In this document: one piece after another, positions 1 through 64,000 of the stretch
Numbering within the stretch: the stretch's first letter is position 1
Layout: the number at the start of each line of letters is the position of its first letter
NCBI GenBank assembly: GCA_002269645.1
Contig: NIVC01002640.1
Coordinates: 89,761-153,760, forward strand
Origin: Macrostomum lignano
Taxonomy: Eukaryota
Length of the DNA: 64,000 bases
Direction of reading: 5' to 3'
The notes under the pieces: generated by a model
What the model was told of the DNA's origin: nothing
The model's input: only the letters and a program-made list of their open reading frames with translations
Databases searched by the model: none
Made by a program: the position numbers and the translations under genes

Positions 1-911
1 AGGTTTGTTAGTCAGCATTTACAAAGGCACAGGTGTTACCCGTCAGCAGCTGTTTTTATTATCTAATTATTATTTTATCAATTTACTGCGCTGTCAGTTT
101 CAATTGTCTGTGGAATGCGGCGTCTACTAGCTAAGTAGGCTCTAACGTGTTTTGTTAGTATTGTAAACGTTGGTTTTGTTGGCTGTTGTTTTTTATTACT
201 TTTTTTCACTCAGTTATTGGTTCGCTCCACAAATACTAGATTAACTAGATGGGCCACTCAGCACATTTAGTTCAGTAGTATGTTAAACAGAAGCATTATA
301 TTAGCTCTTAACTCTTAACCCCCCCCACCCCTAACTTCAACCCTCCAACCGCGCCTTTCCACACTACCCCCTCCCCCCACCCGCCTCAATTTTTATTGCC
401 TTTCTCGGAATTCCAGCCTAAAGCTGCCATGTACATTCCAGTGGACTGTCTAATGTACATTATTGCTGAACCAATTAGCAAGTTGTTTATGCCTGCAAGC
501 TTGGGCTTCTAAACTTATCAAAGTCATTTCAGCTGCCTTCAGCTGCCTTTATTTTTATAAAATAGCTTATGTATTCTTCTTTGCTACTGAACTGAAAGTA
601 GAAAGTTAATTAGAGTGGCCCATCTATCTGTGCTCAAACCTGACACGAAGACTGATTTTTGTCGTCATTGTCGCTGAACAGCTAAAAATTAATTAATTAA
701 TTACTACTTCATTCGTTAATAAATTTGTTTTAAATGCACCTGTGTGTTCAGTAAAAAAGTTTTTTTTCATTTTTAATAAATACATTTTTTATTTAACCAT
801 CTACAGAATTTTTCTGTTTCGCGTCGTTTACAAATCCAGATGTGCCGCTGTCCTGCTTGCCTTGTTATACTCGGGGATCCTGTGGGTTAATAGCATTGCC
901 TGACTTATCTA

Positions 912-1822
912 ACACCCTTAACAGGTGCTTTAGCTCACCCTGTAACATCACTGTCTAACACCCTAGCTGGTAGGCTTTAGCTCACCCTGTAACATCACTG
1001 TCTAACACCCTAGCTGGTAGGCTTTAGCTCACCCTGTAACATCCCTGTCTAACACCCTAGCTGGTAGGCTTTAGCTCACCCTGTAACATCCCTGTCTAAC
1101 ACCCTAGCTGGTAGGCTTTAGCTCACCCTGTAACATCCCTGTCTAACACCCTAGCTGGTAGGCTTTAGCTCACCCTGTAACATCCCTGTCTAACACCCTA
1201 GCTGGTAGGCTTTAGCTCACCCTGTAACATCTCTGTCTAACACCCTAGCTGGTAGGCTTTAGCTCACCCTGTAACATCTCTGTCTAACACCCTAGCTGGT
1301 AGGCTTTAGCTCACCCTGTAACATCCCTGTCTAACACCCTAGCTGGTAGGCTTTAGCTCACCCTGTAACATCCCTGTCTAACACCCTAGCTGGTAGGCTT
1401 TAGCTCACCCTGTAACATCCCTGTCTAACACCCTAGCTGGTAGGCTTTAGCTCACCCTGTAACATCCCTGTCTAACACCCTAGCTGGTAGGCTTTAGCTC
1501 ACCCTGTAACATCCCTGTCTAACACCCTAGCTGGTAGGCTTTAGCTCACCCTGTAACATCCCTGTCTAACACCCTAGCTGGTAGGCTTTAGCTCACCCTG
1601 TAACATCCCTGTCTAACACCCTAGCTGGTAGGCTTTAGCTCACCCTGTAACATCTCTGTCTAACACCCTAGCTGGTAGGCTTTAGCTCACCCTGTAACAT
1701 CCCTGTCTAACACCCTAGCTGGTAGGCTTTAGCTCACCCTGTAACATCTCTGTCTAACACCCTAGCTGGTAGGCTTTAGCTCACCCTGTAACATCTCTGT
1801 CTAACACCTTAGCTGGTAGGCT
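912..1822. repeat. 47-bp tandem minisatellite (CCCTAGCTGGTAGGCTTTAGCTCACCCTGTAACATCCCTGTCTAACA), about 19 copies
   Basis: Unit recurs at 47-nt spacing (961, 1008, ...), near-identical copies. Confidence 0.97.
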
Positions 1823-2789
1823 GTAGCACTCCGGAACTTCACTGTCTGAAAAGACACAATGAGCAATTAACTTTAAGCAGGAAATTCCATTGGCTTCAGT
1901 TGTGCAGTGTATTATCCTAATAAAATATATTTGGCTCATATTAGGCTCGAAGTTACGCTCATATATTTGCTTGTTTCTGTATTTAAATGTGCATAAAGTA
2001 GCATTAATTGTAAGTATAGTACACAGGGAATTGCAAATGAATGAAAACCACAAGTGCTTAATGACAGTAGTATATAGTATAGCGATGTAGCCTAAAGTAA
2101 CATTTTGAAACATCAATAACACTTGCGGCATTGGCACGAAGCAGCACACGGTGGAAATCAATAATTATAAATTGTTTAACTTTTGAAAGTTTGCGTGGAT
2201 TCAAAGACTAGCTTGGAAGTGTCTTGAGTTGAATTAAATATGGAATTGTATAGGAGTAGATACTGAGCATAGAAACTAGTTGGTCAATCAAGTAAATAAG
2301 ACCGACTAAAAGTATAGCATAGACCGCAACCCTTTGATTAAAAAATAGTGCTGCGTCGTAGGTGTTTTATTTCTGGGTTAAAGCACGAATGAAAGTGGAA
2401 AAATTAGCATCTGCAGTATCCCCTTAGGCCGGTTTACAATCGAGAAGTTGAGACTTCTACCTGAGACTTTCTTAATAAACCTTTCACATTGAAGCCTGAG
2501 GGCATACGAATCCAGTCCTGGCAGATTGGACAGCTTTTACTGTGGAATTCAAGAACAGCTCTCTGCTGACCAATCGACAGCTTTGCAGTTCACAGCTAAC
2601 TCAACCTAGCAGATCAGTTAAAACAGCTGGTAAAACTCGAACAAATCCTTTGACAGGTGAGGACGGAGGAACACATGAGACGACGGGAGCTGGGGATAAT
2701 AATAACAGATAGATTACACCTGCCCCAATTGGGCCAAATGTGCAACCGACAGCTCAGTCGCAGCTATTGCGCGGCGCATCTGAAGTCTG

Positions 2790-3290
2790 CGTACGGCTGG
2801 GTGTCTTCACACATCCTCAATTACCCCAGCTAATGCTGGTGCCCATTTTACAGTTGGGTGAACTGAAGCAGTGCAGAGCTAAGTGTCTTGCTCAAGGACA
2901 CAAATAGTGGGATCGGGAATCGAACCCCTAACCTTCAAGACGTCTAACCACCAGGCCAGGCGCGTCGCCATCGGAGGGGGACAGGGGGGACATGCCAATG
3001 CTTTGTGTCCCCCCCCATCCCACCTTGTGACCCGTTGTGGTAATCAATAATTTTTCTTTAGGGCGCGAAAATGAGTGTCTGCAGCGCTGAAAGGAATGCC
3101 ATCGGCGCTAAAAGGAATGCCTGTGGCGCCAAAATGAGTACCTGTGGCGCCAAAATGAGCGCTGACGACACGATTCTGAAAATAATGAATGAAATTGTAG
3201 GAATTTTTAGTCATGTACATGTTGAATTCGGCTTTGTCTCCCCACCATAAAATCCATGGCGACGCCCTTGCACCAGGCTGCAACCTCCTA
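2790..3290 (-). mobile_element. tRNA-derived SINE fragment, interrupted by a hAT MITE
   Basis: Minus strand reads A-box-like GCAGCCTGGTGGTTAG, B-box GGTTCGATTCCC, then GTGTCCTTGAGCAAGACACTT, a core motif common in animal tRNA SINEs. Boundaries are approximate. Confidence 0.6.
2957..3270. mobile_element. hAT-type MITE, copy 1
   Basis: Imperfect TIRs CAGGCGCGTCGCCA / TGGCGACGCCCTTG with a perfect 8-bp TSD CACCAGGC (2949-2956 and 3271-3278); no coding capacity. Confidence 0.85.
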
Positions 3291-3398
3291 GCCTAGAGAA
3301 GCCTTAAGAAGTATCAATGATTCTCTTTGTAAAAGTATGGAATTCAGATTAACTGTTTCAATAGTCACGCATGCATGTACAAACTGTTGACCCAGAGT

Positions 3399-4010
3399 TC
3401 ACCCGGCCTCTTGCGGAGCCGCCGAAGCTCCATTGCTGCTGCCGCCGCCGCCGCCGCCGCCGCGTTGTTGCCGTTTGATCTCGCGCTCATTTCGCTGAAT
3501 ATGCGGATTGCTCCGAGCGCCGACTGTGGCCACCACGAAGGCCAGGCCGCAGAGAATCCGCAGCACGGAGCGGAGCAGGTGCTGGCTGATGCGGATTCCG
3601 GCGATGTTGTACAGCAGGCAGCGGGCGAAGACACCGCCGCTGGCGGCGTCGCGGTGCAAGCAGAAGGCGTCGATCATAGCGCCGTAGAGAATCGGCGAAA
3701 TTGTCGACGAGAAGCTGGCCGCGAAGGTGATGAAGCCGAAGCCGATGTCCTTGTCGCGGGCGCTGATGGCGCGAATGACGATGACGCACACGATGCTCTT
3801 CACCGCGCCAGCCAGCAGGTTCAGGCAGAAGAAGATGCAGTTGTAGGCGATGAGGGCCGCGCTGCAGCCGCCGCCGACTCCGCCGCCGTCGCAAAAGCCG
3901 TCGAAGGCGACGAAGCCGGCAGGCGACGCCGTGGGCGACGAAGACGCGACGGCGTCGCAGCCGCAGCCTTCGAAGCTGGGCAGCAGCGTAAACGGCTGCG
4001 GACTCTCGGT
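3399..4010 (-). CDS. SLCO: OATP/SLCO organic anion transporter, exon 4 of 4 (C-terminal TM helices)
   Basis: Acceptor ...CCGCTCCCAG|ACC at 4010. Encodes RAISARDKDIGFG...SPILYGAMIDAFCL...CLLYN, matching the OATP C-terminal signature; TGA at 3399-3401. Confidence 0.9.
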   Translation of the reverse strand, partial: TESPQPFTLLPSFEGCGCDAVASSSPTASPAGFVAFDGFCDGGGVGGGCSAALIAYNCIFFCLNLLAGAVKSIVCVIVIRAISARDKDIGFGFITFAASFSSTISPILYGAMIDAFCLHRDAASGGVFARCLLYNIAGIRISQHLLRSVLRILCGLAFVVATVGARSNPHIQRNEREIKRQQRGGGGGGGSSNGASAAPQEAG

Positions 4011-4142
4011 CTGGGAGCGGAGGATCGAGCAGGCAGATGAGCTAGTTTTGTTATAATCCAAGATCCTGGCACCGGCTATGTACATTGGTACAGGCCACCT
4101 GATCACGCAAAAACTGCCTCATTTGGTGGCCCAAAAATTTAT

Positions 4143-4502
4143 AACACCTGCGCGCTTACTCAGAATCCAGCATAAACACCTGCGCGCTTACTCAGAACCC
4201 AGCATAAACACCTGCGCGCTTACTCAGAATCCAGCATAAACACCTGCGCGCTTACTCAGAATCCAGCATAAACACCTGCGCGCTTACTCAGAATCCAGCA
4301 TAAACACCTGCGCGCTTACTCAGAATCCAGCATAAACACCTGCGCGCTTACTCAGAATCCAGCATAAACACCTGCGCGCTTACTCAGAATCCAGCATAAA
4401 CACCTGCGCGCTTACTCAGAATCCAGCATAAACACCTGCGCGCTTACTCAGAATCCAGCATAAACACCTGCGCGCTTACTCAGAATCCAGCATAAACACC
4501 TG
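4143..4502. repeat. 32-bp minisatellite (TAAACACCTGCGCGCTTACTCAGAATCCAGCA) in SLCO intron 3
   Basis: About 11 near-identical copies at 32-nt spacing. Confidence 0.97.
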
Positions 4503-5407
4503 CTAAGCCTGCTAGATTTCCTGCTGGCAAGACGGGCAGCGGTCACCTGCCCAGGCCTCTTCCTCGGCTAATCCTGCATTTCTGATTCCGACAGTTGGCA
4601 CTAATTCGCGGCTGCACTGAGAGCTGCAATTAGGTCAGCAGGCCAGGAAATTCCACTCGCAATTACTTCGTCATAAATTTGGTTTTAGCAATTAAAAAAT
4701 TGGCGCGGCTTTGAGGTGCGCAGTTTTCTAACCAGATTAAAGCCGCCATCTGCGCGCTCTGCCGAGTTTGTTTACACTTTGGATTTCTAAATTCGTGTTG
4801 TACGCTTTCTCTACTAGAAGCAGAAATTCTCTGGCTATCGCCTTTCGCATGCAGGGAGCCTGTTATCTTCTAGCAGGCTGGTCACACTCTAGCTGGACCG
4901 CAGGTCCTGCCGCAGCTGTCAGCAGCCAGTGGCTATCTTGCACTGGAATCTCTGCAGTTCGCAGTTGCGCACACAAATGCTATTTTTCTTCATTGCGTAA
5001 TGCTGGCTGGACTGTTTCATGGACCACTAAAGCTGGATGCTGCAATTCCAAATCGTGCGGAACTCGCACTGGCGGGCACAGTTTCACCCACAAGGCACAG
5101 AGACTGTACATGCCTGACGATTAGAAAGTCAGGGCCAGCTGTACACCCTGTGTGAGCGTGTGTGTGATTGCGTGCCTTCATACATTATTGGCGCGCTTGT
5201 ATGTGTGCTCAGGGAGTCAGCGGAATGGGCAGAATTGCAGTCAGCGCTGGCTGTGAGACGAAGGCGCTGCGGCTCTGTCTATGGTAAAACCTGTTTGCTA
5301 CTGGCTTGAACTGACCACGGATCCCAACACTGATTCTGTGTGCTGTATCATTACTCAAACCTTGTTTCCATGATAACTGCCAGGATTCGAACTCTGGTCT
5401 AACTCAC

Positions 5408-5531
5408 CGAGTTGTAAAATGAAAAACTCGAGCAGCCGGCCAGACAGGGTGACAAGTAGGAGGCGTTGCCGGAGCAGACGGGCCGGTACTGCCGGCTGTC
5501 GCAGTCGCACAGGGCGCAGGCGGCGGGACTG
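5408..5531 (-). CDS. SLCO: OATP/SLCO exon 3 of 4 (extracellular Kazal-like loop); absent from the ORF track
   Basis: AAG|C AGT CCC...TAC AAC TCG|GTGAGT. Encodes SPAACALCDCDSRQYRPVCSGNASYLSPCLAGCSS, the OATP Kazal-like C..C.C...PVC...Y.SPC.AGC motif; phases fit both neighbouring exons. Confidence 0.92.
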
Positions 5532-5569
5532 CTTGGGGTGGAGAGTGGATGGGGCTGGCGGTTGTTTCT

Positions 5570-6385
5570 TCAGTGACTCTGGGGCTGCAGCTGTGTCCCT
5601 TCAGTGACTCTCTGAAGCTGGGCAGCTGTGTCTCTTCAGTGACTTTCTGAAGCTGGGCAGCTGTGTCCCTTCAGTGACTTTCTGGGGCTGCAGCTGTGTC
5701 CCTTCAGTGACTCTGAGGCTGGGCAGCTGTGTCCCTTCAGTGACTTTCTGGGGCTGCAGCTGTGTCCCTTCAGTGACTCTGAGGCTGGGCAGCTGTGTCC
5801 CTTCAGTGACTTTCTGGGGCTGCAGCTGTGTCCCTTCAGTGACTCTGAGGCTGGGCAGCTGTGTCCCTTCAGTGACTCTCTGAGGCTGGGCAGCTGTGTC
5901 CCTTCAGTGACTCTCTGAGGCTGGGCAACTGTGTCCCTTCAGTGACTCTGAGGCTGGGCAGCTGTGTCCCTTCAGTGACTTTCTGGGGCTGGGCAGCTGT
6001 GTCCCTTCAGTGACTTTCTGGGGCTGGGCAGCTGTGTCCCTTCAGTGACTCTGAGGCTGGGCAGCTGTGACCCTTCAGTGACTTTCTGAGGCTGGGCAGC
6101 TGTGTTCCTTCAGTGACTTTCTGGGGCTGCAGCTGTGTCCCTTCAGTGACTCTGAGGCTACAGCTGTGTCCCTTCAGTGACTTTCTGGGGCTGCAGCTGT
6201 GTCCCTTCAGTGACTCTGAGGCTGGGCAGCTGTGTCCCTTCAGTGACTTTCTGGGGCTGCAGCTGTGTCCCTTCAGTGACTCTGAGGCTGGGCAGCTGTG
6301 TCCCTTCAGTGACTTTCTGGGGCTGCAGCTGTGTCCCTTCAGTGACTCTCTGAGGCTGGGCAGCTGTGTCCCTTCAGTGACTCTG
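5570..6385. repeat. About 29-31-bp minisatellite (CAGCTGTGTCCCTTCAGTGACT[C/TT]TG[A/G]GGCTG) in SLCO intron 2
   Basis: Direct reading of tandem units with two alternating variants. Confidence 0.95.
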
Positions 6386-6912
6386 GGCGACCAATCGGAA
6401 ACAGTAATGCACGTGACAGCAGCCTATCGAGAGGCCGCGACAGTCTAATAAAAGAGTTCAAGCCCGTAACAGATAATAATAAAAAAGTCACGTGACAGAT
6501 CGAAATTCAACGTGGCGCAGTTCAGCGCATCTGAGCAAGCTGTCAGGCAATGCGAAACGGTGATCTTAAATCGCAAACAGAGAGTGACAGCACAAAAATG
6601 TAGATTTTTTAGAAATCACAAGATCACGGGATCTTGGATTATAATTAAAATTTTGAGTATAGTCAGGGTCCTATTGCTGACCCGATTGTTTTAAACTTCG
6701 TTTTATCACGTGCTTCTGATAAGTAGCGCCGCTGCATTTGTGCCTGAATTATTTATACAGCTTTGCTGCTCACTGCTTGTTTTTGCCTACGGCACGAAGT
6801 TTTCATCCCTGATCCCCTTTGTCGACCTGGGCAACATCACGTTCGCAATTGTATCGGTGTCAGCCTGACCCCCAATCAATCAATTATCAATCAATTAATC
6901 TCTTCTTCCTGT

Positions 6913-8260
<1,348 letters not shown>

Positions 8261-8278
8261 ATGTCCGCCATATCTCAC

Positions 8279-8508
8279 CTGTCAAAGTCAGTGAACTCGG
8301 GTGTCGCTCTGCACTCCAGCAAAGCTCCAATGTTTCCCAGCAGGCCGATCGCCAGGCAGACCCCTGTGGTGAGCGCCAGCAGTTTGCTCAGCGACAGCCG
8401 GGCCCGGTTCATGAAGATGCCGCCCCCCAGAGTCCCCAGGGCCGATGACAGGCCCTCCACAATGCCCGCGTACAGACCCGCCTCGCCTGTGGTCACTCCG
8501 AATCCGAC
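8279..8508 (-). CDS. SLCO: OATP/SLCO exon 2 of 4
   Basis: CCCAG|GTC GGA TTC...GAC AG|GTGAGA. Encodes [30 protein letters not shown]..., continuing PKYYQ from exon 1. Confidence 0.9.
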
Positions 8509-8639
8509 CTGGGTTGCGGAAATTTCGGCAGGACTCGATCATCTCCGCCAAACTCACATTTTTAATACGAAGTTAGGGATGGGTTGAAAGGAGGACAGAA
8601 AGAATATTCAGTCTAAAAAGCTTCTCATAGAAACCCGTT

Positions 8640-10060
8640 TGGAACCAGCTTCTCCATTGGAACACCTAAATTGCTTCCCATTTGTTCACTCAACCAGCTT
8701 CCCCATTGGAACACCCAATCAGCTTCCCCATTGGAACTCCTAAATTGCTTCCCATTTGTTCACCCAACCAGCTTCCCCATTGGAACACCCAACCAGCTTC
8801 TCCATTGGAACTCCTAAATTGCTTCCCATTTGTTCACTCAACCAGCTTCCCCATTGGAACACCCAACCAGCTTCCCCATTGGAACACCCAACCAGCTTCC
8901 CCATTGGAAGACCCAACCAGCTTCCCCATTGGAACACCCAACCAGCTTCCCCATTGGAACTCTCAACCAGCTTCCCCATTGGAACACCCAACCAGCTTCC
9001 CCATTGGAACACCCAACCAGCTTCCCCATTGGAACACCCAACCAGCTTCTCCATTGGAACTCCTAAATTGCTTCCCATTTGTTCACCCAACCAGCTTCCC
9101 CATTGGAACACCCAACCAGCTTCCCCATTGGAACACCCAATCAGCTTCCCCATTGGAACTCCTAAATTGCTTCCCATTTGTTCACTCAACCAGCTTCCCC
9201 ATTGGAACACCCAATCAGCTTCCCCATTGGAACTCCTAAATTGCTTCCCATTTGTTCACTCAACCAGCTTCCCCATTGGAACACCCAATCAGCTTCCCCA
9301 TCGGAAGACCCAACCAGCTTCCCCATTGGAACACCCAACCAGCTTCCCCATTGGAACTCTCAACCAGCTTCCCCATTGGAACACCCAATCAGCTTCCCCA
9401 TTGGAAGACCCAACCAGCTTCCCCATTGGAACACCCAACCAGCTTCCCCATTGGAAGACCCAACCAGCTTCCCCATTGGAACACCCAACCAGCTTCCCCA
9501 TTGGAACTCTCAACCAGCTTCCCCATTGGAACACCCAATCAGCTTCCCCATTGGAAGACCCAACCAGCTTCCCCATTGGAACACCCAACCAGCTTTCCCA
9601 TTGGAACACCCAATCAGCTTCCCCATCGGAAGACCCAACCAGCTTCCCCATTGGAACACCCAACCAGCTTCCCCATTGGAACTCTCAACCAGCTTCCCCA
9701 TTGGAACACCCAATCAGCTTCCCCATTGGAAGACCCAACCAGCTTCCCCATTGGAACACCCAACCAGCTTCCCCATTGGAAGACCCAACCAGCTTCCCCA
9801 TTGGAACACCCAACCAGCTTCCCCATTGGAACTCTCAACCAGCTTCCCCATTGGAACACCCAATCAGCTTCCCCATTGGAAGACCCAACCAGCTTCCCCA
9901 TTGGAACACCCAACCAGCTTCCCCATTGGAAGACCCAACCAGCTTCCCCATTGGAACACCCAACCAGCTTCCCCATTGGAACACCCAACCAGCTTCCCCA
10001 TTGGAACTCTCAACCAGCTTCCCCACCCAACCAGCTTCCCCACCGGAAGCAGCCAGCTTC
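8640..10060. repeat. 25-bp minisatellite (CCAACCAGCTTCCCCATTGGAACAC) in SLCO intron 1
   Basis: Direct reading; produces the overlapping HWNTQPASP-type artefact ORFs. Confidence 0.97.
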
Positions 10061-10078
10061 CCGGACTGGAACGCGGAC

Positions 10079-11263
10079 CTGGTAGTACTTGGGCAGGAAG
10101 GCCAGGAAGCCCATGAAGGCCAGGAACTCCAGCGCGGCGCCGATCAGCAGCGCCAGGAAGGTGAGGTTGCCGGCCAGCCGGCGCAGCGTGTGCGACAGGC
10201 CGGTCTTGACCAGGCTGGCCGGGTCCAGGCTCACCACGCTGTTCAGCAGGTCGACCGCCGGCGTCGGGCGGTCTCCGTTCTCGGCGCCTGGGGCGGCGGC
10301 CTCGGCTGCTTTGGCTGGAGTCGGCAGCCCCGACTTCGATGCGTCGCAATCAGCTGCTTGATGATGCTGTTGCTGCTCCTGCGGCGCCGCGGAGCCGTCC
10401 TCGCACAGGGCTCGGCCGTCGGGTTCGTCGAGGTCCGAAGCCGGGGGAAGCCGCTTCTCCGTGGGCAGCTCGATCTCCTCCGGCTGGCCGTCATCCGGGC
10501 GGGGCAGCTGCCTGGGGAAGCAGAACATGATCAGCGAGCAGCAGGCGGTGAGGCCGGAGAGGCACACGAAGCCGAGCCACCAGGCGCCGACGCCGGTGTG
10601 TTCGGCGGCGCCGCTCAGCAGGCTCTCGGGCAGCATGGCCAGCTGGCCGCCGATGATGTACCCGGGCACCGGCGCCACGAAGCGGAGGGCCATCATGGCG
10701 GATATGTACACCGGGGCGTGCACCTTTGACACGTGGTCGTCGATGTAGGCGAGGCCCAGGTTCCAGAACGGCGTACTGCCGACGCCAACCAGGAAGGCGC
10801 CGAGCACCAGCACGAAGTAGGCGACGGCCGACTGGCGGCTGAGCGGCTGCTGGCCGTCGGCAGCGACTGCGGCCGCGGCAGCCGACGTGGTGGCAGTGGA
10901 GTTGCACAGCAGTCCGGCTGAAGGGGAGCTCGACTGGGAGGCCGGCGAGCCGCCCGAGCCAGCCGGCATGGGGCCAAAGAAATAGTATGGACTGCTCATG
11001 ATGAGAATGCCCAGCGACAGGAGCAGCCCGAGGCCGCCCATTGTCCGCGGCCGGTGGGCCTGGCGACCGTAGAAGCTGACGGGCAGGACGCCCAGCAGGT
11101 AGCCGAAGTCGCTGGAGCCCTGCAGCAGGCCTGACAGCTTGCTGGGCAGGTTGAACCGCTTCTCCAGGGTCGTGAGCATGGAGATCAGGTAGGTGTCGAA
11201 GCTGCCGTAGACCAGGGCGAACAGGCCCAGGCAGAGTGTGTAGGCGTTGATGTTGCAGGGCAT
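10079..11263 (-). CDS. SLCO: OATP/SLCO organic anion transporter, exon 1 of 4
   Basis: Contains LTTLEKRFNLPSKLSG, VSFYG..HRPR, LGLAYIDDHV, GAWWLGF and FLPKY, all OATP family motifs; donor CAG|GTCCGC at 10079/10078. Four exons sum to 2151 nt (716 aa + stop). Confidence 0.93.
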
Positions 11264-12163
11264 TTTGCTGCTTCTGTTTGGCCTGTTTCTTCTGCTTCTT
11301 TAGCTTTCTGTCCCTCCTAGCCCGGGGCAGGCGCAGGCCTTTTGTATCACCTGAGCGGCTGGCCTGGAGCGGAGGAGGGAGAGACGTTGCGTTGCGCAAA
11401 TCTGTTGGCCTGTCGGAGGGAATCGCGTTGCGTCACACCCGCGCTGACCCTGGGCGAACCCGAGGCCCCAAGTGTTGAATAATAGAATGATGGCTGTTGC
11501 TTGCGCTCGGCAGTGCGGCCCGGGTGCAGTGGGGGCTGTTCAGGCCCAGCTGACTCGCTTGTGTGCTGTGTGCTTGTGGGCCGTTCGCTTTCGTGCAAAT
11601 CCAACCCGCCTGTCCAGCCAGGCTTTGCGCGGGGCAAAAATTACCCGCTAGAAAATGGAGACGACCCTCAGTTCCCCTCCCTGCTCCCCTCCTGCAACAG
11701 CCTACCCCAGGCTTCCCCCTCCGCTCCAGCGCTCTCCCTATCTATCCAACTCTCCCTGTGAGCGTTCTCATTGTCAGGCCACGCTTTGCTGCCTCTTGCT
11801 GACTTTGCGCCACAGCCAATGAGGTGGCAGGGCGTGTTGCACACCCCCTCTCTCTCCCTCTCTCTCTCCCCCTCTCTCTCTTCTGGAGACTCTCCTCCCC
11901 TTAGCGCTTTCATTCAGTGAGCCAAGCGCACAAACACGACATTTTTGGCCAGTGTCACGGTCAACACTTTTCTGCCAGCGTGGTGACAGTCAGAAAGTCT
12001 GATCTTCTATTAAAAAAAAGAAGAGAAAGCGAAATGAAAGAAAACTGAGAAGCCCAATGAGTGCCCCAAAAATCCGGCTAGAAACTTTGAGCTGAGAGAC
12101 GCAGTAATGAAAGCAAATCTTGGGCAGGAAATTCTGTGCTGAACCAAGCTTTGCTTTGCGGCT

Positions 12164-14227
12164 TTAACCTCTACGCGACGGGTGGGGTTTAGCATCACCC
12201 CTGTTGCCGACGGCTGTCCCGAAATCGGGACATAGACTATTGAACAGTCGCTAAAGTCGCTGCTGCAGCACCCCCTTTCCCGCCGGTTTCTCTCTGTGGC
12301 GACTGTCTTAGTCATTTCTTAATTTGATCTGCACTTGTCTCTATTTACTTTTTTTTCTCTCTTTGTCCAGTTCAGTCTTGTTATTTTTATCTGTTTCCCT
12401 CGCTGCCTTCTGATTGGCTCTTCAACCTCGCCTCTTTTAGTCGCGAGTTCCATCCCCTTTTTTATTATCTGCACTCCCCCTCCTTAGTTTAATGTCTTTT
12501 AAATATATTCGTTTAGGGCCCTGTCCAATTACAATTAAATAGCCTCTCTTATTTTTCCTGCACTTTCACTCTAACTATATATTTACTGTCTCACTGGCTG
12601 CTGCGCTTACTCGCGTTGTTATTGCCATGGAATCTGAAAACGAATACGCAGCCATTTTCACTGATGACGACTCGCTGGAGTCGCTAGATAGAATCGAGGA
12701 CGAGTTGATGGAGGAAGAAGGCGAAGAATAAGAAGAAGAAGAAGAAGGCATGCAGACAGAGGAAGTTGGTGATGTACCAGAGTGGCACTTTGTTCAGACT
12801 GGAATGGATGCTGTGCCGAATGAAGCCGAGTTTCTGGGAACACCAGGGGTTCACCCAGATTGGAGGCCTCAAGCTTCAGCTGATGGAAACGAAGAGGAGT
12901 TTCTGCGTCTCTACCTCACTGATGGAATCATTGCAAGCGTGAAAACCTGGACGAATCGTAGGGCGTGGAAGATATTCAAGGAGTGCGCTGACGAAGAGCA
13001 GTTGCCGAAGCTGGTAAAGAACTGGAGAGATTGTACAGATGATGAGGTGAGGAAGCTGTTCTGTTGATGGGCCTGGACAAAAAGCCGGAGATCAGCAGCT
13101 ACTGGAGCCAGGACCCTGTTTTCCATTGCTCCTTTCTGTCCATGCCCAATGCCCTCCCGAGAGATAGGTTCAAGTAGCTGCTTTCCTGCCTTCGTTTCTA
13201 CGACTGCACGGATGTCCAGGAAGGGCCCTTGGCCAAGATCCAGCGGACAGGAAGAGCAGCGGAACAAAGACCGTGTATCTCCTGGACACTGCTGGGCAGG
13301 CTGCCTGTGTGAACGTGCCCCGAGTCCGTCGGGGAGGCGAGCAGCAGGTGATCGCAAAGCCAGTGACAGTGGTCACCTACTCGAAGAGTATGGGCGGCGT
13401 GGACCGTATGGATTCGGCAGCGAACCCCTACCTGGCCAGCCGGAAAACGCAGCGCTGGTTTCAGAAACTCGCGTTTTACCTGCTGCTGCTTCTGGTTCGG
13501 AACTCGTGGATCGTCTACCGCCAGCACGGAGGTACCAAGACTTTCGTGGCGTTTCTGCGCAAAGCAGTCAGCATCTTGGTGGAGGAGACTGGCAGGGGCA
13601 GGCGCCATTTCGCTGTCAGGGCAGGCCGTCCTGCAGCAGTCGGACCGGCAGGTGACGGCCCTGCAGTACAGCATTTGCCGACCAAAGCTCCATTGAACGC
13701 TGCCCATGTTCGGCCGTGCAATCAATGCCGCGTGTGCAGCGAGAACCGAATCGCGAAGAAGACAGTGTACATATGCCCTGATTGTCCGGGAGTACCAGCA
13801 CTTTGTATAGGCCAGTACTTCAGAAACTGGCACAGCCAACCGCACTGACTGTTACAGACCTTCTCGTCTTCATGTTTTTTTCTTCCACACCCTCGGTTGA
13901 CTTTGCTCTTTCCATTCCTAACCCGCTCCCTTTTTGTCCCCACCCTTGAATAAAATTTAAATATTTATGGAGTACCCTAACAAGGAGCTTTCCGTTGCTA
14001 TGGTGTCAATCCAAAATTATCTGTTCTAATCCTGTTTCTGTTCTGTTAGCACTTTCACTTATTTTAAATTAAAATAAAGCTGTGTGTCCCGTTTTTGGGA
14101 CATAGCCGTCGGCAACGGCAGTGCAGCGCAGCTGCAGTTTTGACCATAGAGCTTAGTTTTAAGTTTTCGGCTGAAGCAGAAGTGGCTGCTTGTCCCGTAT
14201 TCGGGACATCCGTCGGCTTACCGTTAA
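12164..14227 (+). mobile_element. piggyBac-like DNA transposon, internally deleted, non-autonomous
   Basis: TTAA at 12164-12167 and 14224-14227, with CGACGG at the same offset from each TTAA. Subterminal inverted repeats GCCGACGG..TGTCCC...GGGACA near 12206, 14085 and 14191; transposase remnant inside. Confidence 0.85.
12627..13848 (+). pseudogene. piggyBac transposase remnant (PGBD-like) with stops, frameshifts and a central deletion
   Basis: Acidic N-terminus, F.RLYLTD.II...K.WTN, ..YWSQDP, then a jump to YSKSMGGVDRMD...RWFQKLAF and a C-terminal cysteine-rich domain (C..CRVC...C.DC.G.PALC). The segment with the first two catalytic Asp residues is not seen. Confidence 0.85.
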
Positions 14228-14458
14228 TCCCCCCTAAGTGTTTTTATTAAGGAAAATTGCGGAGTTACCTTCGAAACACAACAACCCATAAAACATGAAA
14301 TTTCGTGATTTAAAAAAATTCAAAATCGCTCAAGCACAAGGGAAAAAGTGAAAACTGTTAAAATTTAAAATTTTAGCAATGCGCAAAGTTAGCTACTTGC
14401 AGTCGCATGTTTAGCAAAGTTTAACACGATTTTTTATTTTCAACAGCTATTGAACGCG

Positions 14459-15239
14459 TCAAAGTCCCTTGGTGATGCTCATGGAGATGATTTTGTACAC
14501 CGAGAACAGAATTCCTAGCGACAGCAATGTGGGAATTATTATGGCAGCTGCCTGGCTGCTGCCGCTCAGGTAGGTGCGCAAGTTCTGCTCCATCACAGCC
14601 TGCGAGTCTGTTGTGACTGCCGCCTCTGCTGTTGTGGTGGGTTGTGTAGTTGTTGTGGTGGGTTGTGTAGTTGTTGTGGTGGGTTGTGTAGTTGTTGTGG
14701 TGGGTTGTGTAGTTGTTGTGGTGGGTTGTGTAGTTGTTGTGGTGGGTTGTGTAGTTGTTGTGGTGGGTTGTGTAGTTGTTGTGGTGGGTGTTGTAGTTGT
14801 TGCTGTGGGTGGTGTAGTTGTTGTGGTGGGTTGTGTAGTTGTTGCTGTGGGTGTTGTAGTTGTTGTGGTGGGTGGTGTAGTTGCTGCTGTGGGTGTTGTA
14901 GTTGTTGTGGTGGGTTCTGTAGTTGTGATGGGTGTTGTGCCAGGTGTCGGGGTTGGCGTGTTAGATGTTGTCATAGCAGTGTTAACCAGCTGCAGTAGGC
15001 TGTGTGGGTGTTCCATCAGACACAGTAGCCATTGTGGTAGACACCGCAGACGCAGGTGGGTCGGTGCTCATCGCAGTGGTGGCAGAGTCTGTCTTCACGT
15101 TTGAGTCCAAAGAAGCCGAGCTGCCCGGGCCCTCAGTCTGTGTCGTCTGAGCATCGACTGTTGTGGAAGTCAACGACCTGACGGGCCTCTGTATAACCAG
15201 CAGCAGCAGCAGCAGCAGTGTGCAGAGTTCACTGCTCAT
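14459..15239 (-). CDS. Mucin-like type I membrane protein (signal peptide, Thr/Pro repeats, one TM helix, short tail); needs a 70-nt intron (14986..14917) or a 1-nt frame correction
   Basis: MSSELCTLLLLLLLVIQRPVRS signal, (TTTTTQP)n 21-bp repeats and TM AAAIIIPTLLSLGILFSVYKII. The two ORF-track halves join in frame if GTTAAC...CTACAG is spliced. Confidence 0.65.
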
Positions 15240-15429
15240 GTTTGAGGCCTTTGGGACTACTGAGTATGATCTGAACAGGATGCTGGCAGAGAAGACTAAC
15301 GCGTTACAAACGAGTGGGCCCAAGTGCTTATGTATGCGGATTGGAATTAACCAATTAACTGTGCATTGATTTGCCAAATTCAATCAAATCACGGAACTTC
15401 CATTGTCTGGAAAAAACAATAGATCAGTG

Positions 15430-15540
15430 CGTGTGGATTGGATTGGTGCTCTCATCAGATTTCCCAATGACGATTATATTGACTACATGGTTAACTGGTG
15501 TTGGCGACTCCTGTGAGATCTAGAGATCACGTGACGTCTT
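15430..15540 (-). promoter_or_regulatory. Candidate proximal promoter of the mucin-like gene (CCAAT boxes, overlapping E-box/CRE TCACGTGACGTC)
   Basis: GATTGGATTGG near 15437 and TCACGTGACGTC near 15527, 200-300 nt upstream of the ATG; motif match only. Confidence 0.3.
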
Positions 15541-15611
15541 CTCAAAGAGCAGAAGATTTATATTTATAAATTGGCTAAAAGAACCGACAGAAGAGTTCAA
15601 GAAACAGACGG

Positions 15612-16336
15612 GTGGGTGGTGTAGTTGTGGTGGTGGGTGGTGTATTTGTGATGGTGGGTGGTGTAGTTGTGGTGGTGGGTGGTGTATTTGTGATGGTGGG
15701 TGGTGTATTTGTGATGGTGGGTGATGTATTTGTGGTGGTGGGTGATGTAGTTGTGGTGGTGGGTGGTGTAGTTGTGGTGGTGGGTGGTGTATTTGTGATG
15801 GTGGGTTGTGTAGTTGTGGTGGTGGGTGGTGTATTTGTGGTGGTGGGTTGTGTAGTTGTGGTGGTGGGTGGTGTATTTGTGATGGTGGGTGGTGTAGTTG
15901 TGGTGGTGGGTGGTGTATTTGTGGTGGTGGGTGGTGTATTTGTGATGGTGGGTGGTGTAGTTGTGGTGGTGGGTGGTGTATTTGTGGTGGTGGGTTGTGT
16001 AGTTGTGGTGGTGGGTGATGTAGTTGTGGTGGTGGGTGGTGTAGTTGTGGTGGTGGGTGATGTAGTTGTGGTGGTGGGTGATGTAGTTGTGGTGGTGGGT
16101 GATGTAGTTGTGGTGGTGGGTGGTGTATTTGTGGTGGTGGGTGATGTATTTGTGGTGGTGGGTGGTGTAGCTGTGGTGGTGGGTGGTGTAGTTGTGGTGG
16201 TGGGTGATGTATTTGTGGTGGTGGGTGGTGTAGTTGTGGTGGTGGGTGATGTAGTTGTGGTGGTGGGTTGTGTATTTGTGGTGGTGGGTTGTGTAGTTGT
16301 GGTGGTGGGTGGTGTATTTGTGGTGGTGGGTGGTGT
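15612..16336. repeat. 21-bp GT-rich minisatellite (GTGGTGGTGGGTGGTGTAGTT), related to the mucin coding repeat
   Basis: Direct reading; one minus-strand frame is open and reads TTTTTPP repeats but lacks an ATG. Confidence 0.95.
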
Positions 16337-16580
16337 TTTGATGCCTACAAAGGCATCAAAACTTTCATTTTCACACTTCTATAAAGACGGCACGCACTTC
16401 CTCAAACCGATGTGGCGGTGACTCAACGAACTTCCTGCCATAGACAAAACAATTGTTGCAATTCCAGGCGTCTCTGCAGCGGCACCAGCTTCATCAAATT
16501 TCATCAAGTTTTCTGTTTCACTCAATCAGTGCAAGCCTCGGGAGGCGCCATAATTGGACATCCGCCACTCTCTATTCAGC

Positions 16581-19500
16581 ATGAGGCAAGGCACCGCCCT
16601 GCAGCCGCTGCCAACACACCGGGCCCGTCACCGCCGCTGCCTGAGCCACCTCGAGTCCCGCCTGCTGCCCCCCGCCGACGGGGCCAGTCGGGGCCTGGAG
16701 ATCCGCGTGGAATTCCTGGTGGCCAGGCCGAGGCGCCGGCGCCGGCCCAGAAGCAGCCAGATTCAGCGCCGGCAACTCATCGTGCACTCGCAGTTCCCGC
16801 TGCCGCAGGCGGACAAGCAGCCGGGGCGCAGCGAAGGCAGCAGTCTGGTGCGCCAGTTCCTGGAGGCAACCCTCGTGCAGGTGAAGACCGGCTGTCGCAC
16901 CCGCAGGCGCAGCCAAGTGCCCACCAGCGGCACGGAAAATCCATGCAAGTCGCCAGCGTCCAAGGAGGCGCAAAGAAGAATAGCAACGGCGGTTTACCCT
17001 GCGATAGCAACGCAGGCTGGCTGGCCCCGTTTTGCTGCTGAAGATGCCCAGCCGCCGGATCTTGACCAGGCGTGCTGCCACCTGGGCCAGCGTCCCGTCA
17101 TCTCCCGCTCCATCCTGGGCTCTGACCTGGCCGGCCGGTTTGCCACGCAGCACCGGCTTGTGGTGCCCGGCGCCGTCTGTGGCGAGCGCCCGCCGCAGCC
17201 GTCGCAGCAGTTCTGCCAGGCTCTGCAGCTGTCCGCTCCCCGACTGCCATCAGTCGATGAAGCCGCCGCGGTGCGACTGCCTGGCGAAGTCGTGGAGCTC
17301 AACAGCTGCGGCCTCCGCCAGATTGCCGGCCTGCCGGGGTCGACGGCAAGGCGCTGGGCCTCCCACCGGCTGCTACCCGGCCGGCCCGGATCCGCGCGCA
17401 TCGCTGCAACCTGCCGATTTGGAGCCCAGACTGTCGCCGTCGCCATCAGGTTCGGGCCGATGACGCCGGCCTTCGCCGAGATCAAGAAACCGCAGGTCAG
17501 CAAAGCTGCCGCCGCCGGCAGGCGGTTCTGCTACGCCGCCAGCCACTGCCTGCGTCTGTCGGTGCGACCGGTAGCCGATCTCGGCATCCGACGCCTCCAC
17601 CCGCTTCGTCCGGACGGCCGGCACCGCGGCGAGCTGGCGATGGCGTCCGCATCGGCCGCCACAATTCACTTCGGCAGAATCTTCACCGCCAACCCGAGCT
17701 GGCAGCTGGAGGCGCAGAAGCGTCCAGGTGGCCAAGCGGCAGTGCTTTTCTCTGGCGATGTCGGCGGAGATGCCAGCGGCTTCGATGACTCAAAGAAGGC
17801 GCCGAGCGACGCCAGCGGAGACCGGCGACTGTCCGCCGGCTCTGCCGGGCCGCGGTGGCAGGGGAACAACAGCAACACGAATGACTCGGAATCGCGCGGA
17901 AGCTCGCGCAACTCCGGCTGCTGGGACCATGTGTACCTGAAGTCTGAGAAGGAGGAGATGAGACTGGTTGAGCTGCATGACACGCAGGAGCGCTGCAGCA
18001 CCGTCAGCACCGTCATGGGCATCGTCGGCTTCAAAGCTCCAATCTTCCTGGCCGTGCCGAATCACCTACTGCCCGCCCGCGCCATCCCCGTCATCTGCGG
18101 CAACGTCATCGAGCTGGGAGACTGGGACGTGAACTGCTCGGAGCCGATGGCGCACACGGCCCAGCTCATGGCGCCTGGCTACGCCTTCTTCGAGGCCAGC
18201 GTCTGCTCCAACTACAGCGACGAGGAGGAAGTCGAGTTCCGCTTCGCCATCGTGGTGCCCGCGCCCGGCTCTGACTGCCCGGCCAAGTCGGAGCTTTTCG
18301 CCTGGGAGGGCGGCTTCGTCCGCCGGATGTCCGACTACAACAGGCATCCGGACGGCTTCCTGCTGTTCGGCCGGCCCGATCAGCTGCTCGATCCGCGTGA
18401 CCTGCTGGAGCTGCCGGCTGGCCCGCCGGCGCGGTCGAAGTCCGTCTGGCCCGGCTGGCTCACCGACGTCGGCCAGGCAATGCTACTATTGCGCCTGCGG
18501 CCGCCGCTGCTGCAGCCCGACCGGGCGAGCCTGCTTCACCGGCCACTCGGCGTGGAGCTCTCGGCCAAAGACGCCTCCGGGGCGACGCTGACGCCCAACC
18601 TGCGAGGACCTCTCCTGCTGGAGGGCGCCGAGCTGTACTCGCCGCTGCCTCCGCCTCCGCCTCCGCCTCCGCCTCCGCCTTCAACGGTGAAATCGTCGCC
18701 GCTTTCATCGCTGGACGGCGTCGAATGCTCATGTAGCTCGGACGACATGGACGACGATGGCAGCGGCATCAACTGGGTCCGGTTGGCCTCGGCCGCCAGT
18801 GCCCGGGTGGAATTCGCCCAGCAGGTGCCGCTAGGAGGCCCCGTGACCTGCCGCTTCCTGCTGCGCTTCCACGACACCGGCACAAACAGCTGCGACCGCG
18901 GCACCTGCGTGGAGGCCGTCGCCCTGCTGCCGCTGACCGTCGACCTGGCCACTCCTGAGAAGCAAACTGTGACCTGCGACCTGCTGCTGACCGCCTCATC
19001 GCAGCAGCACATCGGCCAGCTGACTGTGGACATTGGAGTGGCCCACTGCTTCCAGCACAGTCCCCTGGACCTTGCTCGCTTTGTAGATCGGTGCGGCGCG
19101 ACCGCGCCACTCCAGGACCCGGCGCCGATTCTTGTCCTGCCAATGCCAGCCACTTGGCTCCTGCCGATGGGCCCCGACACCTGGTCAGCGGCGACTGCGG
19201 CGTTTGCGGCAGTGACGCCGACCTCCAGGTACTTCGAGCTGCCTGTCGGGGTCTCACAGTCCGGCGTCCTGCGGCTTCTGCGGGCCGACGGCGCCAAGAG
19301 CAGCGGGCAGGCGCAGGACGGCGACCTCTGCCTCGCCTTCCCTCCGGACGCTCGGCTTGTGGTGCGCGTCGTCCTCGACGACTCCGCGCAGGTGAACCGG
19401 GGCGCCGACGCCCTGCTGGCCTCTCTTCTGCCAGCCTCGGAGCGCTGCGTCCTCGTGGCCGCCCACGACCTGCAGCTGTGCCTGGCGCTTAGCCTCAAGC

Positions 19501-19781
19501 AGTCGCGGCTGTCGTTGGCCTTCTTTGCCGCCAGCGTCTCCGAGGCTGCCGCGGCTCTTGACATCTGCCGGCACTTCGGCCTGCGCGCCGTGGCAGTCCC
19601 GGCCGAGCAGCTCTTTGACGATCGGCCAGATGGGCGGGCGCTGGCGGAGGCGGCGAGGGTCTGTGGAGTTGCCCTGTACGCCTACGGCGGCTGCGGGGCT
19701 GCTGACGACGCCGGCCAAGCGGCGACCTTCCACCTGGAGGGAGTCTTCGGCAGCGGCACGGTGGTGGGCACCGCGCATTGA
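16581..19781 (+). CDS. GPCPD1: Intronless GPCPD1/GDE5-like protein (unassigned N-terminal region, CBM20, C2-like region, degenerate GDPD domain), about 1066 aa
   Basis: CBM20-like VICGNVIELGDWD...VEFRF near 18040-18260. C-terminal ERCVLVAAHDLQLCLALSLKQ...AVPAEQLFDD...GVALYAYG..DD resembles the GPCPD1 GDPD C-terminal half. First ATG at 16581 (the track start is TTG). The symbol denotes family likeness only. Confidence 0.7.
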   Translation: MRQGTALQPLPTHRARHRRCLSHLESRLLPPADGASRGLEIRVEFLVARPRRRRRPRSSQIQRRQLIVHSQFPLPQADKQPGRSEGSSLVRQFLEATLVQVKTGCRTRRRSQVPTSGTENPCKSPASKEAQRRIATAVYPAIATQAGWPRFAAEDAQPPDLDQACCHLGQRPVISRSILGSDLAGRFATQHRLVVPGAVCGERPPQPSQQFCQALQLSAPRLPSVDEAAAVRLPGEVVELNSCGLRQIAGLPGSTARRWASHRLLPGRPGSARIAATCRFGAQTVAVAIRFGPMTPAFAEIKKPQVSKAAAAGRRFCYAASHCLRLSVRPVADLGIRRLHPLRPDGRHRGELAMASASAATIHFGRIFTANPSWQLEAQKRPGGQAAVLFSGDVGGDASGFDDSKKAPSDASGDRRLSAGSAGPRWQGNNSNTNDSESRGSSRNSGCWDHVYLKSEKEEMRLVELHDTQERCSTVSTVMGIVGFKAPIFLAVPNHLLPARAIPVICGNVIELGDWDVNCSEPMAHTAQLMAPGYAFFEASVCSNYSDEEEVEFRFAIVVPAPGSDCPAKSELFAWEGGFVRRMSDYNRHPDGFLLFGRPDQLLDPRDLLELPAGPPARSKSVWPGWLTDVGQAMLLLRLRPPLLQPDRASLLHRPLGVELSAKDASGATLTPNLRGPLLLEGAELYSPLPPPPPPPPPPPSTVKSSPLSSLDGVECSCSSDDMDDDGSGINWVRLASAASARVEFAQQVPLGGPVTCRFLLRFHDTGTNSCDRGTCVEAVALLPLTVDLATPEKQTVTCDLLLTASSQQHIGQLTVDIGVAHCFQHSPLDLARFVDRCGATAPLQDPAPILVLPMPATWLLPMGPDTWSAATAAFAAVTPTSRYFELPVGVSQSGVLRLLRADGAKSSGQAQDGDLCLAFPPDARLVVRVVLDDSAQVNRGADALLASLLPASERCVLVAAHDLQLCLALSLKQSRLSLAFFAASVSEAAAALDICRHFGLRAVAVPAEQLFDDRPDGRALAEAARVCGVALYAYGGCGAADDAGQAATFHLEGVFGSGTVVGTAH

Positions 19782-19984
19782 GCTCTCGAGAAACTGTTGA
19801 CTTTGATTTTGTAGGCCATTGAATGTCCCTTCGCGGTTGCCATAGAAACGCCACCGCCTGGAAAGCTTTAGGCGAACTTATTCAAATATAATTTTCCATC
19901 GAGGCGCACTAGCTGAAGGCAAAACTTTTCTGTTTGAAATCGGCTGGGCATTTTCGAGTGCTTTCGTATCAGGTAACACTGCTG

Positions 19985-20135
19985 TGCCTGTCACCTGTCA
20001 CTGGTGTACCTGTCACCTGTCACTGCTGTACCTATCACCTGTAACTGCTGTACCTGTCACCTGTCACTGGTGTACCTGTCACATGTCACTGCTGTACCTG
20101 TCACCTGTCACTGCTGTACCTGTCACCTGTCACTG
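19985..20135. repeat. Short about 22-bp tandem repeat (CCTGTCACCTGTCACTGCTGTA)
   Basis: Direct reading. Confidence 0.9.
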
Positions 20136-20564
20136 CTATCCCAGTCCCCTGTCATCTCACTCAGCCCTATCCCTCAGCCCTCCAAAACTCACAAACTCTC
20201 CATCTCATCTCTCCAGACAAATGCATAAATCAATAGAAAGATATAAAACTGCTACATCAATAGGCTTTCAAATGCGGGCTTCCAGAAACTTGCTAACGCT
20301 GCGGCTGATTCGCAGGTGCTGCGCCATGGCTTAGTCAGGTTTATTTTTAGTTTTTCACACAGTCGGAGTGTCTACTATCAGTAATATTTACAGTTGCTCA
20401 AAGTTACAATACAGTACAGTTTTTTTTCAAACCAGGTAGTGTATAACGTACTATGCGCTGTGGCGGCATAAGGCCAAAATTTAAGCAGAACAAACACCTA
20501 TTTATTTTCTTCGTTTGCATTTGGAGTAAGCATTTAGCTGGCTACGGGAAATGGGTGGGGATCT

Positions 20565-20820
20565 AAAGGCTGAGAATAGATTTGGATTGGGATCTATAGG
20601 CTGAGGATAGATTGGGATCTATAGGCTGGTAATAGATTGGGAGCTATAGGCTGAGAATGGATTGGGATCTATAGGCTGGGAATAGATTGGGATCTATAGG
20701 CTGAGAATAGATTGGGATCTATAGGCTGAGAATAGATTGGGATCTATAGGCTGGGAATAGATTGGGATCTATAGGCTGGGAATAGATTGGTATTCGGATC
20801 TATAGGCTGAGAATAGAAGG
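20565..20820. repeat. 25-bp minisatellite (GGGATCTATAGGCTGAGAATAGATT), downstream of the Hox stop codon
   Basis: Direct reading, about 9 copies. Confidence 0.92.
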
Positions 20821-20950
20821 CGAATGAAAATAACTAGGGATCTAAAAGCACAAGAAAGGATCAGGTACAGTGGCAGTTAAGTTTGTAGAGAGCAAGTGAC
20901 AGTGGAGGTCAAACAGAAGAGGTCAAGCGATATTCTGGCCATTTCGATCA

Positions 20951-21318
20951 TCAGCTGTTCCTGTTCTGCCGGCCGCCTCGCCTGCGGCGCTCCACGCAAT
21001 TTACCACCGCGGCAAGCTGTCCAGCATCCTCTTCATCTTCATCATCCTCTTCTTCGGCCTCATCTTCCGGTTTGACGCCCGGCCCGCAGGTGGTGGAAAG
21101 GTTGATGAAGCGGATCTGCTGCTTCTCCTTTTTCAACTTCATCCGGCGATTTTGGAACCAGATTTTCACCTGCCGCTCGGACAGGTCGAGCTGGTTCGAG
21201 ATCTCGATGCGCCGCCGCCTGTTCAGGTAGTTGCTGAATTTGAACTCCTTCTCCAGCTCCAGCGTCTGCTGCCGGGTGTACGTCTGCCTGCCGCGCCTGC
21301 GGTGCACCGAGTTTGGTC
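20951..21318 (-). CDS. Lox4: Central-class Hox gene (Lox4/Lox2, UbdA-type), exon 2 with homeodomain
   Basis: GTCCAG|GA CCA AAC TCG gives [26 protein letters not shown]...[22 protein letters not shown]. The GPNS linker and the QQIxxxN UbdA-like parapeptide are typical of Lox2/Lox4. Orthology within Lox2/Lox4 is not resolved. Confidence 0.9.
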
Positions 21319-21359
21319 CTGGACGGGGCGGCAAGTGCTGCGAGCTGTCACACGCTTGA

Positions 21360-21835
21360 GTAGGCCGCCCCCCTAATCCTTCAGTAGGCTGCCCCCTAAT
21401 CCTTCAGTAGGCTGCCCCTCTAATCGTTTAGTAGCCCCCCCATCCTTCAGTAGGCTGCCCCCCCCAATCCTTCAGTAGGCTGCCCCCCCCCAATCCTTCA
21501 GTAGGCTGCCCCCTAATCCTTCAGTAGGCTGCCCCTCTAATTCTTTAGTAGCCCCCTCCCCAATCCTTCCGTAGGCCGCCCCCCTAATCCTTCAGTAGGC
21601 TGCCCCCCATCCTTCAGTAGGCTGCCCCCACATCCAACTCAGTAGGCTGCCCCCATCCTTCAGTAGGCTGCCCCCCATCCTTCAGTGGGCTGCCCCCATC
21701 CTTCAGTAGGCTGCCCCCCATCCTTCAGTAGGCTGCCCCCCATCCTTCAGTAGGCTGCCCCCATCCTTCAGTAGGCTGCCCCCCATCCTTCAGTAGGCTG
21801 TCCCCCATCCTTCAGTAGGCTGCCCCCCTCCCTAA
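21360..21835. repeat. About 21-25-bp minisatellite (CCTTCAGTAGGCTGCCCCCAT) in the Hox intron
   Basis: Direct reading. Confidence 0.93.
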
Positions 21836-22424
21836 TCCTTTATTGGGCCGCATCAAATCACACCCCAAATGCCTGATACGTTTTTAAACAAGCTAGAAGC
21901 ACTCTTATGCTGCTAATATTTAGTAGTCTGTTAGGTTAGTGTTTGTAAATGATAAAAGACTCAAATTAAAAGTATTAATAGAACCATGGCATAATCTGCT
22001 ATACATTTCTCGCTGCAAGATCACTCTGTTTTGCACTAAAAACTTTTCACTTAAATTTTTCTCAGCGCGCCCCAGACGGGGAGTAAGGGCTCAGCGAATG
22101 CTAATGCGATCCAGCGGGGGTTAACTGCATGGCTCTCATTGCTGGCTTGCCTGGCACAGTTCGCCGACACTTTCGGTGCCGGGCAAAAACAGAGGGTGGA
22201 ATTGAGACCGGCTTAACATCTGGCTGTCTCTGTTCTGTCTCCTCACTGTGCTCCGGCTTGACTGCAGGTCTAGAAGAGGGCTCTGCATGGTCTGGGCTGA
22301 ATTAATTAGCAAATTATGCGGAAAACCTTGACAAAAATTCTATTCTGCGTCAAATGCATTAGTGTGAAAGCAGGGAACTCTATAGGCTCAATTAACCTCG
22401 ATGCTGGCAAAGGGAAGGCAGGGG

Positions 22425-23615
22425 GGAGTGAGACTGAGAGGGAGAGTGAGACAGAGAGGGAGAGTGAGACTAAGAGGGAGAGTGAGACTGAGAGGGAGAG
22501 TGAGACTGAGAGGAGAGTGAGACTAAGAGGGAGAGTGAGACTGAGAGGGAGAGTGAGACTGAGAGGAGAGTGAGACAGAGAGGAGAGTGAGACTAAGAGG
22601 GAGAGTGAGACAGAGAGGGAGAGTGAGACAGAGAGGGAGAGTGAGACTGAGAGGGAGAGTGAGACTGAGAGGGAGAGTGAGACTGAGAGGGAGAGTGAGA
22701 CTGAGAGGGAGAGTGAGACTAAGAGGGAGAGTGAGACAGAGAGGGAGAGTGAGACTGAGAGGGAGAGTGAGACAGAGAGGGAGAGTGAGACAGAGATAGA
22801 GAGAGAGAGAGAGAGTGAGAGAGAGAGTGAGAGAGAGATATAGAGAGAGAGAGGAGAGAGAGAGAGAGTGAGACTAAGAGGGAGAGTGAGACTGAGAGGG
22901 AGAGTGAGACTGAGAGGGAGAGTGAGACTGAGAGGAGAGTGAGACAGAGAGGAGAGTGAGACTAAGAGGGAGAGTGAGACTGAGAGGGAGAGTGAGACAG
23001 AGAGGGAGAGTGAGACAGAGAGGGAGAGTGAGACAGAGAGGGAGAGTGAGACTGAGAGGGAGAGTGAGACAGAGAGGGAGAGTGAGACTGAGAGGAGAGT
23101 GAGACAGAGAGGAGAGTGAGACTAAGAGGGAGAGTGAGACAGAGATATAGAGAGAGAGAGAGTGAGAGAGAGAGTGAGAGAGAGATATAGAGAGAGAGAG
23201 GAGAGAGAGAGAGAGTGAGAGAGAGAGAGTGATATAGAGAGAGAGGAGAGAGAGAGAGAGAGAGTGAGAGAGAGAGAGAGACAGAGAGTGATATAGAGAG
23301 AGAGGAGAGAGAGAGAGAGAGAGAGTGAGACAGCGAGAGTGAGATGGCGAGATAGCGAGAGTGAGATGGCGAGATAGCGAGAGTGAGATGGCGAGATAGC
23401 GAGAGTGAGATGGCGAGATAGCGAGAGTGAGATGGCGAGATAGCGAGAGTGAGATGGCGAGATAGCGAGAGTGAGATGGCGAGATAGCGAGAGTGAGATA
23501 GTGAGATAGCGAGAGTGAGATAGTGAGATAGCGAGAGTGAGATAGTGAGATAGCGAGAGTGAGATAGTGAGATAGCGAGAGTGAGATGGCGAGATAGCGG
23601 GAGTGAGATGGCGAG
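22425..23615. repeat. GA-rich compound repeats (18-bp GAGAGTGAGACTGAGAGG units, (GA)n, 22-bp GCGAGAGTGAGATGGCGAGATA units) in the Hox intron
   Basis: Direct reading. Confidence 0.95.
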
Positions 23616-24199
23616 ACAGAGACAAACACAATGTGTCACAGAGCGCACACAGAAGCCTGAGGTGAGACTTTCCCGTCGCTTCCGCAGTGGTTTATGCCGG
23701 CTCAGTGTGCAGAGCTGGCGCCAAAAGCGTGGGCGGCCATCTGCCCCGAAGCCCCCCCCCCAACGCTTCTGTCGCATTCACTTTCGACTGGCGCACCCGC
23801 CTGACACCCGCTGAATTCCGCTCCAGTAGCTGCTGACAAATGCCCCCAAATCCCCTCTGCTCAGCTGAGCAGTTTTCACTTCCTGGCTTCTCAACGCTCC
23901 AACTCGCGGTTGATTAGCTTAAAGCTGAAAGAGACTTTAAGAAAGTCTCTTAAAGTCTTTAAGACTTTAAGAGACTTGAAAGTCAAGCCTTGATTTTCAA
24001 AACATTTGTTTAAGAATGATTGCCATGAGAGGGGGAGGGCGCAGCTGGGCCGGAAATGGGGAGTCAATTTGCTATGGAATTTTATTTAGCGGAAATATAG
24101 ACTAACTGCCGGTCTCGGGCCCAATGACCCCGAAGAGACAGCTCAGCCCGCTTTGCTGGCTCACGAATTTGAGAAAAGAGCAATGAAGGCCCTAAGTTG

Positions 24200-25530
24200 T
24201 GGACATTGTGGAGCTAAATTGGACATTGTGGAGCTAAACTGGACATTGTGGAGCTAAACTGGACATTGTGGAGCTAAACTTGCGGACATTTTGGAGCTAA
24301 ATTGGAAATTGTAGAGCTAAATTGGACATTGTGGAGCTAAATTGGACATTGTGGAGCTAAACTGGACATTGTGGAGCTAAACTTGCGGACATTTTGGAGC
24401 TAAATTGGAAATTGTAGAGCTAAATTGGACATTGTGGAGCTAAACTGGACATTGTGGAGCTAAATTGGACATTGTGGAGCTAAACTGGACATTGTGGAGC
24501 TAAACTGGACATTGTGGAGCTAAACTGGACATTGTGGAGCTAAACTGGACATTGTGGAGCTAAACATGCGGACATTGTGGAGCTAAATAGGACATTGCGG
24601 AGCTGAATTGGACATTGTGGAGCTAAACTGGGCATTGTGAAGCTAAATTTGACATTTTCGAGCTAAATTAGACATTGTGAAGCTAAACTGGACATTGTGG
24701 AGCTAAACTTGCGGACATTTTGGAGCTAAATTGGACATTGTGGAGCTAAACTGGGCATTGTGGAGCTAAACTGGACATTGTGGAGCTAAACTGGACATTG
24801 TGGAGCTAAACTGGACATTGTGGAGCTAAACATGCGGACATTTTGGAGCTAAATTGGACATTGTGGAGCTAAATTGGACATTGTGGAGCTAAATTGGACA
24901 TTGTGGAGCTAAACTGGACATTGTGGAGCTAAACTGGACATTGTGGAGCTAAACTTGCGGACATTTTGGAGCTAAATTGGACATTGTGGAGCTAAACTGG
25001 ACATTGTGGAGCTAAACTGGACATTGTGGAGCTAAACATGCGGACATTTTGGAGCTAAATTGGACATTGTGGAGCTAAATTGGACATTGTGGAGCTAAAC
25101 TGGACATTGTGGAGCTAAATTGGACATTTTCGAGCTAAATTAGACATTGTGGAGCTAAACTGGACATCGTGGAGCTAAACTGGACATTGTGGAGCTAAAT
25201 TGGACATTGTGGAGCTAAACTGGACATTGTGGAGCTTAACTGGACATTGTGAAGCTAAACTGGACATTGTGGAGCTAAACTGGACATTGTGGAGCTAAAC
25301 TGGACATTGTGGAGCTAAACTGGACATCGTGGAGCTAAATTGGACATTGTAGAGCTAAACTGGACATTGTGGAGCTAAACTGGACATTGTGGAGCTAAAC
25401 TGGACATTATGGAGCTAAACTGGACATTGTGGAGCTAAACTGGACATTGTGGAGCTAAACTGGACATTATGGAGCTAAACTGGACATTGTGGAGCTAAAC
25501 TGGTCATTTTAGACTAAACTGGACATTGGT
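24200..25530. repeat. 20-bp minisatellite (GGACATTGTGGAGCTAAACT), about 65 copies, in the Hox intron
   Basis: Direct reading; copy number estimated from span divided by unit. Confidence 0.97.
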
Positions 25531-25567
25531 GCACTAAATCAAACACACTGGCAGCTCGCAGCCTCAC

Positions 25568-26231
25568 CGATGACGGTCATCCAAGGCCACAACTTGGCCG
25601 CATCGCCGGGCCCGCCCGTCTCGTCGGCCGCAGCCGCCGCCGCAGCCGCCGCCGCCGCTGTGTCGTCCAAATCCACCACGGCGTCTGCATCTTCCTCGTC
25701 CTCGTTGTCGATGTCGATGTCGTTCGGGTCGTCGTCTGGCCCGCTAGCGGCCACGGCGGCCACGGCGGTCAGGCCGCCGCGAACCCGGTGCTGCAGGCTG
25801 CGCACCGCGGCGTCCATCTGCAGTAGCGAGGCGCTCGTCGGCGCCGCCGCCCCCGTGGCCGCCGACACTCCGCCGCTGAAATAGCTGGCAGCCACCGCTG
25901 CTCCGGCGGCTACGGCGGCCGCCGCGGCCGACTGAGCGGAGGAGAAACGCTCTGTCCAGGGCTGCGAATCTGGCTGAGGCTGCTGCTGCTGCTGCTGCTG
26001 CTGCTGATGGACATGCGGATGCTGCGGGTGATAATGATGAAGCTGCAGATGCTCGGGATGCTGCTGCTGCTGATGGAGCTGATGCTGATAGTTTGACAGC
26101 GGTTGAAATGTCAGACTGTCTGACTGGTGCGCCGGGCTGACCGTCGACGCGGCCGCCACCGCCGCCGCGCTGAAAGCCGAAGGCTCAGCCACCGGTTCGT
26201 GCAGGACGCCGCCCAGACTGAAATAGTTCAT
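25568..26231 (-). CDS. Lox4: Central-class Hox gene, exon 1 (Ala/Gln/His-rich, hexapeptide WPWM)
   Basis: MNYFS-type Hox N-terminus and KLWPWMTVIG|GTGAGG donor at 25568/25567. The two exons total 1032 nt in frame (343 aa). Confidence 0.88.
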
Positions 26232-26232
26232 G

Positions 26233-26423
26233 CCAGCTGGGAACTGCCGGAGCTGCTTAGCTGGGAACTGCCGGAGCTGCTTAGCTGGGAACTGCCGGAG
26301 TCGCTTAGCTGGGAACTGCCGGAGCTGCTTAGCTGGGAATTTTCGGAGCTGCTTAGCTGGGAACTGCCGGAGCTGCTTAGCTGGGAATTTTCGGAGCTGC
26401 TTAGCTGGGAACTGCCGGAGCTG
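26233..26423. repeat. 24-bp tandem repeat (GCTGGGAACTGCCGGAGCTGCTTA), 8 copies, directly upstream of the Hox ATG
   Basis: Direct reading. Confidence 0.95.
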
Positions 26424-27443
26424 TGAATAATTTTCCTGTCTCTTGACCCTTCAAGCTATTGTTTTTGAGCCTAAAACTAGAGAATTGAGTTGCTGCTTGA
26501 GCTGAGCAGAGGGAAACGGCTGCTCAGCCAATGGCGGTGAAGACCGAGTCCGGGAGGCGAGTCGCACTGGCCGAGATTGGCTGGAGGCGGTGAGATGCGG
26601 CGCTGAGCTCAAGAGAATTCAGTTGGTCAAAAATTGAAGGGGCCACTTTTCTGTTTTAATTCAAATTTTTAATTCGAATTTTATTTGCAAAGTGGACAAT
26701 ACTTTTGGATGCTGGATGCCCCAGAACAAACAAATTAGGCAGCGATCTCTCCATTATTTAGCCTCCCACATCCCGCTTATCCTCTGTCCCCTCACACACT
26801 GCTAGACATCTCAATTTATCCAATTGTTAATCCTCAGGTATTTTCCCCTGTTCAATAATTAGTGGTGAAATCATTGTTGAATTTACATGGAATCTGTAGC
26901 CGCTAAAACACTGGTAGAGTTCGATGGAGCACATTGTGCTCAGACTCATTATGGGGGGGCGTTATAAATCACACTCCGAGCCGATGCCTATCAGCGGCCT
27001 CAGGCGGTCTGTACCCCTCCCCTCCCCCCTCACCTCGTGTCCGCTCCACTGACAGGGCTTGGCATAGCGGGGCATAAATATTTGACTTTCTCAACCCCCC
27101 TTCTCAGACATCCAGTGGGCGGGGCAGCCAGCAAAGACAATAAATAACTCCCCTTCTCCCCTTCTCCCCTAGCTGAGACTCTGCTCTATTACCAGCGCTT
27201 TATCTGCTTGATAGAAATGTATACGAGCTGCGCTGGCCCGGGTTGAAGCTGAGCAGTAAATCAGCTCAAGTGCGGATGGCCGGGCGAGGCCTGATGCCGA
27301 GCTCAGATAGTCTGGGGATTCCCACTGAGAGCCACCCCTGGATGGCTCCGTTGGACATGGGAGCAGAGTGGGAGCAACTAAGCCGGGTGTTGCTGTTGTT
27401 TCAGGCGTGAGTTTGCGAATAATTCTTTCTGATAAATTTTAAA

Positions 27444-27895
27444 GAGCCATCACTACCCCTGTTCCCTAGTCATTCAATGAGCCATCACTACCCCTGTTCC
27501 CTAGTCATTCAATGAGCCATCACTACCCCTGTTCCCTAGTCATTCAATGAGCCATCACTACCCCTGTTCCCTAGTCATTCAATGAGCCATCACTACCCCT
27601 GTTCCCTGGTCATTCAATGCGCCATCACTACCCCTGTTCCCTAGTCATTCAATGAGCCATCACTACCCCTGTTCCCTAGTCATTCAATGAGCCATCACTA
27701 CCCCTGTTCCCTAGTCATTCAATGAGCCATCACTACCCCTGTTCCCTAGTCATTCAATGAGCCATCACTACCCCTGTTCCCTAGTCATTCAATGAGCCAT
27801 CACTACCCCTGTTCCCTAGTCATTCAATGAGCCATCACTACCCCTGTTCTCTAGTCATTCAATGAGCCATCACTACCCCTGTTCTCTGGTCATTC
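27444..27895. repeat. 35-bp minisatellite (GAGCCATCACTACCCCTGTTCCCTAGTCATTCAAT)
   Basis: Recurs at 27444, 27479, ...; about 13 copies. Confidence 0.96.
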
Positions 27896-28159
27896 TCGAA
27901 GCAGTAAAGAAAGCAACTGAAATTTTCCGTGCCTTCTTTCTGCCTCAGCAAAATGTTAATTATAAAAAATGTGCCAAAATAGTCAGTTCTCACACTTTTT
28001 TCTTTTTCTGCTGTTAAAAAGCAGGCTCTCACCTGCTCTGGAGATCAGGCATTTAATAAAGAATAAGCGCAGTCCGAATTGAATTTTTAATTAGCCTCTC
28101 AGACCGGCACTCGCCTCGCTCTGTTGTTGCAACAAGTAATGTGTGTTTTAGAGTGCTTA

Positions 28160-28431
28160 TGGCCATACCCATGCCCATACCCATGCCCATACCCATACCC
28201 ATACCCATACCCATGCCCATACCCATACCCATGCCCATACCCATGCCCATACCCATGCCCATACCCATACCTTTACCCACATACCCATACCCATACCCAT
28301 GTCCACACTCATACCCACACCCATACCCATACCCATGCCTATACCCATGCCCATACCCATACCCACACCCATGCCCATACCCATACCCATGTCCAAACCC
28401 ATACCCATGCCTATACCCATACCTTTACCCA

Positions 28432-28500
<69 letters not shown>

Positions 28501-28523
28501 GCCCATACCCATACCTTTACCCA

Positions 28524-28562
<39 letters not shown>

Positions 28563-28615
28563 GCCCATACCCATACCCATACCCATACCCATGCCCATAC
28601 CCATACCTTTACCCA

Positions 28616-28660
<45 letters not shown>

Positions 28661-28661
28661 G

Positions 28662-28696
<35 letters not shown>

Positions 28697-28902
28697 GCCC
28701 ATACCCATGCCCATACCCATACCCATACCCATTCCCATGCCCATACCCATACCTTTACCCACATACCCATACCCATGCCCATACCCATACCCATACCCAT
28801 GCCCATACCCATGCCCACACCCATACCCATACCCATGCCCATACCCATACCCATGCCTATACCCATGCCCATACCCATACCCATGTCCACACTCATACCC
28901 AC

Positions 28903-28944
<42 letters not shown>

Positions 28945-29157
28945 GCCCATACCCATACCTTTACCCACATGCCCATACCCATACCCATACCCATACCCAT
29001 GCCCATACCCATGCCCATACCCATACCCATACCCATTCCCATACCCATACCCACCCCCATACCCACACCCATACCCATACCCATACCCACCCCCATACCC
29101 ACCCCATACCCACCCCCATACCCACCCCCATACCCACCCCCATACCCATACCCATAA
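28160..29157. repeat. (ATACCC)n hexamer microsatellite with variants
   Basis: Direct reading; the PYPY/HTHT/MGMG ORFs are artefacts. Confidence 0.97.
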
Positions 29158-29489
29158 CCGTAACAGTTCCGATGCCAGCGGCGCTCTATTCATCCCCGTG
29201 CCAAATCAAAGCAAGTCACTGTAGAAAGGTGACAGGTCAGCAAAAGTAATGAGTCAGATGCAAGCTTAGTTATAAACACGAATACCGGTAAAGATCCTCT
29301 CCCATGCAGAACTGCGCCCAGTAACTGGGTCGCTTAAGTACTCGCTTCAGGCAAGGCGCTCTGGACAGCGATCTGGAAGTTGAGTCGAAATTCACCGACA
29401 CCCACCCCGGATATCTACCTTGGTAACACTATGGCCAAGTTATTGATTTACAATCTTAGCTATTTTAGATCAAACTCAGACTAGATTTA

Positions 29490-30634
29490 GCGCCGAATGA
29501 GCTCACAGACTAGATTTTAGCGCCAATTTAGCTTGTAGACTAGATTTTAGCGCCAATTTAGCTTGTAGACTAGATTTTAGCGCCAATTTAGCTCACAGAC
29601 TAGATTTTAGCGCCAATTTAGCTTGTAGACTAGATTTTAGCGCCAATTTAGCTTGTAGACTAGATTTTAGCGCCAATTTAGCTCACAGACTAGATTTTAG
29701 CGCCAATTTAGCTTGTAGACTAGATTTTAGCGCCAATTTAGCTTGTAGACTAGATTTTAGCGCCAATTTAGCTTGTAGACTAGATTTTAGCGCCAATTTA
29801 GCTCACAGACTAGATTTTAGCGCCAAATGAGCTCACAGGCTAGATTTTAGCGCCAATTTAGCTTGTAGACTAGATTTTAGCGTCAATTTAGCTCACAGAC
29901 TAGATTTTAGCGTCAATTTAGCTTGTAGACTAGATTTTAGCGCCAATTTAGCTTGTAGACTAGATTTTAGCGCCAATTTAGCTCACAGACTAGATTTTAG
30001 CGCCAAATGAGCTCACAGGCTAGATTTTAGCGCCAATTTAGCTCACAGACTAGATTTTAGCGCCGAATGAGCTCACAGGCTAGATTTTAGCGCCAATTTA
30101 GCTCACAGACTAGATTTTAGCGCCGAATGAGCTCACAGACTAGATTTTAGCGCCAAATGAGCTCACAGACTAGATTTTAGCGCCAAATAATCTCACAGAC
30201 TAGATTTAGCGCCAATTTAGCTTGTAGACAAGATTTTAGCGCCAATTTAGCTTGTAGACTAGATTTTAGCGCCAATTTAGCTTGTAGACTAGATTTTAGC
30301 GCCAATTTAGCTTGTAGACTAGATTTTAGCGCCAATTTAGCTTGTAGACTAGATTTTAGCGCCAATTTAGCTTGTAGACTAGATTTTAGCGCCAATTTAG
30401 CTCACAGACTAGATTTTGGCGCCAAATAATCTCACAGACTAGATTTAGCGCTAATTTAGCTTGTAGACAAGATTTTAGCGCCAATTTAGCTTGTAGACAA
30501 GATTTTAGCGCCAATTTAGCTTGTAGACTAGATTTTAGCGCCAATTTAGCTTGTAGACTAGATTTTAGCGCCAATTTAGCTTGTAGACTAGATTTTAGCG
30601 CCAATTTAGCTTGTAGACTAGATTTTAGCGCCAA
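29490..30634. repeat. 30-bp minisatellite (GACTAGATTTTAGCGCCAATTTAGCTTGTA); resumes at 44872 after the Helitron block
   Basis: Direct reading; left end ...GCGCCAA joined to 44872 TTTAGCTCACAGACTAG rebuilds an intact unit. Confidence 0.96.
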
Positions 30635-30857
30635 CTAGCAATCTACGCCCCCCGTTGGGGAGCCAAAGAAATGCAATACACGTTTTTTTAATAAGCTACA
30701 TGTATCCTTGAAATCTTAAAAAAATCTCCTGTCAAACCTTGTAAGCCTTGACATGTCAGTAATTCCCCCCCCACAAGCTTTAAGTTATCAACTTCCCCCC
30801 TTGACATCACAGCAATGCCCCCAATAAGCCTTGGAAATCTAAAAACTGTCAACCTTC

Positions 30858-30934
30858 TAACCCTAACCCTAGCCTAACCCTAACCCTAACCCTAGCCTAA
30901 CCCTAACCCTAACCCTAACCCTAACCTAACCCTA
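30858..30934. repeat. Interstitial telomere-like (TAACCC)n tract inside Helitron A
   Basis: CTAACCCTAACCCTAGCCTAACCC..., direct reading. Confidence 0.9.
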
Positions 30935-31739
30935 AAACATTGAAATTTCAGTAATTCTGAGTCATTATAGCACTACTACAGCATTATAGCGATTCCCTGC
31001 AAGCCTCGACATCGTAGGGATTCCCAAATGAATCTCTTAACTTCGACATGAAGCTTCTTTTATTTTTTACATTACGCTTTTTTTATCAGCGATCCCTCCC
31101 CTGAGGAGGCATCAAATAATGTAATAAAAAGTTTTCAATAAACTACATGTAGCTTCTGGCTTTAGCCTTGGAATCTCATTTATACCCCCGTGAGCCTTGA
31201 CATCTCAGCTATTCCCCCCGTAAGCCTTAACATGTCAGCGATGGCCCCCATAAACCTTGAAATCTAAAAAATCCCTTGTTATTCTGTTAACCTTGAAACC
31301 CGATAAAAATATAACCCTCAACCCACACCTGACCTAAACCTAACTTTAACCCAACCTAAAGCCTTGAAATCTCAGCAATTCTTCTCCCCTAAGCCTTGAC
31401 ATTTTAGTGATTCCTTCTTTAAGAATCACAGCACTATAACGATTTCCACCTAGCTTTGACATCGTAGCAATTCCCAAATGAATCTTTTAACTTCGACATG
31501 ACTTTTCTTTTATGTATACATAGTGCTACTTTTATTTTTTACATGACTCTTCTTCTATCAGCGACCCCCCCCGTGGCGAGCCAACAAAGAATGCAACAAA
31601 AAAATTGAGTAAAGTACATGAACTTTGAAGTAGCTTCTGACTTTTGCTTTGACATCTCAGAACCCCCCCCCGTAATGTCAGTTATTCTCTGAGAGCCTTT
31701 ACGTCTCAGTTTTTCTCCCCAGCACAGCATTATAGCTGC

Positions 31740-34310
31740 ATTTAATTTTTACATGACACCTTTCATGTCTGACATGACGCTTCTTTTATTCTACCATGAT
31801 GCTTCTTAATTTTTTAAATGACACTTTCATTAGTTTTAAATGAGGCTCCTATGATTATTTCATGACGCTTCTACGATTTCTGCAGGACGCTTCAATGATT
31901 TTTACATGACGCCTCTATGATTTTTACATGACGCTACTATGATTTTCATATGACGCTTCTATGATTTTTTACATGACGCTTTTATGATTTTTTACATGAC
32001 GCTTTTATGATTTTTACATGACGCTTTTACGATTGTTTACATGACGCTTCTCTGATTTTTTACATGACGCTTCTATGATTGTTTACATGACGCTTTTATG
32101 ATTGTTTACATGACGCTTCTATGATTGTTTACATGACGCTTTTATGATTGTTTACTTGACGCTTTTATGATTGTTTACATGACGCTTCTCTGATTTTTTA
32201 CATGACGCTTCTATGATTGTTTACATGACGCTTTTATGATTGTTTACATGACGCTTCTATGATTGTTTACATGACGCTCCTATGATTTTTTACATGACGC
32301 TTCTATGATTTTTTACATGACGCTTCTATGATTTTTTAAATGACGCTTCCATGATTTTAAAATGACGCTTCTACGATTTTTCACATGACACTTCTATGAT
32401 TGTTTACATGACGCTTCTATGATTTTTTACATGACGCATCTATGATTTTTTAAATGACGCTTCTATGATTTTTATATGACGCTTCCATGATTTTTTAAAT
32501 GACGCTTCTATGATTTTTATATGACGCTTCCATGATTTTTTAAATGACGCTTCCATGATTTTGAAATGACGCTTTTATGATTTTCACATGACACTTCTAT
32601 GATTGTTTACATGACGCTTCTATGATTTTTTACATGACTCTTCTTCTATCAGCGACCCCCCCCGTGGCGAGCCAACAAAGAATGCAACAAAAAAATTGAG
32701 TAAAGTACATGAACTTTGAAGTAGCTTCTGACTTTTGCTTTGACATCTCAGAACCCCCCCCGTAATGTCAGTTATTCTCTGAGAGCCTTTACGTCTCAGT
32801 TTTTCTCCCCAGCACAGCATTATAGCTGCATTTAATTTTTACATGACACCTTTCATGTCTGACATGACGCTTCTTTTATTCTACCATGATGCTTCTTAAT
32901 TTTTTAAATGACACTTTCATTAGTTTTAAATGAGGCTCCTATGATTATTTCATGACGCTTCTACGATTTCTGCAGGACGCTTCAATGATTTTTACATGAC
33001 GCCTCTATGATTTTTACATGACGCTACTATGATTTTCATATGACGCTTCTATGATTTTTTACATGACGCTTTTATGATTTTTTACATGACGCTTTTATGA
33101 TTTTTACATGACGCTTTTACGATTGTTTACATGACGCTTCTCTGATTTTTTACATGACGCTTCTATGATTGTTTACATGACGCTTTTATGATTGTTTACA
33201 TGACGCTTCTATGATTGTTTACATGACGCTTTTATGATTGTTTACTTGACGCTTTTATGATTGTTTACATGACGCTTCTCTGATTTTTTACATGACGCTT
33301 CTATGATTGTTTACATGACGCTTTTATGATTGTTTACATGACGCTTCTATGATTGTTTACATGACGCTCCTATGATTTTTTACATGACGCTTCTATGATT
33401 TTTTACATGACGCTTCTATGATTTTTTAAATGACGCTTCCATGATTTTAAAATGACGCTTCTACGATTTTTCACATGACACTTCTATGATTGTTTACATG
33501 ACGCTTCTATGATTTTTTACATGACGCATCTATGATTTTTTAAATGACGCTTCTATGATTTTTATATGACGCTTCCATGATTTTTTAAATGACGCTTCTA
33601 TGATTTTTATATGACGCTTCCATGATTTTTTAAATGACGCTTCCATGATTTTGAAATGACGCTTTTATGATTTTCACATGACACTTCTATGATTGTTTAC
33701 ATGACGCTTCTATGATTTTTTACATGACGCTTCTATGATTTTTACATGACGCTTCTATGATTGTTTACAGGACGCTTCTATGATTGTTTACATGACGCTT
33801 CTATGACTTTTTTACATGACGCTTCTATGATTGTTTACATGACGCTTCTATGATTTTTTAAATGACGCTTCTATGATTTTTATATGACGCTTCTACGATT
33901 GTTTACATGACGCTTTTATGATTGTTTACATGACGCTTCTATACTTTTTTACATGACGCTTGTATGATTTTTTTACATGACGCTTCTATGATTTTTATAT
34001 GACGCTTCTACGATTGTTTGCATGACGCTTCTATGATTATTTACATGACGCTTCGATTTTTTTACAAGACTCTTAGATATGATTTTTTACATGACGCTTC
34101 TATGATTGTTTACATGACGCTTCTATGATTGTTTACATGACGCTTCAATGATTCTTTAAATGACGCATTTATGATTTTTATATGACGCTTCTATGATTTT
34201 TTAAATGACGCTTCTACGATTTTTACATGATGCTTCTATGATTTTTTAAATGACGCTTCTACGATTTTTTACATGACGCTTCTATGATTTTCACATGACG
34301 ATTCTTTTTA
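31740..34310. repeat. About 23-bp AT-rich minisatellite (TTTACATGACGCTTCTATGATT) containing a 1081-bp tandem duplication (about 31539-32619 / 32620-33700)
   Basis: Direct reading; the identical ORFs at 31539 and 32620 mark the duplication offset. Confidence 0.93.
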
Positions 34311-35089
34311 AAAAGTCTTTTAGTTTTCCTGATGTTGAAAAGCTTTAATTAAAAAAATTATACACTATGAAATTTCGAACCATCGTCGCTGCATTTAGCA
34401 GTTCAATTTGTTCACCTCTAGGCTAGCTCTCATCGTTTTGATATCATCAAATTTTTCACTTATATAATTCAACACTCTAAAATCCAAGCATAGAGTAAAT
34501 CACACGAAGCAGTTATGACATAATCAGTTTCTCAGTCAGTCAGTATCAGTTAACAATATGGTTACGCAATTTAAATCAAGTCTGGTGCTACGCTTCACAC
34601 TGCATTTTCAATTCAAGTCGAAGTTACAATTCAGTTATGATGCAATCTATTTCAGAATCAGAATTCAACCAGTCAGTTTTTTTCTCTAGCATTCTTACGA
34701 GCTACAATACATTTCAAGTCGAAAAGTTTGCTTGACCTTTGCAAAAAAGCATGTTTTTCGAATATTTAATGCCTTTAGCATCGAGCAATTTCTTAGCCAC
34801 GATGCATGTACAGTCACAGGAAAATTTCTGATCGAACAGTGCAAGTTCGAACAAAATCGGTCCAGCCATTTTTTCTCTAATCGATCACATAGACACAGAC
34901 AGACCATTTTTAGTATATAGGACTAGCAATCTTTGCCCCCCGATGGGGGGCATCTGGATAGAATCCTTGTTTTTTACAAATAACAAATAGACAGCGAAAT
35001 AAAGCCTTCAGAAAAAACAACAGACATTCCCTCTTAAAAACAAAACATCCCAAGACAGCAAGCATCCTCAGACAACATTCAAGCATTGA

Positions 35090-35860
35090 TCCCCAAATAG
35101 CAAGCATCCCCCAGACTGCAAGCATCCCCCAGATAGCAAGCATCCCCAGATAGCAAGCATCCCCCAGACTGCAAGCATCCCCCCGATAGCAAGCATTCCC
35201 CAGACCCCAGATAGCAAGCATCCCCCAGATAGCAAGCATCCCGCAGATAGCAAGCATCCCCCAGATAGCAAGCATTCCTCAGATAGCAAGCATCCCCCAG
35301 ATCGCAAGCATCCCCAGATAGCAAGCATTCCCCAGACCCCAGATAGCAAGCGTCCCCAGATGGCAAGCATCCCCAGATAGCAAGCATCCCCCAGACTGCA
35401 AGCATCCCCCGATAGCAAGCATTCCCCCAGACCCCAGATAGCAAGCATCCCCCAGATAGCAAGCATCCCGCAGATAGCAAGCATCCCCCAGATAGCAAGC
35501 ATTCCTCAGATAGCAAGCATCCCCCAGATCGCAAGCATCCCCAGATAGCAAGCATTCCCCCAGACCCCAGATAGCAAGCGTCCCCCAGATAGCAAGCATC
35601 CCGCAGATAGCAAGCATCCCCCAGATAGCAAGCATCCCGCAGATAGCAAGCATCCCCTAGATAGCAAGCATCCCCCCCCCCCAGATAGCAAGCATCCCCC
35701 AGACAGCAAGCAACCCCTGATAGCAAGCATAACCTGGATACAAAGATACCTTATAGATATCTAGCAACCCCCTCTCAGATAGCAAGTACTCTCCACCCCA
35801 AGAGCAAGCATCCCCCTGATAGCAAGTATCCATCCTTAAATAGCAAGCATCCACCAGAGA
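35090..35860. repeat. About 18-19-bp minisatellite (AGATAGCAAGCATCCCCC) inside Helitron B
   Basis: Direct reading. Confidence 0.95.
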
Positions 35861-35899
35861 ACAAGTAGCTAGTGCAACAATTTCCTTAGCTTTATAATG

Positions 35900-36250
35900 G
35901 TTTCATTTTGTTTGGCATGACACTTCTTTTATGTTTGAAATGGTGTCTCTTTTTTGTTTAAAAAAGTGGCTTTTTAATGTTTGACATGGTAGCTCTTTTG
36001 TGTTTGACATGATAGCTCTTTAATGTTGGACGTGGTGGCCCTTTTGTGTTTGACATGGTAGCTCTTTAATGTTTGACATGGTGGCTCTTCTATGTTTGCC
36101 ATGGCGGCCCTTTTACGTTTGAAATGGTGTCTCTGTTATGTTTGACATGGTGGCTTAGTTGTTTGACATGGTGGCTCTTCTATGTTTGACATGGTGGCTC
36201 TTCTATGTTTGACATGGCGGCCCTTTTACATTTGAAATTGTGTCTTTTTA
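35900..36250. repeat. About 21-23-bp minisatellite (TTTGACATGGTGGCTCTTTTATG), left portion
   Basis: Same unit as 42816-44280. Confidence 0.88.
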
Positions 36251-36479
36251 TATTGGGCACAAGCTGTTGAAACCCGCGGATTTTGAACCCGGGGAATTTC
36301 AATCCCTGGAACTATTTTGCATGTACTCATATTCTAAAATCTGAGGTCAAACTCAAACAAAAACTCGTTAATAGTTAGGTAAGAATTAAACATAAAATAG
36401 AGTACATTCGTAAAAAATTAGGATTTGAGGCAAACATTTATATTGTTGGCTGGGGTGCTCCGAACAGGCAAACTCTGGC

Positions 36480-37900
36480 CTCTGCCTCTCCTTATGTCCC
36501 TTGGATCCTTAGAAACTTTGACCTTCTCTTCTGTTTCCTCTCCTCTCTCTCGTCTCTGTCTCTTCTCTCTCTCTCCTCTATCCCCTATTCTCTCGTCTAT
36601 TCTCTCTCCCTTCTATTCTTTTATCCCTCCTCTCTACTCTCTCCTCTCTCTCCTCTCATCTCTTCTCTTCTTTCCTCTCTCCTCTCTCCTCTCTTCTATC
36701 GTCTCTTCCCTCACCTCTCTTCTCTCTCGTCTTTGCTCTCTTATCTATCTCTTCTTTCTCTTCTTTTATCTTTTCTCTCTTCTCTTTTCTCATTCTTTCT
36801 GCATGTTCTCTCCTCTCTCTTTCCCTCTCTCTCTCCTCTCTCTCTCCTCTTATCTCTCTGCTCTCTCCTGTCCCATATCTCTTTCTCCTCTAATCTCTCC
36901 CCTGTTTCATCTCCTCTCTCGTCCTTTCTACTCTTTCCCCTGTCCTCTCGTTTCTCTCCCCTCCCCTCCTCTCTCCTCACTCACTTCTCTCTCCCTTTGT
37001 CTTACCTCTCATCTCTTATTTCTATCCTTTTTTCTCTCCACTCTCCCATCTCTCGTCTGTTCACTCTCGTCTCTGGTCTCTCATCTCCCCTCTCTCATCT
37101 GCCATCTTTACTCTCTTATACTCGTATGTTTTCTCACCTCTCTCATCTGTACTCTTCTTTTTCCCCTCTTTTGACTCCTCTCTTTCCTTCTCCTTTTTCC
37201 CTTCTCTTCTCTTCCCTCTTCTATTCTCTCCCTCTCTTGTCTTCTCTCTTCTCTCTTCGCTCTCCTCTCTCCTCTCATATATCGCGTTCACTCTCATCTT
37301 TGCTCTCTACCCCCTCTCTCTTCTGTCATCTTTACTCTCCACTCTCCTGTGTACTCTTCTCTTTCCCCTCTACTGAATCCTCTCTTCTTACTCCTCTTCT
37401 CTTCCCTCTTCTATACTCTTCTCTTGTCTCTTTGCACTCTGCTCTCTCTTCCTTCATCTCTCATCTCTACTCTCTCGTCTCCACAATCTCATCTCTTTCC
37501 TCTCTCCTCTTCTTCCCTTTACTCTATCATCTCTCCTTTCTCCTCTCTTCTTTCTCAACTCTCTCTCTCTCTCATCTCTTATCTCCTCTCTTCTCACTCC
37601 TCTCTCCCTCTCTCTCCCCTCCTATCTCCTCTCTGTTCTCTATTCTCTTCTCACTCTTCTCTACTCTCCTCTCTCATCGATCCTCTGTCTCATCTCTCCC
37701 CTCTTCTCTCTTCCTCTTCTCACCTCTACTCTTTCCTCTCCCTCCTGTCTCCCCTCCTCTCGCTTCCTCCTCCCATATTCTCTGCTCTCTCCTCGTCCTC
37801 ACCCCACTCGTCTTTCCTGTTATCTTATATCTTTTCTCTTACCCCCTCTCACCCTTCCTCTCTTTCTAATAGTCTATTCCTTTTCTTTTTTACTCTCATC
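36480..37900. repeat. CT-rich low-complexity tract
   Basis: Direct reading; the Ser/Leu-rich ORFs here are artefacts. Confidence 0.93.
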
Positions 37901-38399
37901 TGGCCCGCAACCATGAGCTGGATTCTTTATCTGGCCTTTGAGTTAAAAATCTACCGATCCCTGCTTTGAAAGCCAGTTTGTGGGACGTCGTACTATCATG
38001 GTTATCATTTCTTATGCTTTAAACACGTCACCTTTCTGGCCAATTAGCAGCCCTGAGAGGAATTTGTGTATCTCCAGCTCCACCACCACAGTCTGCACTC
38101 TGCAGCAGTCTAACAACCAAGGAAATGCGCATTTCTTAGGAGTCATTTAAATTTTAAAGTTACTCTATGCGAAAATTAATGTTAAAAGCTTCATGGTGTA
38201 ACTAATTTAGTAGGATTGCATTGTAATAAGTTATTCATTAATTTTTCGCTATTTTTATAAACCATCCCACATCGCCTTGATTTGCCATCCTTGTTTAACT
38301 GCTGCGACTTGTCTATACAGAGGACAGTAGTTTGAATCTCTCGCTAAACTTTCTCCTCTCCACGCCTCTCCACTCGCGGGGGTACAGAGACGGCTATTA

Positions 38400-39109
38400 A
38401 AAAGTTATTCCAAAACACTGTACATTTGCTATGTACATTCAGTCCTATCGCCTGACCCTTCGTCTGGCTCTGGGGGAATGAGTGAGTGAGTGGCACAAAC
38501 AACAGAAAAAGCAGACAAACTTCACATGCTTACAGTTTCTTTTTCGGTTGAGTTACAGAGTTGAAACTTTACATTTAGATAGAGAATGAGTCAATGAAGA
38601 ATTGTGTCAAGTTTGAAGTCAATCGCTTTACGTGGAGCAAACTTATGGCAGCTGAAAGTTAGTCAATTTTGAAACCCTTATACACATCTGGGCCCAGATC
38701 AGGATCGGGAAAGAGAGGCAGGCGGGCGGAGGTTGGGGTGGTTGCTACGCTGAAAAAAACAGCCTAACTTTAAAAGTGCACAGCACCGCTCAGGATTAAC
38801 TTTGAGACTCGAAATTTTACACAATTGTGCCAAAATAGTTAAAGATTATCTGTGTCAAATTTGAAGAGAATCGGTAGAAGTGGAGCGGCGCTATGGAGGA
38901 TTAAGTGAAAAAATCGCGCATTTTGAGCAGTTTTTTGTACTTTTAGGTAGGAAGACTCAAATTTAGGAAATTAAAAGGTAGCCTAAGACATTCTCCGTAG
39001 TAAGTTTAGGGTGGGTGTAAAGTTTGGTGTAATTTGGTTGAGCGGTTTGGGAGTCCATAGCGAAGTAATTTGTCCACAGACAGACAGAGTTTTGATTTTT
39101 ATAGGTAGA
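38400..39109 (-). mobile_element. Helitron-like element D (5' TCTACCTATAAAAATC at 39109; 3' end not resolved)
   Basis: TC start followed by a (CTGT)n tract and an AACCAAATTACACCAAACTTT-type core like DINE-1/Lep1-type non-autonomous Helitrons; left boundary approximate. Confidence 0.5.
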
Positions 39110-42100
39110 CGAGGCCAACTCCTCCTTCGGAGAAGAAAGGGGAAGAACTCCAATCAGCGGAATTCCATTCCCTGAACTCCATCAGCGGAATCCCATTTTC
39201 CAACACCTCTCCGCGCAACAGAAATCGTCTCCGTGAAACTGAACACTATCGAAATCCTCTCCGTGAAACTGAACACCATCGAAATATTCTCCGCGAAATA
39301 GAAATCCTCTCCGTGAAACTGGACTAAATCGAAATTTCTACGTCAAACAGCCCAGCTCTCAGAATTCATTGGTTAGGGTTAGGGTTAGAGCTACACACAG
39401 CTGCGTGTTGAAAGGCTCCATAAAAACATTGAACCAATTAAATTGCGCAACTTATTTCTCAGGCAGTCAGTATCAGCGTCGGTTAAAGTTAACAAAAAGA
39501 TTGCGCAATCTAAATCAGCCCTCCAATACACAGCAACCGACCCCCTTCCAATACGCAGTGCAGCTAGAAATTGAACCCCCCTACCAACTATTGGGGGGGG
39601 GGGTCGGTCGAACCCCCATTGAACTCCAAAATGAGCAAAATCTTTGCAGAAAGCTAAAAGTATGAAAATCTTTTCTTGAATGCTGTGAATTTAATTTTCA
39701 TATTTAAAGCAAAAAACTTATATCCCCGAACTCATCGCAGCAAGATCTTTCCAGCAATAAAAGTCTCGTCTCTCAAAGTTCAAAACTCGAGCAACAGTTA
39801 GTGTTTGAAACTTTCTGATTTTAAGCATTGAAATATCGAGTGTACGTTCACTGCCTGCTAAAGATGCTCGCAAGTTTATGCATTAAAATGCACTGAATTT
39901 CACTGTGCAAAAAATACACAGGGCTTCCTGTTAAAAAACAGAACACAAATAGTTGCGCAATTGTCTATAAAGTCAGTCAGTGAGCCAGGGTTCAAGTGTA
40001 CACACGCAGCCACTGAGAACGCGACCATCCCCCCACTTGAGAGAAAATACACTGCCAAGATAGAAAAATTTTATGGCGCAATCACTAAAATTGATGCAAA
40101 TTTTCAGCTCCAAGCAGAAAGAGGGGACAATTAAGATTATCAAAGGTCAAGACCGCCATTTTCTGCTTTTTTAGGGATCTTAAAAATTGAAAATGAAAGA
40201 TTAAAATAGCCTAAAGCCATCCTCGGAAAATTTGCAGTTTTCCCATATAAGTTTCAACGCTGAGTTGCAAGTATTCTAGGAGGAGTTATCCAACAAACAC
40301 ACACACACACAGACAAACAACGCACCAACTTTAGTATTAAGACGAGGCCAACTCCTCCTTCGGAGAAGAAAGGGGAAGAACTCCAATCAGCGGAATTCCA
40401 TTCCCTGAACTCCATAAGCGGAATCCCATTTTCCAACACCTCTCCGCGCAACAGAAATCGTCTCCGTGAAACTGAACACTATCGAAATCCTCTCCGTGAA
40501 ACTGAACACCATCGAAATATTCTCCGCGAAATAGAAATCCTCTCCGTGAAACTGGACTAAATCGAAATTTCTACGTCAAATAGCCCAGCTCTCAGAATTC
40601 ATTGGTTAGGGTTAGGGTTAGGGTTGACAGCTGCGTGTTGAAAGGCGCCGTAAAAACATTGAACCAATTAAATTGCGCAACTTATTTCTCAGGCAGTCAG
40701 TATCAGCCTCAGTTAAAGTTAACAAAAAGATTGCGCAATCTAAATCAACCCTCAAATACACAGCAACCGACCCCCCTTCCAATACGCAGTGCAGCTAGAA
40801 ATTGAACTCCCCCCCACCAACTATTGGGGGGTCGGTCGAACCCCCATTGAACTCCAAAATGAGCACAATCTTTGCAGAAAGCTAAAAGTATGAAAATCTT
40901 TTCTTGAATGCTGTGAATTTAATTTTCATATTTAAAGCAAAAAACTTATATCCCCGAACTCATTGCAGCAAGATCTTTCCAGCAATATAAGTCTCTCCTC
41001 TCTAAGTTCAAAACTCGAGCAACAGTTAGTGTTTGAAACTTTCTGATTTTAAGCATTGAAATATCGAGTGTACGTTCACTGCCTGCTAAAGATGCTCGCA
41101 AGTTTATGCATTAAAATGCACTGAATTTCACTGTGCAAAAAATACACAGGGCTTCCTGTTAAAAAACAGAACACAAATAGTTGCGCAATTGTCTATAAAG
41201 TCAGTCAGTGAGCCAGGGTTCAAGTGTACACACGCAGCCACTGAGAACGCGACCATCCCCCCACTTGAGAGAAAATACACTGCCAAGATAGAAAAATTTT
41301 ATGGCGCAATCACTAAAATTGATGCAAATTTTCAGCTCCAAGCAGAAAGAGGGGACAATTAAGATTATCAAAGGTCAAGACCGCCATTTTCTGCTTTTTT
41401 AGGGATCTTAAAAATTGAAAATGAAAGATTAAAATAGCCTAAAGCCATCCTCGGAAAATTTGCAGTTTTCCCATATAAGTTTCAACGCTGACTTGCAAGT
41501 ATTCTAGGAGGAGTTATCCAACAAACACACACACACACAGACAAACAACGCACCAGTTTTAGTATTAACGAGGCCAACTCCTCCTTCGGAGAAGAAAGGG
41601 GAAGAACTCCAATCAGCGGAATTCCATTCCCTGAACTCCATCAGCGGAATCCCATTTTCCAACACCTCTCCGCGCAACAGAAATCGTCTCCGTGAAACTG
41701 AACACTATCGAAATCCTCTCCGTGAAACTGAACACCATCGAAATATTCTCCGCGAAATAGAAATCCTCTCCGTGAAACTGGACTAAATCGAAATTTCTCC
41801 GTCAAACAGCCCAGCTCTCAGAATTCATTGGTTAGGGTTAGGGTTAGGGTTAGAGCTACACACAGCTGCGTGTTGAAAGGCGCCGTAAAAACATTGAACC
41901 AATTAAATTGCGCAACTTATTTCTCAGGCAGTCAGTATCAGCGTCGGTTAAAGTTAACAAAAAGATTGCGCAATCTAAATCAGCCCTCCAATACACAGCA
42001 ACCGACCCCTTCCAATACGCAGTGCAGCTAGAAATTGAACCCCCCCCCTACTAACTATTGGGGGGGGTGTCGGTCGAACCCCCATTGAACTCCAAAATGA

Positions 42101-42815
42101 GCAAAATCTTTGCAGAAAGCTAAAAGTATGAAAATCTTTTCTTGAATGCTGTGAATTTAATTTTCATATTTAAAGCAAAAAACTTATATCCCCGAACTCA
42201 TCGCAGCAAGATCTTTCCAGCAATATAAGTCTATCCTCTCTAAGTTCAAAACTCGAGCAACAGTTAGTGTTTGAAACTTTCTGATTTTAAGCATTGAAAT
42301 ATCGAGTGTACGTTCACTGCCTGCTAAAGATGCTCGCAAGTTTATGCATTAAAATGCACTGAATTTCACTGTGCAAAAATTACACAGGGATTCCTGTTAA
42401 AAAACAGAACACAAATAGTTGCGCAATTGTCTATAAAGTCAGCCAGTGAGCCAGGGTCCAATTGTACACACGCCGCCAATGAGAACGCGCCCATTCCCCC
42501 ACAGGAGAGAAAATGCACTGGCGACATAGGAAAAAGTTGTGGCGTAATCACTCAAAATTCATGCAAATTTTCAGCTCCGAGCAGAAAAAGGGTACAATTA
42601 AGATTATCAAAGGTCAGAATTGCCGTTTTCTGCTTTTTTAGGGATCTTAAAATGTAAAAATAAAAGATTAAAATAGCCTAAAGCCATCCTCGGAAAATTT
42701 GCAGTTTTCCCACATAAGTTTCAACGCTGACTTGCAAGTATTCTAGGAGGAGTTATCCAACAAACACACACACACACAGACAAACAACGCACCAGTTTTA
42801 GTATTAAGAGAGAGA
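39110..42815 (-). mobile_element. Three head-to-tail copies of a about 1.23-kb non-autonomous Helitron-like unit C (39110-40342, 40343-41568, 41569-42815)
   Basis: Unit repeats at offsets 1233 and 1226. Minus-strand 5' TC...TTAATACTAAA, 3' CTCC-GAA-GGAG hairpin + CTCG; 10-bp subterminal inverted repeat AACTCCTCCT/AGGAGGAGTT; internal (GGTTAG)n and (CA)n tracts. Confidence 0.8.
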
Positions 42816-44280
42816 TAATGGCTCAATAATGTTTTGACATGGTAGCTCTTTTATGTTTGATATGGTGGCTCCCTTATGTGTGACATGGTGTCTTTTTTAT
42901 TTTTAATGTTTGACATGGAGTCATATATGTTTGACATGGAGTCATATATGTTTGACATGGAGTCATATATGTTTGACATGGTGGCTCTTTAATGTTTGAC
43001 ATGGAGTCACGTATATGTTTGACATGGTGGCTCTTTAATGTTTGACATTGAGTCACGTATATGTTTCACATGATGGCTCTTTTATGTTTGACATGATGGC
43101 TCTTTTATGTTTGACATGGTAGCTCTTTTATATTTTACATGGTGGCTCTTTTATGTTCGACATGGCTGATCTTGAATGTTTGACATGGTGGCTCTTTAAT
43201 GTTTGACATGGTGGCTCTTTAATGTTTGACATGGTGGCTCTTTTATGTTTGACATGGTGGCTCCTTAATGTTGAACATGGTGGCTCTTTAATGTTCGACA
43301 TGGTGGCTCTTTTATGTTTGACATGATGGCTCTTTTATGTTTGACATGGTAGATCTTTTATGTTTGACATGGTGGCTCTTAAATGTTTGAAATGTTGTCT
43401 CTGTTATGTTCGACATGGTGTCTCTTGAATGTTTGACATGGTGGCTCTTTAATGTTTGACATGGTGGCTCTTTTATGTTCGACATGGTGGCTCTTTTATG
43501 CTCGACATGGTGGCTCTTTAATGTTTGACATGGTGGCTCTTTAATGTTCAACATGGTGGCTATTTTATGCTCGACATGGTGGCTCTTTTATGTTTGACAT
43601 GGTGGCTCTTAAATGTTTGAAATGTTGTCTCTGTTATGTTCGACATGGTTTCTCTTGAATGTTTGACATGGTGGCTCTTTAATGTTTGACATGGTGGCTC
43701 TTTTATGTTTGACATGGTGGCTCTTTTATGCTCGACATGGTGGCTCTTTTATGTTTGACATGGTGGCTCTTAAATGTTTGAAATGTTGTCTCTGTTATGT
43801 TCGACATGGTGGCTCTTTTATGTTTGACATGGTAGCTCTTTTATATTTTACTTGGTGGCTCTTTAATGTTTGACATGGTGGCTCTTCAATGTTCAACATG
43901 GTGGCTCTTTAATGTTCGACATGGTGGCTCTTTAATGTTTGACATGATGGCTCTTTTATGTTTGAAATGTTGTCTCTGTTATGTTTGACATAGTGGCTCT
44001 TTAATGTTCGACATGGTGGCTCTTTTATGTTTGACATGATGGCTCTTTTATGTTTGAAATGTTGTCTCTGTTATGTTCGACATGGTGGCTCTTTAATGTT
44101 TGACATGGTGGCTCTTTAATGTTTGACATTGAGTCACGTATATGTTTCACATGGTGGCTCTTTTATGTTTGAAATGGTGGCTCTTTTATGTTTGACATGG
44201 TGTCTCTTCTGTGTTCTACATGGTGGCACTTTTTTTTGTTTGGCATGGTGGCTCTTTTATATTTGACATTGCGCTTCTTT
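42816..44280. repeat. About 21-23-bp minisatellite (TTTGACATGGTGGCTCTTTTATG), main portion, inside Helitron B
   Basis: Direct reading. Confidence 0.96.
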
Positions 44281-44337
44281 TATGTTTAGCATTTTGTGTT
44301 TTAAAGTGTTTTAATAAAAAAATGTTTTTGCACTACT

Positions 44338-44395
44338 AAGATTCGAACCCAGGTCGCTACATTAGCAGTCCAGTCTGTTCCCATCTTGGCTATCT
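44338..44395 (-). pseudogene. tRNA-like (Ser-GCT-derived) Pol III promoter-like sequence inside Helitron B; diverged counterpart at about 34372-34426 in Helitron A
   Basis: TAGCCAAGATGG (A box), GGACTGCTAAT (as in the tRNA-Ser-GCT anticodon arm) and GGTTCGAATC (B box); no convincing acceptor stem or long variable arm. Confidence 0.55.
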
Positions 44396-45658
44396 CTTTT
44401 CAATTGGAGAACATGTATTGTGGCCCTTATAATTCAATTCTTATAGCAAGTCAGTTAGAGTAAAAAGTTATGACATAATCAATTTCTCAGTCAGCCAGTA
44501 TCAGTCTCAATTCAAGTTAGCAATATGGTTACGCAATTACAATCAAGTCTTGTGTGCATTTTTTCGACACTGTTTTCATCTTGTTGTGATGCAATCTTTA
44601 TCACAATTGAAATTCAGTCAGTCAGTTTTTTCTTTCGCATTTTTACAATTCATTTCAGGTCGAAAGAGCTGCTTGACCTTTGCAAAAAAGCATGTTTTTC
44701 GAATATTTAATCCCTTTAAAATTGAGCAATTTCTTAGCCAAGATGCATGTACCGTCCCAGGAAAATTTCTGATCAAATGGTGCAAGTTTGAAGAAAATCG
44801 GTTGAGCCACTTTTTCTGAAATCTATCGCATAGCTAGATAGTTACAGACATTTCATTTTTAGTATATATGATTTAGCTCACAGACTAGATTTTGGCGCCA
44901 ATTCAGCGCCAGACCTAGATTTTCTCCTGGAAGCATAACCCACAATTTTCATCGCAAGGGGGCAACAGACCCACCTTAACCCCATCGGACAGACTCCTGC
45001 ATTTGTAGCTACTACGAGTACGTAATAGTTTCAGGGGGGGGGGAATTGTCCCCTCTGCCCTCTCCCTGTGCCGCAGTCTCTGAAGACTTGAACTCCTCTC
45101 AGTTTGCAGTTTGGCCTCCTCTCCAGATGTCTAGGTCTAAGAGCTCCGTGGCTCCAATGCCCCCGCCAAGAAGTGCCGCTCGCTCGTAAATTGCCAAGAC
45201 AAAGCCAGCCCCCCTTGAGCCTCTCGAACTCTGCGCTCCGCACGTTCGTCAATGCCAGAGTTGAAAAAAATTTTATGTGGCTACATGCCCGTTGTTGACT
45301 TTAATTTACGACCACAGCGAGTACCAACTTTTTTCTCTCTTCTTCTGATGGGGGGGGGGGGTTGGCGTACCATCTCATCGGGCAATGTCGGCCTGCGGGG
45401 AACCTGGGGATTTTTTTACCACTGCTTTGGGTTTAACAGCTTCTCAGCCGACACACCTGGCCTGCTCTGCGATGCGTGACAGTAATATTGGGGGGGGGCA
45501 ATAGAAATTCAAGCTTGAAAAAAGACAATCGAAAATATGTTTAATATAGATGTGAAACAATATACCAGCTGTCTTTTGTAGCCTATTGTTTGGAATAAAA
45601 TAAATCACTCATCTATAAGATGATGAGCATATCTAAATTAAAGTGTAAAACAGAGATC

Positions 45659-46020
45659 AGTGACCTTCATTTGGACGCCGCCATTCCCTAAGTGACCTTC
45701 AGTTGGGAAACACCACTCCCTCAGTGACCTTCAGTTGGGAAACACCACTCCCTCAGTGACCTTCAGTTGGGAAACACCACTCCCTCAGTGACCTTCAGTT
45801 GGGAAACACCACTCCCTCAGTGACCTTCATTTGGACGCCGCCATTCCCTCAGTGACCTTCAGTTGGGAAACACCACTCCCCCAGTGACCTTCAGTTGGGA
45901 AACACCACTCCCTCAGTGACCTTCATTTGGGAAACACCACTCCCCCAGTGACCTTCAGTTGGGAAACACCACTCCCTCAGTGACCTTCAGTTGGGAAACA
46001 CCACTCCCTCAGTGACCTCA
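45659..46020. repeat. 32-bp minisatellite (CAGTGACCTTCAGTTGGGAAACACCACTCCCT)
   Basis: Direct reading, about 11 copies. Confidence 0.95.
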
Positions 46021-47210
46021 GTGAAGCTTTTCTTCTCTTTTTTCTGCTCCTTTCTGGCAGCAATGCTTCACTATTGCGTTGAATTAATTATCTACGAGCG
46101 TAATAAGACCCTTGTCTCTGCCTGATTTTAAGTGCATTTTAATTTCTTATATTAAATCTCCAGCAGTCTTTCTCCTTTCTTGTAGTTGTTTTTTTGTCCA
46201 AAATTTCTGCTAGGCACCGGATGTAGCCTCATTTCTCCCTGTATCCGACTCTCGCTTCCCCCGAGTCCCCAACCCTCCTATTTAAGGCAAATTTATGCGA
46301 GTGCCGAATCCGCTGGCGCATACCGCCAGGCTCTCGGCGGAGGCGCATTTCCCTCTTGGAAGGGGGGGCACAGCGCTGCAGACGGGTGATCTACGCGTGT
46401 GGGATCCCCTGCGAGACAGCGGCAGCGAGAAGGAAATGAAGGGAAGAAAGGCGCGTCTCATATCCTGATGGGAAAGAAACTGAAGGTGCTCTGCAGCTCT
46501 TAAATCTTTGTCTTGGGGAAGCCTCTTGAAGCCTGAAATCCCAAACGAATGAAGTATTCGTGTCTGAATCAGTCCGATTTCTGATGAATTTGAGGCTTTC
46601 ATGGCTAAAAACGTTTCTACTGAAGTTTCTACTTGAAGTAGCACTCGAGAGACATAGTCTAAGTTGATCCGATAAAAGCTAACAGCATGCATGCAGTCAG
46701 GCAGGCAGGTGCAAGAGTATGCAAAGATAAAGACCTGCAGATTGATAAGGCTGACTAAACTATAATTGAGCCGATCTTGTTTGCAGCTCATATTCATACA
46801 TTTTATAGCATTACACTGGAAGCCGCTATAAGGTTTGATAAAGTGCGAGTTCGTCGGATCAGGTAAAATTGCTTCAAACCTATTTGAGAATACCAAGAGT
46901 TTGAATATTCCTCGTGCCCGAGATGAGGACCGGTGGAAAGTCAACTGGCTCCGCGACGGGTCCCAGCAGGACTGCGCGACCCGCTGGAAGGCGGTTCCGG
47001 CGTGAGTGACAATTCCTTTGGATCTAGGAGGACCAATGATTAGTGAATTATTAATTTAGACAGGCTATTTAGTGAAAGATGGGTTGCTGTCTGTTCTCAA
47101 TCTGAATTGATTCCGTCTTTGATCCTCGAAAGCGGCCTTAACTTGTTCCATACTTTCACCAGTACGCATCAAATCCGAAATCCAAGCAATTAACAATCCC
47201 CTTTTTGCAG

Positions 47211-47659
47211 GATCCGGTTTCTTTTCCACCCGGATGTTCCCGACCAGACAGAGAACGGTAGCAGCGACAGCCGGATCAGCAGCTGTCGGCGGGCCGGAGA
47301 CCGAAAGAGATCCGAAGGTGTCCCAGCAAAATCTAGCAGTTCCCTTCTCACTGCTGTTCATGACACTTTCAGCTGGAGGTCTGGCTGCGTGCATCATCTA
47401 CGCCAGGCACTTGGCGGCCATCATAGCTGCTCTCGGCCTATTGTTTGCCACCTCTATGCTGAGCTTCTTCTCGTTGATTATCAAGAAGATTTTAATGAAA
47501 GTCAAGGAAGAAAGAAGTCAGCAACAGCAGCGAAATTTACAGAGTGTGGAGTTAGGGAATCAGCCACAGTCCTCATCGTCATCACCACAGACACCGCTAC
47601 CAGCACCATCTCCCTATTCATCGGTAGATGAACTTGATCGTGGGGAGGATTTGCATTAG
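47211..47659 (+). CDS. Possible terminal exon encoding a small two-TM protein of unknown function
   Basis: Acceptor CTTTTTGCAG| at 47210 and candidate upstream donor C|GTGAGT at 47001/47002, in frame with an ATG at 46923; two hydrophobic helices (VPFSLLFMTLSAGGLAACIIY, LAAIIAALGLLFATSMLSFFSLII). No family recognised. Confidence 0.35.
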
Positions 47660-47771
47660 TGAGCCCAGAAGTTTTCATAGAAATGATAAAGCAACAAAAA
47701 CTTGATATTTTGTAAATATTTTTTTCCAACTAACATTTTAATGACTCGCGATCGCAATACTGTGCTGCAGC

Positions 47772-48063
47772 CAGGGGCGTCGCCATGGATTTTATGGCGA
47801 GGGGGTCCAGAGCCAAGAATTCTAAATGTATGTGTACATGACTAATTAAATTCCTACATGTAAATTCTTTTCAGAATCCGTGTTGTAAGCACTCATTTTA
47901 GCGCCGCAGGCACTCATTTTGGTGTCCTGAAGCAAAATTATTGATTTCCATAACGGGTCACAAAGTGGGCTGGGGGACAAAGCACTGGCATTCATGTCCC
48001 CCCATAGATTTTACTGGGGGGGGGACATGTTTCCCCCTCCTCCCCCCGGTGGCGACGCCCCTG
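47772..48063. mobile_element. hAT-type MITE, copy 2 (inverted relative to the 2957 copy)
   Basis: TIRs CAGGGGCGTCGCCA / TGGCGACGCCCCTG, imperfect 8-bp TSD GCTGCAGC/GCTGCAAT; internal sequence is homologous to the reverse complement of copy 1. Confidence 0.85.
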
Positions 48064-48157
48064 GCTGCAATGATATAGTGGCTATTATATAACCACCAGC
48101 TCAACTTTTTTCAAATGAAAATCGCACGCGTTACTACAGGTGCTATACATGTACAGT

Positions 48158-48367
48158 TGTGGTATATGATCCTCTATAGTCTCTCTTTTCTGCCATAGAC
48201 AATTATTTTGTTATGATTCTGCTCTGACACTTTCTTTTAAGTACTAAGCCGCGAGCTGCCTTGAAGTAAATAAAAAAGGGAAAAGGAGAAAGAAATATAC
48301 TCTCGCGCAAACTCTAAAGAGCATTCCTGGAATTCATTACTGAAACCGGATGCTACATTGGCGACGA
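48158..48367 (+). mobile_element. Ty3/Gypsy 5' LTR (about 200 bp, TG...CA) and primer-binding site TGGCGACGA
   Basis: TGTGG...CTACA with AATAAA near 48269. The PBS at 48359-48367 is complementary to a tRNA-Ser-type 3' end and lies just upstream of gag. Confidence 0.65.
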
Positions 48368-48371
48368 AAAT

Positions 48372-48863
48372 ATGACTGCCGCACCCAACACCGCTTCAAG
48401 AATCAGTGCATTCGATACGGTAAGACCAGAGAGATGGTCGGTGTACGAAGAACGGTTGGAGCAATATTTCATTGCCAAAGCCATCATCGATGAAAACATA
48501 AAGAAGGCTGAGCTCATCACAGTGGTAGGTGAAGATTGCTACTGCCTGCTGCGAGATCTGCTGTCTCCAGACCTCCCGAAAAGTAAGTCTTATGACGAGC
48601 TGATAACGGCGCTAAGAAACTATTTCGCACCGAGGCCAAAGAAAGTTGTAGAGCGCTACAATTTCTACAATCGAAATCAACAAGAGGGCGAAGTAATCTC
48701 AGAGTATATAGCAAATTTAAGGAAGCTGGCTGCAACCTGTATGTTTGGGGTCTTTCTGAATGAAGCTATCAGAGATAAGTTTGTTTGCGGATTGCGCAGC
48801 AAGCTCATTCAGCAGCGTCTTCTGCAAGAAGATGACATCGCGCTAGACGAGGCCATCATCTAG
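48372..48863 (+). pseudogene. gag: Ty3/Gypsy gag, truncated
   Basis: FD....W..Y.ERLEQYF...LL..VG...Y..L.DL...SY.EL...L..YF.P...ERY.F..R.Q..GE.I..Y...LRKLA..C.FG.FL..A.RD.FV.GL, a typical Gypsy capsid region; ends abruptly at the junction. Confidence 0.88.
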
Positions 48864-49138
48864 CGCGACTTCTGCCTGTCGGGGGTGCGGCCTGTTGGCG
48901 AGTGGGACGTCCTGGTCGCCTGTTGGCTCGGGCATGCCGGTTGGTTCATCCGGCCGGCTGTTCTGTCCGCTGTCGCGTTCCCCGGGGCCACTCGGCCACT
49001 CGCCTGGGAGACTCGCTTGACGTGGGTGGCGTGCCTGGAGCACCTCTGGCCGCCCCTCTGGAGCTGCAGGGTGTTGCCGTGGACTTTTGTCACGGTCCAT
49101 GGCGAGAAGTAGAAGGCATGAGGGGGCTTCTGGGACAA
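48860..49138 (-). pseudogene. C-terminal tail of a Gypsy pol/integrase in the opposite orientation
   Basis: PWTVTKVHGNTLQLQRGGQRCSRHATHVKRV resembles the GPY/F SH3-like integrase tail, followed by a low-complexity linker and stop. Confidence 0.55.
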
Positions 49139-49149
49139 AATTTTTCACC

Positions 49150-49370
49150 TCCTCCATAATCCACCTAAATCCATCCATATTATCCCTGACAGAATCAGAA
49201 AAAAAGGGGGGGTCGCACTCGCTCCGAAAACGTCCTCCATAATCCACCTAAATCCATCCATATTATCCCCGACAGAATCAGAAAAAAGGGGGGTCGCACT
49301 CGCTCACAAAACGTCCTCCATAATCCCATTAAATCCATCCATATTATCCCTGACAGAATCAGAGCATAAC
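49150..49370. repeat. About 82-bp direct repeats (CCTCCATAATCCACCTAAATCCATCCATATTATCC...), about 2.7 copies
   Basis: Copies start at 49151, 49234 and 49315. Confidence 0.85.
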
Positions 49371-49476
49371 AGGTGTCCTACTTGCTCCGAAAACTTCGAA
49401 CATGATCTGTCACTTTTCATATCTGTTATTTGAGTAACAGATCGCCATCGATGACACACGAGTGTATTTATGTACC

Positions 49477-50041
49477 GTTCAGTAGTATGCTCGAGTAAAA
49501 AGTTTAAAGAAATAATTATCTCGACTTCTAGGAAAAAACCTTTCACCTCCAGTTTAATCAACATAGTTCAGTAGTATGCTCGAGTAAAAAGTTTAAAGAA
49601 ATAATTATCTCGACTTCTAGGAAAAAACCTTTCACCTCCAGTTTAATCAACATAGTTCAGTAGTATGCTCGAGTAAAAAGTTTAAAGAAATAATTATCTC
49701 GACTTCTAGGAAAAAACCTTTCACCTCCAGTTTAATCAACATAGTTCAGTAGTATGCTCGAGTAAAAAGTTTAAAGAAATAATTATCTCGACTTCTAGGA
49801 AAAAACCTTTCACCTCCAGTTTAATCAACATAGTTCAGTAGTATGCTCGAGTAAAAAGTTTAAAGAAATAATTATCTCGACTTCTAGGAAAAAACCTTTC
49901 ACCTCCAGTTTAATCAACATAGTTCAGTAGTATGCTCGAGTAAAAAAGTTTGAAGAAATAATTATCTCGACTTCTAGGAAAAAACCTTTCACCTCCAGTT
50001 TAATCAACATAGTTCAGTAGTATGCTCGAGTAAAAAAGTTA
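49477..50041. repeat. 89-bp tandem array containing AGTAGT, about 6.3 near-identical copies, at the left edge of the Polinton
   Basis: Unit AGTAGTATGCTCGAGTAAAAAGTTTAAAGAAATAATTATCTCGACTTCTAGG... at 89-nt spacing. Confidence 0.95.
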
Positions 50042-50044
50042 CAG

Positions 50045-50677
50045 TTACACTTGTTCTCTGGGGCTCCTGCAGAGAGGACAGGTTTGCTCACCCTGAGCAA
50101 GTGCGGTTGTCAAACACTGGTTGCAGAAGACGCCCCTGCAACATGTAGTAAAAACAGGATCTTGTGGTTCGTGTTGACAATAGGGGCACAGCCCTCCAGA
50201 ATTTGACCAATCCGTAACCATTGGCTCAGCCTTCGGCTGGATCGGTGGTTGTGATGGACCAGGCTGCGACGCGGCCAGTTGGGTTGGCGGTTGAAGCCAT
50301 GTCGTCGGTGGCGGTGGCAAATTTGTTAACGCCGGCGATTCCACAGGCGGATGGTTAGGCAGTGGTGGATCGGCCTCTTGGAAGCGGATATTATCCGCTT
50401 CCTCTTCTTCCGCACGTCTTTCTTGATTGAATCTAGTTTGTGTACGAACGGTTTCTTCTAGATGGTGAAGTTTATTTCGCGAGGATCGATACTCCCGAAG
50501 ACGTTGCAAAAATAGTTCGTTTTCCTTATATTGCGGCTCCTCTTCTTGTAGAAATACTTCTATATTAATCCTTCTGAAGTCAGATTTTCTGTGGCTGGCT
50601 GTGAGGGGTCCTAGTTTACTATTTTGTTTCCGTTTCAATGCAATAACACGTTCCTTGAGAGTCGAAAGAGAAGGCAT
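50045..50677 (-). CDS. RING-finger protein (putative E3 ligase) with a Pro-rich linker, Polinton accessory gene
   Basis: C-terminal CPYC...CCRGVFCNQCL...CPLCR RING-like motif. Confidence 0.75.
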   Translation of the reverse strand: MPSLSTLKERVIALKRKQNSKLGPLTASHRKSDFRRINIEVFLQEEEPQYKENELFLQRLREYRSSRNKLHHLEETVRTQTRFNQERRAEEEEADNIRFQEADPPLPNHPPVESPALTNLPPPPTTWLQPPTQLAASQPGPSQPPIQPKAEPMVTDWSNSGGLCPYCQHEPQDPVFTTCCRGVFCNQCLTTALAQGEQTCPLCRSPREQV

Positions 50678-51037
50678 GTGCCAAGTGTGGCGAGACGTGC
50701 ACAGTTCTTCCTTGAATTTATACGCTCATACTCGTAGGCTATTTTTAGATATTCATACAGTATAGACCAACTAGGCGGGCCACATTCCGAGGCCAAATCG
50801 GCGGGCCGAGGCCAACTCGGCGGGCCAACTGGCCTCGCAATTTGGCCAATAATCAATATCAATCAAGGAGGGAATCTCAACATACACAGTCCATGCATGC
50901 TAATGGCGGCGAAGCGGTTGACTTTTTATTTTCTGCTCTTAGCTCTCTGGAGAATGAGAATCTCTCTTGTGCGCAACTCTTTAGGGAATAAAAAACTGTA
51001 CTTACTCAAATCCACACTTGCTCATGCCCTTCCCGAT

Positions 51038-51538
51038 TCAAGCGCCCCTTTCTACCCCCAGCTCTTTCAGCAGTCTTCCCAATTCATTGTTAGGAGCGCA
51101 CAAAATAAACTCTGCTCCCGTGCGTTCGCCCTCTCTCCCCGTGCACTCGCCCTCTCTCCCCAAACACCCGCCCTCGGCGTACACCCCCAACCCCAGTTTT
51201 GTCTTACTAAAAATAACAGCTTTAACTAGCTTCCGAGCGATCGACTCACGAAATCCGCTTGAAGCCCCTATATTGTCTAGTCTCTTAAGCATTTCTTTGT
51301 CCCAGCGATTCTTCTCCTCAGGAAAATCTCTATATTTAACATCGTGCCACATGCAGACAGAGTCTAGCTCATTCACAGGCTCATGCCCAGGATTTGGATT
51401 ATTGTTTTTATCTAACTGTATTTCAAGAGGATTCAAAGGCCCGCAATATTTATAGCCGGGAAGTGTCCAGCCTTTGTTTGGATGAGGAAGCTTTTCTATC
51501 AGTCCATGTGAATCTATTTTACCACCAGAGCGTTGCAT
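51038..51538 (-). CDS. Parvovirus VP1u-type phospholipase A2 domain protein
   Basis: WTLPGYKYCGP (Ca-binding loop) and NELDSVCMWHDVKY (catalytic HDxxY); KLGLG motif after the domain. Confidence 0.85.
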   Translation of the reverse strand: MQRSGGKIDSHGLIEKLPHPNKGWTLPGYKYCGPLNPLEIQLDKNNNPNPGHEPVNELDSVCMWHDVKYRDFPEEKNRWDKEMLKRLDNIGASSGFRESIARKLVKAVIFSKTKLGLGVYAEGGCLGREGECTGREGERTGAEFILCAPNNELGRLLKELGVERGA

Positions 51539-51568
51539 TATTTTATTTAAAATTTTCTTTTTAAATAA

Positions 51569-52603
51569 ATGACAGATCAGAAACTTAAAAAACTCTACTA
51601 CAGCGACAAAGGATTCTTTGTAGGCAAAAATGCCGTTAGTAAACTCATGGAGCTGAGTAAGGAGCCAAAAGCTACAGTAGAAAATGGCTCTCTAAGCAGG
51701 CTGTCTTTCAAGTCTATTTCCCACCAGTAAAATTTGAAAGGCCCCATTTCAGTATTTATAAACCTAATGATGCGCACCAAGCAGATCTTTTGTTTCTCCC
51801 CAACGACTCAGGCTACAAGTATGCTCTTACAATTACAGACGTTGCCTCCAGATATAAGGAAGCGAGACCGCTTAAGACGAAGAAGTCAGAAGCAGTTGCA
51901 GCCGCCCTCCAAGATATTTATAAAAACTCTCCGCTCACATACCCCCAAATCTTTATGACCGACCCGGGTAAGGAATTCATGGGTGTAGTGAAATCCCTTA
52001 TGGAAAAGAAAAACACAGAGATTCGCTATGGCAGAACTGAGCTCCACAGAGACCAGGCTTTTGTGGAAAGATTCAATCTAACTCTAGCCAAGAGACTATT
52101 CACTAAGCAGACAGCGCAAGAACTCAAACTGAGTGCGGGCAGTACTATACCAAGTGGACAGAAAGACTCCCCACTGTTATAGAGCAACTGAACAATGAAG
52201 TCACACGCATGACTGGATTGAAACCATCCCATGCAATTAAACAAGACACTGTCGAACTTAAGGCATCTCATAGAACAGACAACAACACGACAACCCCACA
52301 CAACACACAAACACAAAACACACCTCGAACTACCCTAAGCTTCCAGGAGTTGAATCACCATACATACTGACAAACTCTGAGTTTCTACGCTTTTTATATC
52401 TACCTGGAGAGCTAGAGAAGGACACCAAAAGAAGAGCTACAGATCCATACTTCAGCCTTGATGTGCATAAAATAGACAGACATTTTACCTCCGACTCCGG
52501 TGACTATTACTTTTTATCTCAAGCCTTTAACCCTAAATCCCCCACGCGGTCATTCACTAGAGCTGAACTCCTAGTGATACCAGCTGACACAGAAATTAAT
52601 TAA
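51569..52603 (+). pseudogene. int: Retroviral-like (rve) integrase, frameshifted
   Basis: Reconstructed MTDQKLKKLYY...HQADLLFL...DVASRYK...TDPGKEF...AFVERFN...RMTGLKP...RRATDP, with the D-D-E triad present; frameshifts near 51685 and 52165 and probably near 52540. Confidence 0.9.
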
Positions 52604-52619
52604 AATATTAAAATAAAAA

Positions 52620-53066
52620 ATGACAAAGATTGAAACCAGAACCATCAATAAACTCAATAAAATCATTGAATCAAAGAAACCAGGTATTATATCAATTAAA
52701 GGTGCCAAAGTAAAAATCGATCCCACGCAGCAAATACTTCAGTGTAATGAGCAAAGACACAGCATCACAGATGAAAAGTCAGGAGGAATCCTACCATTAG
52801 CAGCTCTTATTCCGATCATTGCAGGCGCTGTAAGTGCCGCAGGTGGTGTAGCTGGAGGTGTAGCAACTGCTGTTAAAGCTGGGAATGATAGAGCCCACCA
52901 GCTGGAATTGCAAAAGATTGCAAGAGACAAAGGTATAACAATTAAGGCAGGAGAGGGCTGCCCCGATCGTGATGATTGTGAGAATGAAAATTCTGTAAGC
53001 AAGTCTGACATTGTCAAAGCAATCATGACACTGCACAATGCTGGGTTTACAATAATGCGCATGTGA
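52620..53066 (+). CDS. Adenovirus pX(mu)-like core or membrane-active precursor protein
   Basis: SGG-ILPLAALIPIIAGAVSAAGGVAGG resembles the adenoviral pX GG-ILPLLIPLIAAAIGA segment after a protease site. Confidence 0.6.
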   Translation: MTKIETRTINKLNKIIESKKPGIISIKGAKVKIDPTQQILQCNEQRHSITDEKSGGILPLAALIPIIAGAVSAAGGVAGGVATAVKAGNDRAHQLELQKIARDKGITIKAGEGCPDRDDCENENSVSKSDIVKAIMTLHNAGFTIMRM

Positions 53067-53190
53067 TGAGGTTTTAAACCCCACTTTATCCAGCTTCATA
53101 AACCTAGCGCTACTTATAGGATGTAGAAACAGTTCAACTTTTCTATCAGGGTGGTCACCCTCAAAAATTTGTTTTATTTTAGAGAAAAAA

Positions 53191-56100
53191 ATGCCAAAAG
53201 CTAATCCAGCAAAAGATTTAGTCAACAAACATTTTTCAAAAGGCGTCTCATTTCAAGACAAAAGTAATTTACTAAGAGAAGCATGTAAACAAAAGTTTAA
53301 CACCGACCCCGGTCACCTGGGAAGCTATGAAAAACAGTTGGAAATCATCAACCAATTAGAATCCAACCAGTATGTGCCTATACAAAATCCTACAAAAGAA
53401 CACCAAAAGAGGAGTCGCAACTTAGTTAACAAATACGAAACTCTCACTGGTGAAAAAGCAAAGTACCCACAAAATAAGCAGGAACAAGAGAAATTAGAGC
53501 AATTAATCCATTTAAAAGAGTCGGAGCTTGCCACTGAAGAGATTAATTTTGCACAGAGGAAGTTTACAGAACATTACATAGAGTACACAATCCCAATTAA
53601 CGGCACCAACGGTACCACCGCAAACATCTACGACTATAAAGACAGCATCCAATCAGTTGTTGATCACACACTCAAAACACGCAAGACTTTTAAACTACAG
53701 ATATCATTCAAGATTGCGTTTTATATGCCTGCAAAACCCACTGAGCATCTCGAGTATTACTGTATTACATGACAACAAAGGCAAAGCCATTCACCCCAAC
53801 AGACACACTGGATCCTTTCCTTCAAGATGTCAATAAGAAAATTGAAGCGTTTACATCCAGAGGTTCCGGATGGGTCGTGGGAGGGATTCAAAGAGCGACT
53901 GTCATGGTCATGAAATATGACCCACTTAAAGCCTCCTCTTATATAGAGCTCCCACACAAGCTAGCCGGCAAAAAAGCTTGCATAAATGTTAAAAATAAAG
54001 ACAATTGCTGTGCTCTATGGGCAGTTCTTTCTGCACTTCTTTATGATAGTGTCCCTCACCACCCCGAAAGAACCTCAAATTATCAAAATTATTTCAACTA
54101 CTATCTCATCGAATGCGAAAAGAAGGGAATCAGGTTTGACAAAGGAGGCTTGGCAATCTCTCAGATCCCAAAGCTAGAAGAAGTGTTTAATAACAAAATT
54201 AGAATCACAGTCTTTGAGTGGAGTGAGAAAACTGAAAAAGTTCAACCGGTCAGATGTAGCAAAGACGTTTTAGATCCTGAGGGGAAAAGGCGGACTGAAG
54301 TGGATCTTCTAGTGATTGGTAATTTACTAGAGGAGGCTCACTATGTTTGGTTAAAGATCTTTCAAGACTCATTCACAAGCAGTTGAATAATCATCACGAG
54401 GCTGTTGCCATCTGCCGCTTGTGCCTTAAGCATTACAGTGGACCTGAACGCTTTGAAAAGCTAACAGAGCATGAATTATCATGCGAGGATCACCCGACAA
54501 ACTGCTCTCTTCCTTCAGCTGAAGAGAAGTATCTCCGGTTTAAGAACTATCACAAGATGGAGAAGCTCCCATTTGTTGTATATGCTGATTTTGAATGCTC
54601 AATCGTGCCGGAAACACAAAAACAAACTCAAACTCAAAAACATGTCCCCAATTCAGTAGCATATGCCTTTATTACTACAAAAGGACTTGTTGAGTCTAAT
54701 TATTTCTTTGGAGAGCAGTGTGTGGAGCAGTTTATTGCCAGAATGTTAGAGTTGCAAAGAGTGATTAGCACCCTTCAACCTATTCCAATAAGTATGTCTG
54801 AGGAGGATGAAAGCAATTTCCTATCAGCAACTCATTGCCACATCTGCAGGAAACATTTAACTTGCACTAATATTAAAAACCCCACCGTTAGGGACCACTG
54901 CCACTTTACTGGGAAATTTAGAGGTGCAGCGCATAACACCTGTAATCTAAAGCTAAAATCGAACATTCATGATCTAACGATATTTTGTCACAACGCAAAG
55001 AACTATGACATGCATTTAATAGTTGAAAAAATCGGCATGATTCCAGACATACACCTTGACTGCATCGCAGAGAACAAGGAGAAGTTTAAGTGTGTTGATA
55101 TTAAACAGGATAATTCGGGTAAAGGTGAAGGTTCGGGTACAGGTAAAATAAGACTGAAGGATTCATATCAATTTCTAGCTGCCAGTCTAGACGAACTAAG
55201 CAAGAATCTAAAAGATGAACAATGTACATATACAAAGATGTTTGCAAGTAAAATTACAACAGTGATGAATCATTTAAACTCCTGAGAACCAAAGGCTTCT
55301 ACCCCTATGAAAATATTACTGGGTATCACGTATTTGAAGAAGGTTTACCACCACAAGAAAAGTTCTTTTCAAAGCTAACAGACTCTGGAATCTCTGACAA
55401 AGACTATGAGCACGCGAAGCATGTCTATAATTACTTTAATTGTCAAAACTTCTTCCAGTATCACCTGCTTTACCTCTACACAGATGTGTTTCTGCTGGCC
55501 GATGTGTTTGAAACCTTCAGATACACCTGGTACACAGCATATGGCCTCGATCCAGCACATTATGTGTCTCTGCCTGCCACTAGCTGGGAATCTTTGCTTA
55601 AAATGAAATGGGATCAAGATCCAGATTGGTACATTGAACTTCTTACAGACATTGACATGTACAATTTTGTCGAATCGTCAAAGCGAGGGGGATCTCAATT
55701 TGTGTTAACAGGTATGCAAAAGCAAACAATCCCTACATTGATCTTACAATAAGGAGCAGCCCTCAAACTACATTACTTACTTGGACGCTAATAATCTCTA
55801 CGGGTGGGCGATGAGTCAAGATCTTCCAGTTAGAGATTTTCGATGGCTACCCTCATCAGAACTAAAGTGGGACTTTTCATTGGCTGCCATTTATGAGGTT
55901 GATGTTTACATTCCACCAGAGCTTCACGACTATTTCTGACTTTCCACCCTTCCCAGAGAACATCAAGTGCCCGAAAATAATCGAAACTCCCAATGATAAT
56001 AATGGAACTTGGCACCTGTCAGGAACAGAAAAAGAACATACAGAGAAACTAACACAGAATCTAAACAACAAGACACGTTACAAAATCCATTACAAACTGC

Positions 56101-57040
56101 TTCAGTATTTTATCTCACTTGGTTGCAGGGTCACCAAAGTTCACAGGGCTCTTACATTTACAGAGGAAGCGTGGATGAAACCCTACATTGATAAGAATAC
56201 CCAGTTTAGGACCAAAGCAACCAACGACTTTGACAAGAACCTCTTTAAGTTGGCCAACAACTCTGTCTATGGCAAGACTCTTGAGAATGAGCGGAAAAGA
56301 ACAAACCTGAAACTTGTTACCTCATCAGAGCCTGCTGTTATTCAGGCAAATATGTCAAAGCCAACATTCAAAGAACTCCATATCTTTAATAGCTACTTAG
56401 GTGTGATCATATTTTACAAAACCAAGGTGACGCTGCGCAAGCCGATCTATACAGGTGTCACTGTTCTCGACGAATCAAAACGTCTGATGTACCAGTTCTT
56501 CTATGGCATGAAGCAGCAGTACAAGGATAAAATGAAACTCTTGTACACTGACACAGACAGTTTTATTATGGACATTCAAACAGAAGACATTTATCAGGAC
56601 ATGCTGCAGCAAAAAGATTTGTTTGACTTGTCTGAGTATGATGAATCTTTCAGGACACAGAATGGCGATCAAGTGTTTGACGCCACTAACAAGAAAGTGA
56701 TTGGGAAAATGAAGGACGAGATTGCTGGTGACATAATCACTGAATTCATTGGGTTGAGAGCAAAGTCCTATTTTATAAAATGTGAGTCGTCAGACCCAAT
56801 AAAAAATCAAAGGGAATTCCGAAACGTGTAGTTAGGAAGGAAATTAATGAAGCTGAATACAGAGACGCCTTGAATTGCAACAAAAAGACATCACATGAGT
56901 TCTCAAAGCTACAATCTAAAAACCATATTATTCACACAATTCAGCAAAAGAAGATTGGACTGTCAGGTGCAGATAACAAGAGATTCATTTTTGATGACAA
57001 TATTAACAGTCTACCGTTCGGGCATTGGAGATTAGGTTAG
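53191..57040 (+). pseudogene. polB: Protein-primed family B DNA polymerase with an endonuclease VII-like insertion, multiply frameshifted
   Basis: YADFEC (ExoI), HNAKNYD (ExoII), DSYQFL, KGFYPYE, YLDANNLYGWAMSQ (motif A), KLANNSVYGKT (B), YTDTDS (C), GLRAKSY, DNKRF; also CHIC...VRDHCHFTGKFRGAAHNTCNL. At least 6 frame breaks. Confidence 0.95.
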
Positions 57041-57104
57041 GAGTTGGGTTTAGGAGGTGGAGATAGGTTTAGGTTTAAGAGAAAGTTTAATAAAACTCAA
57101 AAAA

Positions 57105-57454
57105 ATGACGACAAATAACTTTCTTGAAGATTTGGCTAACGAACTGGAAATCCCAAACTTTAGAGGAATATTTATGAGGGACACTCTGCCTGATTTTCCT
57201 CTAAGAAAGGAATGCGGCATCATGAACTTTGACACCACCGATAAGCCAGGATCTCATTGGGTTTGCTGGGTGATTGATCCCGATCGCAAGCACAAGTGTT
57301 ATTACTTCGATAGCTATGGGACGGCAGTACCAGAAGAGCTAAGAAATTATATGAAGGGAAAAAAAATAAAAAAATTTATCGCTCAGACTTTATTCTCCAA
57401 GGTCTTAGCAGTGATATTTGCGGTGAGCTGTGCATGACTGTTTTGTTGCAATGA
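57105..57454 (+). pseudogene. Adenain-like cysteine protease (virion maturation), one frameshift in an A-run
   Basis: F.GIFMRD...GSHW...YFDSYG and, after a shift near 57370, ILQGLSSDICGELC, giving the H/D/Q/C catalytic set. Confidence 0.9.
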
Positions 57455-57508
57455 CCAAAACACGAAAGACCTACAAGGAAATTATTCGTACCTGTGTTTC
57501 ATAGGGGT

Positions 57509-58235
57509 TCATTGTGCATTTCTCGTCGTCCTTCTTACCGAATTTCTCGTTGTCCTTCTTTCCGCATAATGTTGAAGAACTTTCTCGAGTTCATTTCTCA
57601 GCTGACTCATGTCATCAGTACCGACCATGTTCAAGTTCATTCGAATTGATTGTTCATAAAGATCCTGAATGGTTTTGAACTCATCCTCTGAAATGAACTT
57701 ATCCTCGATTGCCCTTGAAATGTACCCTATGATTGAAGTGTGCACCCCTTTCTCTTTTACTTGCTTCTCCTGTAGCTGTTTTAGTTTTTTTCGCCTGTTT
57801 CGCGCTAATGCTCCAGTAATTGCTGAAATAAGTCCACATGCAGCACCCACAGAGCCGAGTGGGATTGCGATTGGGGCTGTGATGACTGGCAACGTGAGAC
57901 AGCTGCAGCAGATCCAGATAGAACAGACACAGATCCTAGAATCATATTGCTGTAGTCGAAAAATTTACAGTGGCTGTCATAGCGCTTAATTTTCTTTGTG
58001 TTGTGGAAAATATTTTTTTCAAGATCATCTCGCATTTTTTGAATCTCCACCAGTCGAAACTGCTGAGAGTTACAAGTAATGACGGGGTAGAGTTTTTGTT
58101 GCTCATATTGAGGTGCATTCAGATTCGGTGCATTCAGGCTTTGTGTGTTCGAATTCGGTGCCATTGGTTTGGTGCTGTCGGTATTTTAGGTTCAACGTAT
58201 TGAGACTGATCGTATAGAGAATTTTGTTGGGCCAT
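57509..58235 (-). pseudogene. Conserved Polinton membrane protein (FRL..I... helical region plus two hydrophobic helices), two frameshifts
   Basis: Reconstructed MAQQ...KIPTAPNQ...KLYPVI...QQFRLVEIQKMRDDLE...FDY.NMILG..S..SG...LTLPVITAPIAIPLG...G.I..AI.D..IS.DEF, a pattern I recognise from animal Mavericks/adintoviruses. Confidence 0.7.
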
Positions 58236-58285
58236 TTTTTCCCTAGAAAAAATAAAAAAATTACAAAACTATCCGGTTTGAAGAT

Positions 58286-59055
58286 CTATTGTTTTGAAAA
58301 AAGATCTGTTTTCTTTTGATTTGATTTGATTTTGATGAAATTCGATAATTTCATTATAGACATGACCGGACGAGCAGTAGATTCTGCTTCATCAATAGCA
58401 ATATCACGAAGATTGAGTGTTCTCTCCAGACGATCAAGCCTCCTTATTATTTTACCCCAAGCGCTATACATTCCGTTTAGATAGCTACTGTGTGATACAT
58501 CCTTTCTCTTTAATGCTTCAAGTCTTTCTTTGATTCGATCATGCAACGCTGTTGACTGAGTCATGAACTCTTCTAAATTCCTCACTTTACCTGTGTTGGT
58601 TGCGACGTTTTCTTTAATTCTATCATGCAACGCTGTTGACTGGTTCATGAACTCTTCTAAATTATTCACTTTAGCTGTGTTTGTGAAAACTCCTCCTTCA
58701 AGAATACGCATCCGTCTATCAGTGGAATTTCCCAGAAGATTAACTGTCGATCTTAAGCTGTTGATTTGCGAGACTGCCGAAGTTATTTCTGACCTAAGTT
58801 CATTAGTTGCGTTTAACAACGGCACATAAAGCTTATCACTTTCAAACTTCTGCCTAGCTACTTTAAGCCTGAGATCTTCCATGTTTATTTGCAACTGGTG
58901 CATGGAGCGCTCCAGGGCTTTCAGTCTGTTTTTATTCAGTTTGATCTCTGGGATCTTTTCGTCGCTGTTGATATATCGCCTGTCAAGTATGGATATTTGA
59001 GCTGATGTAAGAGCGCTGTTGCAGAAATGGATTCACCTGCAAAATTAATAGACAT
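58286..59055 (-). CDS. Coiled-coil (fiber/spike-like) protein with a 28-aa internal duplication; probable frameshift near the 5' end
   Basis: Track ORF 58286-58903 extends in frame to about 59020; the upstream ATG at 59055 (MSINFAGES) is in another frame. Repeat NT[A/G]KV[N/R]NLEEFM[N/T]QSTALHDRIKE occurs twice. Confidence 0.55.
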
Positions 59056-59071
59056 CTTTTATTAGCAAATT

Positions 59072-59872
59072 TTAAATTACAGTTCTTTTTTCCTTGTTGA
59101 TCATGACAAACTGATAGGGTTGGTTCCACTTGTCATAGCAAAGATTAACGAATTCCTCTTGTGAAATCTTTCTGCTTGAGTTTTTTGTTGGATTTATAAA
59201 ATAGGCAGGCGCAATGACCTCATTGTAAAATCTTTTTAGCCTATCCTGTGGAATGGTTGGAAACAGGAGAATCAGATTGCAGTTCCCACGAATTGTTTTG
59301 TTCGGGAGCTCGAACCAGTTCTGTGCAATGTAAATTACATTACAATTGTTATGTCGCCCTCTTGTAAAATAGTTTTCTATCTGCTTCTGTGGGCCTGTCA
59401 TACAATCATCAAAGACGATCAAATGCTTTCTCCCTTTTTCTAGCTCATCTGGTTGGGGTAGAAGTTTGGTCTTTGGATCAGCCTGCGGATCTCCATAGGT
59501 GAACACTTTAATGTTCTGCCATTTTTCATTGTCTTTGAGGTGCTTTGCATATTCAGCAGCTACAATTTCAGGGTTACTGGGAAGGCTCATTTGGTTATTA
59601 AAACATTGAATAATGTCCTCTTTGTTCAGTTTGTTTTGCAATCCAGAAATCAGCATTTTATACTCATCTTGATACAGTGTGGGAGAGTAGATGTGCAGAG
59701 TGTCATAGTCGATAAAGCCAGGTCTAAGAAGCATGTTAAAGACTCTGAATGTTTTACCTGAACCTGATGAACCAACAACAATGCATCTGAAGTGACTCGG
59801 GATTGACTCGTGATGAGAAAACTTAATCTGATTACGCGTCCAGTGAGGATTGAAGTCGTTTGAAAAGTCCAT
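59072..59872 (-). CDS. A32/FtsK-like genome-packaging ATPase (intact)
   Basis: Walker A GSSGSGKT, Walker B LIVFDD, then RGRH and IYIAQ...IRGN; ATG at 59872. Confidence 0.93.
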   Translation of the reverse strand: MDFSNDFNPHWTRNQIKFSHHESIPSHFRCIVVGSSGSGKTFRVFNMLLRPGFIDYDTLHIYSPTLYQDEYKMLISGLQNKLNKEDIIQCFNNQMSLPSNPEIVAAEYAKHLKDNEKWQNIKVFTYGDPQADPKTKLLPQPDELEKGRKHLIVFDDCMTGPQKQIENYFTRGRHNNCNVIYIAQNWFELPNKTIRGNCNLILLFPTIPQDRLKRFYNEVIAPAYFINPTKNSSRKISQEEFVNLCYDKWNQPYQFVMINKEKRTVI

Positions 59873-59914
59873 TTTTTCTATGATTGAAAAAAAAATTAAA
59901 TAATAAATCATTTA

Positions 59915-60020
59915 GAAGATGTGTCATTTCGGGACTTGAATGTGTCGTTTTGGGACTTAGATGTGTCATTTTGGGACTTAGATGTGTCATTTTGGACTTA
60001 GATGTGTCATTTCAGGACTA
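59915..60020. repeat. About 21-bp direct repeats (AGATGTGTCATTTTGGGACTT) in the Polinton intergenic region
   Basis: About 5 copies between the ATPase start and the upstream gene stop. Confidence 0.85.
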
Positions 60021-60031
60021 GTCTTATACTC

Positions 60032-60439
60032 TTACATGTCTTGTACCCTTGAAAAGTACCCTTTAGTCAAATTTGAAACCGCTTCCTTTTTAATGCTAGC
60101 TCTCATCTTCTCATAGACTGCAGGGTCCACATTGTCTGGATTTGGGGCCAGCGGAGCCAGCGGTTGAATCTCTTGTTTAGGTGTTACAGTATCCTTTATC
60201 TTTTTGGCTGCTGTGGCTACACTGCCAGCCGCTTCGGCAACGTTCTTGATGTTCTCTTTGTTCTCTCCAATGACCTTAAAAATCTTGGCCCCCTGAGCGA
60301 TCAAATCGGCAAGACCGTTCCCTGAGCGTTCTTTTCTTGGATAGTGGCCTGCAGGGAAAAGTCCAGATCCGCGTTTAATGAGATTAAGTTCCTCTTTGTC
60401 ATAGTATTTGTCAATGTCTTTTTCGAAAATAAGTGGCAT
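60032..60439 (-). CDS. Small putative virion core protein with xGxG-hydrophobic protease sites
   Basis: ATG at 60439 (MPLIFEK); RGSG-LF and SGNG-LADL followed by an amphipathic helix. Confidence 0.55.
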   Translation of the reverse strand: MPLIFEKDIDKYYDKEELNLIKRGSGLFPAGHYPRKERSGNGLADLIAQGAKIFKVIGENKENIKNVAEAAGSVATAAKKIKDTVTPKQEIQPLAPLAPNPDNVDPAVYEKMRASIKKEAVSNLTKGYFSRVQDM

Positions 60440-60619
60440 TTTTACTTGAAATAAATTATTTTTTGTTGAACCGCGAAAGCAGAAGCTCTCTCGCCCTCTT
60501 ATCGATGTATTTTCTCTCAAGCATTTTATTGAGGATGTGAACGAACTCTTTTCTATTCTCATCTTTCATTCCGGTCTTTGCTGCTCCTAGAAGAACCGCT
60601 ACTCGCTTGTAGATTTCAG

Positions 60620-61666
60620 CTATTCCTTTTCCAGTTGAAGGCGGTTGGTCTTGAGGTTGTGGAGTTGGTTGGGCTTGTGCTGCTGGGGAGGTGATGCAAA
60701 AGACTGCTCACTTTCAGAGATGGAACTGTCATGTGGCGCCTGTCTTTGTTGAGGTGTGAAAACTCTTTGCTTGATTCTGTTCATTCGATCTGGAGAGTGT
60801 TGTTCTAAGAGTTGCCAGGCATCTGGGTGATCATTTTTATATTCAGCTACTTTCAAAGGGTCTAACTGCTCGAGTTGACTAAGTACTTGTTCTTCTGTGG
60901 AATGTTGCTGCTGTTGTGGCGGTTGCTGTTGTTGTTCTAGATATTTCATCTGATCAATGACTTCCCCCTGATCTGGCAAACCAAACCATTGTTTAAAGTG
61001 CTTGTACTTTTTGAAATTAGTCAGGTTGACACCGCCATCGTACATGTGTTTCAGAACTTCTGGGACCTTTAGTATTTCTATATCTCTAGCAAGAGAAAAA
61101 ATCACTAGATCTCTGTAGTTCTTTAGCTGTTTGTCCGAGATTCTCTCTTGGTTCTTGGTCATAAAATTCAGTAAGGTTTCTGTGAAAGGAATGCTCTTAG
61201 TTTCCGAGCCTTTGACAACAGAAATATGTTTCTTATTTATGTCGATATAATATTCCACTGGTTCATTATAAATATTTTTTCTCCACATACTTATTCCAAA
61301 TACATATTTCCCATCATGTTCTACACGCTCTACTGGTCCAAAAATGTTATCTGTCACTTTTAGTTGCTGTTGTTGTGGTTGTGGTTGTTGTGGTTGTGAT
61401 TGTTGTAGTTGCGGCTGTATCTGTGGTGCTTCTGGAATTTTGCCCAAAGCCTTTTGCACCTGGGTTTCCTGTATGTCGTCGATAGTTTCTTTGACCTGAT
61501 CAATATTTTTCTTAGCTTCTCCATACCCGGGTTTATGAAACTCTGTAGCTGCTTGGACAAACTCATTGTAGGATTGTTGCTCCTTATTTATTAGCCCGGT
61601 AACTCGTTTCTCTGCTTGTGCTAGCTTCTCCAATTCAGATATCTGCTGTGTACTTTTTCGCTTCAT
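60620..61666 (-). CDS. Gln-rich Polinton protein of unknown function (348 aa)
   Basis: Long uninterrupted ORF with an A-rich start context like neighbouring viral genes; no recognised motif. Confidence 0.65.
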   Translation of the reverse strand: MKRKSTQQISELEKLAQAEKRVTGLINKEQQSYNEFVQAATEFHKPGYGEAKKNIDQVKETIDDIQETQVQKALGKIPEAPQIQPQLQQSQPQQPQPQQQQLKVTDNIFGPVERVEHDGKYVFGISMWRKNIYNEPVEYYIDINKKHISVVKGSETKSIPFTETLLNFMTKNQERISDKQLKNYRDLVIFSLARDIEILKVPEVLKHMYDGGVNLTNFKKYKHFKQWFGLPDQGEVIDQMKYLEQQQQPPQQQQHSTEEQVLSQLEQLDPLKVAEYKNDHPDAWQLLEQHSPDRMNRIKQRVFTPQQRQAPHDSSISESEQSFASPPQQHKPNQLHNLKTNRLQLEKE

Positions 61667-61697
61667 TTCTTATTTTATTTTATTTTTAGTTAAAAAA

Positions 61698-62981
61698 ATG
61701 AACGACCCACTGACACCAGTTTTCTACAAAATTAACAAGCCTATTTTGAGTGATGATAGCACAATCAAAGCGACTCAGGTAAGAGTTCCCAGTCAGGAAA
61801 ATCAGAATGAAACTAATCTTGGTCCTGGCCAAACACTGACATTTACATACAATGGATGTTCGTCTTTGGTAGTGTGCACAGTCTAAGGAGCGGCTTCTAT
61901 ATGACGTATCAATTCAAAACTAAAGGAGGCGCAGACGCCGCTCATGCTAATGATGATCTACACAATGCGGATGTCGCACTAACCAGTAATTTCTGGGCTT
62001 ATATGTTCAAAGAGTTTAATGTGTCCAATGGAAGTACAGAGTTGGAAAGAATAGCAAACTTTGGTGTGGTCTATGATACCCAGTGCTTGATTGAGAACCC
62101 GGATTTTATTCAGATGGGGAGCGGTGCTGGATTCATCCCCAATGAACAGACAGGAGATGAGAATGACCCTGGTTACAAAAGAGAAAGGAGAGATACAACT
62201 ATGCTCTTGTTGGTGAGAACGATGCTGCTAAGAATCGCTGTTTAGGTCTGTAGATATTTTTGTACCTTTGAGGTTTATGAGTGGTTTCTGTAATAGTTTC
62301 AATCGGTTGACAAGCAACTTTAGCTACACATTTAGACTGACTAGAGATGATCGGAACAGAGGAATTTGGTCGGGGGCCAATCATACATCGATGGAGATTA
62401 AGCTAACTAGCGTGGAGCTGTACTTAGAAATTATTGAGCCCAAGACTGCACTCAAAGCTGAATACTTGAAGGCGATTGAGAAAGACATTGATGTTGCTTA
62501 TACAGCTTATATGTGCAGAGATGAGTGGAATGACGCAAGACACAATATTTGCATTAAAGAAGGCTCCTGTAGCAATCCAAGGTACATTATTGTCACTATG
62601 AGGAATACAACTAATGTAGGTAGATATCTACATGGAAACATTCGATCGATTCAACATGAGATCAGTGACAATTTATACCCTGCATTGCCACAAAATGGGA
62701 ATTTCTCGGAGAACAAGATTAGTAAGTTTTACAATGAACTGTCGGACTTGGCTGTCAAAGAGAATAACGGTATTGTTTTGACAACATTGCAGTATAAAAA
62801 ACTATATCCAATATTTGGTGTTGATGTGACTGCTAGACAAATGCCTACAGACAATAGCCCTGTTAACATTGTGACTAATATCGAGCGGAAAGAATTTGGT
62901 GCCGCAACGGCTGTTGATCTGTTTATTATCTATGCATTTGAGAGGAAGATCAAGGTCAATATGATCAAACAACTCGTCTAG
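61698..62981 (+). pseudogene. Major capsid protein (double jelly-roll type), frameshifted
   Basis: About 420 codons across three track ORFs with beta-rich Maverick MCP-like motifs (DDST...Q, SGFY, SNFWAYMFKEF, DIFVPLRFMSGFC, PRYIIV, YP, LYPIFGVD); position beside the ATPase and minor capsid gene fits. Confidence 0.8.
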
Positions 62982-63013
62982 TAAAGTTTGAATAATTTTT
63001 TTTCAATAAAAAA

Positions 63014-63925
63014 ATGGAAGCCATAGCCGAAAGACTAAACAACATTGTTTCACACTCTAAGGAGAGCATTCCAATCACTGTAGAGGTCGCATTACTGAGT
63101 CAAACGGAATCTTCATTCAAAATTGGAGCAACCACTTCGTTTGGATCCCGAGGCGATTACCACGTCTATCTCAATGATTTCACTGGGTGGTCAAATGTTC
63201 CCAATGTGACAGCGGAAAATAACAAGTTTTATTACAAATGGAAGCGTACTACAACAGAGGTTGTGATATTTCCTGTCAGCACACAGAGCGTGGATACTTA
63301 TAATTACTTCTTGGAGAACGTCTTCACTAAACGAAAGCATTTTTGAGATACCGGATGAAAGCAAACCAGAAAATAAACTGTTCCCTGTTAGATTAACTTA
63401 TGATCTAACTGTCATGAGAGTTGTCTTGCAAGTTCATAAGGACGCAGAGGTAGAGTTTAAAGATGGCACTTGGTATCGCGAGTTGGGATTTGAAAAGAGA
63501 GTTTATGGTGGCGCCACAGACCAAAGCCCGCTGCAGGCGCCTGGCACTGTTGCTGTGTGTCCCGGCTAATATCCGGTATGTACTTGGCGCCAAATATCGC
63601 TGACATTGTCAAAGGTTTGAATATATTAATTCGCAGCAATCTGAGCCATGATTGGATATTCAAAAGGCAAACGAACCAACATACTTTTAACATTTCAAAC
63701 TCTGTTGCTGGTGGCAAAATGCTTGTTCAAAAGCCAAACCCCGTGAAAAGAGTGATTCTGAGTAATAGAGAGATACATGAAATCATTCTGCAGTTTGAAA
63801 CAGAGGATGGCGTTGGTGTCGATTTTAACGGGGAAGAGTTTGTGCTAACAATTATTATGAGAGAATGTGAGTCGTCTTTCAGACTTGTAAAATTACGATA
63901 TAAGCCGCCAGGTACAACCGTGTAG
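63014..63925 (+). pseudogene. Minor capsid protein (penton, single jelly-roll), frameshifted
   Basis: VYLNDFTGWSNVPNVTAENNKFYY...ELGF...ADI....NILIRSNL...P.P...I.EI.LQFETEDG..VDFNGEEF.LTI, a typical Maverick minor capsid pattern. Confidence 0.8.
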
Positions 63926-64000
63926 TTGGCTACTACAACTGCCTTATAACTTCAGCAAAGTTATAATAGCTGTCAAAATTGTTAATGACTACTCCGTGTT

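Follow-up and report, generated by a model that had tools for sequence, protein, structure and literature searches.

A Polinton/Maverick insertion in Macrostomum lignano and the late-domain-like motifs of its membrane protein

Whether Polintons form particles at all, and by what route these would exit cells and reach new hosts, is a standing question; PMC8097293 describes such particles as not observed. The locus treated here brings that question to a membrane-protein gene whose short motifs may bear on it. The window is the whole stretch of 64,000 nucleotides that was analysed (contig NIVC01002640.1, positions 89,761 to 153,760, forward strand). From 49108 onwards it is a genuine Polinton/Maverick insertion, one copy of a many-copy family; it amounts to a near-complete provirus of Polinton/adintovirus type that retains both capsid genes. 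We give a probability of roughly 0.8 to the main reading, a ~15.6 kb Polinton/Maverick insertion with terminal inverted repeats (TIRs), a 6-bp target site duplication (TSD) and a virus-like cycle, the cycle being predicted from its genes.

The left end and the insertion site comprise the following features.

48372..49107, plus strand: host repeat that received the insertion (Retrotrans_gag, Pfam, E 4e-5; 35 matches to the flank)
49102..49107, plus strand: left TSD copy, GCGAGA; the same 6-mer follows the right TIR
49108..49407, plus strand: left TIR, ~300 bp, beginning AGTAGA, with internal 81-bp repeats
49477..50036, no strand: tandem array of an 89-bp unit, 6.3 copies, 99% alike (repeat analysis)

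The earlier note on this DNA had placed the start at 49477, which is wrong, that position being the edge of the internal array; the array is shorter in two sister copies. The window ends where the contig ends, and the right end of the element lies on contig C3866. There we found the right TIR that the note had proposed to seek on another contig, followed by a perfect TSD copy (G000:C3866:8345-8350), the sole such match in the genome. The two TIRs have AG...CT ends and are 89.8% identical, with the first 50 columns the same throughout; that the pair is no more alike than this speaks against the main reading. Among seven two-ended sister copies the TSD is perfect in five, has one mismatch in one and is missing from one. 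Empty sites exist as well, the left and right flanks being contiguous in all five other loci examined. The host repeat, with its gag-like ORF at 48372-48863, is probably an LTR-retrotransposon remnant. A Hox gene lies near 21000 and is, as we take it, Lox4/Ubd-A-like in appearance. The contig also carries Hox homeodomain and OATP genes, which mark the element as animal-associated, as adintoviruses are (PMC8502044, PMC11071296). A search for mitochondrial COX1 gave a single weak match below cut-off and no mitochondrial contig. Depletion of GGNCC, which has been reported for a different family, is not present in the element (19 sites, 24.8 expected).

The genes read as follows.

50045..50677, minus strand: RING protein, C3HC4, 210 aa, open (Pfam E 4e-8)
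51038..51538, minus strand: phospholipase A2 (PLA2), parvovirus-type, 166 aa, open, stand-alone, without a pX tail (PF08398, E 6e-14)
51569..52603, plus strand: integrase, retrovirus-like (rve, Pfam, E 6e-9), broken in the window copy
52620..53066, plus strand: pX-like core-protein precursor, 148 aa, open (Adeno_PX, E 4e-7, above cut-off)
53191..57040, plus strand: PolB, protein-primed (DNA_pol_B_2, Pfam), with an Endonuclease_7-like insert, in several pieces here
57105..57570 (end approximate), plus strand: cysteine protease of adenain type, with a break close to its end
57509..58235, minus strand: membrane protein (MEM), ~240 aa, with PTAP and LYPVI, a coiled coil and a hydrophobic hairpin, broken in the window copy
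58286..59032, minus strand: coiled-coil protein with an 84-bp repeat and heptads
59072..59911, minus strand: packaging ATPase, A32/FtsK-like, open (Pox_A32, Pfam, E 3e-6)
60032..60436, minus strand: ~129-aa conserved ORF with GSG motifs (dN/dS 0.12)
60456..61666, minus strand: conserved ORF of ~400 aa, split in two in this copy (dN/dS 0.22)
61698..62981, plus strand: major capsid protein (MCP), double jelly-roll (PF21738, DJR-like MCP, 3e-8), in pieces here
63014..63871, plus strand: penton, single jelly-roll minor capsid protein (fold searches with a modelled sister ORF), in pieces here

The virion set that had been listed earlier (PolB, integrase, protease, ATPase and both capsid proteins) is thus present, the protease with a Pfam match below the cut-off. 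PolB matches PF03175 weakly (60.7 bits), carries an EndoVII/HNH-like insert and keeps its catalytic columns in 58-60 of 60 relatives; a putative vOTU pair stands N-terminally at the expected place (Cys in 60 of 60 relatives, His in 59 of 60), with no OTU match in Pfam. The integrase is open in sister copies (331-345 aa). The 345-aa ORF gives rve alone at E<=0.05 in Pfam, so the C-terminal chromodomain of the adintovirus definition (PMC11071296) was not found, and we therefore file the element as a Polinton working like an adintovirus. Peptidase_C5 matches the protease at E 0.004 in the window and 7e-4 in a sister, both below the Pfam cut-off, and homologs of it occur in 12 of 80 metagenome loci. 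None of pX, the coiled-coil ORF, ORF129, ORF403 and RING has a homolog among these 80 loci; the pX-like protein has a 29% identical homolog in family B, a second Polinton family of this genome.

Both capsid ORFs, taken from open sister copies, model as jelly rolls, which settles the fold check that the note had set. The MCP model is a double jelly roll (pLDDT 60), which Foldseek matches to the MCPs of PBCV-1, Sputnik and mavirus, at E 2e-12 in the best case. The penton model (pLDDT 73) aligns with the mavirus penton at Z 12.6 (rmsd 7.2, 226 aligned) and with Sputnik chain N at Z 11.8. The ~129-aa ORF is possibly a protease-processed core protein. For the ~400-aa ORF neither Pfam nor PHROGs gave a family match, and the PHROGs search yielded nothing useful. 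The coiled coil had been called fiber-like; its heptads are there, but Pfam and further profile searches gave no fiber match.

The element shares with Polintons/Mavericks (Orthopolintovirales) the AG...CT inverted termini, the 6-bp TSD (in the window insertion and in sisters), a protein-primed PolB, an rve integrase, an A32 ATPase above the Pfam cut-off and an adenain-like protease below it but with homologs, a double jelly-roll MCP with a single jelly-roll penton (in models of open sister ORFs), and a size of ~15-17 kb. The TIRs, TSD, gene set and both capsid genes confirm the Polinton/adintovirus-like provirus of the earlier note.

What stands out in the element is the pair of motifs in MEM. 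In the window, the broken state of the gene puts PTAP (58170-58181) and LYPVI (58078-58092) into separate reading frames; the genome holds 151 MEM matches, the majority without stops. Of 20 MEM homologs, 13 carry P[ST]AP, where shuffled sequences would give 0.06, and nine carry strict YPxL, where shuffling would give 0.44; these homologs share ancestry, and 12 of them fall in one cluster. P[ST]AP is found in four of the six clusters formed at 40% identity. The motifs that had been noted as late-domain-like are thus conserved far above chance. They sit in otherwise barely alignable tails, where their order and spacing vary, and the element's 13 other reference ORFs all lack P[ST]AP. The MEM of family B, 23% identical and matched by profile at E 2e-10, has PSAP at its C-terminus. 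The ALIX-type word of the window is LYPVI and not strict YPxL, and the looser pattern was picked after inspection of the data. Late motifs are not universal, because three short distant homologs (L044, L064 and L100) and P0187 are without both. The two-pass topology is a hydropathy prediction alone. The host genome encodes TSG101-type UEV and ALIX V domains.

NS3 of the orbiviruses, which are non-enveloped, has a coiled coil and two membrane helices. PMC7995964 describes NS3 of bluetongue virus as a small membrane protein whose PSAP late domain recruits Tsg101. MEM has the same predicted design, a small membrane protein with a P[ST]AP-type late domain, a coiled coil and two membrane helices; the partner of PSAP is PPxY in NS3 and, in most cases, YPx(L/I/V) in MEM. 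Homology between the two was considered and rejected as not significant, for Pfam Orbi_NS3 matches just two of 17 homologs, at E 0.05 and 0.09, and MEM falls outside PF01616 (best 13.5 bits, cut-off 27). A MEM-NS3 Atlas score of 0.77 is a lead only.

The short motifs of MEM may well engage the budding machinery of the cell, and their conservation points to an ESCRT adaptor that would work as orbivirus NS3 does. That MEM recruits TSG101 and ALIX for non-lytic particle exit has, in our estimate, nearly an even chance. More tentatively, and at somewhat less than even odds, many animal Polintons may encode a dedicated ESCRT adaptor of this kind (two-pass, with TSG101- and ALIX-type late domains) that would release non-enveloped jelly-roll particles inside vesicles. 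Among the best literature matches listed, with subscription journals and Repbase outside the scope, we found none joining Polintons or adintoviruses with a late domain or ESCRT. The motifs could instead serve sorting or turnover of MEM itself.

One alternative makes MEM lytic or pore-forming and egress lytic, the ESCRT motifs steering the protein's own trafficking or membrane repair. MEM may be the "Cupiennin" gene of the Beta module, which has been likened to the membrane-active peptide cupiennin (PMC8502044); its helical hairpin, the occasional weak match to two-pass membrane families, always below cut-off, and the absence of the motifs from some homologs fit this reading. Multiple position-independent late motifs are, however, a pattern described for budding factors in PMC8402826 and PMC7995964, and Pfam gives MEM no significant toxin or gasdermin match. 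We hold lytic egress to be possible rather than probable.

The other accessory genes bear on whether this is a new lineage, as the earlier note had argued from their number. Its parvovirus-type PLA2, pX-like gene and RING gene all stand on the Pfam matches listed above; PLA2 (dN/dS 0.16) also matches AAV VP1 weakly (E 0.016). RING is missing from six of nine copies compared (family copies: three open, one with stops, three partial) and is an optional, swappable passenger in a variable left slot. Adintoviruses already have PLA2, pX-like domains, "Cupiennin" and "GasderminX" membrane-active genes and a "Fiber" label (PMC8502044), and Polintons in flatworms are already published (PMC8532177; 10.1101/2025.04.19.649669). 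With Beta-type adintoviruses (PMC8502044; 10.1101/2025.02.07.637071) the element shares a PolB weakly matching PF03175, the N-terminal Cys/His pair, membrane-active accessory genes and a pX-like domain; it differs in its stand-alone PLA2 and separate pX gene, and in giving neither an integrase chromodomain nor a gasdermin match in Pfam. PLA2 is tied to Alpha modules as PLA2X, in which a pX-like domain is fused to its C-terminal side (PMC8502044), whereas here the integrase separates PLA2 from pX and the two are encoded on opposite strands.

It is unlikely that an exceptionally large set of entry and egress genes sets the element apart as founder of an undescribed virus lineage. In favour of that reading are PLA2 and pX as separate genes, the 14 MCP homologs found (11 at 40-76%, three at 22-24%) and a quick tree without named references, in which the MCP and 10 environmental relatives share a long branch (2.3 changes per site, support 100). 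With the large metagenome cluster that was reached, the MCP shares 20-26% identity, and the 50 BFVD matches listed are at most 12% identical. Neither MCP nor MEM had a relative in IMG/VR scans. Against the new-lineage reading, PolB has 3,261 representatives at E<=1e-30 (top match 41% identical), RING is a rare passenger, and the toolkit recurs: three distant metagenome loci hold PLA2, integrase, membrane gene, ATPase and MCP together, and family B has homologs of PLA2, pX, RING and the membrane protein. With such genes described in PMC8502044 too, a large accessory set gives no support to a new lineage. What does hold, on the sequences compared, is a distinct long-branch MCP clade with only environmental relatives. 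The element adds one more member to a familiar group, and most of its extra genes have been seen in such elements before.

The family numbers at least 150 loci in the host genome. Across all 12 genes having synonymous changes dN/dS is 0.06-0.41, measured on open ORFs alone in non-independent pairs, which indicates purifying selection; the ATPase has 0.06, and the lowest values at high dS belong to the two capsid genes (0.10 and 0.08). Many of the frameshifts look like assembly noise, a reading drawn from the contig overlap and not from homopolymer runs: along 7.6 kb the two overlapping contigs over the insertion show 38 gaps against just 26 substitutions, and the second contig has open frames for several of the genes that are broken in the window. 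An origin in homopolymer errors was tried, without clear enrichment (3-9 of 18-24 1-bp indels per pair, where 22% of bases lie within such runs). A purely intracellular transposon family, recently decayed and with capsid and accessory genes as viral relics, is decidedly unlikely, for although PolB is frame-broken in all nine copies compared, unbroken in none, and the indels lack that enrichment, 66 of 98 frame-changing indel sites are confined to one sister, and the contig overlap and the selection on the capsid genes also argue against decay. The family likely still cycles, or did recently, through virus particles, as far as its genes alone tell.

Such a cycle, with the roles of PolB, ATPase, protease, PLA2 and integrase taken from known gene families, would begin with excised linear DNA copied by PolB through protein priming. 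The ATPase would package element DNA into the jelly-roll capsid, and the protease would mature the core proteins, pX among them. P[ST]AP and YPx(L/I/V) in MEM would recruit host TSG101 and ALIX, and particles would exit in vesicles or by budding, not by lysis. On entry PLA2 would help to breach the endosome, and the integrase would insert the DNA into the host.

The conserved late motifs yield a concrete and cheap prediction, namely particles in extracellular vesicles and a dependence on TSG101 and ALIX. This host is a usable system, because the family is young, has many copies and keeps both capsid genes under selection. If MEM is indeed an ESCRT adaptor, it would supply the missing exit route of Polinton virions, and could account for the scarce sightings of free particles.

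The insertion begins at 49108 with AGTAGA, as defined by comparison with sister copies, which also gives a left inverted repeat of about 300 bp; position 49477, taken as the start in the earlier note, lies at the start of an internal array holding 6.3 copies of an 89-bp unit. The window, G000:C2640:89761-153760, ends where its contig ends. The right terminus together with the six bases preceding the left end has one match in the genome, on contig C3866, which is 99.1% identical to window positions 56373-64000 and reaches 710 bases beyond that alignment, up to the right terminal inverted repeat (TIR). Both the right TIR and the 6-bp target-site duplication (TSD) that the note expected on another contig are located there, the latter as a perfect GCGAGA. 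The two TIRs are 89.8% identical (100% over the first 50 columns) and the arithmetic insertion size is ~15.6 kb. Sequence after the TIR on C3866 continues the left-flank host repeat, a gag-bearing one, in all five empty-site loci examined, and the flanks overlap by 6 bases in the four whose match starts at the first flank base. Because of the C3866 right end, the perfect duplication and this continuity, the element is a single integrase-type insertion inside a gag-bearing repeat. The host is an animal, judging from genes on the same contig. Features of the window, by position, are:

3399-4118 and 10010-11299, minus strand, OATP transporter exons
13168-13848, plus strand, DDE_Tnp_1_7 transposase remnant
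16554-19781, plus strand, 1,075-codon open frame with no Pfam match
20951-21403 and 25539-26450, minus strand, central-class Hox gene, with a homeodomain (E 3e-21) and, upstream, a WPWM hexapeptide-like exon
30898-30951 and 41817-41858, two short interstitial arrays of TTAGGG, one in each orientation
57509-58235, minus strand, gene of a predicted two-pass membrane protein, MEM
60456-61666, minus strand, conserved ORF of ~400 aa, ORF403

Pfam confirmed RING, PLA2, integrase, pX, PolB, ATPase and major capsid protein (MCP). Of the full virion set claimed earlier, PolB, integrase, ATPase and MCP have Pfam matches, MCP and penton have models, and the protease match lies under the cut-off. Modelled from open ORFs of sister copies, the MCP is a double jelly roll (pLDDT 60.5) whose best Foldseek PDB matches are the PBCV-1, Sputnik, iridovirus and mavirus MCPs, and the penton (pLDDT 73.2) aligns with that of mavirus (Z 12.6, rmsd 7.2, 226 aligned); the capsid ORFs are thus predicted to fold as jelly rolls, as had been supposed. 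PolB catalytic columns are kept in 58-60 of 60 relatives, as is a Cys/His pair at the position expected for a vOTU domain, where PMC11071308 places one. Across twelve genes of the family dN/dS is 0.06-0.41 (open ORFs only, non-independent pairs); the three near-identical RING copies have zero synonymous changes.

PolB also bears an Endonuclease VII-like insert (Pfam; 54800-55000, CxxC...DHCH...CN, EndoVII/HNH-like), found in 112 of 150 relatives, whereas 10.1101/2023.08.22.554363 confines an HNH insert, which may be the same domain, to the pPolB2 of nematodes and oomycetes. With gene starts taken partly from sister copies, a common A/T-rich leader whose last bases are a run of A precedes the ATG in 12 of 13 genes (51538-63014), in several of them also with a T-tract and AG; RING lacks it. 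The leader could be a late promoter or a splice/trans-splice acceptor.

In the window, frames change in integrase, PolB, MEM, ORF403, MCP and penton, and the protease ORF stops early. Much of this breakage is likely assembly noise, because the two contigs covering the element differ by 38 gaps against 26 substitutions, and ORF403 and penton are open in C3866. Frame-changing indel sites are mostly confined to a single sister (66/98), 12 separate the window from six or more of the eight sisters, and PolB is broken in 9/9 copies compared. Against the noise reading, 1-bp indels show no clear homopolymer enrichment, and the contig pair may represent alleles.

The element belongs to a many-copy family (family A), present in 20 of 24 listed sequencing runs from 7 studies, all of one organism. 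Copy figures are lower bounds (40 of 634 TIR candidates scored); MEM has at least 151 genome matches, the majority free of stops, with 150 of 738 candidates scored. They are possibly inflated, since TSG101-type and ALIX-type genes each lie at three near-identical loci and the assembly may therefore be redundant. Both ends are present in 7 of 12 other regions fetched (12.5-17.1 kb), with five perfect TSDs, one with a single mismatch and one copy with none. Identity between copies is 94-99% in the replication half and 74%-99% at the capsid end, which suggests module exchange. Slots that vary between copies hold unrelated ORFs of 146-661 aa, of which those scanned gave neither a Pfam nor a PHROG match above the cut-off, and the left slot of the copy on contig C1330 has a weak tRNA match (36 bits, L025:2690-2760). 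Positions in fetched copies (L numbers) are:

L019:2794-3405, L025:3252-3932, L015:1125-1898, L012:868-1410, L024:4705-5142, L027:3163-5145, variable-slot ORFs
L025:1784-2242 and L027:2167-2625, second, partial penton-like gene near a TIR in the C1330 and C1835 copies (72-73% DNA identity)

The earlier note took the many accessory genes as the mark of an undescribed lineage. On sequence comparison the toolkit is mostly not special to the element, and similar sets recur in publications, metagenome loci and a second family of the same genome, family B. PMC8502044 reports PLA2X, pX-like tails, GasderminX and Cupiennin, with a Fiber label in Fig S2. In a set of 80 distant metagenome loci with MCPs 20-26% identical to ours, which includes many short fragments, phmmer found PLA2 in 10 and MEM in 4; all five of PLA2, integrase, MEM, ATPase and MCP are present at L044, L071 and L100. 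Family B has PLA2, pX, RING, MEM and an F5/8-type domain gene. Within family A, RING is open in three copies, has stops in one and is partial in three, and its slot holds unrelated ORFs in others. The supposed fiber is a coiled-coil ORF without any fiber match. Differences from the modules in PMC8502044, as far as its accessible text goes, are that PLA2 and pX are separate genes, not a PLA2X with a pX-like tail, and that the integrase lacks a chromodomain (Pfam).

Family B lies at the following loci:

G000:C67:349000-366000 and contig C4094 (L109-L113), family B

It is 34-36% (PolB) and 21% (MCP) identical to the element, carries a PriCT-2/D5_N primase-like ORF as well as its F5/8 type C gene, and at C67 abuts a truncated family A copy. 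A group I intron (RF00028, 88.9 bits, L111:398-781, that is G000:C67:365398-365781, minus strand) adjoins its PLA2 match, the only intron match in the 13 loci scanned; the window's PLA2 gene is open and uninterrupted.

Polintons of flatworms are already published (PMC8532177; 10.1101/2025.04.19.649669). PolB has 26,193 database representatives, the top one 41% identical, and its weak PF03175 match (60.7 bits) is as expected for a Beta-type. In a quick tree, with the careful search unfinished, no named references, and proteins <340 aa and metagenome ORFs <380 aa left out, the MCP shares a long branch with 10 unnamed environmental proteins. The element is one more Polinton of a known kind, and its capsid protein sits on a distinct branch.

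In MEM a variable N-terminal tail is followed by a coiled coil, which is conserved, then by a hydrophobic hairpin and a helical end. Twenty homologs were compared: 14 proteins from databases, 4 ORFs from metagenomes, and families A and B, with six weaker, mostly fragmentary metagenome matches excluded. Thirteen of them contain P[ST]AP, where shuffling of whole proteins predicts 0.06, and nine contain strict YPxL, where it predicts 0.44; this bears out, at the sequence level, the late-domain-like motifs noted earlier. The homologs share ancestry; clustering at 40% identity yields 6 groups, with P[ST]AP in 4 and strict YPxL in 5. Both motifs are absent from 4/20, and family A's ALIX-type word is LYPVI, which fits only a loose pattern defined after data inspection. 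Order and spacing differ: family B has PSAP at the C-terminus, and the homolog P0191 and one from the sea anemone Actinia tenebrosa (name as given by the sequence source) overlap PSAP, PPxY and LYPxL as PSAPPLYPEL. Late domains are described as position-independent and multiple by PMC8402826 and PMC7995964. Bluetongue NS3 has PSAP and PPxY according to the latter, in which NS3-Tsg101 work appears as a cited title; homology of MEM to NS3 was rejected, sequence similarity not being significant.

Integration, gene set, folds, selection and motif conservation are what the analysis shows for the element. By analogy with known families, PolB would copy its DNA by protein priming, the DNA would be packaged, the protease would act in maturation and PLA2 may aid entry. 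Our own proposal is that MEM recruits ESCRT, so that particles would leave in vesicles or by budding; we give this a probability of about 0.45, and hold it slightly more doubtful as a general Polinton route. Such egress goes unmentioned in the accessible text of PMC8097293, PMC11071296, 10.1101/2025.02.07.637071 and 10.1101/2023.08.22.554363, and we found no literature report of it, though one could exist in supplements or in subscription papers. The novelty of the element is this one testable idea about egress.
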